IMG/VR virus record: IMGVR_UViG_3300037067_027602
Location: 64,001 to 128,000 of that record
DNA: 64,000 nucleotides
Source of the DNA: a virus
Taxonomy: Duplodnaviria; Caudoviricetes
Direction: 5' to 3' (one strand)
Shown one piece after another: positions 1-64,000 of this stretch (position 1 is its first letter; each line of letters starts with the position of its first letter). The notes below the pieces were generated by a model. The model saw nothing but the letters and a program-made list of their open reading frames with translations. It was not told the origin of the DNA and did no database searches. Both the position numbers and the translations under genes were made by a program.

Positions 1-3000
1 TGCTGTTCCTGCCCACGAAACAGTTCTGGTTCTGGCAGATTGCGTTCGCCATGTTCCACCGCCCCGCCTTGGCCCGCCAGTCCCTGTGCGAGGTCTGCAC
101 CGGGAACCCGATCAAATCGACCACGAAGCTCTGGTCGACCCCCAGCGCGTTCTGGCACATCCAATACCCGGACGGCTGCGCCGGCTCGGATCCTTGGGGA
201 AGGGGAGATCCGTCGGCGCCGAGGGCCAGCTGCGAGACATGGTATCCATCATATCCCGGATCCCCCTCCTCCAGCAACCCGCTCGGGCCGGCGTCCACGA
301 AAAAATCCGTCACCAGATCCTCGGGGAACCTGCACCCGGACGAGAAGGCGTAGAGGTCTCCCGACACCTTGACGGGCATCTCGCCCCCGTCGAGCAACGG
401 AAAATGCCATGGATCCGACAACCACATCCCGTGGGAATTGAAATATCTGTAGTTGACATATTGCTGGGGGTCGTCCAAACCGTCGGAGAACTCCGTTTTC
501 TCGAATCTGTCCCTCGTCCCGGACGCGAGCGCCTGGAAGGATTTTCCGGTGGACATCTTATATCCCCGGTCGATCCTCTCGTCATACCTGGATTTGAACA
601 GGGAGGATATGTCCATCACCTGCCGGCTCCATCCGGCGCTCAAATTCCCGGCCCCTCCCGAGCTTCCGTCCCCGCCGCCATAGGTGGCGTCCGATCCGTC
701 CTGGATGACGACCTCGCCCCCCTCGGTCCAATCAAGCCCGGACGGGAGGACCATCTTGGGGCCGTCCTTGTGGTACAGCAACTTGTCGTTCATCCCGGAC
801 AGGTCGAAATACCCGGGGATGGGCTGGGTCTCGTTGTTGGCGTGGATGTCCAGGAAAGACCTGGAGAACATCTTGAAATCTTTCTCCGTTCCGTCGACGC
901 CAGGCCTCCCGGCGAACATCCTCCCGTCTATCCTCTCCTTCATCATGTAGGCCGAGAACTCCGCCGAGGTGTACCTTTTCCACATTTCCTGCTCTGTGAC
1001 GATCGAAATTATCCCGCTTCCATAACCACCCCAGGCAAGCACGCTCTGGTCGACGAAATAACCCCTGGCGGTGTCCACGAACTTCGATATGGCGGAGTCC
1101 TCCAGCCCGAAATACGGGTTGTCCATCCCGTGGGACGGGCGGTAGCTGTCAGTCGTCCAGTAGAACGGGTTGTCGGCCTGAGAGCGTCCCTCCGCCCATT
1201 GCTCGTTCGTGCCGTTGAAATATTGCCTGTAGCGCGCCCCCGACCAGACGATGCCGACCGCCGGGGTCGTGGGATGGCAGACCGGCTCGAAGACGGCGAA
1301 GGCCTTGTCGACCTCCTTATCCATTGGCAGCCAGCCCTGCAAGAAATGGAAGCTGTTCGATCTGACATTCCCCGTGTAGTTGAGCCAGTGCCCCCCATCC
1401 GCACCCACGGCGGCGCTGTCCAGCCCCAGCGCGGATCCAAGCCCGTCCCGTTGGATGAAACCGACGTATTTGTGGCGTCTCCACCAGATCGGATCGGTGG
1501 GGAAATAGTAGTAGATCGACCTGCCCGGGAAATTACCGTCCCAGAATTCCACATATTGGCGGCGCCCGGTGCTATTGGCCCCTATGACCTGGGCGGGGAG
1601 CCCTTTCATTTTTTTCTCCCATGACCGGACCGTCTTCGTCCCATATCTGTCTTTATACCCCGGCTGCTTGTCCACGCTGAAATCCACCCCCCCGTCAGAC
1701 CCGCCCAATTGCACGGCGAACACCGGGGATATGTGGTTCCTCAACATCTTCAGGCTGGAGACGGACACCATGTCAAGCCCGGAAGCCCCGGCGTAGGGGG
1801 AGACGAGGTTGTCGGTGTACACCCCGGACGACGGCCGTGAATTATCCAGGCCGGACATCCCGGCCGCCAACATCCCATCCTCGTATCCAGGATCAAGATA
1901 GGCGTGGTCAAGATCCCCCGATCCCCCGGGCGTCCCCTGTATCATATGGGCCCAATAGGGCAAATCCAGCTTGGCGACAGACGCCTCCGTGGTGGCGTTC
2001 GCCGAGGACGACCCCAGCTCATATCCCCCTCCCGTGTTGCCTCCCCCCAATTTCGACAATATCTGCGTGACGAACTGGCGCCCAACCGGGACGGGGTTCC
2101 TCCAATAATATCCGTCCCCGCACACCTCCTGGCCCGGCAGACCCCAGACATTGACCACCCCTTTCGCGTACACCCCGGGGAATGCCGCCCATTTTCCGCC
2201 AGGGGACAAAGCGGTGGAGCATCTCGGGCACGACGTATCCCTGGCATATTCCAGATCGGTTACGACCTGGTCCACCACCGGCTCCCCGAAATAGTTCAGG
2301 GAAGATCCCGAGGCGGCCACCCCGCACGCCGGGCAGATGTAGTAATCCCTCTCGGCCGGGAGCATGTCCCTGCTCATGTCGGGGAGATATATCCGGCTCC
2401 CGAGATCGTTCTCATAAGTCTGCGCGTCCACCGCCGCCAAAGAGGCCTGGGTGTCGGACGAATAGACCGTGATGGCCCCGGCCGTGGATCCGAAACTGTC
2501 GTCGGCGGTGATCACGCTGTTCGTCCTGTAGGCGAAAATCGGGACCGCCCCGCTCGCGTCGACGCCCGTCCCCATCCTCGACCCGTCGGAGGCCGGCCCG
2601 CCCAACCCCCTTCCGTCCACTATGTAGTCGCCAGTCTTGTCCACCCTGTAGCCGATGTAATACGACGACCCCTGCTCCGGCTGCGACTCCGGGTCGTTGT
2701 CTCCCCCCTCCAGGCCGTATATCGACCCTCCCCCGCCAACCTGGCAGAGGACTTCCTCCCCCATCCTGGAATAGTCCTTGTATTCTGGCGCCCTGCCGCC
2801 CATGAACGGCCTCTCGTTGTCGATGTAATTGACAAACCTCGACGGCGAGGCGTAGTCCTCCAATAGCTCGACCAGCCATGGGGCGCCGGACGCCCCGGGG
2901 ACGGATAGCTGGACGCCGTCGGCGTCGCGCTGGTCGATGAACCCGAAAACTCTGGCCGACAAGTTAAACCCCGACGCCGACGGGTCGGAGTCGAAACAGA

Positions 3001-5038
3001 AAAACGAAACCCCGGACGCCGTCGTCATGGCCTCCACGCCATAGACGTCCCCAGGCTGCCCCATGGCATGGTAGACCCCGCTCCCCATCATGGCGACGGA
3101 CAGGGACGGGAACCCGTCCATCCCGAACTGGCGGAACGGCGCCAGAACCGTCCCCAGCAACGTCGAGTACGCCTCGTCATATTCAAGGGCTCTCCGCGGA
3201 ATGGACATCCCGGGGCACCCGCCATTGTAATATTTGCAGTACGGCTCGCCGTCAACCCCCGCAAGAGACCCCGCCGAATATCCGTCGGAATACTGGAACC
3301 CATGGGCTTTGTCGCACACCCCAGGCTTGTAGCAGGGCATGCAGCTCTGGCCGAACCGATGGGCGCTGAGGTTGTTCCTGTCGCCGAAAAAATTCTCGTC
3401 GACGCCACCGTAGCTATATTCTTTTTTGTCGAAGGCGAATTTGCCGGTCCCCCTTTTGTAGGTGTCCGAACCGATGCCCGCCGAAGCCTTAGAGGACAGC
3501 TCCCTCCCCTCCGATTGAACTTTCTTGAACTCGTATGTCACGTTCCATGTGATGTCCGCCTCCGCCAGGTCGGACGGCTCCTCGGTCCTGTCCTGCCCCA
3601 GCTTCCTGAAAACATCGCCGGCCACCGCGAACCCCAGGCTGGTAAGCCCGGTGTCGCTCATCGCCATAGCAGACTTTCCGTCCACGAGGTTAGCCGCCCC
3701 CCCGGCCATGGAATACCCCTCGATCCCTGCGTACGCCGAGGCGAACTCGGAGCTGTTCGTGGCCTCGACGGAGAAATTTCCGACAAGCCTTTGCCCCGTG
3801 TGCTGATATAGCGGGCATAAACCCCCGGCCGCCGAATACTCGGCCTTGACGTCCGTGCCCGGGCCGACGTTGGACGGGTAGAACTGGCATTTGGACGGAT
3901 CCACGACCACTCCGCTTTCCCCGACCTCCTCTTGTATAGAGCACCCCGCCCCCTGCGCCAGCGTCCCTTCCCAGAACTGGCATCCCTTATGGACTAAGTC
4001 CCCCTCGTCGCAGTTGTGCGGGGTTATCGACGCCCCTTTCATCCTCTGCTCCGGGATCGGGACGGGGACACCTCCAGGATCCACGGAATATCTGAACGGG
4101 ATCACGCCGGAGGCGCTGGTCTTCGTGTAGCCGCACGGTTGGATGGTGGGACGCCCGGCGAACGACACCACCCCGTCCGCCCATGCGTACAAAGGGGCCC
4201 CGAACGTGGCCGTGACCTTTGGGACGATGACGTCGGAATACATGTCGTCCGGCTCCAGCCACGCCTTCGGGGCCGACATGGACAGGGAATGGGGCGGGAT
4301 GTTCCCGTGCGCCCCAATCTTCACGCATGTGGCCGGCAAATCCTTTTTGTAGATCCTGACCCCTTTGTTCTCAGACCAATATCCGAGGCCTCCCCGCCGC
4401 CCGTATACCCCCTGGCGTTTGAACGTCCTCTGCTTCCCCTCCGGGGCGGCGGGGTCAGTCCATGGAGTTCCGTGGGTCCCTTTCTCGAGATCCTCCTGCT
4501 TGTAGACTTTCCCCGAGACCCCTTTGAAATTGTAGAGGCTTTCGAAGGAAACCAGCTTCACGCCCCCGACTATGCCGCATCGGAACGTCTCCTCCTTGCC
4601 GCAACCGGACGCCACGGCGGGGGCCGACCCGTAAGGGGCCATGATGTCATAGACCCCGTTGGCGACCGCCAAAGTGAACGGGTTGAACAACGGCGGCTCC
4701 ACCACGACCCCCGATGCGGCCGTCCCCTGGAAAATGTAGTCGGTGAACTTCCATGGGGAATCGACCTCGGGGAACTGCTGGCAGAAGGCGTTCGTGTCGG
4801 AGATCGCCGCGAAACGGACGTCCGGCTCGAACTTGTCCGACCAGTTGCCCCAACGCTGATATCCGGACGCGTTGTTGGCCACGCATGGAGCCCCGTAAAA
4901 GTTCGCCCTCTCCTGGACATGGTCCAGATTGAACAACGCCTCTCCGGGGGAGGTGTCGAAGGAGAAACCGGTTTTATCCGGCCACTTCACATTGACGTCC
5001 ATGATCCCGCTAGGCATTTTTACCAACCCATCCGCCAT
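1..5038 (-). CDS. Giant tail-tip/baseplate-type virion protein (>1679 aa, 3' end outside window)
   Basis: Not in the ORF track because it has no stop in the window. ATG at 5038 (MADGLVKMPSGIMDVNVKWPDK...) overlaps the lysozyme 3' end. My translation stays open to base 1, and the + strand ORFs 86-1624, 1904-2866, 3068-3811 and 4016-5128 are its in-register antisense shadows. Gly/Ser/aromatic-rich with CPAC/CPRC pairs; lies after the TMP and hub genes. Confidence 0.8.
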   Translation of the reverse strand, partial: MADGLVKMPSGIMDVNVKWPDKTGFSFDTSPGEALFNLDHVQERANFYGAPCVANNASGYQRWGNWSDKFEPDVRFAAISDTNAFCQQFPEVDSPWKFTDYIFQGTAASGVVVEPPLFNPFTLAVANGVYDIMAPYGSAPAVASGCGKEETFRCGIVGGVKLVSFESLYNFKGVSGKVYKQEDLEKGTHGTPWTDPAAPEGKQRTFKRQGVYGRRGGLGYWSENKGVRIYKKDLPATCVKIGAHGNIPPHSLSMSAPKAWLEPDDMYSDVIVPKVTATFGAPLYAWADGVVSFAGRPTIQPCGYTKTSASGVIPFRYSVDPGGVPVPIPEQRMKGASITPHNCDEGDLVHKGCQFWEGTLAQGAGCSIQEEVGESGVVVDPSKCQFYPSNVGPGTDVKAEYSAAGGLCPLYQHTGQRLVGNFSVEATNSSEFASAYAGIEGYSMAGGAANLVDGKSAMAMSDTGLTSLGFAVAGDVFRKLGQDRTEEPSDLAEADITWNVTYEFKKVQSEGRELSSKASAGIGSDTYKRGTGKFAFDKKEYSYGGVDENFFGDRNNLSAHRFGQSCMPCYKPGVCDKAHGFQYSDGYSAGSLAGVDGEPYCKYYNGGCPGMSIPRRALEYDEAYSTLLGTVLAPFRQFGMDGFPSLSVAMMGSGVYHAMGQPGDVYGVEAMTTASGVSFFCFDSDPSASGFNLSARVFGFIDQRDADGVQLSVPGASGAPWLVELLEDYASPSRFVNYIDNERPFMGGRAPEYKDYSRMGEEVLCQVGGGGSIYGLEGGDNDPESQPEQGSSYYIGYRVDKTGDYIVDGRGLGGPASDGSRMGTGVDASGAVPIFAYRTNSVITADDSFGSTAGAITVYSSDTQASLAAVDAQTYENDLGSRIYLPDMSRDMLPAERDYYICPACGVAASGSSLNYFGEPVVDQVVTDLEYARDTSCPRCSTALSPGGKWAAFPGVYAKGVVNVWGLPGQEVCGDGYYWRNPVPVGRQFVTQILSKLGGGNTGGGYELGSSSANATTEASVAKLDLPYWAHMIQGTPGGSGDLDHAYLDPGYEDGMLAAGMSGLDNSRPSSGVYTDNLVSPYAGASGLDMVSVSSLKMLRNHISPVFAVQLGGSDGGVDFSVDKQPGYKDRYGTKTVRSWEKKMKGLPAQVIGANSTGRRQYVEFWDGNFPGRSIYYYFPTDPIWWRRHKYVGFIQRDGLGSALGLDSAAVGADGGHWLNYTGNVRSNSFHFLQGWLPMDKEVDKAFAVFEPVCHPTTPAVGIVWSGARYRQYFNGTNEQWAEGRSQADNPFYWTTDSYRPSHGMDNPYFGLEDSAISKFVDTARGYFVDQSVLAWGGYGSGIISIVTEQEMWKRYTSAEFSAYMMKERIDGRMFAGRPGVDGTEKDFKMFSRSFLDIHANNETQPIPGYFDLSGMNDKLLYHKDGPKMVLPSGLDWTEGGEVVIQDGSDATYGGGDGSSGGAGNLSAGWSRQVMDISSLFKSRYDERIDRGYKMSTGKSFQALASGTRDRFEKTEFSDGLDDPQQYVNYRYFNSHGMWLSDPWHFPLLDGGEMPVKVSGDLYAFSSGCRFPEDLVTDFFVDAGPSGLLEEGDPGYDGYHVSQLALGADGSPLPQGSEPAQPSGYWMCQNALGVDQSFVVDLIGFPVQTSHRDWRAKAGRWNMANAICQNQNCFVGRNS

Positions 5039-5478
5039 GTCTCGTCGCCGAGGAACATTTTTATCTCGTGTTCCCTGCGCCGGACTATTCCTGGTTCCAC
5101 CACGGCAACGTCGTTTTTATGGACGTAGACCCATCTCCTCAATTCCCTGATGGCGTACGCCAGCCGCCCTAGATTGATCTCTTTCAGCAAGGTCGAATCA
5201 GAGAATGCCCTCTTTCCTTGCTGATATGAGAAACTCGTCAACGCCGCCTCCTGGCATGGAAGCAATCTCGTCTTGACTTCCTTCCTGACATGCGCCAGAA
5301 AACCGTCCACACGGTATTCCAACAGCTTCGACGCCTCCTCCTTGGTGATGGAATCGCCTCCATAACAAGTTTCGCCGTAGCCTATCGTCCTTTTGCCAGC
5401 GCTGTCAAGATACCACGCCGCGCTGAATTTCTCAATCATCTTGAGAATTTCAATCGCCAGTTTTTTCGCCTCGTCCAT
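5020..5478 (-). CDS. GH24 (T4-like) lysozyme/muramidase
   Basis: E-x8-D-x5-T catalytic motif IEKFSAAWYLDSAGKRTIGYG, followed by ITKEEA..LL, AALTSFSYQQG, STLLK.IN, RWVY and PGIVRRR..E. Start trimmed to MDEAKK. Confidence 0.9.
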   Translation of the reverse strand: MDEAKKLAIEILKMIEKFSAAWYLDSAGKRTIGYGETCYGGDSITKEEASKLLEYRVDGFLAHVRKEVKTRLLPCQEAALTSFSYQQGKRAFSDSTLLKEINLGRLAYAIRELRRWVYVHKNDVAVVEPGIVRRREHEIKMFLGDETWRMGW

Positions 5479-5483
5479 GGCGG

Positions 5484-5873
5484 TCACCACGGCTTCTGGC
5501 GCGGGCCGGTGGGGGCCCAGGTGGCGAAGGCGAAGCCGCCCTCCTCCGGCCGTGTGTGGCAATGCTGGCCGCGGACGCCAGCTATCGCGCCGCCGTCGTA
5601 GTCGGAGGTGTGGTGGTGGAGGTTGTAGCCCTCGGTGGCGGTGGCCGGGACTTCGATCTTCGACCCCCTGGTCATCTTGTTGTAGCCGACGACCGCCTGG
5701 ACGTCGTTCCAGGCGATGGACGGCTGCCGCCCGTCGTGCTGGTGCATCATGGAAAGCAGCATGTGGTAATGCTGGGCGGCCGTCTCGTCGTCGTCGCCGT
5801 TGACGGAGCGGATCAGCTGTGCGATATTCGTCGCCAAGGCCTCTGCGGTCAACCTGACCAGTTTGTCCTCCAT
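5484..5873 (-). CDS. Small tail protein, possible spike tip with HxH metal-binding motifs
   Basis: C-terminal HHHT...GG and HCHT...GG motifs; position between hub-like gene and lysozyme. Confidence 0.45.
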   Translation of the reverse strand: MEDKLVRLTAEALATNIAQLIRSVNGDDDETAAQHYHMLLSMMHQHDGRQPSIAWNDVQAVVGYNKMTRGSKIEVPATATEGYNLHHHTSDYDGGAIAGVRGQHCHTRPEEGGFAFATWAPTGPRQKPW

Positions 5874-5882
5874 CGCAGCCTC

Positions 5883-8819
5883 CTAATATATGGTTCCAGG
5901 GTCGGTGCCGCCAGACCCCTTTGATTTAACCTTGTTTCCTGCCAACGGCACATACCCCCTCCAGGAATCGTACTTGGGGCGGAGTATCTTCATCTCCATG
6001 GTCCGGGAATAATCCTTCTCCGACTCCCTTTTGTCGCCAACCCGGAGCTCCTCCGTGGTCAATTCCAGCGATGTCATGAACCCGTCGGAGAAGCTATGCT
6101 CCACTTTCACCACGCAAGCCTTCCTGCCGTCCGGAAACTCCACGTAGCCCATGCCCTCGTCAAGGCCGTAGACCATGCCCTTCAAAGTGAGGTCGCCGGA
6201 TATCTGGATGTCGTTCCTTCGCTCCAGCTCCCTGGCCGCCTTACACGCCAGTTTATAGCGGTCGTCGCGGTGGATCCACTTGAAAGGTTTGATAAACGTG
6301 TCCGGGCGCATCACGATCTCGCCGGACACCCCGAGGACGTTGGCCTCGGACTGGCGGAGCCCCTCCGACACCGCGATCTCCCCGAAAGGATGTATGTAGC
6401 CAGCCTCCGACCTCAGCTTGTATCCGTCCGCCTCCCATGAGTCGGAGGCCCCGGACGGGGTCGGGATGGCCTTGTAGTCGGCCGGATGCACCTGCCATCG
6501 GTGGTCGTCGATGGTCTCGCCCTTGATCACGGGCCTCCCGACGAACTCGTTCGCCCCGGAGTATATTTTCGACACCTCCACGACGGGACGCCCGGAGTCT
6601 ATCCGGAACGCCGCCCTGTAGGAGCTGAAATCCTGCGTTCCGCTGGGGAAGATGGTGGCGACGCCAGTTTTCAGGGTGTCGTCCCTGTACGCCGGGCGGT
6701 TGAAATAGCAGGTCACCCAAGCCCGGGGAGGCCTCCAAAAACACAGCGTGTCGCCGGAGATCTTGATACCGTCGCCGCTTTTGTCATATACGGTGGAGTC
6801 CCCTTCGGTGCTATTTTGGACCAAGTAGAACTTGCCGCTTCCCGCCGGCTTCTCAACCTCCTTCACGGCCTTGAAGTCTTTGGCGCAAAGAACGCCCATC
6901 CTGTCGGGGAACATGACATTCCCCCTCTTGTGGTCGATGGTGACGCTGCCAGCCTCCGTGATTTGGGTGTGGAATATCTTTCTGACGCTTTTCTCCTCGT
7001 CCGTGGAGAAAATATCTTTTTTCGTGTCCCCGACAAGGGTCCTGACCTCGGCTAGGGAATGGTGCGGCATCGTCCCGCTGGCGGTCCAGGAGGCGGCGGC
7101 GAACTGCGTGGACTGCTCCACGTGGACACGCGGGCCGTAGGAGTAGTTATATTCCTTGGCGAGCTCGTCCCAGGTTTTCGCCACCCCCGACGCCGCCAGT
7201 TTGGCGTCCTTCAATTTCATCCTGTCCAGCGGGACGTCCATCAAGGAGTCGAGTATGTTCGTCACCTTGAAGTTGGGCTCCATCCCCACCCCCCTGCAGG
7301 CGGGGCAGGTGTTCAGCCAGGGGACGGGGTGCGCCTGGGAGCCAGACCCGCTATAGTCGAAGGGCTCCATCGCGTCTTTGGACATACCTCCGCCGGCGTC
7401 CCTGCTCGCCCCGAAAGAGTCAGACCAGTCGCCCACGATGGCTTTCACGGCGCCTTTCCCCTGGCAATATGGGCATGGCCCGGGGTATGGCATCCAGGCC
7501 TCGTAGAGCAACCCGAAAGCGTTGTCCACAGGAGCCTCGCCGACATCCCTAACAAAACTCTCGCTTCCGGGGAAGGCTTGGTCCAGGGCGGAGAACCCCT
7601 GGTTCTCCTCCCAGCTGCCCGACGCCATGACGCCGCTCGCCCCGTAGGTCCCATCCCTCCACTTGACGACCCTCTCGACCTTTTTCTTCGCCGGGCCATA
7701 TCCTTTCGATGGATCCCAGGACGGATAGAGGGGCATCCCGACGACCCCGCAGAAACCCGTGGGCATTATTCCGTTGTCCGTGGGGATGTACTGGTATCCG
7801 TCCCAGTTCAGCGACGGGACGTATCCCTCACCCTCGCCGGACGGGGGGACGTAGGTCTGGATTCCGGACGCCACATGGAAATGGCCGGAGTACCACTCCA
7901 CGGGGGATCCGTAGACACGGTAGACGGTGGCCAGGTCGGAGACCCGGCGTACGGTGTTGTCGGACATGACGTTCACCTCGTCGGCGTAGGCGGACAAGTC
8001 GCCGCCGTTCAGCTGCGCGGGGAACGAGACGTCGACCTTTGGGCCGCACCCGGACGCCCCTATGGAAAGCCTGGTGATCCGTATTTTGTCGCTCTCGTGG
8101 TCGTACACCATCCTGTAGGAGCCGGCGGACGATATCGTCCTATAGACGGCCTCTCCGAGGGAGATGTTGTCGAAGGTGAGGGACTCGGGGATGTACCCGC
8201 TCAACTCCGGCACCTGGGAGAAATCGATGTCGCCGTACTCGAAAAAAGTATATGGTTTGTATTTTAGGTCGAACTCCAGCGCGGTCACCTCCGCCGAATG
8301 GAACAAATCCTCGACGATCTTCATGACATCCCAGAGCTGGCAGTCCAGGGGGGTGGTGAGGACGTTGGCCTCGTCGAAATTGGGGTGCCCGACGATGTCG
8401 TAATGGTGGTTGTAGGACTTCATCACGCAGATGTCGTCCATCCTCCTTTTCATGTCGGCGCAACGCACCGTGTAGAACGACCCGGAGTCCGATGACCTGT
8501 GCGACTGCTCCTCCACGATGCCGTGGAATATCAGCCTCTCCGGGGACAAGGCCTCGTTGTCCTCGCAATTGGACGGCGGATTTATCCAGACGTCGATCTC
8601 CGACCCTATATCAGGGACGAAACAGCCGCTCGGGGAGGAGCCGGACGGGTCGGGAATGAGGAACATGCACTCCCCCGGGCTCGCGTCGCTCGTCCACACC
8701 ACGCTCTTCAGGTCGGCGAAAACCTCGGTGGGGGACTCGCCCCCGTTCCTCTTCTCGACCCTGACGCCGTAGGTCGTGAGGGAAAGATTAACATCCGTTG
8801 AATTTTTAAGACCCATCAA
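5883..8819 (-). CDS. Distal tail/baseplate hub-like protein with CxxCxGxG zinc finger
   Basis: 978-aa ORF after the TMP. Hub-like N-terminus (LIFHGIVEE...YTVRCAD) and C-terminus (VVKVEHSF..GFMTSLEL); contains CPYCQGKG and CPACRGVG. Confidence 0.6.
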   Translation of the reverse strand: MMGLKNSTDVNLSLTTYGVRVEKRNGGESPTEVFADLKSVVWTSDASPGECMFLIPDPSGSSPSGCFVPDIGSEIDVWINPPSNCEDNEALSPERLIFHGIVEEQSHRSSDSGSFYTVRCADMKRRMDDICVMKSYNHHYDIVGHPNFDEANVLTTPLDCQLWDVMKIVEDLFHSAEVTALEFDLKYKPYTFFEYGDIDFSQVPELSGYIPESLTFDNISLGEAVYRTISSAGSYRMVYDHESDKIRITRLSIGASGCGPKVDVSFPAQLNGGDLSAYADEVNVMSDNTVRRVSDLATVYRVYGSPVEWYSGHFHVASGIQTYVPPSGEGEGYVPSLNWDGYQYIPTDNGIMPTGFCGVVGMPLYPSWDPSKGYGPAKKKVERVVKWRDGTYGASGVMASGSWEENQGFSALDQAFPGSESFVRDVGEAPVDNAFGLLYEAWMPYPGPCPYCQGKGAVKAIVGDWSDSFGASRDAGGGMSKDAMEPFDYSGSGSQAHPVPWLNTCPACRGVGMEPNFKVTNILDSLMDVPLDRMKLKDAKLAASGVAKTWDELAKEYNYSYGPRVHVEQSTQFAAASWTASGTMPHHSLAEVRTLVGDTKKDIFSTDEEKSVRKIFHTQITEAGSVTIDHKRGNVMFPDRMGVLCAKDFKAVKEVEKPAGSGKFYLVQNSTEGDSTVYDKSGDGIKISGDTLCFWRPPRAWVTCYFNRPAYRDDTLKTGVATIFPSGTQDFSSYRAAFRIDSGRPVVEVSKIYSGANEFVGRPVIKGETIDDHRWQVHPADYKAIPTPSGASDSWEADGYKLRSEAGYIHPFGEIAVSEGLRQSEANVLGVSGEIVMRPDTFIKPFKWIHRDDRYKLACKAARELERRNDIQISGDLTLKGMVYGLDEGMGYVEFPDGRKACVVKVEHSFSDGFMTSLELTTEELRVGDKRESEKDYSRTMEMKILRPKYDSWRGYVPLAGNKVKSKGSGGTDPGTIY

Positions 8820-9628
8820 AGCTGCCTCAACTCAAATTTTGCGGTTATCACCCCGGCCGACCTGGACTGCCCGGAGATGTCGGCGTTCTCCACGAGGTAT
8901 CCGGACAGCGGAGTTGCCCCTCCGACGCTAAGGCTGTCCAAGCCGTCGATTCCCAAGCCATAGTAATCCGAGACCCCGCTCGGGAGTATTTCCCCTGACG
9001 CCCCCGGGAACGACGCTTTGAACGACAGAGAGGCTTTCCTCTTCGACCATCCAAGGAACATGTAATGCTCGCCATGCGACGCCGCCATCTTCGAGGTCGA
9101 CAGCACCGGGGCTCTCGCCACTATGGACAGCGTCGGGGAGTCGAGGGACTCCCCGTCCCTGTCGAAAGCCGCCGGCCTGGCCTGGACCGACTCCAGCGTG
9201 GCGGAATACGAGAGATATGACGCCCAGGAGGATTGCCTCGCCTCCAGGCCCAGCGGTTTGGCGTAGCCTTCGGCGCATATCCCGGACGGAAGCCGGACGC
9301 AGGTGGGGTCTGCCGCGGTCCCCCAATTGTCCGGGTCGGCCGGACGTTTCGAGGATGCGGACGCCGAGAACGAATCCTCCAGGGCTTTGAGCTTTGCGTA
9401 CAACGCCTCCATCGCCGCGATGTCCGTCCCGAGCCCGGGGGCCGCCTTGTTACGGGTGAACACCCCGTTCACCGTGATTTCCGTGGCGGACAAATATTCC
9501 GACGCCCCGTCGTAGTCCATGGCCACCGATTGATGGGCGGTGTAATACCCCCATGTCTGGTCATAGGAGGCGTCGTCGGGTATGTCGCCCGGCCTTGCGT
9601 CGGGGATGTTGGCGTAGTCTATTCCCAT
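8816..9628 (-). CDS. Distal tail virion protein
   Basis: 270-aa ORF overlapping the next gene by 4 nt; assigned from synteny only. Confidence 0.5.
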   Translation of the reverse strand: MGIDYANIPDARPGDIPDDASYDQTWGYYTAHQSVAMDYDGASEYLSATEITVNGVFTRNKAAPGLGTDIAAMEALYAKLKALEDSFSASASSKRPADPDNWGTAADPTCVRLPSGICAEGYAKPLGLEARQSSWASYLSYSATLESVQARPAAFDRDGESLDSPTLSIVARAPVLSTSKMAASHGEHYMFLGWSKRKASLSFKASFPGASGEILPSGVSDYYGLGIDGLDSLSVGGATPLSGYLVENADISGQSRSAGVITAKFELRQL

Positions 9629-9644
9629 GTCCTGTTTCCCTTTT

Positions 9645-10361
9645 TCAGATTTTCTGCGGCGGGGCCAGGAACGACACCCTGACGTCGGCGCAAAGGTCCT
9701 CCACCCTCCAGTCCACGGAGCCGTCGGTGATGACCACCTTCTTCAAGGGCAGCGCCGTGGCCGCCTCCGGGACGAAATCTCCCAAATCCTTGACGTGGGG
9801 GGCGTAAATCCCGTCGCGCTGCTCCAACACGTCAAGAATATTTACAACGTCCGGCCATGTTTTCGCCACCGCGACCCCGGTCAGCATGATCCTCGACGAC
9901 GCCACCCCGCCCAACTGGAAATATCCCATGTTGTGAAGCAGCTTGTAGGAGGTGGCCGTGCGCCCCCCGAACGACAGCGACAGCTGGGAGGAGTAGAGCG
10001 TGATCTCCCCGGAGCCGCCGGCGTCCTTCAAAGTGGCGATCCCGAAGCCCATCTCAGCGTCCACCAGGAACGACACGGTGGCCTTCCCGAAAGGCCTCCA
10101 TATGCCGTCCTCGGTGGACACCCCGGTGACGGCGGCCCCCTCGTAGACCCTGTGCGGGAGCTCCAGCGTCCCCAGCCCCCCGTCCCTCTGGGCGGAGCTC
10201 AGGACGTCGAACTCGTACTGGGATCCGGAGATCACCATGGAAACGGTTATCTCCAAGGACGATTTCTTCCCCTCGGGACCGTTCTTGTAGACGTGCTTCA
10301 GGCTATATAGCCCGTTCGGCCAGTTGGCTGATCCCTTGTTGTTGGTGAATTTGAACGCCAT
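9645..10361 (-). CDS. Distal tail virion protein (Dit position)
   Basis: 238-aa ORF starting 1 nt after the TMP stop; assigned from synteny only. Confidence 0.5.
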   Translation of the reverse strand: MAFKFTNNKGSANWPNGLYSLKHVYKNGPEGKKSSLEITVSMVISGSQYEFDVLSSAQRDGGLGTLELPHRVYEGAAVTGVSTEDGIWRPFGKATVSFLVDAEMGFGIATLKDAGGSGEITLYSSQLSLSFGGRTATSYKLLHNMGYFQLGGVASSRIMLTGVAVAKTWPDVVNILDVLEQRDGIYAPHVKDLGDFVPEAATALPLKKVVITDGSVDWRVEDLCADVRVSFLAPPQKI

Positions 10362-10362
10362 G

Positions 10363-13300
10363 TCACGCCGCCTTCATGCTGAGCTTCGAGGACACTTTGG
10401 CCCCGTCCTTCAACCCGGAGGCGGAGTTGGCCGCCTTCTGGATGACCTCGATCGCCTTCTTCAGGTTGTCGTCCAGCGTCGGGAACATCGCCAGGAGCTT
10501 GCCCAGGTCGCTGTCCGACGTGATGCTGACATCGACCTTGCCGTCCACCCTGGCGTCCTTCACTGACGGGCTCTTCCGGGCGTCCTTCAACCCCTCGGAG
10601 GCTTCGTCCCCGCCACGCTTCACCACGGGGGCGGACACAATGGCCTCGGCGGGGCCGCCGTCACCTTTTTTCGGGGCGTCGAACATCCCGGCGATACCAT
10701 ATTCGTCGGGGGCTCTGGAGATGTCGTCGGAACCAAGGCTGTCCCCGTAGACGCTGCCCGCGTCGGCCCCGATGATCCGCCCACCGCGTTTCCGGATGTC
10801 CTTTTTGCTTGTGCCCGTGGCGAAATCTATCGCGCGCCTTTCATCCGCAGCCTTCTCGTATACGGTCTTCTCCTTTTTCTCCGTCTGGGAGAGGATCGCC
10901 AGCGTGTCGTCGCCTTTCAGCTCCTCCCCGAAAAACTTCTTCCCGCCCGATCCGGTGATGAGCCCGCCATGTTTGCGGATTCGCCTCTCGGCGTCCGGGG
11001 ATCTCCTCCTCCGCGCCATGGAAGCTTGCCCCAGCTCTTTTTTGGACAAACCGCCTTCATAGATTTCTTCCAGCGAAACCGTTGGTTTTGTTTTTTTGTC
11101 CTTCGGGGCATTTCCCATAATCGGATCGGCGGAGGCCTCTTCCGTCCACGCCTTCAGCTTCTCGCCGGAAGGCAAACCTTTTTTAGCGGCAACCCTGGCG
11201 TCAACCCCCGCCTCCACCTTGGACATCCCCTCGATGGAATCGTCTGACTCGTAAAAAGCCGGGTCGAAATTGATCGCCTTGGGAACCGGCTTTTCCTTGA
11301 CGACGGCGTCCCCCGACTCGCCATCCCTGACTTTTTTGGAGGCGTCGGAGATGGCTTTGTTCAGCAGCTCAACCCTCTCAAGGATTTTATCCTTTCCCCC
11401 CGCCGTCGAGGTCATCCTCCCCATCTTTGCCTTGCCGCCAGTGAGGTTGCTCAGCAGCTCGTTCAGATCCTTCCCATCCGCGACCGACCCGAGGATATCG
11501 AGATTCCCCTCGTTCATGGACATGAATGCGTCGACGTCGATCTTTGGGTCGTCATCCCCCAGCGCGGAGTTCAACGACTCGACGATCTGCTTCACCTTGG
11601 ACGCCACGTCCGCGGAGCCGGACATCTTCCTCCTGGCGGCCTTCATTCCCCTCTCGGTTGACATGGCGTTGGTGTCGGATTTCCTGGAATCGGCGTATTG
11701 TTTGGCGATCTGCTTGAATTTCCCAGGATGTACTGTGGACAAAAATCCGGATGTTATCTCTGCGTTGCCCTCTGCGTCGTCAAGCATCATCGCCACATTA
11801 CCGGCGTCGCCGCCATCCTTTCTTCCCGAGTCGACCATCGTGTCATATGCGCCGAATACGCTCCCGCCAGACAGAGCTGTCGTAAAGTCTCCGGTTGAAG
11901 ACAAAACCTCGGCGGCCAACCCCCCGCCCCCTTTTTTTCTACCTTGGTCGGACCAATAGTCCCCTATGGAAGAAGCCGCCATCCCGGCGACCCCTGCGGC
12001 CGCTCCTACCAATCCCCCTTTTCCAATATTCTTTGGAATAAATTTTCCTGCCATCGAAGCCACTCTGCCAATTCCAGGAAGAGCCCGCGCTCCTCCTGCT
12101 ATCCCGGACAATCCTCTAATGACCTGTGGGGCATATCTCCCCGCCAGAGCCTGCGTCGCCGGATTGGTGGCAAGCTCTATAGCTCCGCTTACTCCAAGAG
12201 GGATCGCATCTGTAATACTTGCCCTGCCATTGGCTATCTTATACGCCAGGCTGGCGCCTTGCGCCCCTAGACCGGCAAGCCTCATAGCCCCGCCAGCCTT
12301 TCCTCCCATCATCAACCCCGCTCCGTAGGCGGTCTCCCCGGCCGCCCCGACGAAAGGCATTGCGTTGTCTGCTGCGGAAGTACTCTCTCCGGCGGCTTCA
12401 CGGCGGCGAGTCTCATTGAGATTGTCTGTAGCACCTTTCCAGGTGTTCGCCGAATAGGCGATCGCCGCGGCTCCGCCGACTTTCTCCATCCAGTTGGAGG
12501 ATCTTATATGATTGGCGGACGTTGTTGGAGGAACGGGGGCCGCAGGAGCGGATGGAAATGACGTAGATGCGGCGGGAACGGCCGGTGGGACGGGACGCTT
12601 AGGACGACGAGCACCGGGGGTTGCGGAGGTAGCTGCAGGAGGGGCGGCCGGTGGGACGGGACGCTTAGGACGACGAGCACCGGGGGTTGCGGAGGTAGCT
12701 GCAGGAGGGGCGGACGGGGGTGGCGCAACCGGTGCTGGCTGATGGGTGGGGGCCGCCGTCCTTTCTGCCTGCAATTTATCATACATCTTCCAGATCTTCT
12801 TATTGGCCTCCCTTCTATCAGAGAACTCTTTGCGTTCGTCCTCCATTGTCAGAAGCCTGGCCGCATCCGCCCTGTATTTAGATCTCCCTCCATTCTTCTT
12901 GTAGACCAGCTCCATCCCCTCTGGAACAGGAGCTGCTACCCTTTCTTTTGGAGTTGGGGTAAATTTATTTAGTTCACGGTTCCTCTTGTAATGAGCAACC
13001 TCCTTTCCTATATCAGAATGGTCAAATTTTGTAGCAAATCCGTTTTCTGGAGAAAAATATTCGTTAATCCCCTTTCTTAAAGCCAGCTCATGCTTGGTCA
13101 GCTCGTTTTGTGGAAGGGTGGTGGCCCTCTCTATGGAGTTGAGCATTTTGTCTTGAATAGGTACAATGTCTCTGGTAGATAAATGCTCAGTCCTTATATT
13201 TTTAACGGCCTTGGCGATAGCGGCGGCGGATCTTTTATTTTTCGAACCACCCACAATATTCGCAGACGCCTTTTTATCAGGGACGGAGTTGGAACCAAGA

Positions 13301-16300
13301 AACTCTTTGAAGTCATCGTCTAAAATCTTCTTATCCCACATGGACATTTCCGAACGCTTGCCGGAAACTTCGGCGTTCGCTATAATGTTTGTGGAAAGCT
13401 CCGCCGCCCTAGTGTATTCTGGACTATAACCATACCAATTTTCCAAACGGCTTCTGGTGGCGGTATTCCTGGCATGAACAAATTCATGCGCAGTTGTTTG
13501 CATTTTGGTGGCATTTGGAAGCCTTTTATCAATCTCTATCCTATGATCTTCTTCATGGTATAGTCCTGCTGCATTCTCTTTTATTTTGGTGAAGTCGAAA
13601 GTCACCGGTTTATCACCCATCATCGGGGTGTCTTTTCTCAGAGTGTCGGCATACTTAAAAACGTCTTCATTTTTGGTATTTCCAAAAACGCTCTTGATAA
13701 AACCATTACCATAGGATGCCCTTTTAGAAGTAACAGGCCCTCCATCGGCAAAACCCGGAAAGCTCTTCATCTCGCTCTTAGCATCACCACCCTGCTTACG
13801 GATCTTCTCCAGCCAGGGAAACAGCTCACTCATCTCCTGGGGCAAGACATACTCGCCCTTATGCACAATTCCGGCTGGTTCGAATTTACCGCCGGCTCCG
13901 GTGAACCCTCCTGCCGAATGCCCTTTGGTGGCCTCGATTGCCTTAACGCTATCGGAGACCTTGGCACCAACGGAGTCGGAGGGCCCGTTCAACGACAGCA
14001 TCTCCTTTACCACGTCGGCGAAACGGAACACGGCGTCGTCGAAGGTCTTGGTGGAGTCCGCCAGCTTGTCGCTAAACTGCTCCTGCGCCATCTTGTCGGC
14101 CAGGCCGCCGACGAGCGGGCTGGTCTTGGCTATGTCCTTGAACTGCTGCAGCGAGAATATCTGGCTGAACTCGTAGCCTTTCTCCCGCAAACCCTGGATC
14201 TGGCTGTATGCGGCCTGCTCCTGGGAGGAGGAGAGGGCGAGGTTCTTCCTCATGGACGGGTCGGAGTCGTCCCTGACGCGGCGGGCGGCGTCGCCCACCT
14301 CCCTCATGGCGGACTCTATCTTCTCCCTGTCCTTCCCCTCCACCCCGCGCTGCCGCATGGCGTACTCGACGCGCTTGGCGAGCTCGTCGGCGTCGGACAT
14401 CCTGGTGGAGTATAGCGACCGCTGGGCGTCGAGGACGTTCGGGGATTTCATCGCCTTGGCGGCGTCCAGCTCCGCCATCTGGCGGCGGCGCTCGGACTGC
14501 GTCATCCCGACGAGGATCGTCTCCAGGCTCTTAGAAACCCTGTCCCTGTCGACCACGGAGGCGTTCCTGCGCTCCTCGAGCTGCCGGTAGTCCTGATCGT
14601 ACTGCGTTTTGTCCGACCCCGTCGCCCCGCGGCGCTTGGCGTCGATCCCCGAGAGCTCCCTGTCAAGGATGTTGATCGCCGCGCTCAGCCGGTCGATCTC
14701 CGACCTCTCCCTGGAGCCGCGGCCGCCGACCACCATGGAGGACGAGGCCATCCTCTCGGCGTCAGACCCGAGGTTGTCCAACACCCGCGAGACGGCGGCC
14801 CCCGAGGTCACCAGCGAATTCGAGGCCTCGGACACCATGTCCAGGACGCCACGGAGGTCGTCCAGGGAGTTCGACCAGCGCTTGATCCCGGCCTCGGCCG
14901 TCTCCAGCTCCTTGTCAAGAATCTCCGCGGACTCCGTCTTGCCCTCTTCCCTCATCTTCATCGCCCTGGAGCGGATGTCCTCCGCCCCGGCCTTGTTGGC
15001 CTCCAGGGCCTCCCGGAAAAACGCCTCCGTCCCCCCCGCGGCGGAAGTGTACCTGGACACCCCGGCGGTTATGGCGCCGCGCCTTGAGGAGATCTGCCTG
15101 TCGATGGCCTCGGCCTGGGCCGCCGTCATCCCCGACCTCGACCCGGAGACGGACGAGGTGGCGAGATGTTTCTGCATCGCCTCCAAAGAAGACGAGGCGA
15201 CCTTCATCCTGGAGGCGATGTCCTTGCCCTCCTTGGTGAAGTCGTTCGCCGAGGTGTTGAACGGCTCGTCCCAATTTTTGACGGCCTTGGGCATCCTGGC
15301 CCCGATCTCGCGCAGGATGGAAGCCACCGCGGCGTCGCCCTTCTTCCCGCCCACCAACGACTCCACGTCGACGTCCGAGCCGATGCTCCTGAGCATCTCG
15401 TTGACCTTCGCGGTGGCCTGCTGCAACGAGGTTATTCCCTCTTCGCCGTTCTCGGCCTCCCTCTGATCCCTGCCCTTGCCCGACTCCCTGGACTGCGCGG
15501 CAGCGTAATCGGCCGCCAAGTCGAACGCCCCCCTCTGCATCACCTGGGTCATCCCCATGGCGAGCTGGCTCGCCTCCAGCGTGGAGGAGAGGCTGCCGCC
15601 CCCGGTGGAGCGCAGGCTCTCGAGATGGGCGACGACGGACTCCAGCTCCTTCGGCCCCACGGCCCCGCCGGACATCGACTTCGACAACGACGAGAACTCC
15701 GGAGTGACCCTTCCAACCGACCCGCCAAGTTTGGTGGTGTATTCCGCCAGCAACCCCAGGCGGGAGACCGCCTTCGCCATGCTGGACTCCGGCCCGAGAG
15801 GCGACTCCGCCTCGACGTCCAGCTTCGCCCCCATCCTCTTGACCAGGCCGGAGCGGGCGTCGGAGATCGCGGAGTACAGGGTCTTCGCCGACCCGAACGC
15901 CAAACGGGCGGCGTCCGCCGGTATCCTGGACGCCCCCTCGGCGATCTCGCCGGTGTGCATGATGAAATCGCCTATGGACTTCAGGGCGGGCTCCGCCTTG
16001 CGGACGCTCTCCTCCGCCCTCCTGACAATCTCGTCTATCGAAGCGCCCCTCTCCATGGAGAACGGGGACAACGTCTGTTTGCCGGTCTTCTCGTCGTACC
16101 CATGGACGGAGAAATTCCTTTTCCCGTCCTCCTCCCCGGTGTAGGTGAGGGAGAACATCTTGTTCGTCTTCTCGAAGGCCTCCCTGGCGTTCTTCGGGGT
16201 CTCCATGGACGATCCTAGGCCGAACGCCCCCGTCGAATACACCTCGAGCATCCTGCGCGAGAAATCCTTGCCCATGATCTCGCGCACTTTTTCGAGGTTC

Positions 16301-19300
16301 CCGGCGGTCTCCGGACGCTCATATCCGGAGGTGGAGGCGAGCCTGGGCACGACCCCTCTCCGGAACTCCCCGAACCCGCGCCCCGCCGCCCCGGCGGAGG
16401 CGTCCAGCAACGGGTTGATAAGCTTGTCCATCTCCCCGCGGATCTTGTCCGCCTCGTCCAGCACCCCGGAATGCTTGAACCGCATCTGGTTCAGGGTGGA
16501 CAACCGCTTGGCCTTGGTGTAGGGGTCCCCTTCACCATCCACCACCATCTCCTGCCTGCGGATATCCTCGGCGAGCTTGTCCCTCTTGCCCCAGACCCCG
16601 CCCAAATCGGATCGCATCCCCTCCATCATGCCCGAGGAGGAGAACCAGCCGCTCTTGGAGCTGCCGAAAATCATGTTGGCCGATGACTCGTCGAGCTTCA
16701 ACCTCTGGCGCCTGACCCCCATGGACGTGCCCAAGGCGTTGTCCAGCATCCCCTTGTCAAGCTCCGGGGCGTACGGCGTCCCGCCGCTCACCGCCCCGGG
16801 GTAAAGGCGCATCAAGGTGTCCTTCGCCCTCGCCAGGTCGGAATAATTCACCCTGGATATTTTGACGCCCTTCTCGAGCTCGTCGTTGATCCGCTCGTAG
16901 ACGCGCAGGGAATCCTTCGCCCCCTTGAGGCGGTCTATCTCCAGCGACGCCTGCCGTTTCATCAGCACCTCGCTGCCGACGAACGTCTCCTTCACGGAGG
17001 TGAGGACATCGCCCAGTGAACCGGCGGACAGAGCCATGGTCGACAACAAAGCCACCGCCGCGGAGGCGTAGCCGTTGAACTTTCCGAGGTTGGGGAGATG
17101 TTTGTCCATGATCCCCTTGGACAACGAGAACACCGCGGGGGCGGCGGTGGCCCCGAACAACGCGGCGTCCCCCCCGAGATTGAGGGCATTTCCCAACCCC
17201 GTCCGACCCGTGGCGGAGTCCTTGTCCTCCATGGTCTGGGAATAGACCTTGGCGGCCGCCGCGGCGGCCATGGTGAGCATGAGATGCTCCCTGGCGAACC
17301 TGACGGCCTTGATCGCGCCCCGTTCCACGAGACTAGTGTTGTCGTTCAATAGCTGGCGGTATTTCTGCTCGCCGGCTATTTTGGAGGCCGCTATGGTGTT
17401 CACCTGGGTGTGCATGCGGCGGAAATCGTCCTCGGAGATCTCCTCCGGGGCTTTCCCCGCCATCACCCTTTTGGTGTAAAGCCCAAGGTTGTCCCTGTCC
17501 CCGACGAAATGGTCGGCGACGGAGCTCGCGGTCGCCCCGGAGTTGGACTTGATGTAAGCCCCTATCTGCTTCTCCGCCCCCCTCCGCTCCCCCATGCGGG
17601 ACACCATCTCCGGTATCCCGGCGTAGTTCAGCCCCCCGACGATTGCCGCCGCCCCGCCGCCCAGCAGGGCAAAGCTGGAGACGGCCGCGGCGGCTGACGC
17701 CGGCATCTTGTCCAGGAACCCGAGGATGTTCCCCAGGGCGTCCACGAAAGTGCCGGCGACGGCCTTGCCGCCGTTCGCCCCCATGTTCTCGTAGAGGCTC
17801 TCCAAGGATGCCTTGGTGACGGACACCTTCTTCTGGTAGGTGTCCATGACCAGGAGATTCTCCTTGAGCGCGGAGCCGAAGCTGTCCTCGCCCATCGCCG
17901 CCGAGTCGACCGCGGTGCTCCACCCGTCCATGAGGATGAGCAGGTCGTTGTAGCGGCGCGTCCCGGCGACCATGCGCGCGACGTTTGTCCTCTGCACGGA
18001 GTCCAGCTCCCCCCATTTCCCCGACAGGTCTGTGAGGATGCTGTAGACGCCGCGGAACCCGCCCTCGACGTCGTACGAGGCCACCCCGACCTCCTGCAAC
18101 GCCCCCACCGCTTTGTCGGAGCGGATATTGGAGAACAGGAACTTGAAGGCGTGTCCTATCTCCGATCCGGTTCTGCGCGTGGCGGAGCCGACGGCCGCGG
18201 TCATGCCGTTCAACTCGTTGAAGGAGATGTTGGCTACCTTGGCGGCGGCCCCCGACTGTTTCATGGAGTCGGCGAGGTTCACGGCCGTGATGGCCGTGCG
18301 GTTCTCTATCTCGTTCCAGGAGTCGAGGATGGAGAACGCCTTGGACGACTCTATCCCGAACTGGATCGTGGCCGCCGTGAGGTTCTCGGTGGCCTTGGCG
18401 GCGTCCATCTCGGCGACGTTCTGGGCGAGCAGCGACACCCGGGACAGCTTCACCACGTCGTTCATGGCGTTGCCCTGCTGCGAATAGACGGCCATGGCCC
18501 CGGCGGCCTGCACAGTCCCCTGCCCGAACTCCTTGGCCATGTCCCTGGCCGCCCCGGCCACTCTGGCGTTGTCGGCCAGGAACGGGTTCATGACCTTGGT
18601 GACGTTGACCACGGCGGTCTCGAACTCGCCCATGACCCCGACGGCGCTCTTGACGCCGCCCAGCACGCCGTAAAGGGCGAAGGAGAGCCCTCCGTACATG
18701 AAGACTCGGTTCGATATCCCCTTCACCAGGGATCCCACCTTGGAATCAGCGGCCTCCATCTCCCTGCGGATCCTGGAGTAGCCCTTCACCATGGACTCTA
18801 TCTCGGAGGTCTTGTTGGGGCTGGCAACGGGCAGCTCCACGCCCCCCGACCTGGAAAGTATCCCCTCCAGCTCGCGCCGCACGATGTCGCCGGCGGCCTT
18901 GGCGTGTACCCCGGGGGTCTTGTCCCTCACGGCGTCCAGGGATGGCAGCGTCCCCCCCACATCCTTGCTCGAGAACCCTTTGACGTTGGAGGCCAGATCC
19001 TCCTCCACCCGCCTGATCGACGCGGATTTGTCCTCCTGGCTCTGGGCGACGGTCTTGAGCATTGTGTACATGCGGCTGGCGTAGGCGTCGTCGGCCTCGC
19101 TCCCGCCCTTCTCCAGCAGCTCCTTCCTCAGGAACGTGGGCTGGAGGATGGAGGCTATCTCGCCATGCTTCCTGATGACGGCCTTGCCAGTGTCGGACTC
19201 CTCCAGCTTCCCGTAAGAGAATTTCAGGGCCTGCTCGCCGCGTTTCAGGTGGCGGCGCATCTCCTCCACCTCGGGCTGCCTGTCGCCGGCGAGCCAGTCG

Positions 19301-22300
19301 CTGTGCATCTTGGCGTACATCGCCTCGACGGCGCGGGTGCGTTCCCTCAATTCCGCCACCGCGGTCTTGACCCCGGCGTCCAGCTCCGAGTCGAACCCGG
19401 AAGCCCTGGCCTTGGATGCTATCCCCGCCTGTTTCCCGTCCTCCCGGCGTTTCGCCATCATGCCTTTTTGTATGGCCGTGCCACGGAATTCCAGAAGACC
19501 CCTCTTGGCCTCCTGATAGTCCATGTGGTTTTTGTCCAACGCCTTCTGGGCCCGCTCCAAATCTTTCTGGGTCTTCTTGATGTTGGTCTCGACACCCTTA
19601 ATAAACTCGTCGTCCGAGGCGAGCGGGCCGGATCTGGCGTCGGCGAGGATGTCGCTCTTCCTGCCGAGGTCGTCCTTCGTGTCCACCACGGTTTTCGCCA
19701 AGCCGGTCCTGGCGTAAAAGACCTCCCTGACCTTGTCCTTCCTTTTCTGCTCCTGGCCGTAGACGTCAAGACCCTTGCTGGTGCGGTTGCCCTTCTCGGT
19801 CCACTCCCGGAGGACTGGGGGCAAATCCGCCAAATTTCTTTTCACCATGTCGGGGGTGAACGGCTCCGGCTCCCCGGCCATCATGGAATCGACATCGCCC
19901 GACGGGCCGCCACCTTTCGCCCTCTTCGCTTTCAGGGCGTCCAGCTTGCTGGCTATCAGGTCAAGCCTCTGCGGGAGGATCTCCGTGAGGAGCTGCACGC
20001 CGGCGGCGATGTCGGCGATGGCGTTGGTTATGATGTCTATGGACGTCCCCCCACGGGACGCGGATCCAGAGACGTCAGGTGTCTTGCCGAACACACCCCG
20101 CACCGACGCGGAAATCTCGTCGTCCATCGCCCCGGACAACTCCGGCGGCGGCAGCGTCCCCGAACGGCGTCTGCGTCTTTTGCCCGAGGGTTTTTTCGGG
20201 GGGATGGCGATGGATTCCGGATCATCCCCGGCGGCAGCCTCCTCCATGGCCCCGGATGAATAGGGGGTGACGATCGGATTCGCCGGGCTTGATTTCGACG
20301 GACGCTCAAATGGCGTCACGATGGGCTTCCCGGAAACCACCCCCTCCGGCAAAGACATCCTCCCGGGCGCGGCGGAAAGCAAGCGGGTGGAATCAAACTT
20401 CAGGGACGACGCCCCCCCCGCGCTGCGGGAAGAATTGGCCTGGGCGGTCGCCGTCCTTCTCTCCGACGCCTCTTTCCTCCTCAGCATCTCCTCCACCTTG
20501 GCGACGTCTCCGGGATCACCGAGCACGCTCCTCATGGAATCCACCGTGGACGGAATCTCATCATGGACAAGCTTCGAAGAAGACACCCCCTCCCTTTTGG
20601 ACAGATGTTCCACGACACCCAGCCTCTCCCTCAACCGATCGCTCATCGGAGACATCCCCGTGATCGATTTCACAAGCTCCGCCCTAAGGGAGGCCTCCGA
20701 GCCGCGGGACGTCAGCTTGCCCGTCTTGCTTTTGCCGTGAATCGCCTGTCTCTCATAGGCGGCCGCCATCCCCATCGCCGTGATCGGCCTCTTGCCATGG
20801 AACGACTGTTTGAAGTCTGGGTCATTTGCGAGCCGGACATACTCCTCGACGATCCTGTCGGAAGTCCTTTTGTCTACGCCGCCGGACTTCAACCCGCCCC
20901 TGATGGCGTCCATCCCCTCCCCATAGGAATTTTTGTTGAGGAACGCCTCTTTGGCGAGGGTTTTGTAGGTGTCGTCCTTCCCCCACTTGCCGGCCTCAAT
21001 CCCATTTATTGCAGCCATGGCGGATCGCCATTGGGAGGCCAATGTCCTCTGGGCGATGACGGAATTTATCTTCGCCACCTTGTCGGAGCCGCCAGACGCC
21101 GTCTTGGCGTCTATGTCATAATCCCCGGCGGCGTATCTGCTATGCAGCTTGCGAAGCTCCCCGGCCCTCTTCCTCAAAAGCTCCACCCTGTCCTGGTCGG
21201 TCCCGGAGCTCATGGCGGAAGGCATCTCGGACGAGGAGAATTCGTGGGTTTTCAGCCCGCTTGACAACCCAAGAAGAGCCTCCCCCATGGGTTTGGCGTC
21301 TTTCATCAACGGGGCAGGGGTTTTTGAAACCCCCGTCCCAAGGGCGTCCAGCATCTTGGACACCGCCTCGTCCAGCGGGGTGAACCCTATGTCGCCCGCC
21401 CACTTGGCATACGTGTCGCCCCCTTTTTCCTTGGGGGTGTAATATTTGTTGTAAACCTCGTTTCTAAGAGTTTCCGGATCCACCCCGGAGGGGCCGGATT
21501 TTCCGCTAAGATCGGAGAATATTTTCTCCAAGGTTCCGGAAAACCCTTTTTTGAAAGCCTCCGCCTTCGATATCGTCCCCTGGTTATATTTCACCCTCCT
21601 GCCGGATATCGGATCCGTGCGGTAATCCATCATCAAGGTTGACCCGATCATGGATTTGAATTTCTCATAGGTGACAGGGGACGACCCAGAATCCTCCGAC
21701 CCCATGGATTTAGTCGCCTTGTTCAACAGGGCGTCGGTGATGTCTCCAAGTTTCCAGGACGCCCCGGACATCCTGGTCTCCCCCATATCCTGGTCAACCC
21801 TTTTCTGGACGTAGTCTCCGGAAAAACGGCCAAGAACGGTGTTCAGCGCCGCCGCTTTCACCCCCTCCTGCCCAAACCCGTCCAGGCGATGGCCTTTCGC
21901 CATCCTCCTGGTGAAATTCTCCGACTCGGAGTCTGCCCACCCCGCCTTCGCCCCCATGCCGAACTCGTCTTTGGAGAAAAGCTCCTTCGCCTTAATCCTC
22001 TCCTTCATCGCCTCGGTGTCGGGCGTGTCTTTCTCCGGGACGTACTGGGAAACGCTCTTCATGGGTCTGCCGTCGGCGTAGATGTCGCCGCCGGCCGCCC
22101 TGGATTTCTCCAGCCAAGCGTTGAACTTCGCTATCGACCCCTCGTCCATCCTGTCGTAGGAATAGTCGCCATAATCCGACGACCAGTCCTGGATATATCC
22201 CTCTCCCATCCCGACGACGCCCTTGACCGTGTGCCCTTTCGCCGTCTTCATCTCGACGTGCGGGCTCATGGCGGGATCCCCGGACGGGCCGGACGGCAGC

Positions 22301-25194
22301 CTCCTCCTCTTGGACATCGCTGACGACACGATCCTCTTCAGGTAGTCCCCCTCATCCTGGTTTCCGCCCTCCTTGGCCATCTTTCCGATGACCCCGTCGT
22401 CCTTGCCTCCGCGGACGAGCCTCATCGCCGACGACACGGACTCCTCGGTTATCTCCATGCCATGCCCGCGCATGTAGTCGAGGACGGCGGACCTCAGCTC
22501 CCCCTCCATCTCCCTCGCGTCCTGGGACCTCCGCGACGGCCGCTCCTCCTTCATGGCAAGCGGCTTTTTCCCCGCCATCATGGAATCGGCGTCCTCCTGG
22601 CGGCGCCTAGCCATCACCGGGGCGGAGTAGTCCGCCAACCACGACATCCCGGGGTCCCCGGCGATGGCCTTCGCCTCGTCGCCCCCCAGCCCATGGATGC
22701 GCTCCAGCCTCTCGGCCATGCCGGGGCCGGCCACGGAGCGGCCCCCAATCCCCAGCAGCAAGGACGCCTTCGACCGCGCCGCCGCGGCGGCCTTGGATCT
22801 AGACCCCAGGGAGGATATGCCGGACTCGAACCTGGACATGATGAGGTTGTTGGTCTTGGCGCGCATCCGCTCCTCGGGGTTCTCCATGTTGGAGATGGAA
22901 CGGGACAGGGACGAGTCCCTCGCCGGCATCGACCTGGCTTTCCTGAACACGTCCGGGGTCACGTCCGCCCCGTAAAGGGAGGAGAACTCCCCTTTGTCCC
23001 CCGATAGCATGGCCGCCATGCCGCTATCGTTGGTGAGGGCGAACATCCTGGCCAAATGGGTCTCGCTCAGCTCGTTTCCAGGCAGCGGTGACACTTTGCC
23101 CTTGATCGCCCCGGATTTGCGGTTGTCGCGGTAATGGTTCTTCCTGAAATAATCGAGGTAGGCGTCCGACAGCCCTTCGGACGACTCCCCCACGACAGCC
23201 CCAAACCTGGCGGCGAAATCCGCCTTAGACTGTCTTTTCCCGGAGCGGCCACGGTCGTAGCCCGGGAGGCTCTTCTCCAGATATTTGTCCAAGACGGCGC
23301 GGACGTCCTTGGGGATCGATTTGATTTTGGTGTGGAATTTGGCGAACCTGGAATCCGACGATTCCGCATCGGGTCTGTCCTCATACCTGTCGGGGGTGGG
23401 GCGGGAGTCGGGGATGATGTCGAACAGGCTTTGCCCATCCTCCCCCACCTGCCCGCCCACGGTCTTCATCGAACCGCCATGCTTCTCGAAGTAGTTGACA
23501 TGGGCCATGGAGTCGGACTTTGTCCTGGCGGACTCCAGCCAACGGAGAGTCTGCTCCTGTTGTTTCCTCGCCTCGGCAGACCCTATTTTCGGGGATGTCT
23601 TGTTTTTCTTGTAGCGGGCGTCCCATCCGGCGGCGATGCTGCGGATGGCCGACTTCAACCCTTCGACATTCTGGGTGGGCTTGTGGTCTCCGGCGTCCAA
23701 GCTCGCCCTATCGCGGGAGTCGGCGAACCTCTCTACGGCGTCGGAGTCAAGATTGCCCGAAACCCCCATCGCCATTTTCACCATGTCGGCCCCGGACGCC
23801 ACCCTCCTGCCCAGCATCTCCTGCCGGGAGCGGTTCCAGCGGGCGGTGTTTCCATGGGTCTGGGACGCCATTATGGTGGAACGGGGGGACGCCGCCGGGT
23901 GTATCCTGGAGGTGTACCTGCGGATGTCCTTCACCATGATGGAGGCGTAGTCGATAGACGACCCTGTGGCGGTGGACACGGCCTTGATGTAACCGTGGAC
24001 GGCCTCAGACAATTCCCTGCTGTTGCCGGTCAGCTCCGTCGCCCTCGTGGACAACACCTTCTCCAACGTCGACAAGCCTTTGGCGGGAGCCCCAGACACC
24101 CCCTCGCGGAGGGCGGACGCCAAGCGCTTGGACAAGTCCGCGGCCCCGGAAACCTTCGCCCCGGAGGCATTATGCCTCAGGGTGTTCTCGACAGCCTTGA
24201 AGACCTTGTCGGCGTCGTCCTTGGGCATGGAGCCCACGTTGTTCGCATTCTCCGCCACCGATATCAAATTCGTCAACAGCTCGTTCAAGGGGACGCTGCC
24301 GCTACGCCTCCTCACCGCCTTCTCCATCCTGGCCCCGATGGCCTCGGTCCTGACATGGACGTTCTCGTGGATGGCGGCGAACTGCCTGACTGGCCTCGGG
24401 TTCTCCTTGTTCACGTACAGGTCGTTGGTGTGCGCCGGGCGGTATCCGAACCCCCCGGACATCCTCCCAGAGAACACGTCCGATCCAGCCTCCGATATCC
24501 TGACGTTCCTCCGCGTGGCCTCATAGGTCTTCTTCGCCAAACCCCGGTAAAAGGCTGCGTTCTCCCCCGGGTTCTCGGAGCCGAAGATCGACCCCGCCAT
24601 GTGGGAGGAGGTGTCCGGGCGGTTGGCGTTCAGGGACATCTTCTTATAAGTCTGCTCCCTGCGGGCGTTGAACCCCCCCATGGCCCTGTCGAAATCTCCG
24701 AAAAATTTCTCCGTGGCGGCCGCGCCTTTGGACGGCGGCGGCTCCTTGTGGGCGAGGGCGGTTATCCTGGACGACAAGTCGGACACCGCTTTCGCAAGGG
24801 ACTCGACGGAGGCGCTGGCCTTGATTTCCCTGGCGGTGTTCTCGGCCATCTCCTTCGACAAAGCCTCCGTGGCCGACGCCACCTTGTCGCTCTTGGCGGA
24901 GCTGTCGGCGACGGCTTTGGACAAGGAATCCATCGCGGCGGCGGTCTTGACGTCGGCCGCCGACGGCTGGGCGGAGGCTGCGGGCTGCGGGACGACATGG
25001 CCAGGGATGAAGGACGCCGCCTGGGCGAACTGGACGACGCGCTTGATAAGGTCGGAGGACAGCGTCGCGTCGATCCTCGAAAGGTCGCCCGCCATGGAGT
25101 CCAGCCCCTTGCCGCCCATTTTGCTGGTGTCGAGCTGCACGTCGAAAACCCAGCTCTCGCCGATAGACTTCTTGTCGGACATCTCCGCCTCCAA
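10363..25194 (-). CDS. Giant tape measure protein (TP901-type core) with accessory domains
   Basis: 4943 aa, helical and Ala-rich. TP901-like core (FETAVVNVTKV...AVYSQQG...LADSMKQSGAAAKVANISFNEL...TGSEIGHAFK...AGTRRYN) at about 17900-18650. Lambda-type GGFTGAGGKFEPAGIVHKGEY motif; two HExxH motifs; follows two chaperone genes. Confidence 0.9.
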   Translation of the reverse strand: MEAEMSDKKSIGESWVFDVQLDTSKMGGKGLDSMAGDLSRIDATLSSDLIKRVVQFAQAASFIPGHVVPQPAASAQPSAADVKTAAAMDSLSKAVADSSAKSDKVASATEALSKEMAENTAREIKASASVESLAKAVSDLSSRITALAHKEPPPSKGAAATEKFFGDFDRAMGGFNARREQTYKKMSLNANRPDTSSHMAGSIFGSENPGENAAFYRGLAKKTYEATRRNVRISEAGSDVFSGRMSGGFGYRPAHTNDLYVNKENPRPVRQFAAIHENVHVRTEAIGARMEKAVRRRSGSVPLNELLTNLISVAENANNVGSMPKDDADKVFKAVENTLRHNASGAKVSGAADLSKRLASALREGVSGAPAKGLSTLEKVLSTRATELTGNSRELSEAVHGYIKAVSTATGSSIDYASIMVKDIRRYTSRIHPAASPRSTIMASQTHGNTARWNRSRQEMLGRRVASGADMVKMAMGVSGNLDSDAVERFADSRDRASLDAGDHKPTQNVEGLKSAIRSIAAGWDARYKKNKTSPKIGSAEARKQQEQTLRWLESARTKSDSMAHVNYFEKHGGSMKTVGGQVGEDGQSLFDIIPDSRPTPDRYEDRPDAESSDSRFAKFHTKIKSIPKDVRAVLDKYLEKSLPGYDRGRSGKRQSKADFAARFGAVVGESSEGLSDAYLDYFRKNHYRDNRKSGAIKGKVSPLPGNELSETHLARMFALTNDSGMAAMLSGDKGEFSSLYGADVTPDVFRKARSMPARDSSLSRSISNMENPEERMRAKTNNLIMSRFESGISSLGSRSKAAAAARSKASLLLGIGGRSVAGPGMAERLERIHGLGGDEAKAIAGDPGMSWLADYSAPVMARRRQEDADSMMAGKKPLAMKEERPSRRSQDAREMEGELRSAVLDYMRGHGMEITEESVSSAMRLVRGGKDDGVIGKMAKEGGNQDEGDYLKRIVSSAMSKRRRLPSGPSGDPAMSPHVEMKTAKGHTVKGVVGMGEGYIQDWSSDYGDYSYDRMDEGSIAKFNAWLEKSRAAGGDIYADGRPMKSVSQYVPEKDTPDTEAMKERIKAKELFSKDEFGMGAKAGWADSESENFTRRMAKGHRLDGFGQEGVKAAALNTVLGRFSGDYVQKRVDQDMGETRMSGASWKLGDITDALLNKATKSMGSEDSGSSPVTYEKFKSMIGSTLMMDYRTDPISGRRVKYNQGTISKAEAFKKGFSGTLEKIFSDLSGKSGPSGVDPETLRNEVYNKYYTPKEKGGDTYAKWAGDIGFTPLDEAVSKMLDALGTGVSKTPAPLMKDAKPMGEALLGLSSGLKTHEFSSSEMPSAMSSGTDQDRVELLRKRAGELRKLHSRYAAGDYDIDAKTASGGSDKVAKINSVIAQRTLASQWRSAMAAINGIEAGKWGKDDTYKTLAKEAFLNKNSYGEGMDAIRGGLKSGGVDKRTSDRIVEEYVRLANDPDFKQSFHGKRPITAMGMAAAYERQAIHGKSKTGKLTSRGSEASLRAELVKSITGMSPMSDRLRERLGVVEHLSKREGVSSSKLVHDEIPSTVDSMRSVLGDPGDVAKVEEMLRRKEASERRTATAQANSSRSAGGASSLKFDSTRLLSAAPGRMSLPEGVVSGKPIVTPFERPSKSSPANPIVTPYSSGAMEEAAAGDDPESIAIPPKKPSGKRRRRRSGTLPPPELSGAMDDEISASVRGVFGKTPDVSGSASRGGTSIDIITNAIADIAAGVQLLTEILPQRLDLIASKLDALKAKRAKGGGPSGDVDSMMAGEPEPFTPDMVKRNLADLPPVLREWTEKGNRTSKGLDVYGQEQKRKDKVREVFYARTGLAKTVVDTKDDLGRKSDILADARSGPLASDDEFIKGVETNIKKTQKDLERAQKALDKNHMDYQEAKRGLLEFRGTAIQKGMMAKRREDGKQAGIASKARASGFDSELDAGVKTAVAELRERTRAVEAMYAKMHSDWLAGDRQPEVEEMRRHLKRGEQALKFSYGKLEESDTGKAVIRKHGEIASILQPTFLRKELLEKGGSEADDAYASRMYTMLKTVAQSQEDKSASIRRVEEDLASNVKGFSSKDVGGTLPSLDAVRDKTPGVHAKAAGDIVRRELEGILSRSGGVELPVASPNKTSEIESMVKGYSRIRREMEAADSKVGSLVKGISNRVFMYGGLSFALYGVLGGVKSAVGVMGEFETAVVNVTKVMNPFLADNARVAGAARDMAKEFGQGTVQAAGAMAVYSQQGNAMNDVVKLSRVSLLAQNVAEMDAAKATENLTAATIQFGIESSKAFSILDSWNEIENRTAITAVNLADSMKQSGAAAKVANISFNELNGMTAAVGSATRRTGSEIGHAFKFLFSNIRSDKAVGALQEVGVASYDVEGGFRGVYSILTDLSGKWGELDSVQRTNVARMVAGTRRYNDLLILMDGWSTAVDSAAMGEDSFGSALKENLLVMDTYQKKVSVTKASLESLYENMGANGGKAVAGTFVDALGNILGFLDKMPASAAAAVSSFALLGGGAAAIVGGLNYAGIPEMVSRMGERRGAEKQIGAYIKSNSGATASSVADHFVGDRDNLGLYTKRVMAGKAPEEISEDDFRRMHTQVNTIAASKIAGEQKYRQLLNDNTSLVERGAIKAVRFAREHLMLTMAAAAAAKVYSQTMEDKDSATGRTGLGNALNLGGDAALFGATAAPAVFSLSKGIMDKHLPNLGKFNGYASAAVALLSTMALSAGSLGDVLTSVKETFVGSEVLMKRQASLEIDRLKGAKDSLRVYERINDELEKGVKISRVNYSDLARAKDTLMRLYPGAVSGGTPYAPELDKGMLDNALGTSMGVRRQRLKLDESSANMIFGSSKSGWFSSSGMMEGMRSDLGGVWGKRDKLAEDIRRQEMVVDGEGDPYTKAKRLSTLNQMRFKHSGVLDEADKIRGEMDKLINPLLDASAGAAGRGFGEFRRGVVPRLASTSGYERPETAGNLEKVREIMGKDFSRRMLEVYSTGAFGLGSSMETPKNAREAFEKTNKMFSLTYTGEEDGKRNFSVHGYDEKTGKQTLSPFSMERGASIDEIVRRAEESVRKAEPALKSIGDFIMHTGEIAEGASRIPADAARLAFGSAKTLYSAISDARSGLVKRMGAKLDVEAESPLGPESSMAKAVSRLGLLAEYTTKLGGSVGRVTPEFSSLSKSMSGGAVGPKELESVVAHLESLRSTGGGSLSSTLEASQLAMGMTQVMQRGAFDLAADYAAAQSRESGKGRDQREAENGEEGITSLQQATAKVNEMLRSIGSDVDVESLVGGKKGDAAVASILREIGARMPKAVKNWDEPFNTSANDFTKEGKDIASRMKVASSSLEAMQKHLATSSVSGSRSGMTAAQAEAIDRQISSRRGAITAGVSRYTSAAGGTEAFFREALEANKAGAEDIRSRAMKMREEGKTESAEILDKELETAEAGIKRWSNSLDDLRGVLDMVSEASNSLVTSGAAVSRVLDNLGSDAERMASSSMVVGGRGSRERSEIDRLSAAINILDRELSGIDAKRRGATGSDKTQYDQDYRQLEERRNASVVDRDRVSKSLETILVGMTQSERRRQMAELDAAKAMKSPNVLDAQRSLYSTRMSDADELAKRVEYAMRQRGVEGKDREKIESAMREVGDAARRVRDDSDPSMRKNLALSSSQEQAAYSQIQGLREKGYEFSQIFSLQQFKDIAKTSPLVGGLADKMAQEQFSDKLADSTKTFDDAVFRFADVVKEMLSLNGPSDSVGAKVSDSVKAIEATKGHSAGGFTGAGGKFEPAGIVHKGEYVLPQEMSELFPWLEKIRKQGGDAKSEMKSFPGFADGGPVTSKRASYGNGFIKSVFGNTKNEDVFKYADTLRKDTPMMGDKPVTFDFTKIKENAAGLYHEEDHRIEIDKRLPNATKMQTTAHEFVHARNTATRSRLENWYGYSPEYTRAAELSTNIIANAEVSGKRSEMSMWDKKILDDDFKEFLGSNSVPDKKASANIVGGSKNKRSAAAIAKAVKNIRTEHLSTRDIVPIQDKMLNSIERATTLPQNELTKHELALRKGINEYFSPENGFATKFDHSDIGKEVAHYKRNRELNKFTPTPKERVAAPVPEGMELVYKKNGGRSKYRADAARLLTMEDERKEFSDRREANKKIWKMYDKLQAERTAAPTHQPAPVAPPPSAPPAATSATPGARRPKRPVPPAAPPAATSATPGARRPKRPVPPAVPAASTSFPSAPAAPVPPTTSANHIRSSNWMEKVGGAAAIAYSANTWKGATDNLNETRRREAAGESTSAADNAMPFVGAAGETAYGAGLMMGGKAGGAMRLAGLGAQGASLAYKIANGRASITDAIPLGVSGAIELATNPATQALAGRYAPQVIRGLSGIAGGARALPGIGRVASMAGKFIPKNIGKGGLVGAAAGVAGMAASSIGDYWSDQGRKKGGGGLAAEVLSSTGDFTTALSGGSVFGAYDTMVDSGRKDGGDAGNVAMMLDDAEGNAEITSGFLSTVHPGKFKQIAKQYADSRKSDTNAMSTERGMKAARRKMSGSADVASKVKQIVESLNSALGDDDPKIDVDAFMSMNEGNLDILGSVADGKDLNELLSNLTGGKAKMGRMTSTAGGKDKILERVELLNKAISDASKKVRDGESGDAVVKEKPVPKAINFDPAFYESDDSIEGMSKVEAGVDARVAAKKGLPSGEKLKAWTEEASADPIMGNAPKDKKTKPTVSLEEIYEGGLSKKELGQASMARRRRSPDAERRIRKHGGLITGSGGKKFFGEELKGDDTLAILSQTEKKEKTVYEKAADERRAIDFATGTSKKDIRKRGGRIIGADAGSVYGDSLGSDDISRAPDEYGIAGMFDAPKKGDGGPAEAIVSAPVVKRGGDEASEGLKDARKSPSVKDARVDGKVDVSITSDSDLGKLLAMFPTLDDNLKKAIEVIQKAANSASGLKDGAKVSSKLSMKAA
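12581..12712. repeat. Exact 66-bp tandem duplication inside the TMP (22-aa Pro/Ala/Arg unit x2)
   Basis: gccggtgggacgggacgcttaggacgacgagcaccgggggttgcggaggtagctgcaggaggggcg occurs at 12581 and again at 12647; encodes APPAATSATPGARRPKRPVPPA twice. Confidence 0.95.
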
Positions 25195-25197
25195 AAA

Positions 25198-26106
25198 TTA
25201 TTTGACCCTAGGCCTCACCTTGAAGGGCTGTTTGCACTGCACCTGCGTGGATCCTGGCCCCTTGGCCGTCTCCTTCTGCCCGTACGTCCTGTTCCTCTCC
25301 CTGACCCATTCCGACACCGCCTCGTCGTCGTCGATTATCTCCCCCCTCGGAAAATCGGGGAGATCAAGCAGGGAATCATAATAGTCGCTCCATTTGCACA
25401 GCTCCACCTGATCCCTCGTCCATTCTGACACGCTCCCCGGGAAAGCCCCCGTCCCGGTCTGTTTGCAAACAAGCCAACGTTTCCTCCATTCGTAGTTCCT
25501 CGCGACAGCGCGTATCTCCGCCACCGGTATCCCCGACCTCATCGACCGGAGCAGCGACAACAGAAGCTCCACCAATTCTAGATCCCGCTCGTTCTCATAT
25601 AAAGAATACGTCTCCCAGACCCTCGCCGGGACATCGAATCCCCGATAAGAGCACCTGCAAAGCAAAAAACCGTCCACGGCCACACCGGCCATGGATTCCG
25701 CCGACACGGAAAGGTAGCCGTTCCTCTCCATCTCCATGCAATATATCCGCCGCTCCGCTTCCTCTATCTCGGCCCCGAGCTCCATGACCTGGTCTTTTGA
25801 GTTGGTCATTGACATGGCCTCGCCAAAAGCCCTGATGTTGCCCATCAGCCTGGATCGCTCCTCGTCATAGGCCTGGGCGTGCTCCACGCCGAAGACGGAC
25901 GCCAGCAAATCTTCCCTGGAGCTTACCCCGGACGACAGCAGCCTCCCCGTCTCCATCTCCAGGAAAGCGTTAGCCAGATCCCTGTCCAGCGAGGTGGGGT
26001 GGGACACCATATATGGCTCCCCCCCGTGGACGGCGCTCCTCGAACCGCCCCCGATGAGGCCGAGGATCCTGCGACACTCGGCACCGTCTATGATGAACGC
26101 CGGCAA
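25198..26106 (-). CDS. Tail assembly chaperone-like protein 2
   Basis: TTG start with GGGAGG RBS; directly upstream of the TMP; C-terminal WS.YYD.L...P...IIDDD..V..W pattern seen in pre-TMP genes of large phages. Confidence 0.6.
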   Translation of the reverse strand: MPAFIIDGAECRRILGLIGGGSRSAVHGGEPYMVSHPTSLDRDLANAFLEMETGRLLSSGVSSREDLLASVFGVEHAQAYDEERSRLMGNIRAFGEAMSMTNSKDQVMELGAEIEEAERRIYCMEMERNGYLSVSAESMAGVAVDGFLLCRCSYRGFDVPARVWETYSLYENERDLELVELLLSLLRSMRSGIPVAEIRAVARNYEWRKRWLVCKQTGTGAFPGSVSEWTRDQVELCKWSDYYDSLLDLPDFPRGEIIDDDEAVSEWVRERNRTYGQKETAKGPGSTQVQCKQPFKVRPRVK

Positions 26107-26120
26107 GCTGCCCTCCCGCT

Positions 26121-26146
26121 AAAAAAAAGGCGGGCCGGAGCCCGCC
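26121..26146 (-). terminator. Intrinsic terminator
   Basis: Minus strand GGCGGGC-TCCG-GCCCGCC followed by T8. Confidence 0.85.
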
Positions 26147-26166
26147 ATGGAAAAGTTCGCCAGAGA

Positions 26167-26877
26167 TCAGGCTTTGGCTTCCTCTTGCGGGAGGACGTCC
26201 TGGGAATCGGAGCCGTTGTCGGCCGGGGTTTCCTGGGGCGGTTGCCCAGGAACCGGTTCCGGGACGGACTCCTCTTCCGGCCCGTCCTCGGGGGGGACTA
26301 GCTGGGCGAGATCCTCCTCCGGGTCGCGGCCGCGGAGGATTGCGTCCACGAAAAACACCACGCTGTCCCTCTCCGGGTCGGAGGCGCACTCCTCGACGTC
26401 CTTCCAGAGACGTTTGCCGTCCCTGGTGGCGACCGACAGGGCGATGTCCTCGTGCTTCGCCTGCCAGGCGATGGCCTCGGCGGTGTTCTCGAGGATGGAG
26501 CGGAACTCCTCGCGCATGGCGGCGTGCTCCTCCTCGAAGGCGAGAAGGGTGGATTTAGCCTCGACCACGCTCACCGTCAACCCGGCGACCACGACCTCGC
26601 CGCCGCTGGCCGACCCAAGGGCCGACTCGATGGCCTCGATCTTCAGGTTCAGGTCGGAGATGGCCTTGCGCTCGGGGTCTCCCCACACGCCCTTCTCCTC
26701 CATGAGGCGGAGCATCGACTTGCGGGGGAGCACGCCGGCGCGCATGGCCTCGGCGTAGGCGGCGGAGTAGGCCATCTGGCCATGGCGGATCTCCATGACG
26801 GAGGGGCGGCGGACGGCGATCGGGGCTTTCTCGGTTCCGTCCTCGTTGAAAAGCTTGAGCAAAAATTCGGTCTTCAT
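26167..26877 (-). CDS. Tail assembly chaperone-like protein 1
   Basis: 236-aa acidic coiled-coil protein between tail tube and TMP; its TAEAIA motif resembles SAESMA in the next gene. Confidence 0.55.
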   Translation of the reverse strand: MKTEFLLKLFNEDGTEKAPIAVRRPSVMEIRHGQMAYSAAYAEAMRAGVLPRKSMLRLMEEKGVWGDPERKAISDLNLKIEAIESALGSASGGEVVVAGLTVSVVEAKSTLLAFEEEHAAMREEFRSILENTAEAIAWQAKHEDIALSVATRDGKRLWKDVEECASDPERDSVVFFVDAILRGRDPEEDLAQLVPPEDGPEEESVPEPVPGQPPQETPADNGSDSQDVLPQEEAKA

Positions 26878-26898
26878 CGCGTTTTTCCTTTTTCCTTG

Positions 26899-27189
26899 TC
26901 AGTTGACTTTTTTGGAGTTCCTGTCGCGAATGCGATACTTCTGGTTCACCTCGATCCTGCACGCCCCGGCGAGCCCCAGGTCGCACTCGACCTTGCGGCG
27001 GACATCGTTGAGGGAGCGGAGGGTCTTCTGCCTCCAGGCCTTGTATTCCAGCTCGTTGGAGCTGCCGTCGCCGGAGACGTGGGGGAAACGGTTCGAGAAC
27101 ATGGTGATGAGCTCGTCCGAGGCTGCGTCCACCGCGGCCTTGACGGACGACATCGCCATCTCCAAATCCTTGTTTTCCTTGTGTTCCAT
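26899..27189 (-). CDS. Hypothetical protein
   Basis: 96-aa ORF with AAGGA-type RBS and phage-like codon usage. Confidence 0.6.
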   Translation of the reverse strand: MEHKENKDLEMAMSSVKAAVDAASDELITMFSNRFPHVSGDGSSNELEYKAWRQKTLRSLNDVRRKVECDLGLAGACRIEVNQKYRIRDRNSKKVN

Positions 27190-27210
27190 GTTCCTTGTTC
27201 CTTTTTTGGG

Positions 27211-27240
27211 AAAACGCCGGGGAGGAGTTCCTCCCCGGAC
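27211..27240 (-). terminator. Intrinsic terminator after tail tube gene
   Basis: CCGGGGAGGA-AC-TCCTCCCCGG hairpin followed by CGTTTT. Confidence 0.65.
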
Positions 27241-27264
27241 GGTCGCCTTCTTCCACCGCCGGCT

Positions 27265-28095
27265 TTAGTCGGCGGACGTGTACGGATCCTCGCCGACCGG
27301 AGCGGAGAGCGGGATGAGCAGGTCGGAGCCGATGAAGTTCAGCGTGTCCGACATGTTCTGGCCGACGCCGGCGCTCTCGCCACGGGTGTTCAACTGGAGG
27401 CCGCTCGCCCCGACGTAGATCTTCGACCCGTCGGCGCTGGTGACGTTCAGGTGGTACGTGCCGCTGGGGGAGATGCCCTCGGCGGCGAAGGTGGCCTCTA
27501 TGTCCACGCTGATCTGGAGCGGGAAAGTCACCTGGAACAGCTCCGGGTTGATAGAGCGCACGTCGCCGACCGGGTCGCGGCTGATGGAGCCGCTGAAATT
27601 GATCGACTGGATGCCGCGCTTGCTCATGACGATCGGGATGTCGGTGTCGATAGCGATACCCTCGCCGTCGTCGCCAAGGACCACCGAGTAGGTGTCCGTC
27701 TCGGCCATGCCGGGGTCCGCCTGCTCGACGAACCCGCTCGCGGGGATGCCGGAGGCGATGTAGCCGAACTTCACGGTGGTCGGCTGCCCATGGGCGAAAG
27801 TCGCCCCGAACGATGTGAGGGCGTACTTGCCGACGCCGCTCGGGCAGTAGTTGGCGTGGTCGTAGATGCTGACGGCCTCGGAGCATGACTCGACGAGGAC
27901 GGCGTCCAGGGAGACCTCGCTGGTCTGCGCCCCCGAGGTGTAGTCCACGATGCCCTTGAAGCCGATCGCCTGCTGCGGGGTTTTGGGGGTGTTGTCGTTC
28001 TTGTTCGCGGTCTGGAGTGCGTTCTTGCCCCAGGCGACGGAGCTGAGCACCCCCCCGCTGGGATCGATGAGATGGTGCTGCAGAAAGTCGGACAT
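27265..28095 (-). CDS. Major tail tube protein (probable)
   Basis: Start trimmed to MSDFLQHH (GAGG RBS); beta-rich 276 aa with strongly biased codons and its own terminator; located between neck genes and chaperones. Confidence 0.6.
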   Translation of the reverse strand: MSDFLQHHLIDPSGGVLSSVAWGKNALQTANKNDNTPKTPQQAIGFKGIVDYTSGAQTSEVSLDAVLVESCSEAVSIYDHANYCPSGVGKYALTSFGATFAHGQPTTVKFGYIASGIPASGFVEQADPGMAETDTYSVVLGDDGEGIAIDTDIPIVMSKRGIQSINFSGSISRDPVGDVRSINPELFQVTFPLQISVDIEATFAAEGISPSGTYHLNVTSADGSKIYVGASGLQLNTRGESAGVGQNMSDTLNFIGSDLLIPLSAPVGEDPYTSAD

Positions 28096-28195
28096 AATAA
28101 ACCTCTTCGTTAATTTTTCGGCGTGGCGGGGCTGGACCGCCAACGCTACAACCATACATCAAAAGTTTACCCCGCCAAGTAAAAAAAATGGCCCG

Positions 28196-28948
28196 TCACC
28201 GCAACGGATGGAGTTTCACCAGAACCGCCGCTCGGTGCCGGTCGACCCTGGACGCCCCGGGAGCCGGCCAACTGAGGGAAGTATCCGTCCTATAGGACAA
28301 GTCATATTCTTTGACGCTATCCATTACCATGCCGTTTTTTATAGCCATGTCCTTGTCGAACAGCGGGTTGTCCGCCAGCCTGAACACGGGCATCCTGTTC
28401 TTGTACAGCCATTGCTGGACGAGATCCCCGATCCTCGAGGCCGTCCCCAGATCGCCGGCGAACACATCCACCACGAAAACCTGCTTGGTTATGGTGACTG
28501 TGCTCGTCAGGTCGAACGGCTTGGAGGTCTGGTCCACCGGCTCCACGGACACCACGGGAAGCTTGTCGTCCGTCAGCGCGTCGGAGTCCGGGAACGCCTC
28601 CATCAGCAGCTCCTGGTGGAAACTGTAGTCCGCAGTGAGCGCTCCGGACGGCTCCGCCGCCAGGATGAAGGTGTTGCGCTCGTAGTCGAAGAAAAATTCA
28701 TCCGCTCCGAGTATCCTCCCCCCGTCCTTAAACGACACATAGGAGGAATCCACGACGCCGGACGGGTTGACCGTGAGAATCTGCCTGTCGGTGGGCAAGC
28801 TTCCGGAGAAGTTGGAGTCCACCTCCAAGGCGACCCCGGAGGCGGATCCCGTGTAACCAGCCCCCTGGAGGATGATGTTCTGCACGGCGTGCAGCAAAGA
28901 CAGATGGATGTCCTGAAAGCTTATTTCGCTCATGCCGGCCCCCCGCAA
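28196..28948 (-). CDS. Tail terminator/neck protein (probable)
   Basis: LPVVSVE...FVVDVFA...RIGDLV pattern of tail-completion proteins; synteny. Confidence 0.5.
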   Translation of the reverse strand: MRGAGMSEISFQDIHLSLLHAVQNIILQGAGYTGSASGVALEVDSNFSGSLPTDRQILTVNPSGVVDSSYVSFKDGGRILGADEFFFDYERNTFILAAEPSGALTADYSFHQELLMEAFPDSDALTDDKLPVVSVEPVDQTSKPFDLTSTVTITKQVFVVDVFAGDLGTASRIGDLVQQWLYKNRMPVFRLADNPLFDKDMAIKNGMVMDSVKEYDLSYRTDTSLSWPAPGASRVDRHRAAVLVKLHPLR

Positions 28949-29628
28949 AACAATTTCGCCGCTATCTCCATAACATGTTCCCTGAAGTTCACGGGGCTTA
29001 GGAGCTCCTCCATCGACAACCCCATCCTGAGCAGCGTCCGGTGCGGCTTGAACCCGCGGTAGGGGGAGAGGTGCAGCCTCTCGGCCATCGTCTCCTCCCC
29101 GGCGTTGTCGCCTTTCTCCACCAGCCCCAGAGGCAGCATCACGCCCTCCCCATGGCGCCCAACTTCCCCTCCCTTGAACTTGTCGCCCAGAATATAGGCC
29201 AGGAACTCCGACGAGACGAAAGCGTAGTCGTCGGTCGCCCCCACGACGGAGTTGTCGCCGTCCTCATGCAGGCGCCACCAACCGCCGGAGCCGCCCTCCG
29301 CCGAGTGCATGGGGAGGAGTTTGTCCAGCACGCCGGTGTCCATCATCCTCAGCGTCACCCCGGACGGGGTCTCCTCCGGCCTCGAACCGCCAATCGCTAT
29401 CTCGAACGCCTCCATCAGCGATTTGTCCTCGTTCACGAGATCCCTTTTCGGCGTTAGGCCCTGAAGCTCCTCTATGGCCATGTCCACTATCTGCATGAGC
29501 CTGATCATGGCGCCCTTCGCCACCGCCGCCCTTATCCGCGGGACGGTGATCGTGGACGGGTCGCGGACATACCCAATCAGCCGCCCGTTTCTGCGAAGCC
29601 CTATCTTCATCGTCTTCAAAACGGCCAT
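28930..29628 (-). CDS. Neck/tail-completion protein (probable)
   Basis: 232-aa ORF with WWRLHEDG and GFKPH motifs; synteny. Confidence 0.45.
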   Translation of the reverse strand: MAVLKTMKIGLRRNGRLIGYVRDPSTITVPRIRAAVAKGAMIRLMQIVDMAIEELQGLTPKRDLVNEDKSLMEAFEIAIGGSRPEETPSGVTLRMMDTGVLDKLLPMHSAEGGSGGWWRLHEDGDNSVVGATDDYAFVSSEFLAYILGDKFKGGEVGRHGEGVMLPLGLVEKGDNAGEETMAERLHLSPYRGFKPHRTLLRMGLSMEELLSPVNFREHVMEIAAKLFCGGPA

Positions 29629-29631
29629 TTT

Positions 29632-30144
29632 TCAACCCTCGGTTTTCAGGATCATGCGGAAAACGTAGTCGTTCTTCAACCCTCTTTTCGTCTGCGGGGA
29701 GGCGAGGACCATCTTCAGCCCCTCCACCTCGAACCTGACCGCCGCCGACAGCTTGGCGAAAATGTCGGGGGACACCGTCAGCACCCCTTTCGCCTCCAGA
29801 TACCGGAGTTTCACGTCTCCCAGCTTGGACACCAGTATGGCGTCGGCCTCGTTTTTGGACGGGTCCAGCCAGCGGTACGGGATGTAGATGTCGACGCTTC
29901 CGTCCACCGTCACGACGCCTTTGCCGCCGCACACGGGGCAGATCCCCTCGAAAGGCGACGGGCCGGAGCTGTTGTATTTCCCCGAGCTCCTCCTCCCGCG
30001 GATGTCGTAGACGCAATTTCCGCATCGCGACTCGGACGACGATCCCACGACCCTGATGGGAGTGGTCTTCTTCAGGTCGGAATAGAGCTGTCCAATGTAT
30101 TTCTGGTACAAGTTTATCGTCTTCTGCGTGACGAGGGGTTTCAC
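29632..30144 (-). CDS. Head-closure-like protein with zinc finger
   Basis: CGNC...CPVCGGKG motif; follows the adaptor gene with a 4-nt overlap. Confidence 0.55.
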   Translation of the reverse strand: MKPLVTQKTINLYQKYIGQLYSDLKKTTPIRVVGSSSESRCGNCVYDIRGRRSSGKYNSSGPSPFEGICPVCGGKGVVTVDGSVDIYIPYRWLDPSKNEADAILVSKLGDVKLRYLEAKGVLTVSPDIFAKLSAAVRFEVEGLKMVLASPQTKRGLKNDYVFRMILKTEG

Positions 30145-30791
30145 CGGAGCCTCCCGCCGTAGATGGCCACTCCCCGGGAGCGGTTGTGCAGGACCCTCTT
30201 GATAAGGTCATTCCACAAAACGGCGACGCTGTTGACGCTCTTGGACATCTCCTGGCTGGACACGGCGGTGTTGATCGTGGTCTCGCCGTCCTTGATGTAG
30301 ATGGCGTCCCCGGCTCCGTTCATGACCTGGACGTTCAACATCCTCAGGGCAGCCGCGGTCACCGCCAGAGCCTTCATGTCATTGGGGACGTCCTTGTTGG
30401 ACATCGTGTCCGGGGTTTCATAACCGGCCGGGATGTCGACCCCCAGGGCGAAATCATATTCCGTCCAAGGCTGGACGACGTTCTTTATGACGTCGCCGAT
30501 ATGGGCCGACACCTGCTCGTCGGTGTACTTGACGTAATCGTATTCCGCCGACACCTGCTCCCCCGCGGAGACCGCCGACGAGAATTTGACGACGTTCTTG
30601 GACACGGTGAAATCCTCACGGACGACGTCCCCCACCAGCATCCCGCTGGGGCGGACGGTGCAATAGGCGTCCTGGGACAAGGTGTAGTAGCGGGACGTTG
30701 ACGGGGTGGAAGGGTTCTCGTCTAGCTGGTACTGGGCCTCGTCCCCTATCAGGCGGCGGACCTCCGGGATCAAGTCGGTGTAGTCGAACAT
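30141..30791 (-). CDS. Head-tail adaptor protein (probable)
   Basis: N-terminal LIPEVRRLIGD, YTDEQ, and C-terminal IKDGETTI, typical of adaptor proteins. Confidence 0.6.
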   Translation of the reverse strand: MFDYTDLIPEVRRLIGDEAQYQLDENPSTPSTSRYYTLSQDAYCTVRPSGMLVGDVVREDFTVSKNVVKFSSAVSAGEQVSAEYDYVKYTDEQVSAHIGDVIKNVVQPWTEYDFALGVDIPAGYETPDTMSNKDVPNDMKALAVTAAALRMLNVQVMNGAGDAIYIKDGETTINTAVSSQEMSKSVNSVAVLWNDLIKRVLHNRSRGVAIYGGRLR

Positions 30792-30794
30792 CTT

Positions 30795-31508
30795 CTAAAC
30801 CTCTTTCGCTATGAACGGGCATTTTTCGGAGCAGCGCTCGCAACGGCGCCCCTGGAACTCTACCCTTGACATCTCCCCGTTGACCATCCCTATCACCTTC
30901 TCCACGGCTGTGAGGGACGCCAGGAACATCGACGCCATGAAATCCAGGACCGCTAGCATCCTCTCCTCGTTGCTGTCGAAAACTATCTCGGACTCGCATA
31001 TCTGCCCGGCGTACCCTATCAGGAAATCCTTGTAGGGGGAATAGATGTCGAGGAACCTGGTGTAGGCTATCTTCGGCACGCCGTCCCGCTCGAATTTCCT
31101 CTCCACCGACGCGAAAGTCGCCTTGAGGACGTACTCCAGCATGTCCTTGAACTCCCTCCGGTGCCTGGCCATGGCCGGCTTGTCCGACACCAGGATCACC
31201 ATCGCCTGCCTGAGCTCCCCCATCTGCACGGATAGGATATGGGAGAAGACATGTTTCCGCAGGGGGCATTCGACCCTCATCGACGGGACGCCGAAGTCCA
31301 TGATGGTCTTCATCTTGGTCAACGCCCCGCAATGCGGCAGATCTATGGGAGCCCCTCCGAAAAACTTCGACGGGGACGGTATTTTCTTCACCAGCGCCGG
31401 CGCCATCCATCCCAGGATCGCCAAGGCCACGACCGCCATCACCCCGGCGAAACCGCCGGTGGCGTAGGCCCCCTCTATCCAATCAGGCAACAAACCCTCC
31501 AAGGCCAA
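30795..31508 (-). CDS. Membrane-anchored hypothetical protein
   Basis: N-terminal hydrophobic helix GGFAGVMAVVALAILGWMAPAL; TTG start with GGAGG RBS. Confidence 0.6.
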   Translation of the reverse strand: MALEGLLPDWIEGAYATGGFAGVMAVVALAILGWMAPALVKKIPSPSKFFGGAPIDLPHCGALTKMKTIMDFGVPSMRVECPLRKHVFSHILSVQMGELRQAMVILVSDKPAMARHRREFKDMLEYVLKATFASVERKFERDGVPKIAYTRFLDIYSPYKDFLIGYAGQICESEIVFDSNEERMLAVLDFMASMFLASLTAVEKVIGMVNGEMSRVEFQGRRCERCSEKCPFIAKEV

Positions 31509-31535
31509 GCCCTCCCGAATATCCTGTTGGCGGGG

Positions 31536-32087
31536 CTATGCCCCGTGTTTGCGGCGTTCCCTCTTGGCCTCTACCAGCCTCTCGTTCCTGTCCTCCAGCG
31601 CGAGATACTCATCCAGGACGGGTTTCGCCGCGTTGGACAGGGCCAGGGTGAACAAAGTGTCCGGGACATGGATGAGGAACTGCGCCGTCGGCCGGATGAC
31701 GCTGCCTCCTACTCTCGGGGCTTTCCCGAAATGCTCCTGCATGGACGACTTCATGGCCTCCAGGGTTTTAGTCTGCTCCTTGACGGCGGCGTTCGCCGCC
31801 TGCTGCTTCGTTCCCCCGACGACGTCATACCCCATGTCGGAGGTGCATTTGACGTTCTCGTTGGCGAAGTGCTTCCGCAGGGCGTGCAGGACCATTTGCT
31901 TGCCGCACCCCCGGCAGGCGTACCTCGCCGGGACGCCCCCTTTCATGGCACCGCTCTCCACCATCCGCATGTTCTCCGCGAACCTGCGCTCGATGATCTC
32001 GGCCGTGGACGAGGTCCCCGTGAACTCGGCGTTGGACGGGACGTCCCCGCCGGTGTCCGCCTGGCTATTCATCACCTTGAGTTCCAT
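31536..32087 (-). CDS. Hypothetical protein
   Basis: 183-aa ORF with AAGGAG RBS and a CRGC motif. Confidence 0.6.
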   Translation of the reverse strand: MELKVMNSQADTGGDVPSNAEFTGTSSTAEIIERRFAENMRMVESGAMKGGVPARYACRGCGKQMVLHALRKHFANENVKCTSDMGYDVVGGTKQQAANAAVKEQTKTLEAMKSSMQEHFGKAPRVGGSVIRPTAQFLIHVPDTLFTLALSNAAKPVLDEYLALEDRNERLVEAKRERRKHGA

Positions 32088-32114
32088 TTTACGCTGCTCC
32101 TTTTTCCTTGTTTT

Positions 32115-32149
32115 AAAAAAAGGCCGGAGGCCAACATGCCTCCGGCCTT
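32115..32149 (-). terminator. Intrinsic terminator after major capsid gene
   Basis: AGGCCGGAGGC-ATGTTG-GCCTCCGGCCT followed by a T-tract on the minus strand. Confidence 0.85.
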
Positions 32150-32175
32150 GTCCTGGTTCCTGGGCGATCCCTGGA

Positions 32176-33072
32176 TTAGCCGAAGGTCAGCTCGACGAGG
32201 GCCTTGTCGTCCAGGACGGCGAACCCGAGGTTCTCCCGGCCGAAGAAGCCGGTCTGGAACTCGAGGATGGCCGTGGGGTCGTCGTACGTGACGAGGTTCT
32301 CGCGGATCGGCATCATCCCGTAGGTGTAGCCCTCCCGCTGCCCGAAGGCATACCCCTTGGAGTCGGAGACCAAGGTGGGTTTCCTCACCCTGATCATGTT
32401 GACGTCCCACACGCGGGCCAGCCCCTTGTTGCTGAACACCTGGTCGCGCAGGGTGTCGGAGGTGTTCTCCGCCTGGACCCAGCGCCGGACGTCGCTGTAG
32501 CGGCGCGGCGAGATGTACAGATCGGTGATGGAGCGCTCCAGGACCTCGCCTGCGGTCAGGATGTCGTTGAAGCACTCCAGATCCAGCCCGGAGGCGGAGA
32601 TCTGCTGGTCGGTGTTGGTGATCTGGGCCGCATGGGCTTTGATCATGGTCCAGCCGCAGAGCTCCTCCTGGGCGATCAAGCGGTTCTTGAACCACTGGGT
32701 GGCGCGCTGGGCGACCTGGAAACGACCCTCCTGGGCGACCTGCATCTGCCAGCGGACGCGGGCGGCGATGTTGAAGGTGCCGACGGTGATCTCGCCGCCC
32801 TCGAACATCACGACCGGGAGCTGGCCGACCTGCGGCATCGTCATGGCGACCTCGCAGTCGTCGAACGGCAGCTTGTAGTTCGCCTGGGCGCCGGGGGCGA
32901 GCTCCTCGACGGTGAAGATCCGGCGGACGGTGGACTGCTCGTCGAGCAGCGGGAGGATGACCTCCGCGCGGCCGGCGGCGAACTCCGCGCGGAGCATGGG
33001 GTCGGACGCGGTGGAACGGAAGAGCTCCCGTTTTTCGGCCGTGGTCAAAACAATCTCGTTAGGCATTTTCAA
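32176..33072 (-). CDS. Major capsid protein (HK97 fold)
   Basis: 298 aa; VRRIF..E.LAPGA...Y, EI.V.TF.I, LYISPR..SD.R.W and C-terminal G.FG....GFAVLD motifs; follows scaffold and decoration genes and is followed by a terminator. Confidence 0.85.
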   Translation of the reverse strand: MKMPNEIVLTTAEKRELFRSTASDPMLRAEFAAGRAEVILPLLDEQSTVRRIFTVEELAPGAQANYKLPFDDCEVAMTMPQVGQLPVVMFEGGEITVGTFNIAARVRWQMQVAQEGRFQVAQRATQWFKNRLIAQEELCGWTMIKAHAAQITNTDQQISASGLDLECFNDILTAGEVLERSITDLYISPRRYSDVRRWVQAENTSDTLRDQVFSNKGLARVWDVNMIRVRKPTLVSDSKGYAFGQREGYTYGMMPIRENLVTYDDPTAILEFQTGFFGRENLGFAVLDDKALVELTFG

Positions 33073-33090
33073 AACCTTTCCTTTGGTTGG

Positions 33091-33597
33091 TTAGGCCCGG
33101 CTCGGCAGGTCGAACCTGCAACGGTAGTAGGCGTTCAGGCCGGAGGCCTCGACCACGCCCAGGGAGGCGTCGGTCCCGGAGGCGGTGACGCGGAACAGGC
33201 CGCTCGCCGCCGGGAAGATGCTGTCGCCGACCGCCGGGGTGGTGGTGAAGTTCTCCACGCCGACCTCAGCGTAGAAAGGCCCGTTGGTGAGCACGCCGAT
33301 CTGGGCGCCCTTGCGCTCCCAGGTGTTGTGGTGGAACTGGTAGCCGGAGAGGTCACCGAGGTTCGAGGGATCGTAGACCTTCTGGGTCGACAGGCCGAAG
33401 ACGGTCCCCGACGGGCAGGAGCCCTCGGTGACGGGCTCGACGGCGGTGAAGTCGGCGCTCAGCTTGACGGGGGCGCCTTCGGGGATGACGCTGTTGCAGA
33501 CGTAATAGGGGACGACGATGCCCCCCATCGCGTTCTGCAACGGCTTCTTGTAGGCGTGCGGGATGTTGGTGACCAGAAAGGGGTTGGACATTTCCAT
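33091..33597 (-). CDS. Capsid decoration/cement protein (probable)
   Basis: 168-aa beta-rich gene just before the MCP (G.PV.L...FGL...AVGD.I....G...LGVV). Confidence 0.6.
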   Translation of the reverse strand: MEMSNPFLVTNIPHAYKKPLQNAMGGIVVPYYVCNSVIPEGAPVKLSADFTAVEPVTEGSCPSGTVFGLSTQKVYDPSNLGDLSGYQFHHNTWERKGAQIGVLTNGPFYAEVGVENFTTTPAVGDSIFPAASGLFRVTASGTDASLGVVEASGLNAYYRCRFDLPSRA

Positions 33598-33606
33598 GTC
33601 TCCTAT

Positions 33607-34434
33607 TTAGATCTGTTTGAAGGCGGCGGCGCCCTTGAGGGGTGCGGCGGTCATGGACGCGATGGCCTGGGCCACGATCTCGGCCCCGGCCACTCCGGGG
33701 ACGCCGGAGGCGGCCGATGCGGGGGGGACGGCGGTTTTGGCTGGCTCCCCGGAGGCCTTGCCCTGGTCCACCGGGCCCTTGAGCGACTTGATCTCCTCCA
33801 AGTAGCCTTGGAAGGTGGCGTCATCCATGGCCGCGGCGCGGGAGAGCTGCACCGCCTGGCGGGCGGGGTCGGAGACCAGGACGCCGGAGGCGTCGAGCTC
33901 GGAGCGGCGGCGGGCGACGGCGCGCTCGACGCGCAGCTGGCCAAGCTCCTTCTCGGCGGCGGCGAGCTGGTCCTTGGCGGAGGCCGCGGATTTCTCGACC
34001 TCGGCCTTGGCCGTCAGGGCGGAGTCACGCTCCGTGGCCATGATGGCCAGCTTGTCCTCGAGATCCTTGGTTCCGGTGGACGCCTTGGCGGCGGCCAGAT
34101 CGGTCTTCAAGGCCGCGTTCTCGGTCTTCAGGGCGTTGAAAGCGTCGTCCTGGTCTTTCCGGGCGCGCTCGGACGCCAAGGCGGCGGCGACCTCGTCCCT
34201 GATGTTCACCAGGGGCGCGGCGAGACCGTGCATCATGGCCTCGGGTTTCTTTTCGTCGGGCATTTGTCTTTCCTCCAATTTTTCGTTTGCCTCCCCTCGC
34301 TCGACGCCGTCACCGGTGGGCCCAGCCATTTCGATGCCCCCCGCCGCCGACGCTCCACTCGCGGATTGCGGTTTAAAAACCACCCTGAGCTCGTCAGGGA
34401 GGGTGTCGTCTATGTTTTTGACCGAATTTGCCAT
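33607..34434 (-). CDS. Scaffolding protein (coiled coil); alternative start at 34263
   Basis: Ala/Glu/Lys coiled coil with MDDATF..Y near the C-terminus; between protease and decoration genes. Confidence 0.65.
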   Translation of the reverse strand: MANSVKNIDDTLPDELRVVFKPQSASGASAAGGIEMAGPTGDGVERGEANEKLEERQMPDEKKPEAMMHGLAAPLVNIRDEVAAALASERARKDQDDAFNALKTENAALKTDLAAAKASTGTKDLEDKLAIMATERDSALTAKAEVEKSAASAKDQLAAAEKELGQLRVERAVARRRSELDASGVLVSDPARQAVQLSRAAAMDDATFQGYLEEIKSLKGPVDQGKASGEPAKTAVPPASAASGVPGVAGAEIVAQAIASMTAAPLKGAAAFKQI

Positions 34435-34468
34435 ATATAAAACCATTCCTCAATTAAAGTCTACGCCG

Positions 34469-35353
34469 CTAGTTTATTTTTATTGCCCCGTCGTGCGCCA
34501 ATATCAGCCGGTGCAGCTCCTCGTGCTCCGCCGCGAGCTCCTCGCTGGGGGACGCCCCATAGAGGACGTGCAGCTCGTCGTGGCGCCTCTGGACGGAAGC
34601 GAAAGCCCTCTGGGGGTCGTCCATGAACACGCAACCCCTGTCGGCGGGGTATGACACAACCCCGGCCCCGCTGAACCACATGTCGTTGAATATCTTCACT
34701 ACCGGGGCCCCGCCCACCAGCGTCCGTTTCCTCCAAAGCTCCTCCGTGTCGTCGTCGATCCCGAAAGGCTTGTCGAACTTCATGTGCTTGCCGCCCACCA
34801 CGTACGTCCTGTCGCGGTACCAGTTCTCCATGCTGATCTTCAGCATCCTGCGCCCGACCAGGGCGGCCATGTCGGTGATGGTCTTGGGGAAATGGAACAT
34901 GTAGAGGACCGCCGTGGCCAGCACCCACAGCTTGTCGGAGTCCTTCCTCCCCAGGTCGTCTGACGGATCCACCTTGGCGGCCTCGTCCTCCGTCATCGGG
35001 GAATCCCCGTCGAAAGACAGGGCCGTGTCCGTCATGTGCCCGATGATGGTGTTCTTGTTCGTCCCGGCGGAGGCGTAGGAGAAATAGCTCTCCTTCTCCT
35101 CCAGGACATGCTCGACGTCGATCGGTTTATGCCTGGGGCTCTTCCAGGAGCGCAGCAGCTCCGACCGCAGGAAAGCCTCGTTGTTGGAGTTCTTGCCCTC
35201 GCGGCAGAGCCTAAACTTCACGGGGATGATGTCCACCGAGCCGCGCTTGTCCAGCTTCTCGAAATCGAAATCGGCGGCGGAGGCGGAGCCCTTCGCCCAC
35301 GACCCGAGCTCCAGGTCGCAGATGGCCCTCGACATCTTGGCGTCCGCCGGCAT
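34469..35353 (-). CDS. Prohead protease
   Basis: N.N.EAF, KPIDVEH, IIGH, KISME and FSGAGVV.YPAD motifs (His/Ser herpes-HK97-type protease pattern). Confidence 0.75.
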   Translation of the reverse strand: MPADAKMSRAICDLELGSWAKGSASAADFDFEKLDKRGSVDIIPVKFRLCREGKNSNNEAFLRSELLRSWKSPRHKPIDVEHVLEEKESYFSYASAGTNKNTIIGHMTDTALSFDGDSPMTEDEAAKVDPSDDLGRKDSDKLWVLATAVLYMFHFPKTITDMAALVGRRMLKISMENWYRDRTYVVGGKHMKFDKPFGIDDDTEELWRKRTLVGGAPVVKIFNDMWFSGAGVVSYPADRGCVFMDDPQRAFASVQRRHDELHVLYGASPSEELAAEHEELHRLILAHDGAIKIN

Positions 35354-35356
35354 CTC

Positions 35357-35638
35357 TCAAATCCCCCTGAAAGCGGCCGCCCTGGCCTTTGACCTGGGCG
35401 GGGGGAGGGCGGACTCCTCCTCCGTGAAAGAGGCCGTGGCGGGGCAGAAGGTCTTGTTGACGTAGGTCTGGAAATCGCCCGTCTGCTCCTTCTTCTGGCT
35501 ATAGTTCATGCTGACGTTGTAGCACCACTTGTCCATGAAGAACGACAAGCTCTCGAGGTTCTTGACCTCCTTGCCCTCGACGAGCAGCTTAGTATCGTCG
35601 AACTTCCCGCTCTCGCTGACGATCTCGATCTTGGCCAT
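35357..35638 (-). CDS. Hypothetical protein
   Basis: 93-aa ORF between portal and protease. Confidence 0.6.
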   Translation of the reverse strand: MAKIEIVSESGKFDDTKLLVEGKEVKNLESLSFFMDKWCYNVSMNYSQKKEQTGDFQTYVNKTFCPATASFTEEESALPPPRSKARAAAFRGI

Positions 35639-35679
35639 GATGAAAACCTTTTTTTAAATTATCAACGCCGCTCTCCGGC

Positions 35680-37401
35680 CTAGCTTACCGCTTTCACGCC
35701 CTTCGGGGTCTTCGTGGCGCTTTTCCTTCCGTTCGGCTCCTTGACGCCGGCCGGACGCCCCTGCTGCCCGTTCCCCAGCGTCTTCTGCGCCGCCTGCGGC
35801 TTTGACGCCGACTGGGACTCCGACGACTGCTGCGACGGGGCTGCGGTCATCACGAGGATGCCGTCCTCGTCGCGTATCTTCTGCTCCGCCTTGAGGCGCT
35901 TCACCTCTTTCGGGAAATTGTATTGCAGGGTCTCGGCCGCGGTGCGGTAGGAGATTATCTGCCTGTCGACCATGCTCATGAGCACGCGGATATAATCGTT
36001 GACGTCCTTCAGGTTCAGTTTCCCGAACACGCCTTTCGACCTGCCTTTGACCCCGAGCATCCTGTCCATGGCCTGGAGGTCCGGGGAAATCCAGTCGCAG
36101 AACACGTTCTGCAGCTTGTCGATGATCTCGATCATGCCCTTTAGGTTCAGCGTGTCGTTCCCCAGGGCTCCGCCGCCGTCGCCGCCGAGCAGCCCCTGGG
36201 ACACGCCGATGCAGGTGCGGATGTTCGTGTCGCAGTTGCTGTATTTATCCTGCCCGAGGGTGTCCAGCGCCGGCTCGACGTATTTCATGTCGATGCAATG
36301 GTGCCAGATCAGCGTCGAGTTCCCGTCGGAGGTGTTGAGCTGCCCGGCCACCACCTGGATGTCGTCCTGCGTCGCCGGGAACTCGTCAGAACCGACTTTG
36401 ACCAACAATATCCTGTTGCGGATGCCGTTCACGGTGGACTCGTCCATGTCCATGAGCCTGCGCTTCTGGTCGACATACCGGAGGGCCGACCTGGTGGAGG
36501 GATTCCCCCATGGCTTGCTGGCTATGGTGGAGGTGGACACCATCTTGCATAGATATTGGGGGAGGTATATGTCCATGACCCCCGCTTTCACCTGGTAGAC
36601 TATCTCCGGGGGGATCATCCCGACCCCGGGGGCGTCCATGGGAGAAGACCTGATGGCCGAGGAGAGGTTGTCGTCGATTCTGGAATACAACCCCCTCATC
36701 CAGGGGAAGGCCTTCATCCCGCGGACGTCCATCCCCAGGGGTTCAAGAAGGACGTATCCGCCGGGGATGGACAAATCCTCGCGCTCGGCGAAGTTGGACG
36801 GGAGTATCCCGTTGAGCTGCTCTATCAAATTTCCCCTGACGTCCTGGCGCGAGGCCGAGGACATGGCCATCCCCCACGCCTCCATGGACGAGGCGCAGCT
36901 TCTGTGCGCCGCTGAGCTCCTCGCCATAAGGGACGAGGAGGCGTCGTTGCCGCCCTCCACCTGGAATGGTACGGGTATCTTCAGAGGGAACACGACCCCG
37001 TCCTGGAGGTAGTTGAACAAGAAATCCCCTATGAACTGCCTGCCGCGGATAGCGGACCACCAGGCGTCGTAGAAAACCTGGTCGTCCTCCGACTCGCACT
37101 GGATGCGGAACGAGTCGTTGGCGAGCTCGGAGATCAGCTCCAGCCCTTTTTGCAGGATCGGCTCATCCTCGACGGCCTCGCGGGAGCGGACTATGAGCCA
37201 CTTCGCCTCCCCCTGGCGGAACCCGGACATCATGGAGGCGTATGGGGACCGGGCGGGAGACGATAATTGCTGGCGGGTCGAGGCCTGGGCCTTCGCCCTG
37301 CCCGCCGCCACCATCCCCATTGGCAGCTGTATCCTGGCGGCGGCCTGTCCGGCGCCGGTTATCTTCCTGGACATGTCTGTGGTCCCTATCTTTTGATCCA
37401 C
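35680..37401 (-). CDS. Portal protein
   Basis: 573 aa directly after terminase; WG.P....AL, MDES..NGI...ILLVKVG.D.FPA and ISYRT..E.L...F..E..R motifs of large-phage portals. Confidence 0.8.
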   Translation of the reverse strand: MDQKIGTTDMSRKITGAGQAAARIQLPMGMVAAGRAKAQASTRQQLSSPARSPYASMMSGFRQGEAKWLIVRSREAVEDEPILQKGLELISELANDSFRIQCESEDDQVFYDAWWSAIRGRQFIGDFLFNYLQDGVVFPLKIPVPFQVEGGNDASSSLMARSSAAHRSCASSMEAWGMAMSSASRQDVRGNLIEQLNGILPSNFAEREDLSIPGGYVLLEPLGMDVRGMKAFPWMRGLYSRIDDNLSSAIRSSPMDAPGVGMIPPEIVYQVKAGVMDIYLPQYLCKMVSTSTIASKPWGNPSTRSALRYVDQKRRLMDMDESTVNGIRNRILLVKVGSDEFPATQDDIQVVAGQLNTSDGNSTLIWHHCIDMKYVEPALDTLGQDKYSNCDTNIRTCIGVSQGLLGGDGGGALGNDTLNLKGMIEIIDKLQNVFCDWISPDLQAMDRMLGVKGRSKGVFGKLNLKDVNDYIRVLMSMVDRQIISYRTAAETLQYNFPKEVKRLKAEQKIRDEDGILVMTAAPSQQSSESQSASKPQAAQKTLGNGQQGRPAGVKEPNGRKSATKTPKGVKAVS

Positions 37402-40400
37402 ACGCCCCGAGGCAGGGCCACTGGCTTGTTTGCGTCCTTAATGAAAGTATACGCCCTGTCGCACCCGATCAGGACCGCGCTATACCTGTCCTTCCTATGT
37501 TTCTTGCTGGGGGAATCCCAGTGCATGTTGCCACGCTTCTCCGTCATGGTGACCACGATGTTCTGTATCTCCCTCACCGTCTGGGATATCTCCGCCATGG
37601 CGGCCAGCATCTCGGCGGACTGGTCCTGCGGCCCGTCCAGCAGGTCCTCGAGGCATGGCATCTGCAGCATCCCGGTCTCCAGCATCAGCTTCATGTTGTG
37701 GTTGGCGTCGTACAGCCAGCCGTAGTCGGAGAACTCCACCAGCTCAAGTATCCTCCTGCCTTTCAATTTCCTGTGCTCGTCGAAATCCCTCTGGAGGATT
37801 ATCTCCTCCCCTTGGGGGGTGTTCTTCTCGTCGGCCAGGAGATCCCGCACCGGCTGCCCGCCGCCGCCCGAGTCCATCGCTATCTCGTCGATGTTGTAGG
37901 CCTTCAACAACGCCCTCATCTGCGCGTGGACGTAGGGGTATGGCTTCTTGTGGAAGCTGTGCATGGCCCGGAACCTGACCAGCCTCCGGTCGAGCAGCAC
38001 CTGGAATATGGCCATGGTGAAATTATCGCTCATCCGGGCGGGGTCGGCCGCCAGGATATTGACGACACCCCTTCTCTTCGGGAGGTACAAGGCGCACCCG
38101 AACTCCCGATGGGACATGGAGGAGTCCAGCAAGGCCCGACTAAAAAACCCTTCGGTGTCGGTGGGGAAGAAGGAGCAGTTCCTGACCGTGGCGTACGGCA
38201 GCGAATAGCTGTGGTCGCTCTCCACGGAAAAATTGTGGACCCATCCCTCGAAATCGAACACCGACGATTTGCGAACTGGAACAGCGGTCCATCCAGCGGG
38301 GTCCCTGAGCCACGCCACGCCGGATCTCGCCACGTCGACGGCCTCAATGTCTCCCGAGGGGGAGCAGAAATTGTGGGACGCCGTGAACACGGCCTCCGGC
38401 CAATCTCCGAATTTCAACGACACGGCCTTCCCCGCATACCATCTGGAAAAAATTTTCCCGACGTCCCCCCATCTTCCCATATGGGTGAACACGGCGTCGC
38501 CGGGGACCACCATCTCCACCGGCTTCTCCCCCGCCATGGTCGTCACCGGCACCCCCGCCGCCAGACAGTATTCCATGCGGAACTCATTGTCCGCCATGTC
38601 CCTTCTCGCCTCATCGATGCTCTCGAGGTTCATGAACCCCTCGGGCATGCGGGTGTACTCAAGGGCGCATAGCGCCCGGTTCTCGTCCATCATGAAGTTG
38701 TATGGGATCTGCCCTCCGGGGACGAGGTCGGCGTTTAGCGGGAAGCCCCTAAGCTCCACGGAGTCCGGGTTTTTCTTGGCCGACTCCAAAATCGCCTCCA
38801 TATAGTTCTGCACCTTCTTCCAGAGGTGGTTGAACTGGTAGTACGCCGTGGAGGTGTAGACGATCTTGTTGTCGTGGAGCTGGCGGATCTTGTCTATTTT
38901 CCCGGCGGCCAGGAGCTTCTTCTGCTCGGCCATCCAGCGGACGGACTCCATCGGGTTCTTGAAGGTGGCCATCATGCCGCGGATCACCAAATTCAGGATG
39001 TCCTCTGGTATCTGCGCCGTCTCGTCCCCCAGGATGCAGTGGTAGCGCGCCCCGCGGATCTTCGTGCCGTCGCCGATCGGCAGCGCCTCGATGAGCGACG
39101 CCCGGCAGTTCGGAGCGGTCTTAAACCGCACCTGGCACATGTCCGTGCCCCTGGTGGGGGCTTTGTCCACGAACCCGCGGAACTCCTTGGATATGGCGTA
39201 GAGGTTCTCCACCTCCGCGAACACGAACTTCGACTGGCGGAAGCCGGGGGCCACGATGCCCACTTTGTCCCCGGGGAAGAACATCCCGCGGAGGACGGTG
39301 AACAGCCCGTCCAGGAACGTGTTGTGGGAGATGAACCCGTTGGCTATGAAAGTGTGGGTCCCCGGGACGCACAGGTCGTACGTGTCCTGCGGGGGGAGGA
39401 CGCCGGTCTCGGTCACCATGTCGAAGAAAAGCCCTCTGGAGATATATTCCCGCAGCCGTTCCCTGGCCTTCCCCCCGGGGATCTCCGACGCATCCAGCTC
39501 CACCAGCAAATTGGCAGCGTCGGCAGGCCTCGCCAAATCATGGACGTTGCGCTTTTTCTTGTAGACGAACTGGGTCGTGCATATCCGTTTCCTCTTGCGG
39601 AGGGAGAGCTCGTTGGCGGCGTCCTCCATCAACATCCCATACCCCGGCGACCTCACCCGGGAGGCCATGAAGACCGAAGCCAGCCCTCCCTCCGGGAGCA
39701 TCACCGGCAGGCCGCGGGTGGCGGCCGCCTCCCCCATGGGGACCAGGAAATCGCCGTTCTGCCTGCCGCTCGCCGACACCAGCACCCCAAGTGAGGCGAA
39801 CATGGCGGACAGCATCTTCTCCTCGGACGCCGTCCTCACCCTGACCAGCCTGGGCTGGCATTGGCTGGCCTTCGACATCGGGCAGCCGCAGGCGTCCAGC
39901 TTGCCGCAAAGGAAAGCCTCGGCCACGGCGGTCCCCCCGGTGAGGATAGACCCTGACGGTGGGAACCAGCCGCCGTCCTCCTGGCGCACGCCGAACCTGG
40001 ACAGGAACCCGTCCACGTCCCCCCCTAGCATGACGGAGTACCCTCTCGACATCTTCTTGACGGCGGGGAGCAGGCCGTTGCGGTCCGCTATCTCGGCTGC
40101 CATCACGGCGGCCCCGGGCCATCTGGCGAAATACGAGCGGTGCCGGAAGTTCGCCCTCCTCAGCCCGGCTGACATCATCCCCAGGAGGTACGCCTCCTCC
40201 GCCCCTGTGGACCCGTCGCCCTCGAAACGGTACGACCCGGACAGATCCATCACCATCACGTCCCCGGGCCTGATGGAGGACATCTCCGCCCATTCCAAGC
40301 TCCCTTTTTTGCCAAGGGTCCTGACCCGGTGCTTGGCGACGCCGTCGTCCACCATCCCGAGCGCGGTCCTGGCCCAATGCACCGGCTCCGGGGCGTTGCG

Positions 40401-40718
40401 GTAGGTGTGGGAGGAGCGTTCGCTGCCGCCCTCCCCCTCGACCATGGCCGACATCTCCCTGAATCCGTGCGGCGCCCCGCCGTGCAGCGCCCCCAGGGTG
40501 GCATACCCGCCGCCGGTGAGGACGACGGTGTCCGGAAGCTTGCATTTCCCCGCGCCGCGGTTGAATATGATGATGACGTTGTTCCTGATCCACATGGCTC
40601 GCAGGGCTAGTTTCTGGGGGGAGGCCAGCTCCACCCCCAATATGTCGCGGGCGGCCTCGCAGGGCTTGTCCTTATACTCTTTTATCAAATCTATCTGGGC
40701 GGCGTTCAAATCAGACAT
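37386..40718 (-). CDS. terL: Terminase large subunit with two inteins (about 572 aa after splicing)
   Basis: Walker A RGAGK/T split by an intein, PGFRQS, IRGAR, Walker B ILGDE, TSTAYYQFNH, nuclease LAADPA...DNF and KDRYSA. Confidence 0.92.
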   Translation of the reverse strand: MSDLNAAQIDLIKEYKDKPCEAARDILGVELASPQKLALRAMWIRNNVIIIFNRGAGKCKLPDTVVLTGGGYATLGALHGGAPHGFREMSAMVEGEGGSERSSHTYRNAPEPVHWARTALGMVDDGVAKHRVRTLGKKGSLEWAEMSSIRPGDVMVMDLSGSYRFEGDGSTGAEEAYLLGMMSAGLRRANFRHRSYFARWPGAAVMAAEIADRNGLLPAVKKMSRGYSVMLGGDVDGFLSRFGVRQEDGGWFPPSGSILTGGTAVAEAFLCGKLDACGCPMSKASQCQPRLVRVRTASEEKMLSAMFASLGVLVSASGRQNGDFLVPMGEAAATRGLPVMLPEGGLASVFMASRVRSPGYGMLMEDAANELSLRKRKRICTTQFVYKKKRNVHDLARPADAANLLVELDASEIPGGKARERLREYISRGLFFDMVTETGVLPPQDTYDLCVPGTHTFIANGFISHNTFLDGLFTVLRGMFFPGDKVGIVAPGFRQSKFVFAEVENLYAISKEFRGFVDKAPTRGTDMCQVRFKTAPNCRASLIEALPIGDGTKIRGARYHCILGDETAQIPEDILNLVIRGMMATFKNPMESVRWMAEQKKLLAAGKIDKIRQLHDNKIVYTSTAYYQFNHLWKKVQNYMEAILESAKKNPDSVELRGFPLNADLVPGGQIPYNFMMDENRALCALEYTRMPEGFMNLESIDEARRDMADNEFRMEYCLAAGVPVTTMAGEKPVEMVVPGDAVFTHMGRWGDVGKIFSRWYAGKAVSLKFGDWPEAVFTASHNFCSPSGDIEAVDVARSGVAWLRDPAGWTAVPVRKSSVFDFEGWVHNFSVESDHSYSLPYATVRNCSFFPTDTEGFFSRALLDSSMSHREFGCALYLPKRRGVVNILAADPARMSDNFTMAIFQVLLDRRLVRFRAMHSFHKKPYPYVHAQMRALLKAYNIDEIAMDSGGGGQPVRDLLADEKNTPQGEEIILQRDFDEHRKLKGRRILELVEFSDYGWLYDANHNMKLMLETGMLQMPCLEDLLDGPQDQSAEMLAAMAEISQTVREIQNIVVTMTEKRGNMHWDSPSKKHRKDRYSAVLIGCDRAYTFIKDANKPVALPRGVWIKR
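38178..38567 (-). other. Intein 2 (130-aa mini-intein) in TerL
   Basis: MEY|CLAAGVPV ... FTASH (block B) ... VHNFSVESDHSY...TVRN|C. Confidence 0.88.
39321..40544 (-). other. Intein 1 (408 aa) in TerL Walker A with degenerate LAGLIDADG endonuclease
   Basis: GAGK|CKLPDT ... YDLCVPGTHTFIANGFISHN|T; internal AYLLGMMSAG and AFLCGKLDACG. Confidence 0.9.
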
Positions 40719-40733
40719 TTCCTTTTTCCTCCG

Positions 40734-43700
40734 TTAAAACGCCAGCAACCCCGTCGGGGGGCCTGGCGGGGTGTTCACTAGAACCGTGGCGGTGGGGCTC
40801 CAGGGAGAGTCCTGGTTTCCGTCGGAGGCTTTGACCCTCCAAAAACGTTTCCCCGAAGACAGCGTCCCGGGAGGGACTGTGTAGCGGAAATCCTTTATTC
40901 CGGACATGCTGACGATCTCCCCGTTGGACGGGTCGAAATCCGGCCTAGACGATATTTGCACGGTGTACGTGACAGCGTCGCCGTCGGCGTCCATCGACTG
41001 CCCCCAGGAGAACACGGGGGAGGAGTCCCTTGACACCGTCGGCCTCGCCCCGAGGGAATCGGCCCCGTCCACCATCATGGGGGTGTACGGCATGGACGGG
41101 ACGTTGTTGCAGCGGGCGAGGAAATGCACCGGGGCGCTCCAGTTGACGCCGGCTTTGGCCGCCAGATGGAACCACCACTCCCCGCTCCTCTCCGCCTCGA
41201 ACGACGCCTCCCTCCCCGCCATCTTGGTGAACGAGTCCGACGGCTGCGTCCCGGACGCCCCGTCGAAAGAGACGTAGTACCCGTCCACGGGGTTGAATAT
41301 CGTGGACGCCTCCGTCCACGAGAACTCCAGGCCGAACTCGCTTTGCCACACCCCCTCCTCGACGTTGGCGGACACCACCATCCCGAACGGGACGTCCCCC
41401 TCCACGTCCGCCCGCGCCGCGAAGGGGAGATATCCCTGGACGGACACGGACACGGAGGCGGCGGCCGGCCTCCCGAACTCGTCTATGAAACCGAAATGCT
41501 CGGGGGTGTACACGGAGGCCAGGGACGGCAGCCCGCCGGCTCCGAGGGCCATGGGATGCACGAACCCGAGGAACGGGGCGTCCATCCCCGGGCATGGCCT
41601 GGTGGATCCGCCCATCCACGCGTCCAGGGGGATGGCCAGCCTAATCGACGCGTCCAACGGGGACGAACCGGACGACGGTATGCCGAACCTGGCCACCATG
41701 GGGGAGGACGAGACTCCGTTCACCATCGCCGACGCCCGCATCTCGCCCCCGGGGAGGGATCTCACCATGGCGTCGAGCCCGGAATCGGACGGCGACGCCG
41801 GGACCACCCTTCCGAAAACCGCCCCTGACGAAGACGACCAAACGAACACCGACCCTCCGGGGTCGCCGTGGCCGACCACGTCCACGGATCCGTAGAACCC
41901 GGCCTTGTCCTTCAACGGCAGCTTCACGGACGCCGGGATGTCCTCGTCCGTGGCCACGGAGAAAAAACTGGCCGTCTGGCTCCATGGCCCCGCCTCCCTG
42001 CCGTCCTGCGCCCTGACCCTCCACCTCCAGAGGCCAACCCCGTCCAACCTGCCGGAGCCTGGCAGGGAGTAAGACGCGACGCCCCCCACCGGGTTGGACG
42101 CCACCCCCTGGAAAGACAGGCACCCGTCCGGGAACGACCCCTCCCTCGACACCTGCAGGTCGTACGAGACGACGTCCAGCTGGTCGTCGTCCACCGCCGC
42201 CCCCCATGAGAACGTCGGGGTGGACCCGCGCTGCGAGTCGGGGGATATATGCCCGTCCACCCTCATCGGGTACGACACCGCCCCCGGGGGCATGTTGCAC
42301 CACACGGGGTAGACCGTCTCCGGCCCGAGGTTGCCTATGGTGTTGAACGCCCTGATATGGAAAAAATATTTCCCAGCGCCGTCGGCGGAGAAGGATATCG
42401 CCCTCGACGACAGCTTCTCTCCCCCGCTGTCAACCATCGCCCCAGCGTCCATGTCCCAGGAGACGTAATATCCCGCCACCGGGTAGAACTCGTCATCAGG
42501 CTCATCCCACGAGAACTCCACCGAATAGGAGGTCTGCCACTCCCCCGACGGCACGGATCCGGACACCGGCACCGCTCCGGGGGCGTCCTCCACCGGGGAC
42601 ACCGAACCGGGGAGGGGCTGCCTTGACGGGACGAGGGTGGACGCCCCCAGCCCCCGGTAGGGCGGGACGTCCAGGCGCCCCGGGAAATCGCCGGACGCCG
42701 GGATGGAGGAATTCAGGCTCCCGCCCAAGGGGGACAACCCCTCGGCCGACACGGCCACCCTCCCCCTCATCACCCCCGCCACCGCCACGCTGGCGGCCAT
42801 CCACGACCACGACGGGGAGGACACCACGGCCGACGCCAGCAGCCTCTGCTGGGAGTCGTCCACTGACAGCCCCCCGAAAAGGGAAGATTTCGAGGGGATT
42901 TCGACGGACGATCCGAGCTCCCCGCAGAACTCCACGTTGGCCGACGCCCCCATCCCGGAGGCGTCGGGCAAGATCACCGCCGCCCGGCCGGGCAAATTTT
43001 TACCCTGCTTTACCTCCAATTCCGCCGCCAGGGGTTCCGCCGCCACCACCGTCAACCCCCCGCCGATCCCGGAGACGGCCGGTACGTCCACCCTGCCGTC
43101 CACCGGGGCGCGCCCGGCGACGAACATCGACCCCGGCACCCTGGACGTCGACGGCGTGGACAGGGGCACGGACCCGCCGAGGTCGGCCGTCACCGCCGCT
43201 ATCGAGAAAAACTGCGCCCCACTCCACTCTCCCCATTGTTTTCCGTCATAGGATCTCACCCTCCATTGCCATCCCCCCACGGACAGGTTGTCGTCCACCT
43301 TCCAGGAGCTCATGCTGGAGTTGGTGGATTGGGGAATCCCTGACGCCTCCGCGGCCAAAACGTCCCATGACCCGGACGGCGACGCCTGGACGTGGTATGT
43401 GAGCACGTCGTAGGGGTCGGCGTCGGCGGCGTTCGCCCACCACAGCTCCGGGCGGGTCGTCCCCACGACCCCGGACGACTGCGGCGACTCGGCGTACATC
43501 GGGGACAGCGGGACCCCGGGGGTTATGTTCGGCATCACCTTGTACGTCGCCTGCGGCCCCAGGTTGAGGTATGAGTTCCTGGCCCTGACATGGAAATAAG
43601 CCTCACCCGACCATTCCCACTCCGCCCCCACATAGCGTTTGCTGGAATATATGTCCGACTCGGACACCACGTACACCGGGTCGTCGGTGATGGCGGACAG

Positions 43701-44876
43701 GTATCCAGCGCCAACGGCTCCCTCCCCCCATCCGGACGGCTCCGTCCAGCTGAACAGGAACTCCGTGTGGGGGGACCATTCCCCGGATGGGACCACGACC
43801 GCCCCGGACGGGGCCGTCACCCCGTCCCCGCCGTCCGACCATTCCTCGGGCAGCGGCGGGAACCCGGAGGGGCGGGCGTGGCACGACAACGACACCTCGG
43901 AAGGCAGATTCGGGAGGACTGGGACGGAGCCGGACACCCCGGACGCCATCCCCACCGTAACCACCGTCCTGCCGTCCAGGAGCTGCTCCGACACGTCGGG
44001 CACGAGAAACGAGCGCAAGGATCCCCATCCGTTGGCGAGGACGAAAGACGACGCTTTCACGGTCTGCCCGGAGTCGTCGGCGAACACCGAACCCCTGAAA
44101 GATGCGCCATAGGGGGCAGACACGTTGGTCGACGCCCCCAGCGGGGCGTCCTCCCCGTTCACCTTCGTGGATCCGGACAGCGACCCGTTCGACTCCACCG
44201 CCGGGTAGACGACGGCCATGAAATCCCTAACCAGCCCGGGGATTGACAGCGACCCCGGCAGATCCTCAGCGAAGATCACCCTGGCCGACCCCGGGAGATC
44301 CCTTTTCGCCGGGATAACCAGCGACCCAGGAAGGTCTCCGGCGCCCTCGACGAACAATTTCCCGGGAATGTTCCCCCTTCCGGGGGACGACACCGCCGCC
44401 ATGGCCGGGAAATCGACGTTTATCGGCACGCCGGCCCTGCCAAAAAGGTCGCCATATCCCGGGATGGACGCCGACGCAGCCAGATCCCCCCAGGAATTGG
44501 CCAGCGTCCACGCCGCCGCCCCCAGGTCGCCGGAGGAGGGGAGGCACGGGCGGAGGAATCCCCCGAGATCCCCGGACGCCGGGACGGAGGAAGCGACCAA
44601 ACCTTGTAAATTCCCCGTGGCCGGGACGAACAGCGCGGCCAAGGCGTCCTCCGACCCGCCCCATGGGACGAGGACGGACGACTGGATGGAACCGGACGCG
44701 GGAAGGCAGATGTTGGACGAGGCGGGGAAACCGGTGTCCGACACCCCTATCACCATCACCCCGCCGCCGAGGAACCCCCCTCCTCCCGGGGTCAGATCCC
44801 CTTCCAGGACGCGGACGTCGAGAAGCTCCGTCGCCCTGACGAAACCGCTTTCCGTTATCCTGATTGTCCTGGACAT
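40734..44876 (-). CDS. Large virion surface protein with three repeated pairs of Fn3/Ig-like domains
   Basis: Three copies of FSW.E....V.GY...(Y/W)FH followed by P.(F/L).W...D.D....Y..Q.S...WRV...DG....WS, separated by short GDL.G.L.V-type repeats. Confidence 0.7.
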   Translation of the reverse strand: MSRTIRITESGFVRATELLDVRVLEGDLTPGGGGFLGGGVMVIGVSDTGFPASSNICLPASGSIQSSVLVPWGGSEDALAALFVPATGNLQGLVASSVPASGDLGGFLRPCLPSSGDLGAAAWTLANSWGDLAASASIPGYGDLFGRAGVPINVDFPAMAAVSSPGRGNIPGKLFVEGAGDLPGSLVIPAKRDLPGSARVIFAEDLPGSLSIPGLVRDFMAVVYPAVESNGSLSGSTKVNGEDAPLGASTNVSAPYGASFRGSVFADDSGQTVKASSFVLANGWGSLRSFLVPDVSEQLLDGRTVVTVGMASGVSGSVPVLPNLPSEVSLSCHARPSGFPPLPEEWSDGGDGVTAPSGAVVVPSGEWSPHTEFLFSWTEPSGWGEGAVGAGYLSAITDDPVYVVSESDIYSSKRYVGAEWEWSGEAYFHVRARNSYLNLGPQATYKVMPNITPGVPLSPMYAESPQSSGVVGTTRPELWWANAADADPYDVLTYHVQASPSGSWDVLAAEASGIPQSTNSSMSSWKVDDNLSVGGWQWRVRSYDGKQWGEWSGAQFFSIAAVTADLGGSVPLSTPSTSRVPGSMFVAGRAPVDGRVDVPAVSGIGGGLTVVAAEPLAAELEVKQGKNLPGRAAVILPDASGMGASANVEFCGELGSSVEIPSKSSLFGGLSVDDSQQRLLASAVVSSPSWSWMAASVAVAGVMRGRVAVSAEGLSPLGGSLNSSIPASGDFPGRLDVPPYRGLGASTLVPSRQPLPGSVSPVEDAPGAVPVSGSVPSGEWQTSYSVEFSWDEPDDEFYPVAGYYVSWDMDAGAMVDSGGEKLSSRAISFSADGAGKYFFHIRAFNTIGNLGPETVYPVWCNMPPGAVSYPMRVDGHISPDSQRGSTPTFSWGAAVDDDQLDVVSYDLQVSREGSFPDGCLSFQGVASNPVGGVASYSLPGSGRLDGVGLWRWRVRAQDGREAGPWSQTASFFSVATDEDIPASVKLPLKDKAGFYGSVDVVGHGDPGGSVFVWSSSSGAVFGRVVPASPSDSGLDAMVRSLPGGEMRASAMVNGVSSSPMVARFGIPSSGSSPLDASIRLAIPLDAWMGGSTRPCPGMDAPFLGFVHPMALGAGGLPSLASVYTPEHFGFIDEFGRPAAASVSVSVQGYLPFAARADVEGDVPFGMVVSANVEEGVWQSEFGLEFSWTEASTIFNPVDGYYVSFDGASGTQPSDSFTKMAGREASFEAERSGEWWFHLAAKAGVNWSAPVHFLARCNNVPSMPYTPMMVDGADSLGARPTVSRDSSPVFSWGQSMDADGDAVTYTVQISSRPDFDPSNGEIVSMSGIKDFRYTVPPGTLSSGKRFWRVKASDGNQDSPWSPTATVLVNTPPGPPTGLLAF

Positions 44877-44939
44877 GGCCTGCCCGCCCTTTTTATCGCC
44901 GCCGGCGGAGGCCGCGGCGGCCGTGCGCCTGGGACGGGA

Positions 44940-45070
44940 TCATCCCGTCCGTTTGAAAAGCTCCAGGCTTGTCCCGACCCCGAACACGTTCCCCCCGGAG
45001 CCGTTCCGGACGATCTGCGTTATGTTGGACGCCGTGGCGTAGACCACGATCACCCCGGACGACGTCTCCC
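44940..45070 (-). pseudogene. Orphan 3' gene fragment (tail-fibre-like C-terminus) abutting the IS607 right end
   Basis: GETSSGVIVVYATASNITQIVRNGSGGNVFGVGTSLELFKRTG* has phage-like GC3 codons but no start of its own outside the IS. Confidence 0.6.
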
Positions 45071-45280
45071 CTGGTTTACCAAACTTGGACAATCCTCCGT
45101 CCGCATTTGGAAGGTGGCCTTTCCGTCCACCTGATCTTGTTTTTTGGTTATTAGAACTCGACGCCAACCCGACCAGTTATAGGGTTGGGCTCCCCGGACG
45201 GAATCACGCCGTCCCTGCCGCGTGTGCCGCCGTGAGGCGGTGCCAGCGGCGAGGCTGTGAGCCTGGGTGGCTTCACCTTC
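45070..45280 (-). ncRNA. TnpB omega/reRNA scaffold (predicted)
   Basis: Cluster of hairpins (GCCGCC-n-GGCGGC-like, GGACGG..CCGTCC, CCAACCC..GGGTTGG, AGGTGG..CCACCT) overlapping the tnpB 3' end up to the right end. Confidence 0.55.
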
Positions 45281-46419
45281 AGGAAAACGTCCTGGAGGTA
45301 CGACCAGGATTCCAGCGTCAAAGTCTCCTTACCGGATCTTCCTTCCAGGTTCACCGAAGGCACTTTGCGCTTGGCAATCTTGTCCGTGAAAGTCTTGCGC
45401 TCCTTGATCCCCATGCCGCGCCGGGCGATGACCAGCCCGGCGGCGGTGTGGCGGTTCAAAGAGTACATGGCTTTGTATTTGAGGTTGCCGAGGATGGAGG
45501 TGTACGCCGGGTTTACTTCCACCAGCGGCACGCCCTCCTTCTCCGACCGTGACCTCAAAGATTCCAAAAGCTTGTCGTGAACGAAGTTGGACTTCATCCG
45601 GTTGAATTTCTTGCCCTTGTCCTTTTTCTTCTTGTCCTTGCCGAAATCCAAATCCTCAATGACCAGCGTCTTGCCGGAGGCCTTCGCCACCCCGACAACC
45701 TCTTTCGCCATCATCCGGACATCGTAAATTCGTTTGCCGTTGGATGCGAACTGGAGCCGCTGCCCGAGCAGGTATTTGTGCTTGAACAAGTTCCCGTGGC
45801 CGTCCACCTCCACGACGGCGAGGCCGTCGGGGTTGCAGTCGACGCCGATCGCTCCAGGGACTGTGGGTTGTTTGGCCCTCGGCTCGACGTTCCAACCGAT
45901 CTTCACCTCGAACTTGTCGTCTTTTCGGACGATTCGGACATCATAACAAGTCAAGTCTAGATTGACGAACTTCTTTGGGATAAACAATTTCCCCTCCAAC
46001 CATAGGCCGCGGTCGGATGGATCGTTAACTAACAACCTACCACCGTCCACCCGGATGTTCGGGTTGCCGTTCTTGGACTTGTCACCCATGGAATAGAGCT
46101 GCGAGTTGCGTTTGGCGTTCCAATCTTCTTTGTCGAGGTTGCCGGAGACCATGGCTTCCCACAGCTTCCTCCCGCCGAACAAAGCGTTATCGAAGACCAT
46201 CCCGGACGCCAGGGAACAAGCGTCCGAGACGTATCGCTGGTTCAGCTCGGGGTAGTAGTTCTTCTTGACATGAAGTTTGACATCGTTGCCGATAAGGTTG
46301 TGCTTGTGGTAGGCTTGATAGGCGGAGCGCACAGCGGAGCACTGGAGCTTCATAAGATTCAGCAATCTAAGTTCCGTCGGCTGATCGAACCAAACGACGC
46401 CGTGTGCTATTCTACGCAT
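45151..46419 (-). CDS. tnpB: TnpB RNA-guided nuclease
   Basis: RuvC-I AIGVDCN, RuvC-II LVIEDLDF, VNPAYTS, RuvC-III NRHTAAGLVIARR; start MRRIAH overlaps the tnpA stop. Confidence 0.9.
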   Translation of the reverse strand: MRRIAHGVVWFDQPTELRLLNLMKLQCSAVRSAYQAYHKHNLIGNDVKLHVKKNYYPELNQRYVSDACSLASGMVFDNALFGGRKLWEAMVSGNLDKEDWNAKRNSQLYSMGDKSKNGNPNIRVDGGRLLVNDPSDRGLWLEGKLFIPKKFVNLDLTCYDVRIVRKDDKFEVKIGWNVEPRAKQPTVPGAIGVDCNPDGLAVVEVDGHGNLFKHKYLLGQRLQFASNGKRIYDVRMMAKEVVGVAKASGKTLVIEDLDFGKDKKKKDKGKKFNRMKSNFVHDKLLESLRSRSEKEGVPLVEVNPAYTSILGNLKYKAMYSLNRHTAAGLVIARRGMGIKERKTFTDKIAKRKVPSVNLEGRSGKETLTLESWSYLQDVFLKVKPPRLTASPLAPPHGGTRGRDGVIPSGEPNPITGRVGVEF

Positions 46420-47017
46420 CTTTGCGCTTCCTTCCGCCACGTTTTCCATATAATCTACCACTATAAGACGCTACCAACGAGACAATGTCTTCCGCAAACT
46501 CCTCTTCAAATTCTTTGTTTTCTTTTTGTTCCAGAACGACCACCTCAACACCGAAGTTTCGACAATAAATTTGAAATGTCTCAAAACCGAATCGGGTGAG
46601 ACGATCCTTGAATTCGACGACGACTCGGACGACGTCTGGACGGGCTATGCGTTCAAGCAGGCGCTTGAACTGTTTCCTACCATCGTTCAACCCCGACCCA
46701 ATCTCTTTGAATAGCTCAACAGTCCAACCGCTTTTGGCGCAATGCTCCAGTACCCGCCCTACTTGCCGTTCCAAATTTTCGGCTTGTTTCTGAGTGCTGG
46801 TACGACAATAACAGCAACTTACCGTGCGGTCTTTATCAACTTTCCCCTGGATGCGTCGGACTTCGCTTAAAGGAACCCGTCTATGACCACCTTCAGTCCG
46901 TATGGTTTGTATTTGCCCGGAGGCGTCCCATCGACGGAGCGTCCGAACATCCACCCCAAGTTCTCTTGAGGCCTTCGACAAAGTCAAATGCTCCGTCGTA
47001 GTGTTTTTGAAACTCAT
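46412..47017 (-). CDS. tnpA: IS607 serine recombinase transposase
   Basis: N-terminal MerR-like HTH (ASRELGVDVRTLRRWD...RTEGGHRR), catalytic YCRTS, LERQ, EIGSGLN and DRLTRFGFE. Confidence 0.95.
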   Translation of the reverse strand: MSFKNTTTEHLTLSKASRELGVDVRTLRRWDASGQIQTIRTEGGHRRVPLSEVRRIQGKVDKDRTVSCCYCRTSTQKQAENLERQVGRVLEHCAKSGWTVELFKEIGSGLNDGRKQFKRLLERIARPDVVRVVVEFKDRLTRFGFETFQIYCRNFGVEVVVLEQKENKEFEEEFAEDIVSLVASYSGRLYGKRGGRKRKDA

Positions 47018-47111
47018 CTGGTGTCATTTCCTTTTCTAGAGTGGGAATGATCGGAAAAACGCTACCATCATCCAACTCAAACTCTTCTTTAGTAACCCTG
47101 ACAATTTTCAT
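46893..47111 (-). CDS. Small upstream ORF inside IS607 overlapping the tnpA start
   Basis: MKIVRVTKEEFELDDG...; AGGTGG RBS; protein-like N-terminal half. Confidence 0.45.
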   Translation of the reverse strand: MKIVRVTKEEFELDDGSVFPIIPTLEKEMTPDEFQKHYDGAFDFVEGLKRTWGGCSDAPSMGRLRANTNHTD

Positions 47112-47138
47112 TATACACCACCTTTCTATCAAAGTCAA
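47110..47138 (-). promoter_or_regulatory. Sigma70-type promoter of IS607
   Basis: TTGACT-17 nt-TATAAT on the minus strand. Confidence 0.8.
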
Positions 47139-47170
47139 GTAGGTTTGTCCAAAAATGTCCAGATTTTTAA

Positions 47171-47383
47171 CTAACAGCTAATCCTCCTTTTCTTGAAGTC
47201 CTCGACCACCTCGATCAAGGCGTCAACGGCGTCGCCGTAGAAGAAGATGTCGATGGAGTTGCCCTCCCCCTCCAGGGTGAGGACGTTGCATTCCGACTCC
47301 CCGGGGTGCTTGGCAGGACTTTTGTCGAGCTTCGCCTCGACCGGCTTTTTGTGGAAGTGCATCATCACGCTTGTCATACTCAT
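47171..47383 (-). CDS. Small hypothetical protein whose last codons lie in the IS left end
   Basis: 70 aa; 4-nt overlap with the upstream gene. Confidence 0.6.
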   Translation of the reverse strand: MSMTSVMMHFHKKPVEAKLDKSPAKHPGESECNVLTLEGEGNSIDIFFYGDAVDALIEVVEDFKKRRISC

Positions 47384-48120
47384 TTCCCTTTCGTCAATCG
47401 GTTTTGCTCATACCTCGCCTTCGACTGCCCATGCGCCGGGATACAAACGTCCTTCGCCTCCCGGTTCATGCCGCAGCAGAGGCCGCACTCGAAGCACAAC
47501 TTGCCCTTCGTGATGTTGGGGCACATCACCTCCTCACCGACGTCGGGGCTCTCCTCCCCGCAAAGAATACGGAAAGTCCGCCATCCCAAAGCTTTGGCCT
47601 CCTCCCTCTCCGCCTCCGTGTCGCAGCTGGCCATGAGCCACCCCGCCAGATCCGGACGCTCCCTCCAGCGGCGGGTGTAGCCGGTCCAAGAGCCGGAGAT
47701 GGCCATGATAGGCTCCAGGACGGCGTTGGGAAGGGCTCCCGGATCCCCGTATGCCCCGACCCTAACCCTCTTTCCTTTGAGGCTGGAGAGACATTCCAGG
47801 GGGGAGGGCGAGGGGTAGCCTTCCGCCATCAACTTCCTGCCGATGCCCTGCACCGACTTGGCGACATTGACGTAGCAAGTCCTGACGCCGTTGCCAGGCC
47901 CGCCCCTGTGGGGGCAGGAGCCGCAGACGGAGTCATGGGAGCCGTCCTTGATGGCGTCCATGGGCAATTTACCGTCGACCATGACGAAGATCTGCACCAT
48001 GGGGCCGGTCTTGGCGTTCTGGCTCGGCCTACCGACGCCCGTGGCGACGCAGACGATGGGCTTACCGTCGATCTCCGACGCCCCCCTCCAAAGTATGAAT
48101 GAATCCAATTTTTTACGCAT
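47380..48120 (-). CDS. Cys-rich phage Fe-S protein (radical-SAM-like/Gp88-like)
   Basis: NAKTG, CGSCP...CYV, VRVGAYGDP, WTGYT, MASCD and CP...CFECGLC...AHG motifs. Confidence 0.65.
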   Translation of the reverse strand: MRKKLDSFILWRGASEIDGKPIVCVATGVGRPSQNAKTGPMVQIFVMVDGKLPMDAIKDGSHDSVCGSCPHRGGPGNGVRTCYVNVAKSVQGIGRKLMAEGYPSPSPLECLSSLKGKRVRVGAYGDPGALPNAVLEPIMAISGSWTGYTRRWRERPDLAGWLMASCDTEAEREEAKALGWRTFRILCGEESPDVGEEVMCPNITKGKLCFECGLCCGMNREAKDVCIPAHGQSKARYEQNRLTKGK

Positions 48121-48343
48121 TCCGCTTTTCCTTCCTTTTCAATACCATGACGACGCCGGGCTCCGTCCCGGAACCGTTGGCGTAATGCACGGTGGCCTTC
48201 CCGAGGCCATATCTGATGTCCGCCCCCTTCAGGGGGATGTAGATCCCGCCCAGGGGCATCCGCCCGGGCGGGAACAGCTCGTCGATGACGGAGCACGCCT
48301 CGTCGGTGCCCTCCGGCATCTCAGCCTCCTCGACGGGCCTCAT
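48113..48343 (-). CDS. Hypothetical protein
   Basis: 76 aa; overlaps both neighbours. Confidence 0.55.
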   Translation of the reverse strand: MRPVEEAEMPEGTDEACSVIDELFPPGRMPLGGIYIPLKGADIRYGLGKATVHYANGSGTEPGVVMVLKRKEKRNA

Positions 48344-48678
48344 CCCCTCGCCCCCGCCGGCCGGAGGTCGGGTACAGCGTGGAGCGTGCCCCTCACGATC
48401 CTCGACAGCCTGAACTGCCTCCAGCGCTTCGCCTTCTTGGGGCGTTTCCTGAGATAGGAGGACTTCGGCTCCAGCTTGGTGAGGATGTCCCTCTCCGCCT
48501 CCAGGGCGGCGTCCCTGCCCTCCACCAGGACCGAGCCGTCCTTGGCGCGCTTCATGTGGAAGTCCGTGAGCAGGACGGCCTGCGCCAGGAGCCCGCGCTC
48601 GCTAGACGGCGTCTCCGCCACGAAGCAGACCCCGACCCCGATCCTCGCGTAATGCCTCAACAATCTTTCCCTGGTCAT
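48340..48678 (-). CDS. Stand-alone WYL-like domain protein
   Basis: LVEGRD...WRQFRLSRI matches the WYL R.FR.DRI signature. Confidence 0.55.
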   Translation of the reverse strand: MTRERLLRHYARIGVGVCFVAETPSSERGLLAQAVLLTDFHMKRAKDGSVLVEGRDAALEAERDILTKLEPKSSYLRKRPKKAKRWRQFRLSRIVRGTLHAVPDLRPAGARG

Positions 48679-48691
48679 CTCAACATCCCTT

Positions 48692-49741
48692 TCAGCCTAT
48701 GATCCGGTATCCCGGATCGACATCGTAACCCTCCCCGGCCAGGTGAGCCCTGCCGGCGTCCGTGATGACCCTGCCCTGGGCCGTCCTCATAATGAACCCG
48801 AGCCTCGTCAGCCAGGGCTCCACCACCGTGTCCACCGTGCGCTTGTCGGCGTCCACGGCGCGGCAGGCGGCGTCCAGCCCGACCGGGCGCTCCGACCTGT
48901 GCAGGAAACGGAGATAGGCCTGGTCCTGGCGGGTCAGCCCGCGCCTGTCGACCCCCTCCAAGGAGAACATCTTCTCCACCGCCACGGAGTTGGCCGTCTT
49001 CCCGCACCCGTCCGGCCTCGCCACCGCCATGATCCTCGCCAAGGCCGGCAGGAAAGTGGCCACGGCCAGCCGCGGCACGCCCCTGCTCCTGGCCGCCAGC
49101 ATGGCGGGGACGCCGTCCGCCAGGGGTATGCCCATCTCCCTGGCGGCGTTGGAGACGATGGTCTCCATGTCGGCGTCGGAGTAGGCCTCGAACGTCAGCT
49201 TCTCCTGGAAGCGGTCGAGGAACGGCTTCGGGATCGACCCGGCGTAGTTCGTCGCCGCCACCATCGTGAAGTGCGGGAGCTTCACCGTCACCGTCTTGCT
49301 GCCGCCGTATGGGTTCATCTTCCTCATCGTGAGGACCCGGGACTCCAGGGCCGTGTGGAGCTGCTCCATCACGCCTTTGTCGAGCCTCTCGACCTCGTCA
49401 AGGAAGACTATGGGGAAACCGCAGCTCATCACCCCGGGCAGCCTCTCCATGTCGTCCCCATAGGCCTTGGCCGTGAGGGGGGCCATCCATTTGGCCATGT
49501 CCTCCATGAACTTGCAGGTCTTTATCGACGCCGCGTTGTAGGGAAAAAAACGGTTCTCCGTGGAATTGGACAATATCCTCGCCAGCGTGGTTTTCCCCAG
49601 CCCCGGCGGGCCGTCCATCAAAATGTGCGGCATGGGCGAGTCCATCAGAAGCGACGCCTTGATTATCAGCGACACCTTCTCCTTGAAATGGGACTGCCCG
49701 ACGAACCCGTCAAGAGTTTGCGGCCTGTAGGCTTCCATCAA
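48692..49741 (-). CDS. ruvB: Holliday junction branch migration ATPase RuvB
   Basis: RPQTLDGFVGQ, GPPGLGKTTLA, FLDEV.RL, FTMVAAT, DRF, RSRGVPR and VEPWL..GFI.RT..GR. Confidence 0.92.
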   Translation of the reverse strand: MMEAYRPQTLDGFVGQSHFKEKVSLIIKASLLMDSPMPHILMDGPPGLGKTTLARILSNSTENRFFPYNAASIKTCKFMEDMAKWMAPLTAKAYGDDMERLPGVMSCGFPIVFLDEVERLDKGVMEQLHTALESRVLTMRKMNPYGGSKTVTVKLPHFTMVAATNYAGSIPKPFLDRFQEKLTFEAYSDADMETIVSNAAREMGIPLADGVPAMLAARSRGVPRLAVATFLPALARIMAVARPDGCGKTANSVAVEKMFSLEGVDRRGLTRQDQAYLRFLHRSERPVGLDAACRAVDADKRTVDTVVEPWLTRLGFIMRTAQGRVITDAGRAHLAGEGYDVDPGYRIIG

Positions 49742-50444
49742 ACACCTCTTTTCCTTTTTTGTTTCTGCCGTCCGGGGGGAAGTGGTACATCCACTGGTGC
49801 CCCATCGCTGCTATCCTGTCCATCACCTCGTCCGCCGTCCCCCCGCCCACCACCTCTAGGTGGCGCCTGGCGAGGATATGGAGGAACTGGTGGCCTTTCC
49901 TGGGGGAAACCGACGCCTTCGACCCGGCCATCACCAGCCGGATCACGCCTTTCCCCCCGCCGATGTCGGCCATGAACTCGTCATGGCAATCCCCGCCGGC
50001 CCCGTGGAGGAAGTACTCCCTCAGGTGCCAGATCTCGTGGAAGGCCATGTACTCCGGCGGGAACTGCTGCCCCCCGGAAAACCAGGAGTCGCCGGCCACC
50101 AAGAATTTCCTCCACCCCCGGGAGAGGGACCCGGAGGTCATCCCGAAAGAGGAGAACAGGCACAACGCCCTGGGGTTGGCCCTCGTCCACGAGGCCACTT
50201 TCTCCGCCATGGCGGGGATGGAGACGTCGAAAGTCGCCAGCAAGGCGGACTCCGCCGTGCGGTGGACCTCCACAAGGGGCGCCGCTAGGGTCTCATCGAG
50301 GGTCATCGCCCTGGACACGGGCCTCAGAGCCTTCGTCCATAGCTTCCTCGCCCTCCTGGACACCCCCTCGGCCACGAGCATCCTCATGGGGGAGCCCTCC
50401 ATGGGCGGTGGCAGCTCCACTTCGTCAAATTTCAGGTCATCCAC
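49710..50444 (-). CDS. Zincin-like metallopeptidase (HExxH)
   Basis: MAFHEIWH...DEFMAD (HExxH plus ExxAD); overlaps the RT stop by 8 nt. Confidence 0.6.
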   Translation of the reverse strand: MDDLKFDEVELPPPMEGSPMRMLVAEGVSRRARKLWTKALRPVSRAMTLDETLAAPLVEVHRTAESALLATFDVSIPAMAEKVASWTRANPRALCLFSSFGMTSGSLSRGWRKFLVAGDSWFSGGQQFPPEYMAFHEIWHLREYFLHGAGGDCHDEFMADIGGGKGVIRLVMAGSKASVSPRKGHQFLHILARRHLEVVGGGTADEVMDRIAAMGHQWMYHFPPDGRNKKGKEVFDGSLQAANS

Positions 50445-51591
50445 GGCGCGCCTCCTTCAACTCCGCGAGTTTTCGTTTGAACCACGACCCCTGGGCCTTG
50501 TCGGCCCCGTCGATGTAGGCGACCTCCCCGGACAGCTTCATCATGTCCCCGCCACCTTTGGTGATGGCGTTGTGGAGGGCGGCCCTGATTTTGCGCCTCC
50601 GCCACTTCGGGACGGTCGCCCGCCCCTTCTCCACCACGCTCAGCCCGACGACCCGCTGGGCGCCGCCCCTGGCCATGACGGTGGTCTTCTTGCGGTTGAC
50701 CACCAGACCGTGCCGTGAGGCCAGCCCCCCCGCCACGCCCATCAGCTTGCCGCATTCCTTCCAGTCCCATGACATCGTGATGTCGTCGGCGTACCTGGTG
50801 TAGGACGCGTCCAGCCTAATCGCAGCCCTGGACAGATTCTCGTCGAAGGCGTACATGGCGAGGTTGGAGAGGGCCGGGCTCGCCGGGCTCCCCTGAGGCA
50901 GCCGGCCGTCGAGGAGGCAGAGCTCCAGCGCGGCGCCGATCCATTTGACGTTGGAGGCGTCGACGCAGCGCCAAAGGCCGCGCCACACCATCCTCCTGGA
51001 GACTGACGGGAAGAAATCCTTGAGGTCCATCTTGACGACCGTCCTTTTCCCGGCGTGGGGGACGGCGCAAGTCCTCGTCGACCTCCCGGGAACGAAGCCG
51101 TGGGCCGCCTCGTGGGGGATGGACTTATGGTAGACTACCATGTCGAGGAACTTCCTCTGGAACTCCGCCAGCGGCTTGCACGGGGCCTCGACCGTCCGCC
51201 TGCCGCCGGACTTCTTGGGGATGGTGAATACCCTGTACGCTTTCCTTCCCGACTCCAGCAGGGATCCGAGAACAAGCGGGCACATGTCGAACGCCCTGGC
51301 CAGGGAATTCAGGTCGTGCGGGCGGGACACTTTCACCAGGCATGCCTCCGGCGGCAAGTCCATGTCGTAGTCCAGAACGCCGGCCAGCCCCAGGCGAATC
51401 AACTCGGCGTAGCCGCGGTTCGGGATCATCATCCCGCCGGGGAGGCCGGACAGGATCTCCCCCATCCCATGGCCGCCGGCCGGGGCGGGATCCGAGGGGC
51501 AAGCCCCCATGAACAAGTGGATGTAATCCTCCACGAAACCTAGCTCCCTCATCAACGCCGCCCTGGCCCTGTCATCAGTTCTTGAACTCAT
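50437..51591 (-). CDS. Retron-type reverse transcriptase
   Basis: YRVFTIPKKSGGRR.VEAP, AHGFVPGRS, CAVPH (NAxxH position), DLKDFFPS, LPQGSPASP.LSN, YTRYADD, VNRKKT and QRVVGL (VTG position); short retron-like thumb, no maturase/endonuclease extension. Confidence 0.9.
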   Translation of the reverse strand: MSSRTDDRARAALMRELGFVEDYIHLFMGACPSDPAPAGGHGMGEILSGLPGGMMIPNRGYAELIRLGLAGVLDYDMDLPPEACLVKVSRPHDLNSLARAFDMCPLVLGSLLESGRKAYRVFTIPKKSGGRRTVEAPCKPLAEFQRKFLDMVVYHKSIPHEAAHGFVPGRSTRTCAVPHAGKRTVVKMDLKDFFPSVSRRMVWRGLWRCVDASNVKWIGAALELCLLDGRLPQGSPASPALSNLAMYAFDENLSRAAIRLDASYTRYADDITMSWDWKECGKLMGVAGGLASRHGLVVNRKKTTVMARGGAQRVVGLSVVEKGRATVPKWRRRKIRAALHNAITKGGGDMMKLSGEVAYIDGADKAQGSWFKRKLAELKEARRG

Positions 51592-51919
51592 CCAGCACCT
51601 CCTCGACGCTCATTCCGACGAAATACTTGTCAAGCAGCCCGGGCACGTCCACGAACTCCAGCCCCGCCTCCCTGGCGAGCCTGTCCAGCTCCTTGTCCGG
51701 ATTGTCCGCCCATTCCGGCGGGAGCGTCCCGCCGTCGGGGAGCTTCCTCGTCCGCCGCTCGTTCGACTCCTGCATCAGGCGGAACTTCAACCGCGTCGAA
51801 TACTCCCTCCAATTCTCGCCCGGCAACGGCGGCACCCGTCTGAACCAGAACCTGTCCCCGCCGGGGAGCACCCTGACGGCGTAATCCGCCGGACGGCCGC
51901 CGGCGGACGTCACCGACAC
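51575..51919 (-). CDS. Hypothetical protein overlapping the RT start (5' end uncertain)
   Basis: Phage-like codon usage; 17-nt overlap with the RT. Confidence 0.55.
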   Translation of the reverse strand: MSVTSAGGRPADYAVRVLPGGDRFWFRRVPPLPGENWREYSTRLKFRLMQESNERRTRKLPDGGTLPPEWADNPDKELDRLAREAGLEFVDVPGLLDKYFVGMSVEEVLDEFKN

Positions 51920-51929
51920 CCATGCAGGA

Positions 51930-52145
51930 ACGGGCTCCTCCGCTAGTGTAGCCCAAAGCTTGTCGGAGAGTCCAGAATCCGCAATATGATCCCTTCCCGG
52001 GCTGGTATATCTTCGCCATAGCGAATTCCCGGGGAACGTTACTGTCGTCCGTGGCGACCGCCACGATGACTCTGGTTAAATTCTTCCTATTGATGTTTTT
52101 GGGATCGACCCTCCCATATTTCCCGTTCCAAGTAGCTTTCATCAA
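51930..52145 (-). pseudogene. Probable truncated early gene (5' part)
   Basis: MKATWNGK...YCGFW...YTSGG is protein-like and AT-richer, then continues as out-of-frame Arg/Gly-rich sequence over the next gene. Confidence 0.4.
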
Positions 52146-52636
52146 ACAGCCCTCCTTTCTTCAAATTCCAGTTTCCTCGCGTCCAGGCAGAACATGTCCT
52201 GGCAGACGTAGCCTTTCTCCTCGAAATACAGGAACGAGGGAGGGGTGTTCCCCTTGAACTCGTTCCTGAAACCCTCCAGGCACGGCCCTTTGAACAGGGG
52301 ATAGCCGCCGTAGGCCCTGGAGAAAGGGTAGCCGTCCATCGCCCAGCCCGTGCCGTCCAGACGGACGACCTCGAAGCCCTCGACCGTTTGGAGCTTCTCC
52401 GCGAAGTAGGACGCCTCGACGCCCCAACGGTTGACGATCTCGACCGCTTCGTCGACCTTGGGGAGGCAAGCCTCGGAGATGTCCATGAAAAAGTTGGGGG
52501 CGACGGGGCACAACCCCTCGTCCAGCATGGACTCCCGGTCGTAATAGGCCATGCGGTTCCACGCGAAGCCGCCGCAATCCATGTCGGGGCGGGCCCTCGC
52601 CAGCCTGTCGTTGTAGTAGTGTTTGAAGAAACGCAT
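52142..52636 (-). CDS. Hypothetical protein
   Basis: 164 aa, coupled to neighbours. Confidence 0.65.
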   Translation of the reverse strand: MRFFKHYYNDRLARARPDMDCGGFAWNRMAYYDRESMLDEGLCPVAPNFFMDISEACLPKVDEAVEIVNRWGVEASYFAEKLQTVEGFEVVRLDGTGWAMDGYPFSRAYGGYPLFKGPCLEGFRNEFKGNTPPSFLYFEEKGYVCQDMFCLDARKLEFEERRAV

Positions 52637-52639
52637 GGC

Positions 52640-53716
52640 CTAGCCTTTCCTTATTTTTTCGAGGATAATCTTAATCGCGTCAATATAGACGCCAGCGTCC
52701 TCCAACGGGTTGTGGTTGCCACCGGACGCGAAGAATTCCCCGCCCCAAGAAATCATGGCGTCCGGGGTCAACCCGCAGGAGACGTAGCTAGGGTAGAGGA
52801 CGACCCCTTTCCCCTGTCCCCAATGCTGCAGGTCCGCGCCCTCATGCTGGCGGTCCTTCTCCGATATGCAAGGGCGTCCACCCTCGCCTTTCCCCCAAAT
52901 AGGCGAGTCGAGGGGAGGGGCTTCCTTTTGTAGCTCCCCCGCCAGCCGCATCAACTCCCCGGCCTTCTCCGGGGTGAGATCGTAAACAGGCATGATCGAC
53001 TTCCTTTTCCTCGCGTTTTTGCGGAGCTGCCCAACTAGCTTTTTGGAGACGGTGACGATCTCTTTCCATGGAAGGCCGACGGACAGGCTGGGGGTCTTCA
53101 GGATCTCCAACTCCTCCCTGGACGGGGCGTCCACCCGCATGCCGTCGACGACGATCTGCTTTGAGTAGGACGGGGACTCATCCCCGAACGAGCCGATCGT
53201 GGCGTGGATCCCGTCGAGGTTGATCTCGTCCCCTTTGTCCGTGGGCGAGTGGAAGGCGGGCATGGATGCGTGGGAGTGGACGCTGCCCGCCACCATGGAG
53301 CCCTCCGGCATCCCTCCGATGGCGGTGCTTCTCCTTGACCATACCCCGTTCATCACCAAAATGGACGGGAGGGACAGGTCATAGCTAGCGGACGCCGGCG
53401 TCACCACCTGCCTGGGGACGACATATGACCAATCGCCGTCCTCCGTCACCCTCAAAACCACCACGCACTCGCACCCCAGGTCGCGGTGGACCTCCCTGAA
53501 CAGGGACATCACGCTCCTGAGCAGCCAGCCCGGGAGGGAGATGCCGGGGCCGGGCTTGACGGAGGGCATGGCCTCGAAGCGCGGGGCGGCCGGGACGACC
53601 GCCTCGAACAGCCTCGTCACACGCTTGACGAAAGTGCCGTTTCCGGCCACCAGGGGAACGCCGGCCGGGGCGGCGTCCAAAGCCGCCTGGTCGGGGATGT
53701 AAATAGGCTCCCGCAT
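52640..53716 (-). CDS. JAB/MPN deubiquitinase-like protein (PRTRC protein A-like) with C-terminal extension
   Basis: E...P.Q.V...GSVHSHASMPAFHSPTDKGDE (HxH-x7-S-x2-D), GIHATIG; N-terminal LVAGNG.F. Confidence 0.85.
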   Translation of the reverse strand: MREPIYIPDQAALDAAPAGVPLVAGNGTFVKRVTRLFEAVVPAAPRFEAMPSVKPGPGISLPGWLLRSVMSLFREVHRDLGCECVVVLRVTEDGDWSYVVPRQVVTPASASYDLSLPSILVMNGVWSRRSTAIGGMPEGSMVAGSVHSHASMPAFHSPTDKGDEINLDGIHATIGSFGDESPSYSKQIVVDGMRVDAPSREELEILKTPSLSVGLPWKEIVTVSKKLVGQLRKNARKRKSIMPVYDLTPEKAGELMRLAGELQKEAPPLDSPIWGKGEGGRPCISEKDRQHEGADLQHWGQGKGVVLYPSYVSCGLTPDAMISWGGEFFASGGNHNPLEDAGVYIDAIKIILEKIRKG

Positions 53717-53746
53717 TTGGGGCCTCCTGTTTTAAAGGGGTGGAGA

Positions 53747-54316
53747 TTAGAGGGAGACGCACCGCGGCTCGTTGGCGGCCGTGGCCGGTTTGCCGAACTT
53801 CTGGGGGTACTTGGCCACGAGCCCGGCGAAGGACGCCAGGCGCTCGTACTTGACGCCAAGGGCGAACAAGGGGTTGGCGGCCGAGGCTTTCTCCCACTCG
53901 GCCAGGTCTTTCATCCTGGGGTCTAGCCCGGTCTTGCTGAGGTCGTTGTTGAAGGCGGACTCAAGGAACCTGCCGGGGATCAGCCCGGCGGACTCCCACA
54001 CCTTCTCGCTCAGCTTCCCCCGGGACTCGACCTGCCCGAAGCAGATCCTGCCGTCGTGATGGACGTTCGGGAGCGGCGGGAGGAAGAGATCGTCGGCCCC
54101 GGACTCCAGGGGCTCGACCGTGCATGTGACATGGACGGGGTCCAAGACCCCGCTTTCCCCGACGGGGACGAAGAACTGGAGAAAGGGGAAAGACAGTTTG
54201 AACCGCCGCGCCCCTTGCGTTATGACCACGTTCCTCGGCCTCCGCTCGATGACGAAGAGGACCGCGCCGCCCCCCTCAAGGGAGAAGGCGCAGTCGACGG
54301 GCAGCCGATCGAACAC
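53747..54316 (-). CDS. Prokaryotic E2-like protein (PRTRC protein B-like)
   Basis: LSFP.L.F, PLPNVHHDGRICFG (catalytic Cys position), F.ESAFN.DL. Confidence 0.8.
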   Translation of the reverse strand: MFDRLPVDCAFSLEGGGAVLFVIERRPRNVVITQGARRFKLSFPFLQFFVPVGESGVLDPVHVTCTVEPLESGADDLFLPPLPNVHHDGRICFGQVESRGKLSEKVWESAGLIPGRFLESAFNNDLSKTGLDPRMKDLAEWEKASAANPLFALGVKYERLASFAGLVAKYPQKFGKPATAANEPRCVSL

Positions 54317-54319
54317 GGC

Positions 54320-54706
54320 TCAGCCCTTGACGCCGGAGACCTTGACGAACTCCAGGAGATCGCCGCCCTTGAGGATGTAGTCCTCCCCCACTTGCATGGG
54401 CTCCATGCCCAGGCTTGGGTTGGAGACCATCGTCACCTCGCCACCGTAGCAGCCGACGGACTCGCGGACGGCGGGGTCGTTGGCCAGGGAGGAGACCGTC
54501 CTACCGACAAGCCCGTTGTCCTTGAGCTTGTTGGTCGCGCATTGGACGGTGGCCCACTCCGGCTCGGGGCCGGCGGCGACCTCCGGGCGCGCCAAGCGGG
54601 CGGACTCCGCCGCGCGCACCGCGTCCATGATGCTTTCGACCCTCTCACGCTCCTCGTTCTCGTCCTGCTCGTGCCCCAGATACAGATCCTGTTCCTCGCT
54701 CATCAT
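54320..54706 (-). CDS. Ubiquitin-like (beta-grasp) protein with acidic N-terminal extension
   Basis: C-terminal DYILKGGDLLEFVKVSGVKG* ends in Gly as in PRTRC-type Ubls; start trimmed to MMSEEQ. Confidence 0.8.
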   Translation of the reverse strand: MMSEEQDLYLGHEQDENEERERVESIMDAVRAAESARLARPEVAAGPEPEWATVQCATNKLKDNGLVGRTVSSLANDPAVRESVGCYGGEVTMVSNPSLGMEPMQVGEDYILKGGDLLEFVKVSGVKG

Positions 54707-54725
54707 CGTTCCCTTTTCCTTTTTC

Positions 54726-54748
54726 GCCGGCGGAACCATTCCGCCGGC
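54726..54748. other. Perfect 10-bp hairpin upstream of the Ubl RBS
   Basis: gccggcggaa-cca-ttccgccggc; no U-tract follows it on either strand. Confidence 0.6.
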
Positions 54749-54750
54749 CC

Positions 54751-54957
54751 TCAAACCTTTTTCCCGACGACCACGTCGGCCGCGGGAAAGTGCCTCAACT
54801 TCAGAACTTTTCCCCGGCGCCACAACAATAGCACGCGGCGCCCGTCTTTGTCAAGCCTTGGAAGAGCGTCCGTGTACCATGTCCTCCGCCTTCCCTCCTT
54901 CGTGTACATGTCGCAATCCACACCGATGTCGAGGAACGCCTTGAACGGGTGGCGCAT
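54751..54957 (-). CDS. Small basic hypothetical protein
   Basis: MRHPFKAFLDIG... 68 aa. Confidence 0.5.
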   Translation of the reverse strand: MRHPFKAFLDIGVDCDMYTKEGRRRTWYTDALPRLDKDGRRVLLLWRRGKVLKLRHFPAADVVVGKKV

Positions 54958-54976
54958 GGCGTCCGGGAGCTTGCCC

Positions 54977-55885
54977 CTAGACATCGGCGGACACCATCCC
55001 GGAGGCTTCGCGCAACATCCTTTTGTCGGACTCATGCAACCCCAACAGGAAGTTCTCCCACCAGATCCTCTGCCGCCCATGGACAAAGGGCAGGACATCG
55101 TCCGGATCCAAGGGATAACGCTTGTCGGCCATCTCCCGCAGGACGTCTATCTCCGCGTCGCAGCCACAGACCAACCTCGCCAGCCTCTTGGAGCCATGGC
55201 CGTCCCCGTCGAGGCTCTCCATGGCGGAATGGATTAGCATCGCGTTCTCCTCCATGAACGCGGAAACTTCCGGATTGGTGAAGTCCCGCTCCTCGAAGGC
55301 CTTGTTGGCGGCGCCCGCGATCGCCGGCCACTCCTCCGCCTTCCTGGACGGGGAGTCAATCCCCGGTTGTTTTTTCCTCATCCAGTCCCGGAAAATCCCG
55401 CCCAGGTTCGAGAGCTCCTGCGCGCCGTCGATGGCGTAGACGAAGCCCTTGTCCACGGCGGCGGGCTCCTTGGCGGGAGGCGGGACGGGGCCGCAGACTT
55501 TCTCCATGGCGATAGGCTCTGTCTCGGCGAGGCCGCCCTTCGGGGTGACGACCGCCACGAAGAAGGTCTCCGCGAGGCAGACCGCCACCGCGGAGGCCAC
55601 CGCCTCGTCGCCGTCGAAGACGACGCCGACCTCCCTGATCTCCGGGACGGGGTCGCCGTCGAGGACGGGCTCCAGGCCGAACTCCGCCGGGTCGCAGGCC
55701 TTGAGGTTGACGGTCCCTTTGGGAAGGACGACGCCCATGGACTCCAGGGAGGGGCAGGAGATCTTCGCCGCGGCGAACGCCGCCCGGGCGGAGGACAGCA
55801 GCTTCTTGACGTCGGGGGTGATCTCCACCTGGACGACGTACTCATGGTCTTCGACCAGAGAGGGAGAGACAAAATATTTACCCAT
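54977..55885 (-). CDS. Hypothetical two-domain protein
   Basis: 302 aa; first gene after the ncRNA pair; N-domain resembles 56784-57200. Confidence 0.7.
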   Translation of the reverse strand: MGKYFVSPSLVEDHEYVVQVEITPDVKKLLSSARAAFAAAKISCPSLESMGVVLPKGTVNLKACDPAEFGLEPVLDGDPVPEIREVGVVFDGDEAVASAVAVCLAETFFVAVVTPKGGLAETEPIAMEKVCGPVPPPAKEPAAVDKGFVYAIDGAQELSNLGGIFRDWMRKKQPGIDSPSRKAEEWPAIAGAANKAFEERDFTNPEVSAFMEENAMLIHSAMESLDGDGHGSKRLARLVCGCDAEIDVLREMADKRYPLDPDDVLPFVHGRQRIWWENFLLGLHESDKRMLREASGMVSADV

Positions 55886-55912
55886 GATAAACCTTCGTTT
55901 TTGGGGTGGAAA

Positions 55913-56020
55913 GGCCTCCTCCGGGCACTGATCGAAGAACCTGTTCTTCGATACCCTCCAACCAGGACAACCGTCCCGGATCCAGGGCGCTCCGCCCCGT
56001 GTAGCTGCCCGGAGGAGACC
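55913..56020 (-). ncRNA. Retron-like msr-msd ncRNA, unit B (short msd)
   Basis: 12-bp perfect a1/a2 repeat (55916-55927 / 56006-56017), unpaired G in AGC right after the arm, two msr hairpins, UGGAGG, 10-bp msd hairpin 55931-55952. Confidence 0.7.
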
Positions 56021-56029
56021 AAAAAAGAA

Positions 56030-56215
56030 CCCCCTCCCCCCTGAATGGCGGACGGATCGCTAAGTGAGGGCTTGTGATACTTTTTCCGGTGTTTTTCGCC
56101 GAAGGCCCGGCAAAAGTATCTCAAGCTTGAGCTTAGTGATACGTACGGCGTCTTCCTCCACGCCGAAGGCAACCTTTCGGCGGGGGCGTTGCGCCCCCTG
56201 TGCCGGGGGAGGGGG
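56030..56215 (-). ncRNA. Retron-like msr-msd ncRNA, unit A (long msd)
   Basis: 11-bp perfect a1/a2 repeat (56030-56040 / 56205-56215), G after the arm, two msr hairpins (56161-56198), UGGAGG, long imperfect msd hairpin about 56049-56147. Confidence 0.78.
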
Positions 56216-56222
56216 AATAAAA

Positions 56223-56771
56223 TCAGACGGAGCCCGGGGCGACCCAGGCCACGAGTGCCAGGACGGTCTCGCCGTCGGGGGCGACGCCGGCGAACAGCTC
56301 GGGCTCGATGTCGTCGGGGACGCCTCTCCTGTCGGTCAACGACACCAGGAGCTCCTTGTTGCGGCGGCTGGGGAGCAATTTCAGGAAATCCTCGTTCCCT
56401 CCCTGCAGCTCGTGGTAGACCTCCATGGTCATGCGGTAGAGCTTGCAGTCGTCGTTGTGGATGTCAATCTCCAGTTTGCCGTTCGGGTCGTTGTCCTGCC
56501 CGAGCCAGAACACGTCCCGGTCGTACAGGGAGAGGACTCCGCCGCCCTCGGGGGTGCTGTCGGTGGGACCGAACGAGTAGGTCTCTCCCAGGTCGTCGAC
56601 CATGTCGTCCTCGCTTTGGTTGAACGCCGCCCCGTCGTAGTTGGCCAGAACTTCGGCGAGATCCTCGAAGAAACGTCTGCGGGTATGGGGGTCGCCAAGC
56701 CACTCGCTATCCGGCGCGCCCATAAGCTGGATGGCCTGCAATAGCTCGGTCTCAGTAAGGTGCTTGCTCAT
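56223..56771 (-). CDS. Hypothetical acidic phage protein
   Basis: 182 aa with GGAG RBS. Confidence 0.65.
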   Translation of the reverse strand: MSKHLTETELLQAIQLMGAPDSEWLGDPHTRRRFFEDLAEVLANYDGAAFNQSEDDMVDDLGETYSFGPTDSTPEGGGVLSLYDRDVFWLGQDNDPNGKLEIDIHNDDCKLYRMTMEVYHELQGGNEDFLKLLPSRRNKELLVSLTDRRGVPDDIEPELFAGVAPDGETVLALVAWVAPGSV

Positions 56772-56783
56772 GATGATCTCCGT

Positions 56784-57200
56784 TCAGTTGTTGAAAAAGT
56801 TGTTGTCGAGCTGAAGGATACCCTCCTTCAGGATCTTGATCTCCACGGGCACCCCCGAGTGGCCGTTGGCGCAAAAGCGCATCTTCCCGCCGCAGACCCT
56901 GATCTGGAGATCGACTAGGGATTCCTTTGCGCCGCAAATCTCGCGGAGACGGATGGCCGCCCCCACCCCGACGCCCGAGGTCTCGTAAGTGTCTGTCTCA
57001 TACCCCACCGGGGCATCATCCACGAGCACCCCGTGCTGGCCGCACATGGCGGACACCGTGACGGAACGGAGCTCGGGGAGGAGCTTCTTGCCCTCGCCCT
57101 CCAGGAAGGCGTCGGCGCGCTCCACAACATCCAGGAGCTTGTGGTTCAGCTCGACCTCAAAGGCCGCCTCGCAGTCGCTGGCATTGGTCAACAGGTACAT
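56784..57200 (-). CDS. Hypothetical phage protein
   Basis: Start trimmed to MYLLTN (AGGAGG RBS). Confidence 0.65.
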   Translation of the reverse strand: MYLLTNASDCEAAFEVELNHKLLDVVERADAFLEGEGKKLLPELRSVTVSAMCGQHGVLVDDAPVGYETDTYETSGVGVGAAIRLREICGAKESLVDLQIRVCGGKMRFCANGHSGVPVEIKILKEGILQLDNNFFNN

Positions 57201-57201
57201 C

Positions 57202-57523
57202 TCAAGCCTCCTTTTTCCACGGGGGAGCCCCGCATTTTGAGTTCCAACTGGTGCAACCCTTCTCGTCGGCCGGATGCTCCATCTCGACATCCTCGGCTAG
57301 GCGCCAAAATTGTTGACGCTCGATAAACGCGTGGATGGAAATGAACGACACCACGAAACTTTTACGCCCCTGGTTGTTCCCCACGTCATGCAGCGTGCCA
57401 TAGCCCCGTTGCCCCTTGCGGTCATTGGGGATCTCGGGGAAGGACACGATGCTGTTCTTCCAGCGGTCGATGTTGGAGGCGTCGATCCCGTCCATCCAGA
57501 GCCGTCCGTTCCCGGGCTCCATG
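57202..57523 (-). CDS. Hypothetical phage protein
   Basis: Start trimmed to MEPGNG (GGAGG RBS); fills the gap exactly. Confidence 0.5.
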
Positions 57524-57524
57524 G

Positions 57525-57953
57525 TCAACCCTCCTCGATGGTGACGCCGTCGGCGTTCTTGATGTCGTCGTAGGTCTCCGTCGCGACATGGCCGCAGCTG
57601 TCGCACTGCGCCCGGAGGAACGCCTCCAGATCGGTGGTCTCGGTCATGTCGACAGGCTCCAAATCCAGCCGCTCCTCGGACAGCTCAATCACGGAGAACT
57701 CGCGGCACACTTGCCGGGTGAAGCTCCTGTAGACCATCTCCAGGCGGTCGCAGCCGCACTCGGGGCACTTGAAGCGCAGCGTCTTGTTTTTCTCCTTACC
57801 AGTGGCCTTCTCGACCTCTTCGATGAGATTCCTGGCCATGACCGCGGTCAGATCCCCGTCGCCACCAGAGGCGTGGCGATGGGCATCAACATGGGGCAGG
57901 CATTGCTTCAACGCCGCCAGCAGTTTCGAGACCATTTCCTGTTTGTTGTCCAT
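57525..57953 (-). CDS. Zinc-ribbon phage protein
   Basis: CPECGC...CDSCG; N-terminal LLAALK...ARNLI module. Confidence 0.65.
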   Translation of the reverse strand: MDNKQEMVSKLLAALKQCLPHVDAHRHASGGDGDLTAVMARNLIEEVEKATGKEKNKTLRFKCPECGCDRLEMVYRSFTRQVCREFSVIELSEERLDLEPVDMTETTDLEAFLRAQCDSCGHVATETYDDIKNADGVTIEEG

Positions 57954-57956
57954 GGT

Positions 57957-58577
57957 TCAACCCTCCCAGTTCAAGTTGTCGTAACGCCTCCGCAAGTCTT
58001 CGACCAGGTCGGACAGCTCCTTGCGGACGTCGCAAGGCTCCAGAACCTCGAACTCCGGGTCGAGAAGAGCTTTCACGTCGTCCACCGCGAACTCCGCCCC
58101 CTCCCTCAGCCCGGGCTCGATCTCGGGCATGCTGACCAGCACCAGACTCACAGGGGCGGACGCTAACACGGACACTCCCGTGTTCTCGCTGTCGTCCAGC
58201 ACATAGACCTCCGGGATCTGGCCTCCGGCGACGAGCTTGTCCAGGGTCTCCTTGGTGAACACCTTCTCCCGGAGCCCCTCCTCGAAACGCTTGTTGAGCC
58301 AGGGGACGCAGCTGTATGGAACAGGAGCGGAGCGGTCGCCCCAGGTGTACCAGTGAACGACGTCCCTGTGGATTCCGGCGAGAGCCGCGTAGCAGGGGGA
58401 GACCTCCCTGTTTCTGAAGACTAAACCGCATTCTCGGTGGATGGCCTTCTCGCTCTCCACGGGGGTTGCGTGGATGTCCCAGACGGCCAAGGGGTCCGGG
58501 TTGGTGACACGGTGGTCGAGCTCGACATGGAACAGCTGCTCCCCGCCGTCCACCTTGTTTTGCAATTTGATGAACAT
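57957..58577 (-). CDS. Hypothetical phage protein
   Basis: Start trimmed to MFIKLQ (GGAGG RBS). Confidence 0.6.
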   Translation of the reverse strand: MFIKLQNKVDGGEQLFHVELDHRVTNPDPLAVWDIHATPVESEKAIHRECGLVFRNREVSPCYAALAGIHRDVVHWYTWGDRSAPVPYSCVPWLNKRFEEGLREKVFTKETLDKLVAGGQIPEVYVLDDSENTGVSVLASAPVSLVLVSMPEIEPGLREGAEFAVDDVKALLDPEFEVLEPCDVRKELSDLVEDLRRRYDNLNWEG

Positions 58578-58579
58578 GG

Positions 58580-58984
58580 TCAAACCTCCTTCGCGATTTT
58601 CTCGAACTCGGCGTCCTCGATGGCGCAGGTCTCTCCCATCCCGTCGTCGTCGTGGAAGCGGAACCAGACGAAGGCGCCGTCGAAAGCCATCTCGACCGAG
58701 CCGTTCTTGGCCTGCCAGTTCCAAACATGGTCCTTCTCCCGGGGGTATTTGACCCAGTCGCGGGGGCCGAACTCGGACTTCGGCAGACGTTCCCCGCAAA
58801 GGGTGGCCTGGACGCCTTCGTCCGTGGTCATCGCCATCATGGTAACGGCGGGCTCCGACCTGGACTCGAACGCCAGCTTCATCCGGCGATGGGTTTCCGC
58901 CAAGGCCTTGCCGACCATGACTTTCATGGTCTCCTCAGCCCCGGAAGCCCTATCGAGAACCTTGAGATGCAACATGGTGGGCAT
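58580..58984 (-). CDS. Hypothetical phage protein
   Basis: Start trimmed to MPTMLH (AAGGAG RBS). Confidence 0.6.
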   Translation of the reverse strand: MPTMLHLKVLDRASGAEETMKVMVGKALAETHRRMKLAFESRSEPAVTMMAMTTDEGVQATLCGERLPKSEFGPRDWVKYPREKDHVWNWQAKNGSVEMAFDGAFVWFRFHDDDGMGETCAIEDAEFEKIAKEV

Positions 58985-59006
58985 GATAAGCCACTCCTTT
59001 GTTTTG

Positions 59007-59495
59007 TTATTCTGGTTCCACCAAATCCGTCCCATCCCCCTCGTCGTAGGGAGGGGCCTTGCTCCTGGCCATGAAGATGGACTGCTTTTTCCTGGAGCAG
59101 AGCCCTATCTTCTGCCGCATGTCCATCCCGTCCCAGATCTCCTTCCTGGCCTCGTCCTGCAACCGGAGATAGCGGTCGTCGTCGAGGACGGGGTAATGGG
59201 AAATCTCCTGGTCGATCTTGTCGGCCTCCTTCTCGGCCTTGCCGCCGCGCTTGACCAGCAGGTGCTCGATCCAGCCGCAAGTCCAGTGATGGCAACGCTT
59301 GATTTTGACCTCGTCGCCCTCGCCGCCCAGACGCTCCAGGGCGGACTCCCAGTTGCTCCTGGTGAGTATCTGGGCGTCTCGGTTGTTACCGACACAGGGG
59401 ACGACAACCCAGCCGTCGTCCTCCTCGTCGCCCATGAAGTTGTCGGCGTTGGTGCCGATCCCGCCCTGTTTCAGGGTCTCCTTGAACGTCAGCAT
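59007..59495 (-). CDS. Phage early protein (SNW...HW.CGW.E...YPVLDD pattern)
   Basis: Motif pattern I recognise from small phage hypothetical proteins; function unknown. Confidence 0.65.
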   Translation of the reverse strand: MLTFKETLKQGGIGTNADNFMGDEEDDGWVVVPCVGNNRDAQILTRSNWESALERLGGEGDEVKIKRCHHWTCGWIEHLLVKRGGKAEKEADKIDQEISHYPVLDDDRYLRLQDEARKEIWDGMDMRQKIGLCSRKKQSIFMARSKAPPYDEGDGTDLVEPE

Positions 59496-59806
59496 GGCAC
59501 GTCCTCACAGGAAACGTCACCGGTGTAGTAGACGCAGCCGTCGTGTTTCCCGATGAACTCCAGGCAATAGCCCGCCACCCCCGACACCACGATCGGGGTC
59601 TCCAGGGAGAAACCGGGGTCTCCGAAAACCTCCAGGGACTTGATCTTGACGTCGGAGGCGTCCATCTTCACGGCCTTGAACTCCAGGCCGTGGGATCTCG
59701 CCACCTCCGAGGCTTTGACGGCCACATTTTGAATGAACCCGGCGGGGATGGAACATTCCACCCACCCGCACTTCTCCGTGTCGCGGTACAACGCATGTCT
59801 ACTCAT
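59489..59806 (-). CDS. Hypothetical phage protein
   Basis: 105 aa, overlapping neighbours. Confidence 0.6.
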   Translation of the reverse strand: MSRHALYRDTEKCGWVECSIPAGFIQNVAVKASEVARSHGLEFKAVKMDASDVKIKSLEVFGDPGFSLETPIVVSGVAGYCLEFIGKHDGCVYYTGDVSCEDVPC

Positions 59807-60039
59807 GGAGAAATCCTTCCGGTTGTGTTGAAGACGAAATACTGTAGCCTGCCAAGATACCCGGTTACTACCATCTTATAACTCCAAACATCTTTCAGGA
59901 AAAGGCATGGGCTATGACCGTTGACCTCCGCCGCCCGGCTGCAACGGCCGCTTGCCAAAGCTTCCTCCTCCATGGCGGAAACTTTATCCGGGCCGAGGAG
60001 GGACTCCATCTCCTTTTTGTTGAGCATGAACATGCTCAT
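59803..60039 (-). CDS. Hypothetical phage protein
   Basis: MSMFMLNKKE..., the only protein-like part of the 496-aa track ORF; 4-nt overlaps on both sides. Confidence 0.55.
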   Translation of the reverse strand: MSMFMLNKKEMESLLGPDKVSAMEEEALASGRCSRAAEVNGHSPCLFLKDVWSYKMVVTGYLGRLQYFVFNTTGRISP

Positions 60040-60671
60040 GGATAGAAGTCGAGTTTGCCGTTGACCTTCTGCGGCTCGACCTCCCCAAACTCCTCGGCCT
60101 TCTTCTGGAGCACGTCCTTGTGGGGGTACTCCCTGCGGTCGGAGAAGCCGCAACCATGCCCGTTCCTGGCCAGCCAGAAGTCGTGGCCGAATTGGTTGAT
60201 GGGGACATTGTCGGTGAAGCAGCGGGCGGAGCCCAGGAAGGAGCCGCAATCGAAGTAGGCGCGCAACTGGGCCGACCTCGTTACCTCGATCTCTTGGTAG
60301 TTCTTCTTGAACTCCAAGGGCTCCTCGCTCGTCCAGGCCACGGCCAGCAGGTAATGCTTGACCATCTCCTTGATATTGGCCTTGGTGAACTCCAGCAGCT
60401 TGCGGGGCTCGCCGGGGAGGTAGAGATGGCCGGTCTCGACTTCGATGGCGTAGTCGTAGGCGAACTTGACGTAGGGGGTCTCGGAGGCGATCGCCTCGAA
60501 CTTTTTCTGGGTGCCGTACGACCAGCAAGAGACGGTCGACCAGGTCTCCCCGGTGCAGAACATGAAGAGCGGCTCGGCCTTCCTCAAGTTCTCGTCGCCG
60601 GTCTGGGCCATGATCCGCCTGGCGTGGGCCAGGGCGGGTCTTGAGATGTGGCAGAAGGGAACTTTGTACAT
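60036..60671 (-). CDS. Phage protein (GHDFWL.RNGHG.GF pattern)
   Basis: FGHDFWLARNGHGCGFSDR motif; function unknown. Confidence 0.7.
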   Translation of the reverse strand: MYKVPFCHISRPALAHARRIMAQTGDENLRKAEPLFMFCTGETWSTVSCWSYGTQKKFEAIASETPYVKFAYDYAIEVETGHLYLPGEPRKLLEFTKANIKEMVKHYLLAVAWTSEEPLEFKKNYQEIEVTRSAQLRAYFDCGSFLGSARCFTDNVPINQFGHDFWLARNGHGCGFSDRREYPHKDVLQKKAEEFGEVEPQKVNGKLDFYP

Positions 60672-60680
60672 GATGGACTC

Positions 60681-61049
60681 CTAGACTGTGGGTTTGCGGT
60701 TGAGCTCGGGCTTCCAGGGGAAGGCGGCCGCCTCCTCGAACTCCTTCATGTGGCCGGCGAAGAACTTGCCGATCCTGAGGGCGAAGGACTTGACCTCGGG
60801 GAACGGGACGGGCTTCCAGATGTTCAGCTCGCGGAACTCCTCGGGGCAGCTGGCCATCCGGGCGAGGGAGTGGAGGACGATCAGGTCGGAGACCTGCTTG
60901 TTGATGTCGCCCCCCTCGGTGGCGAACACGCTGTTGACGTAGAGGACTTTGCCCTTGTCCCTGCTCAGCAGGAACCTGTCGTTGTGGTCGTCCTGGGCCA
61001 TGGAGAGGCCGAGGAGGAGCACCTTCTTCCTGATTTGTTTTAAGCTCAT
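60681..61049 (-). CDS. Hypothetical phage protein
   Basis: 122 aa with GAGG RBS. Confidence 0.6.
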   Translation of the reverse strand: MSLKQIRKKVLLLGLSMAQDDHNDRFLLSRDKGKVLYVNSVFATEGGDINKQVSDLIVLHSLARMASCPEEFRELNIWKPVPFPEVKSFALRIGKFFAGHMKEFEEAAAFPWKPELNRKPTV

Positions 61050-61052
61050 GGC

Positions 61053-61448
61053 TCAGCCCTCCTCTTCCTGGGCGTCGATCTCCTTGGCGCGCTCCTTGGC
61101 CACGTCCACGTCTAGGTCGTCGTCGTAGACAGGGTAGCGGGAGAACTGCTCCTCCAGAGCCTCGACGAAGGAGGCGAAGCCCTTCTCCCGCTCGCCGACC
61201 CCGCTCTTGACGGCGAAGGCTTTCAGCTCGTCGCCGTCGTGGATCTTCTTGGGGGTGCCGTCGTCCTCGATCTCCGACTCCTCGAAGTCCCATTCCCCGA
61301 CCTTGGCTCCGTTGGTGTCCAGGCAGACGTCATGGCTGAAGCCGCTGTTCACCTTTTTGGTGACCTCCAAAAGTATCTTGGCCACTTCGTCCCTGCCACC
61401 GTCCGCGAAGGCGGCGTTGCAACTGTCCATTGTCATCGAAAATTTCAT
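61053..61448 (-). CDS. Acidic phage protein (NAAF...D.NG..VG.W pattern)
   Basis: Start trimmed to MKFSMT (GGAG RBS). Confidence 0.65.
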   Translation of the reverse strand: MKFSMTMDSCNAAFADGGRDEVAKILLEVTKKVNSGFSHDVCLDTNGAKVGEWDFEESEIEDDGTPKKIHDGDELKAFAVKSGVGEREKGFASFVEALEEQFSRYPVYDDDLDVDVAKERAKEIDAQEEEG

Positions 61449-61459
61449 AATCGTTCTCC

Positions 61460-62056
61460 CTAGTTGTGCCCCCAGTTGTGGGCGTAGATGAATTTGCCGT
61501 CGCACTTCTCGACCCGGAAAAGCTGCCCGTCGACCACGAAGGTCGCGGACGGGGGATACCCCTTGCCCTCCCAGATCTCGGCCTGCTGCTCTATCCACCT
61601 GGCGGTGATAGGTTTCTTGAAAGGGGAGTTGTGGTTCGCCCTGGCCAGCAGCAGCTCAAAATCGGAGACGATTTTCTCGTTCAGGTCGTCGGTGGAAATC
61701 TTGGAGGCCATCGCGTCGATGCCCAACCACCGCTTCAGCTCGTTCCCCTTGAGGGAGACCGCGAAGCTACGCAGGTGCTCCACGGCCTTGTCCCTGTCGG
61801 TGAACAGCCGCGCCCCGTAGCCATTGCCGCCGCTCCCGGCGTAGGGCGGGATGTCGTGGTATTTGCAGCAGGTGTCGTCAGGATGGTAGACGCAAGGCGG
61901 CAGGTTGGGGTCGAGCCTCCTGGCCTTGGCCTTGACGGCCTTGGGGCTGTAGTTCCAGATATAGCCGCGGTCCTCGACCTCCTCCAGCTTGAAGGCGATG
62001 GTGATGTCGTTGGCTCCGTGGAGCCCGGCGATCGTCGCGATATAGGTCGTCTTCAT
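61460..62056 (-). CDS. Hypothetical phage protein
   Basis: Start trimmed to MKTTYI (GGAGG RBS, 4-nt overlap). Confidence 0.6.
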   Translation of the reverse strand: MKTTYIATIAGLHGANDITIAFKLEEVEDRGYIWNYSPKAVKAKARRLDPNLPPCVYHPDDTCCKYHDIPPYAGSGGNGYGARLFTDRDKAVEHLRSFAVSLKGNELKRWLGIDAMASKISTDDLNEKIVSDFELLLARANHNSPFKKPITARWIEQQAEIWEGKGYPPSATFVVDGQLFRVEKCDGKFIYAHNWGHN

Positions 62057-62601
62057 GGTTTCACCTCCGGCCGGCAGATAGCCAGTGATTCCATAGCCTG
62101 CAAGAAGAACCTCGACGTCATGTCCGGCGTCTCCAGCAGCCGGGTGAGGGACGGCAGTTTCATCCATCCGTCCCTGCCCTTGACATAGCGGCTGACAAGG
62201 GACATGGTCGGAAACATCTCCGCCGCGCGCCGGCCGGTGAACTCCAGCTGCAAAAACCGGTCGGAGCCAAGATGATACTCGCACTTCGGCTCCGGCAAAA
62301 ACTCGACGCCGATGGCCGAATCCATGATGGCCAAGACGCCATTATGGAACAGACCCACCGAGGAGGCCATGTCCGCGAGGAACACCTTCTTGCCACACTT
62401 CGTCCTCCAGCAGCGCCCGGCCGGGTCGTAGGCGAACGCCCCTTTGAACAGGCGCTCGTCCAGGACGAACCGGGTTGCATGGTCATTCTTGTTGACGCAC
62501 TCGTGGCGCCATTCCCCTTTTGATCCGATGTGGTTGGACAGCACAAGTGCCGTGTTCTCACTGCGAACGTCTCCCGAAAAGACAAGTTTGATCTTGCCCA
62601 T
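62053..62601 (-). CDS. Hypothetical phage protein, paralog of 63225-63809
   Basis: Shared motifs described in findings. Confidence 0.65.
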   Translation of the reverse strand: MGKIKLVFSGDVRSENTALVLSNHIGSKGEWRHECVNKNDHATRFVLDERLFKGAFAYDPAGRCWRTKCGKKVFLADMASSVGLFHNGVLAIMDSAIGVEFLPEPKCEYHLGSDRFLQLEFTGRRAAEMFPTMSLVSRYVKGRDGWMKLPSLTRLLETPDMTSRFFLQAMESLAICRPEVKP

Positions 62602-62628
62602 GGTTCCGTACTCCGTTCTGGTTGTTTT

Positions 62629-62931
62629 TTAGTGCTTCAACTTGCCGATGAGGTGGGCGAACTTGCCCCAGCGTTTGGGGAACCTGTCCACCAGCTTCCT
62701 CAAATCCTCGTTGGTGAGCGGGTTCTTGGGGTCGTTGATCATGTCGGCGAAATGGGCGTTCTCGATGTCGCCCGACGTCCTCACCATCAGGCTGTCGCCG
62801 CTCCTCCCCAGGATTTTGATGTCCGGGAGTTTGGAGTCCTTGTCGTCCCCCACCACCTGAACCTCCAGCCTATCCCCCATGCCGGGGAAACGCCTGGAGA
62901 TCTCGTCCTGGATGCTCTTGGCCTTGTCCAT
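62629..62931 (-). CDS. Hypothetical phage protein
   Basis: Start trimmed to MDKAKS (AAGGA RBS). Confidence 0.6.
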   Translation of the reverse strand: MDKAKSIQDEISRRFPGMGDRLEVQVVGDDKDSKLPDIKILGRSGDSLMVRTSGDIENAHFADMINDPKNPLTNEDLRKLVDRFPKRWGKFAHLIGKLKH

Positions 62932-62932
62932 G

Positions 62933-63223
62933 TCATGTATCCTTTCGTTTTTTGAACACAACTCCACAGCCATCGGCGCGCTGATAGATCTTCCCGTCCT
63001 TGAGCGCCTTGACGGCGTAGCCTCTGCAATTGAGTCCGGGCGTCAGCGTGTCGGTCTTCGGGTCTTGGCACGTCGGACGCCAATCGCACTGGCGGCAGAT
63101 GTTTTCGCTGTCGCCTTCCCATCGGGGGCCTTTGGGCACGGCGTAGTAACCGTCCGGTGCGTCGTCCGGATCGCAGGTTATCCCACGGTCGGACATCGTG
63201 AAAGGGTCTTGTTTTCCCGCCAT
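62933..63223 (-). CDS. Small Cys-rich phage protein
   Basis: CRQCDW...C...C...R.DG..VVFK; start trimmed to MAGKQD. Confidence 0.6.
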   Translation of the reverse strand: MAGKQDPFTMSDRGITCDPDDAPDGYYAVPKGPRWEGDSENICRQCDWRPTCQDPKTDTLTPGLNCRGYAVKALKDGKIYQRADGCGVVFKKRKDT

Positions 63224-63224
63224 G

Positions 63225-63809
63225 TCATGCCCCTTTGTATGCGAATTTGTGGCGGCAGGTCTCAAGGGAAATCCTCAGCCTGCTGTTGATGAACTCATAT
63301 TCGGTTTGACTGGCCGCGGTGTAGAGGATGGCCGGCAGCCTCAACCAGTTTTCCTCGTCGACCCTGACGTAGCGGAGAGCCTCCATCTCGTTGGGGAACG
63401 AGAGTTTCGGGGCGAACCCCTCCTTCGGCCTGACGGAGAGGATCAGCCCGCCGTCCTCGTGAGAGGTGTCGGGGCGAAGGATCGGCTTGCCCTTCTCCAT
63501 CTGGGAACCAGAGCAGAACAGATCGGAACCCTGTCCACACTTGGCACTGGTGGCCACGCAAACCCCGAAGCAGAGATCCTGCAAGTAGACCTCACCGTAG
63601 ATAGACCTCCAGGAGCAGGACGACCTGCTGTATTTGAACAGGTTTTTAAAGACCTCCTCGTCCAGGGTGAAGCAGGTCGTCACCGGCTCCCGGGAGATCC
63701 GCGCCTCGGCGACGTCTCCCATGTCGTCGTGGTCGACATGGTCAAACATCTTCTTTGTGACATCGCCCTTGTAGTGGGCGAAGATTTCCTTTCTGGATCT
63801 CGTCCTCAT
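63225..63809 (-). CDS. Hypothetical phage protein, paralog of 62053-62601
   Basis: Start trimmed to MRTRSR (AAGGAG RBS). Confidence 0.65.
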   Translation of the reverse strand: MRTRSRKEIFAHYKGDVTKKMFDHVDHDDMGDVAEARISREPVTTCFTLDEEVFKNLFKYSRSSCSWRSIYGEVYLQDLCFGVCVATSAKCGQGSDLFCSGSQMEKGKPILRPDTSHEDGGLILSVRPKEGFAPKLSFPNEMEALRYVRVDEENWLRLPAILYTAASQTEYEFINSRLRISLETCRHKFAYKGA

Positions 63810-64000
63810 GTTGCGGCTCCTTGTTTTTTGAATCCCGGCTTGCCCAACACCTCCTTGGCGAACGCCTTGTCGCCCTCGTCCATGGCGTCGAACGCGACCC
63901 TGCGGCCGTACCCCACGCCGGGGTGCCTGCTGAAATCGACATCCCACCTGACGCCCTGTCCGGACGCGAACACGAGGCAGGCCGTCCTGCTCTTGTCGCA
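63806..64000 (-). CDS. 3' end of a hypothetical protein starting outside the window
   Basis: Open frame ...TACLVFASGQGVRWDVDF...KKQGAAT* whose TGA overlaps the next ATG. Confidence 0.5.
   Translation of the reverse strand, partial: CDKSRTACLVFASGQGVRWDVDFSRHPGVGYGRRVAFDAMDEGDKAFAKEVLGKPGFKKQGAAT

What the first reader, a model, noticed from the sequence alone, without database searches (positions are those of the whole stretch)
50437..56215. Split retron architecture: ncRNAs 4.3 kb from the RT with a Ubl/E2/JAB cassette between them
Seen: on one tightly packed strand the order is ncRNA-A, ncRNA-B, 302-aa protein, small ORF, Ubl, E2-like, JAB, two or three ORFs, RT. Known: retron ncRNA is normally adjacent to the RT or separated by one effector gene. 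Inference: either the ncRNAs act in trans after processing from a long transcript, or the ubiquitin-like genes are functionally tied to the retron. I know of no described retron linked to Ubl conjugation.
Basis: partly seen in the sequence, partly recalled or inferred. Interest (0 to 1): 0.75.

Follow-up and report, generated by a model that had tools for sequence, protein, structure and literature searches.

The report
Phage retron with remote RNAs, Ubl kit
An uncultured 156-kb phage carries a retron-type reverse transcriptase whose two likely template RNAs lie 4.3 kb away, with a ubiquitin-like tagging kit that lacks its activating enzyme in between; I found the enzyme-plus-kit pairing in other phages too and in no paper I searched.

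Summary
On the minus strand the order is ncRNA-A, ncRNA-B, a 302-aa gene, a small gene, Ubl, E2-like, JAB, two or three unknown ORFs, retron-type RT, then an HExxH protein and RuvB.

- **The RNAs.** Both are closed by long a1/a2 stems. They rank 1 and 3 of 697 such elements in the genome. They share a covarying hairpin with RNAs next to the RT in three related phages. Their long hairpins fold better as cDNA than as RNA.
- **The pairing.** The RT and Ubl-kit pairing is not peculiar to this phage. 21 of the 79 nearest viral RT loci carry a ThiF E1 beside the RT: 6 of these also have a JAB-profile hit and 13 more have a weaker JAB-like gene. The three nearest JAB relatives share only Ubl, E2, JAB, ThiF, a Cys-rich gene, RT, HExxH and RuvB with one another.
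- **What is peculiar here.** The split layout is: relatives place the RNAs 3' of the RT or after RuvB. The loss of E1 is also specific to this phage.
- **Limits.** The kit occurs without any RT in most phages that have it. The 302-aa and small genes look like bystanders.

Function is unknown. Earlier notes of this scan report the same pairing on other DNA.

The parts
56030..56215 (-). ncRNA-A. An 11-bp a1/a2 closing stem (CCCCCUCCCCC / GGGGGAGGGGG), then G, two or three small hairpins, a roughly 90-nt long hairpin (candidate msd), and a U-run after a2.
   Evidence: MFE -94.5, z -6.5; rank 1 of 697; the long hairpin folds at -51.6 with 7 G-U pairs in cDNA sense, against -36.2 with 0 in RNA sense.
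55913..56020 (-). ncRNA-B. A 15-bp a1/a2 closing stem with a bulged G after a1, two small hairpins resembling those of A, and a short 9-bp hairpin (candidate short msd).
   Evidence: MFE -66.2, z -4.25; repeat I20; rank 3 of 697; the msr part folds better on the minus strand, -23.4 against -15.7.
54977..55885 (-). 302-aa protein of unknown function. Probably a phage backbone gene and not part of the system.
   Evidence: No family hit and a low-confidence Atlas model. Its only homolog, at 57% identity, lies in contig L162 with no ncRNA upstream and no Ubl cassette downstream.
54751..55000 (-). Small protein of at least 79 aa, start uncertain. Probably a backbone gene. A sigma-70-like site (54854-54825) lies inside it, upstream of Ubl.
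   Evidence: moderate GC3; 42% identical over 79 aa to L162:3039-3338; promoter-like site, 10 of 12 matches.
54320..54706 (-). Ubiquitin-like protein candidate, 128 aa. It has an acidic N-terminal tail and a C-terminal motif DYILKGGDLLEFVKVSGVKG that ends at the stop codon.
   Evidence: phmmer 1.9e-14 to L005; invariant Y, D, E, F, G, K and terminal G; relatives carry two or three tandem copies, each ending AGxKG. The fold is not confirmed: pLDDT 57 and no clear match.
53747..54316 (-). E2-like (UBC-fold) protein, 189 aa, with the PNVHHDGRICFG active-site loop.
   Evidence: Prok-E2_D, 5e-5, below cut-off; invariant N84, C92, G94; pTM 0.69; more than half of the top 50 chains are E2, UEV or RWD proteins, Z 4-5.4, about 120 residues aligned.
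52640..53716 (-). JAB/JAMM metallopeptidase, 358 aa. The JAB domain covers about residues 1-230; the C-terminal 130 aa are unknown.
   Evidence: Prok-JAB 0.0026; PRTRC_A 1.4e-4; 1,193 remote homologs; invariant E83, H147, H149, S157, D160.
52142..52636 (-). 164-aa orphan protein in the position where relatives have ThiF.
   Evidence: no hits; no usable hit.
51575..52145 (-). One gene with a +1 frame switch near 51950, or two overlapping genes (the 171-aa and 114-aa ORFs). Unknown function.
   Evidence: The coding signal moves from the 171-aa frame to the 114-aa frame at about 51950.
50437..51591 (-). Retron-type reverse transcriptase, 384 aa. It has YADD, region X as CAVPH (consensus NAXXH) and region Y as VVG (consensus VTG). 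It is the only RT found in the genome.
   Evidence: RVT_1, 5e-22; retron_St85_RT, 2.4e-55, below cut-off; PADLOC RT_XIII 6e-64, with many retron types close behind.
49710..50444 (-). HExxH (FHEIWH) protein, 244 aa, overlapping the RT stop by 8 nt. It is conserved after the RT in the three closest relatives.
   Evidence: hhalign E 5.5e-5, motif aligned.
48692..49741 (-). RuvB-family AAA+ ATPase, 349 aa, overlapping the HExxH gene. It is conserved in the same place in the three closest relatives.
   Evidence: E 1e-62 to 1e-73 against L002, L003 and L005; RuvB_N 8.7e-28, RuvB_C 3.9e-17.

Best explanation
This is a phage-borne retron of a class not described in the papers I searched, in which a retron-type RT is co-inherited with a ubiquitin-like conjugation kit (Ubl, E2-like, JAB, normally a ThiF E1).

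In this phage the single RT serves two msr-msd RNAs that have come to lie at the head of the gene block, 4.3 kb upstream. It therefore works on them at a distance, either after they are cut from a long transcript or as separate short transcripts.

**Shown**
- The RT is of retron type.
- The two RNAs are closed, multi-hairpin elements.
- They share a covarying hairpin with the RNAs of relatives.
- Their long hairpins are better as cDNA.
- The Ubl, E2 and JAB genes keep their catalytic or terminal motifs.
- E1 is absent.
- The RT-kit pairing recurs across divergent phages.

**Inferred**
- The RT makes msDNA from both RNAs.
- The RT-msDNA complex and the Ubl kit act in one pathway. My best guess rests on analogy with Cap2/Cap3 control of the CD-NTase in type II CBASS: conjugation and JAB trimming would regulate the RT complex or a partner of it during infection, in conflict with host defences or rival phages.
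- In this phage, activation of the Ubl depends on a host E1 or an unrecognised enzyme, or only part of the kit still works.
For: **RT.** The best family matches are retron RTs. The H of NAXXH and the G of VTG, the most conserved residues of those retron motifs (PMC7736814), are present.

**RNAs.**
- z -6.5 and -4.25; ranks 1 and 3 of 697 in the genome.
- No coding frame in this stretch.
- A G follows a1 in both.
- Relatives have the same architecture with z -6.7 to -9.6.
- The shared hairpin is 89% paired, with 5 of 7 pairs compensatory and a covariation score of 0.765 against 0.215 in shuffles, 0 of 500 as high.
- The long hairpin of A folds at -51.6 in cDNA sense against -36.2 in RNA sense. 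All 13 long hairpins tested in relatives fold better in cDNA sense, some by only 1-2 kcal/mol, with 24 G-U pairs against 5.

**Pairing.**
- L002, L003 and L005 keep Ubl-E2-JAB-ThiF...RT-HExxH-RuvB, while nearly all other genes in their 20-kb loci are singletons.
- ThiF is adjacent to the RT in 21 of the 79 nearest viral RT loci (six also with a JAB-profile hit, 13 more with a weaker JAB-like gene), in at least three different genomic backgrounds.
- A single clade of all linked RTs is not rejected (p-AU 0.28).

**Kit.** Motifs are intact in the Ubl, E2 and JAB, and the E2 model has a UBC-like fold.

**Action at a distance.** It is plausible, since msr and msd expressed from separate promoters still gave RT-DNA in retron Eco1 (PMC8989520).
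Against: - No msDNA, transcript or conjugate has been observed.
- The RT has N to C in NAXXH and T to V in VTG and sits on a long, unplaced branch.
- ncRNA-B has only a 9-bp candidate msd.
- The two RNAs of this phage fit the relatives' hairpin alignment only with a bulge or a 4-nt loop.
- E1 is absent, so the kit may be crippled.
- The kit occurs without an RT in 77 of 80 loci and in whole contigs of 223 and 527 kb, so it does not need an RT.
- 58 of the 79 RT relatives have no kit.
- The Ubl fold was not confirmed.
- Relatedness of the phages could explain part of the shared order.
Confidence: 0.6

Rival explanations
1. Neighbours only. The RT with its RNAs and the Ubl kit are two independent accessory modules that happen to sit in the same early DNA-metabolism region of related phages. 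The shared order would reflect descent, not a shared pathway.
For: - The kit is found alone in 77 of 80 loci and in complete large phages.
- Most RT relatives lack it.
- The RNAs move about relative to the kit.
- Here the kit has lost E1 while the RT is intact.
- A sigma-70-like site lies just upstream of Ubl.
Against: - In L002, L003 and L005 almost only the kit, the RT, HExxH and RuvB are shared, while the surrounding genes are singletons.
- ThiF abuts or overlaps the RT in several distinct backgrounds: RuvB type, SNF2 plus primase-MCM type, and the L095/L137 type.
- The label 'linked' is strongly clustered on the RT tree, and one origin is not rejected.
Confidence: 0.22
2. A decaying remnant. 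The system is being lost in this phage: E1 and the Cys-rich partner gene are gone, the RNAs were displaced by rearrangement, the RT motifs have drifted, and nothing functional remains.
For: - No ThiF and no fam61 homolog in 156 kb.
- CAVPH and VVG stand in place of NAXXH and VTG.
- There is a frame switch in the gene before the RT.
- An IS607-type recombinase lies nearby.
- The RNAs are in a position seen in no relative.
Against: - All ORFs are open with strong GC3.
- Every invariant residue of the JAB, E2 and Ubl is kept.
- Both RNAs keep near-perfect closing stems: 11 consecutive pairs in A, and 15 in B with one G-U.
- YADD and the most conserved H and G of the RT are kept.
Confidence: 0.1
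3. The two structured elements are not retron templates. They would be other phage RNAs (regulatory sRNAs, processing or termination signals) unrelated to the RT.
For: - No Rfam match.
- They are 4.3 kb from the RT.
- A U-run follows A.
- B has a very short third hairpin.
- Weak terminator-like sites lie just upstream.
Against: - The architecture is the same as that of RNAs flanking the RT or RuvB in relatives, with a shared covarying hairpin.
- The cDNA-sense bias of the long hairpins fits reverse transcription.
- The genome has only one RT and no other comparable closed element.
Confidence: 0.08

Closest known systems
Retrons (RT + msr-msd ncRNA + effector; types I-XIII of Mestre et al. 2020, PMC7736814)
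   Same: - Retron-clade RT with YADD and regions X and Y.
- RNAs closed by a1/a2 inverted repeats, with a G after a1, small msr hairpins and a long msd hairpin.
- One strand, operon-like packing.
   Different: - The RNAs are 4.3 kb and seven or eight genes from the RT, whereas described retrons have them contiguous or one gene away.
- Two RNAs serve one RT.
- It is carried by a large, apparently lytic-type phage and not by a bacterial defence island.
- The partner genes are a Ubl, E2 and JAB kit, which is none of the 13 described effector sets.
- The RT matches no single type clearly (RT_XIII 215 bits against about 190 for several others).
PRTRC (ParB-related, ThiF-related cassette; NCBIfam TIGR03735 etc.) and Prok-E2_D/Prok-JAB cassettes of plasmids and conjugative elements
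   Same: - The JAB gives weak hits to PRTRC_A and Prok-JAB.
- The E2-like gives a weak hit to Prok-E2_D.
- Relatives have a ThiF directly after the JAB.
   Different: - All hits are far below the curated cut-offs.
- No ThiF in this phage.
- No ParB was seen.
- Phage context.
- Linked to an RT.
BilABCD (bacterial ISG15-like) and type II CBASS Cap2/Cap3 ubiquitin-like conjugation in anti-phage defence
   Same: A Ubl with a C-terminal Gly, an E2 with a catalytic Cys and a JAB trimming protease. The poly-Ubl precursors in relatives would need JAB processing. Regulation of a nucleotide polymerase (the CD-NTase) by conjugation is the nearest mechanistic analogy. This comparison rests on my own knowledge of those systems.
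   Different: - No PADLOC model of any defence system matched the kit proteins.
- No CD-NTase.
- Encoded by the phage, not the host.
- E1 is missing here.

Membership tests
Retron | RT belongs to the retron/retron-like clade | tested here: met
   NCBIfam retron_St85_RT 2.4e-55 (188 bits, below the 235 cut-off). The top 25 PADLOC hits are all retron RT models, best RT_XIII at 6e-64.
Retron | Region X NAXXH motif and region Y VTG triplet (H and G most conserved; PMC7736814) | tested here: inconclusive
   This phage has CAVPH and VVG, so H and G are kept while N and T are replaced. L002 and L005 have NAxxH, and all three relatives have VTG.
Retron | msr-msd RNA closed by a1/a2 inverted repeats, with a branching G after a1 and a long msd hairpin | tested here: met
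   The fit is structural only; the branch itself is not shown.
Retron | ncRNA gene contiguous with the RT (or one effector gene away) | tested here: not met
   There are 4,322 nt and seven or eight genes between ncRNA-B and the RT start, and no intergenic room next to the RT.
Retron | Production of msDNA with a 2'-5' branch | not testable with these tools
   The only indirect sign is the cDNA-sense bias of the long hairpins.
Ubiquitin-like conjugation cassette (PRTRC / Bil-like) | JAB/JAMM protease with the E...HxH...S..D site | tested here: met
   E83, H147, H149, S157 and D160 are invariant in 30 homologs. Prok-JAB scores 0.0026, below cut-off.
Ubiquitin-like conjugation cassette (PRTRC / Bil-like) | E2 with a UBC fold and a catalytic Cys | tested here: met
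   N84, C92 and G94 are invariant. The model (pTM 0.69) aligns to many E2, UEV and RWD chains at the modest Z of 4-5.4. Foldseek gave nothing.
Ubiquitin-like conjugation cassette (PRTRC / Bil-like) | Beta-grasp Ubl ending in Gly | tested here: inconclusive
   The conserved C-terminal ...AGxKG motif sits at the stop codon, and relatives have tandem repeats. The fold model has pLDDT 57 and no beta-grasp match.
Ubiquitin-like conjugation cassette (PRTRC / Bil-like) | ThiF-family E1 | tested here: not met
   No PF00899 hit and no hit to a profile of the relatives' ThiF anywhere in 156 kb. It is present directly after the JAB in 76 of 80 related loci by clustering, and a profile search adds L003 and L005.
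PRTRC | ParB-family protein in the cassette | not tested
   No ParB domain appeared among the Pfam hits of the block. I ran no dedicated search.
Known anti-phage systems with Ubl parts (Bil, CBASS type II) | Match to the PADLOC models of those systems | tested here: not met
   No PADLOC hit for the Ubl, E2, JAB or neighbouring proteins at E 0.01.

The most novel reading that the evidence does not exclude
Large phages carry a new class of retron in which the RT-msDNA complex is wired to ubiquitin-like conjugation (with HExxH and RuvB partners in this lineage). It uses arrays of two or more template RNAs that can sit kilobases from the RT and act in trans. This phage would then show that the system tolerates loss of its own E1.
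Probability: 0.4. Interest if true: 0.85.

Novelty: new variant of a known kind. Interest (0 to 1): 0.68.

Why it matters
Retrons are known as bacterial anti-phage sensors with the template RNA next to the RT. Here a phage owns the retron, the templates come in pairs and can be far from the enzyme, and the conserved partners are ubiquitin-like tagging enzymes rather than a toxin.

If the link is functional, it joins two systems never connected before, reverse-transcribed DNA and protein tagging. It would also point to a phage-side use of both, in counter-defence, exclusion of rival phages or replication.

Trans-acting multi-template retrons would also interest retron-based genome editing.

Tried and rejected
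- **Rfam.** Gathering and E-value modes gave no family for the RNAs, and there are no tRNAs.
- **Close relatives.** Single-protein searches for the RT and JAB in IMG/VR and GenBank phages found none. The word-indexed search found only the JAB itself. Full HMMER was needed to find the family.
- I used the search for related loci with alignments instead.
- **DGR idea.** A phage RT with TR/VR repeats was dropped, because every family match is retron-type and no such repeats surfaced.
- **Plasmid leading-region idea.** An ssDNA promoter of a plasmid leading region was dropped once the record proved to be a phage with a tape-measure gene.
- **Unknown ORFs.** The 302-aa protein is not a relative of the Cys-rich gene that precedes the RT in relatives (hhalign probability 0.2%), and neither is the 164-aa protein. 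The Atlas gave nothing usable for either.
- **PDB.** The JAB profile has no PDB relative by sequence.
- **Ubl fold.** The fold prediction was too poor to use.
- **Candidate RNAs elsewhere.** An 'RNA upstream of the cassette' in L095 overlaps a likely small gene plus a terminator, so I did not count it.

Full report
**What the window is.** It is bases 64001-128000 of a 156,497-bp linear IMG/VR virus record, judged 89% complete. Nearly all genes are on the minus strand. One is a 4,943-aa protein with a phage minor-tail (tape-measure) domain. GC is about 62%.

**The observation.**
- two structured non-coding units, 56030-56215 and 55913-56020;
- a 302-aa ORF and a small ORF;
- a Ubl candidate, an E2-like protein and a JAB protein;
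- a 164-aa ORF and a stretch that changes coding frame near 51950;
- a 384-aa RT.

Third-position GC shows strong single-frame coding for all the genes and none for 55900-56240. The RT start lies 4,322 nt from the end of ncRNA-B. The genes around the RT overlap, so no RNA gene can sit beside it. The RT is followed by an HExxH protein and a RuvB, both overlapping their upstream neighbours.

**The RT.** Pfam gives RVT_1. NCBIfam's best hit is the retron St85 RT (2.4e-55, below its cut-off). The 25 best PADLOC hits are all retron RT models, with RT_XIII first but several types close behind. It has YADD. Of the two retron hallmarks defined by Mestre et al. (PMC7736814), it keeps the most conserved residues: the H of NAXXH (here CAVPH) and the G of VTG (here VVG). 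Its nearest database relatives are only 35-40% identical. It is the only RT found in the genome.

**The RNAs.**
- Both fold into multi-hairpin structures closed by a long terminal stem, with z -6.5 and -4.25 against dinucleotide shuffles.
- Of 697 minus-strand elements in the whole genome with a closing stem of 11 bp or more, they rank 1st and 3rd.
- Each has a G right after a1. The two share the first hairpins (CAC-GGGGCG-NNN-CGCCC, then a hairpin with a GUU-containing loop, then UGGAGG).
- Rfam has no match.

**The same kind of RNA in relatives.** The three nearest relatives carry RNAs of the same build, with a closing stem, two small hairpins and one long hairpin:
- L003:14064-14227, directly 3' of the RT, z -6.7;
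- L002:17448-17618 and 17678-17858, after RuvB, z -8.4 and -9.6;
- further ones in L002, L003 and L005.

A hairpin of the type GAUG-UUU-CAUC is shared. On an alignment of eight copies, 89% of cells pair and 5 of 7 pairs show compensatory changes. The covariation score is 0.765 against 0.215 in shuffles, with 0 of 500 as high, and the slid registers score far lower. The two copies of this phage fit that alignment only with a bulge or a four-base loop.

**A test for reverse transcription.** The long hairpin of A folds at -51.6 kcal/mol with 7 wobble pairs when read as the complement (the sense of a cDNA). As RNA it folds at -36.2 with none. The msr part of B shows the opposite bias. All 13 long hairpins tested in relatives fold better in cDNA sense, some by only 1-2 kcal/mol, with 24 wobble pairs against 5. 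It fits hairpins selected to fold as msDNA, but it is indirect.

**The Ubl kit.**
- *JAB.* It gives weak hits to Prok-JAB and PRTRC_A. The word-indexed search found only the protein itself, while full HMMER found 1,193 remote homologs. E83, H147, H149, S157 and D160 are invariant in 30 of them.
- *E2-like.* It has a weak Prok-E2_D hit and an invariant N...C.G loop. Its model (pTM 0.69) aligns to many E2, UEV and RWD chains at Z 4-5.4. Foldseek alone found nothing.
- *Ubl candidate.* It shares a C-terminal motif, DYILKxGDxLEFVKxAGxKG, that ends at the stop codon. In L002, L003 and L005 the homolog is a tandem of two or three such units, like a poly-ubiquitin precursor. The fold could not be confirmed.
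- *E1.* No ThiF exists anywhere in the record, either by Pfam or by a profile of the relatives' ThiF.

**Is the kit tied to the RT? Starting from the JAB.** An alignment of JAB homologs brought in 80 phage loci.
- In 76 of them a ThiF follows the JAB. An E2-like gene, often about 850 aa, precedes it, and Ubl-like genes are near.
- Most of these are phages with their own multisubunit RNA polymerase.
- Only three, the closest JAB relatives (contigs of 175-181 kb), have an RT within 10 kb.
- Whole-contig searches found no RT in four kit-bearing records, including one of 223 kb and a complete one of 527 kb.

So the kit does not need an RT.

**Starting from the RT.** An alignment of the four RTs brought in 79 viral RT loci.
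- 21 of them have a ThiF beside the RT. That count includes the two contigs already seen, and L084, which my automatic label missed.
- L137 has E2-JAB-ThiF-RT, L095 has JAB-ThiF overlapping the RT, and L139 has the RT followed by JAB-ThiF.
- A 15-locus clade has a small gene, a 450-630-aa gene, a JAB-like gene (13 of the 15 loci; hhalign 75%), ThiF and the RT, followed by an SNF2 helicase and a primase-MCM.

**What L002, L003 and L005 share.** Nearly every other gene in their 20-kb loci is a singleton. The shared families are Ubl, E2, JAB, ThiF, a Cys-rich 300-aa gene, RT, HExxH and RuvB. That is hard to explain by descent alone.

**The RT tree.** Linked RTs fall in four or five places, but the backbone is weak. 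A single clade of all linked RTs is not rejected (p-AU 0.28). Either reading, one old pairing or several, favours a functional tie.

**What is peculiar to this phage.**
- *The RNA position.* The RNAs lie upstream of the kit. In relatives, the closed structured elements that I read as RNAs lie directly 3' of the RT in most of the 14 further ThiF-linked loci scanned, or after RuvB. 'Cassette between RNA and RT' is therefore not a property of the class.
- *Missing genes.* E1 and the Cys-rich gene are absent.
- *Likely bystanders.* The only homolog of the 302-aa protein (57% identity) lies on a 4.3-kb metagenome contig, L162. Its order is p168-like, p182-like, an extra 158-aa ORF, p302-like, a 224-aa ORF, the small-ORF homolog, and then an unrelated gene. 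It has no RNA before p302 and no Ubl after the small gene. The 302-aa and small genes are therefore probably backbone genes, and the RNA pair looks like an insertion between two of them.

**Transcription.** This is unresolved. The consensus scan found no promoter-like site before ncRNA-A. A U-run follows the closing stem of A. A good sigma-70-like site lies just upstream of Ubl. Action at a distance is plausible, because in retron Eco1 msr and msd expressed from separate promoters still gave RT-DNA (PMC8989520).

**Literature and earlier notes.** Four searches (retron + ThiF; PRTRC + reverse transcriptase; retron + ubiquitin-like + phage; phage-encoded retron) found no paper describing this pairing. 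Earlier notes of this scan report the same RT plus Ubl-kit pairing in phages from many other genomes. I reached it here independently, from the JAB and the RT searches.

**Verdict.** The features are real. The RT and the two RNAs most likely form a retron that works at a distance. The Ubl kit is a recurrent partner of this RT lineage in phages, though each can occur without the other. The split layout and the E1 loss are local rearrangements, not the design of the class. What the pairing does is unknown. My regulatory model, by analogy with CBASS Cap2/Cap3, is an inference.

Noticed in passing
window 45151-47017 (-): A serine recombinase with an N-terminal MerR-type HTH (201 aa, 46412-47017) overlaps a 436-aa ORF (45151-46461). 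The local GC drops to 0.54. This is the layout of an IS607-type element inserted downstream of the RuvB block.
   Followed up: no
window 51575-52145 (-): The coding signal jumps from the frame of the 171-aa ORF to that of the 114-aa ORF near 51950, with no stop in the first frame. It could be a +1 frameshift, an assembly indel or two overlapping genes.
   Followed up: partly
L002:8307-8744, L003:8182-8697, L005:8101-8733: The Ubl homologs of the three closest relatives are tandem arrays of two or three units, each ending AG(S/T/R)KG. L003 and L005 have one or two extra residues after the last unit, like poly-ubiquitin precursors that need trimming.
   Followed up: partly
L002:12350-13234, L003:12015-12893, L005:12657-13586: A conserved 300-aa protein with a PEKCCxNCxGTCGK cysteine cluster and no Pfam match. 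It sits directly upstream of the RT in L002 and L003, and two genes upstream in L005. It is absent from this phage.
   Followed up: partly
L137:9285-9350: A tRNA-like element (GGUUCGAUUCC T-arm, 3' ACCACCA) directly follows a closed structured RNA, between ThiF and the gene before the RT.
   Followed up: no
window 37386-40718 (-): A 1,110-aa protein with weak Hint and intein-splicing domain hits, suggesting an intein inside a structural gene.
   Followed up: no
window 10363-25194 (-): A single 4,943-aa ORF with a phage minor-tail (tape-measure) domain in the middle, which is unusually long for such a protein.
   Followed up: no
L051 and about 70 similar loci (L006-L081): A conserved block in phages that encode multisubunit RNA polymerase: SbcC-like ATPase, radical SAM, WYL_2, an 850-aa E2-like protein, JAB, ThiF, Ubl/ThiF genes, then RNA polymerase beta' and beta. 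No RT lies within 10 kb.
   Followed up: partly
window 56021-56029 (-): A run UUCUUUUUU follows the GC-rich closing stem of ncRNA-A. It could end a short transcript between the two RNAs.
   Followed up: no
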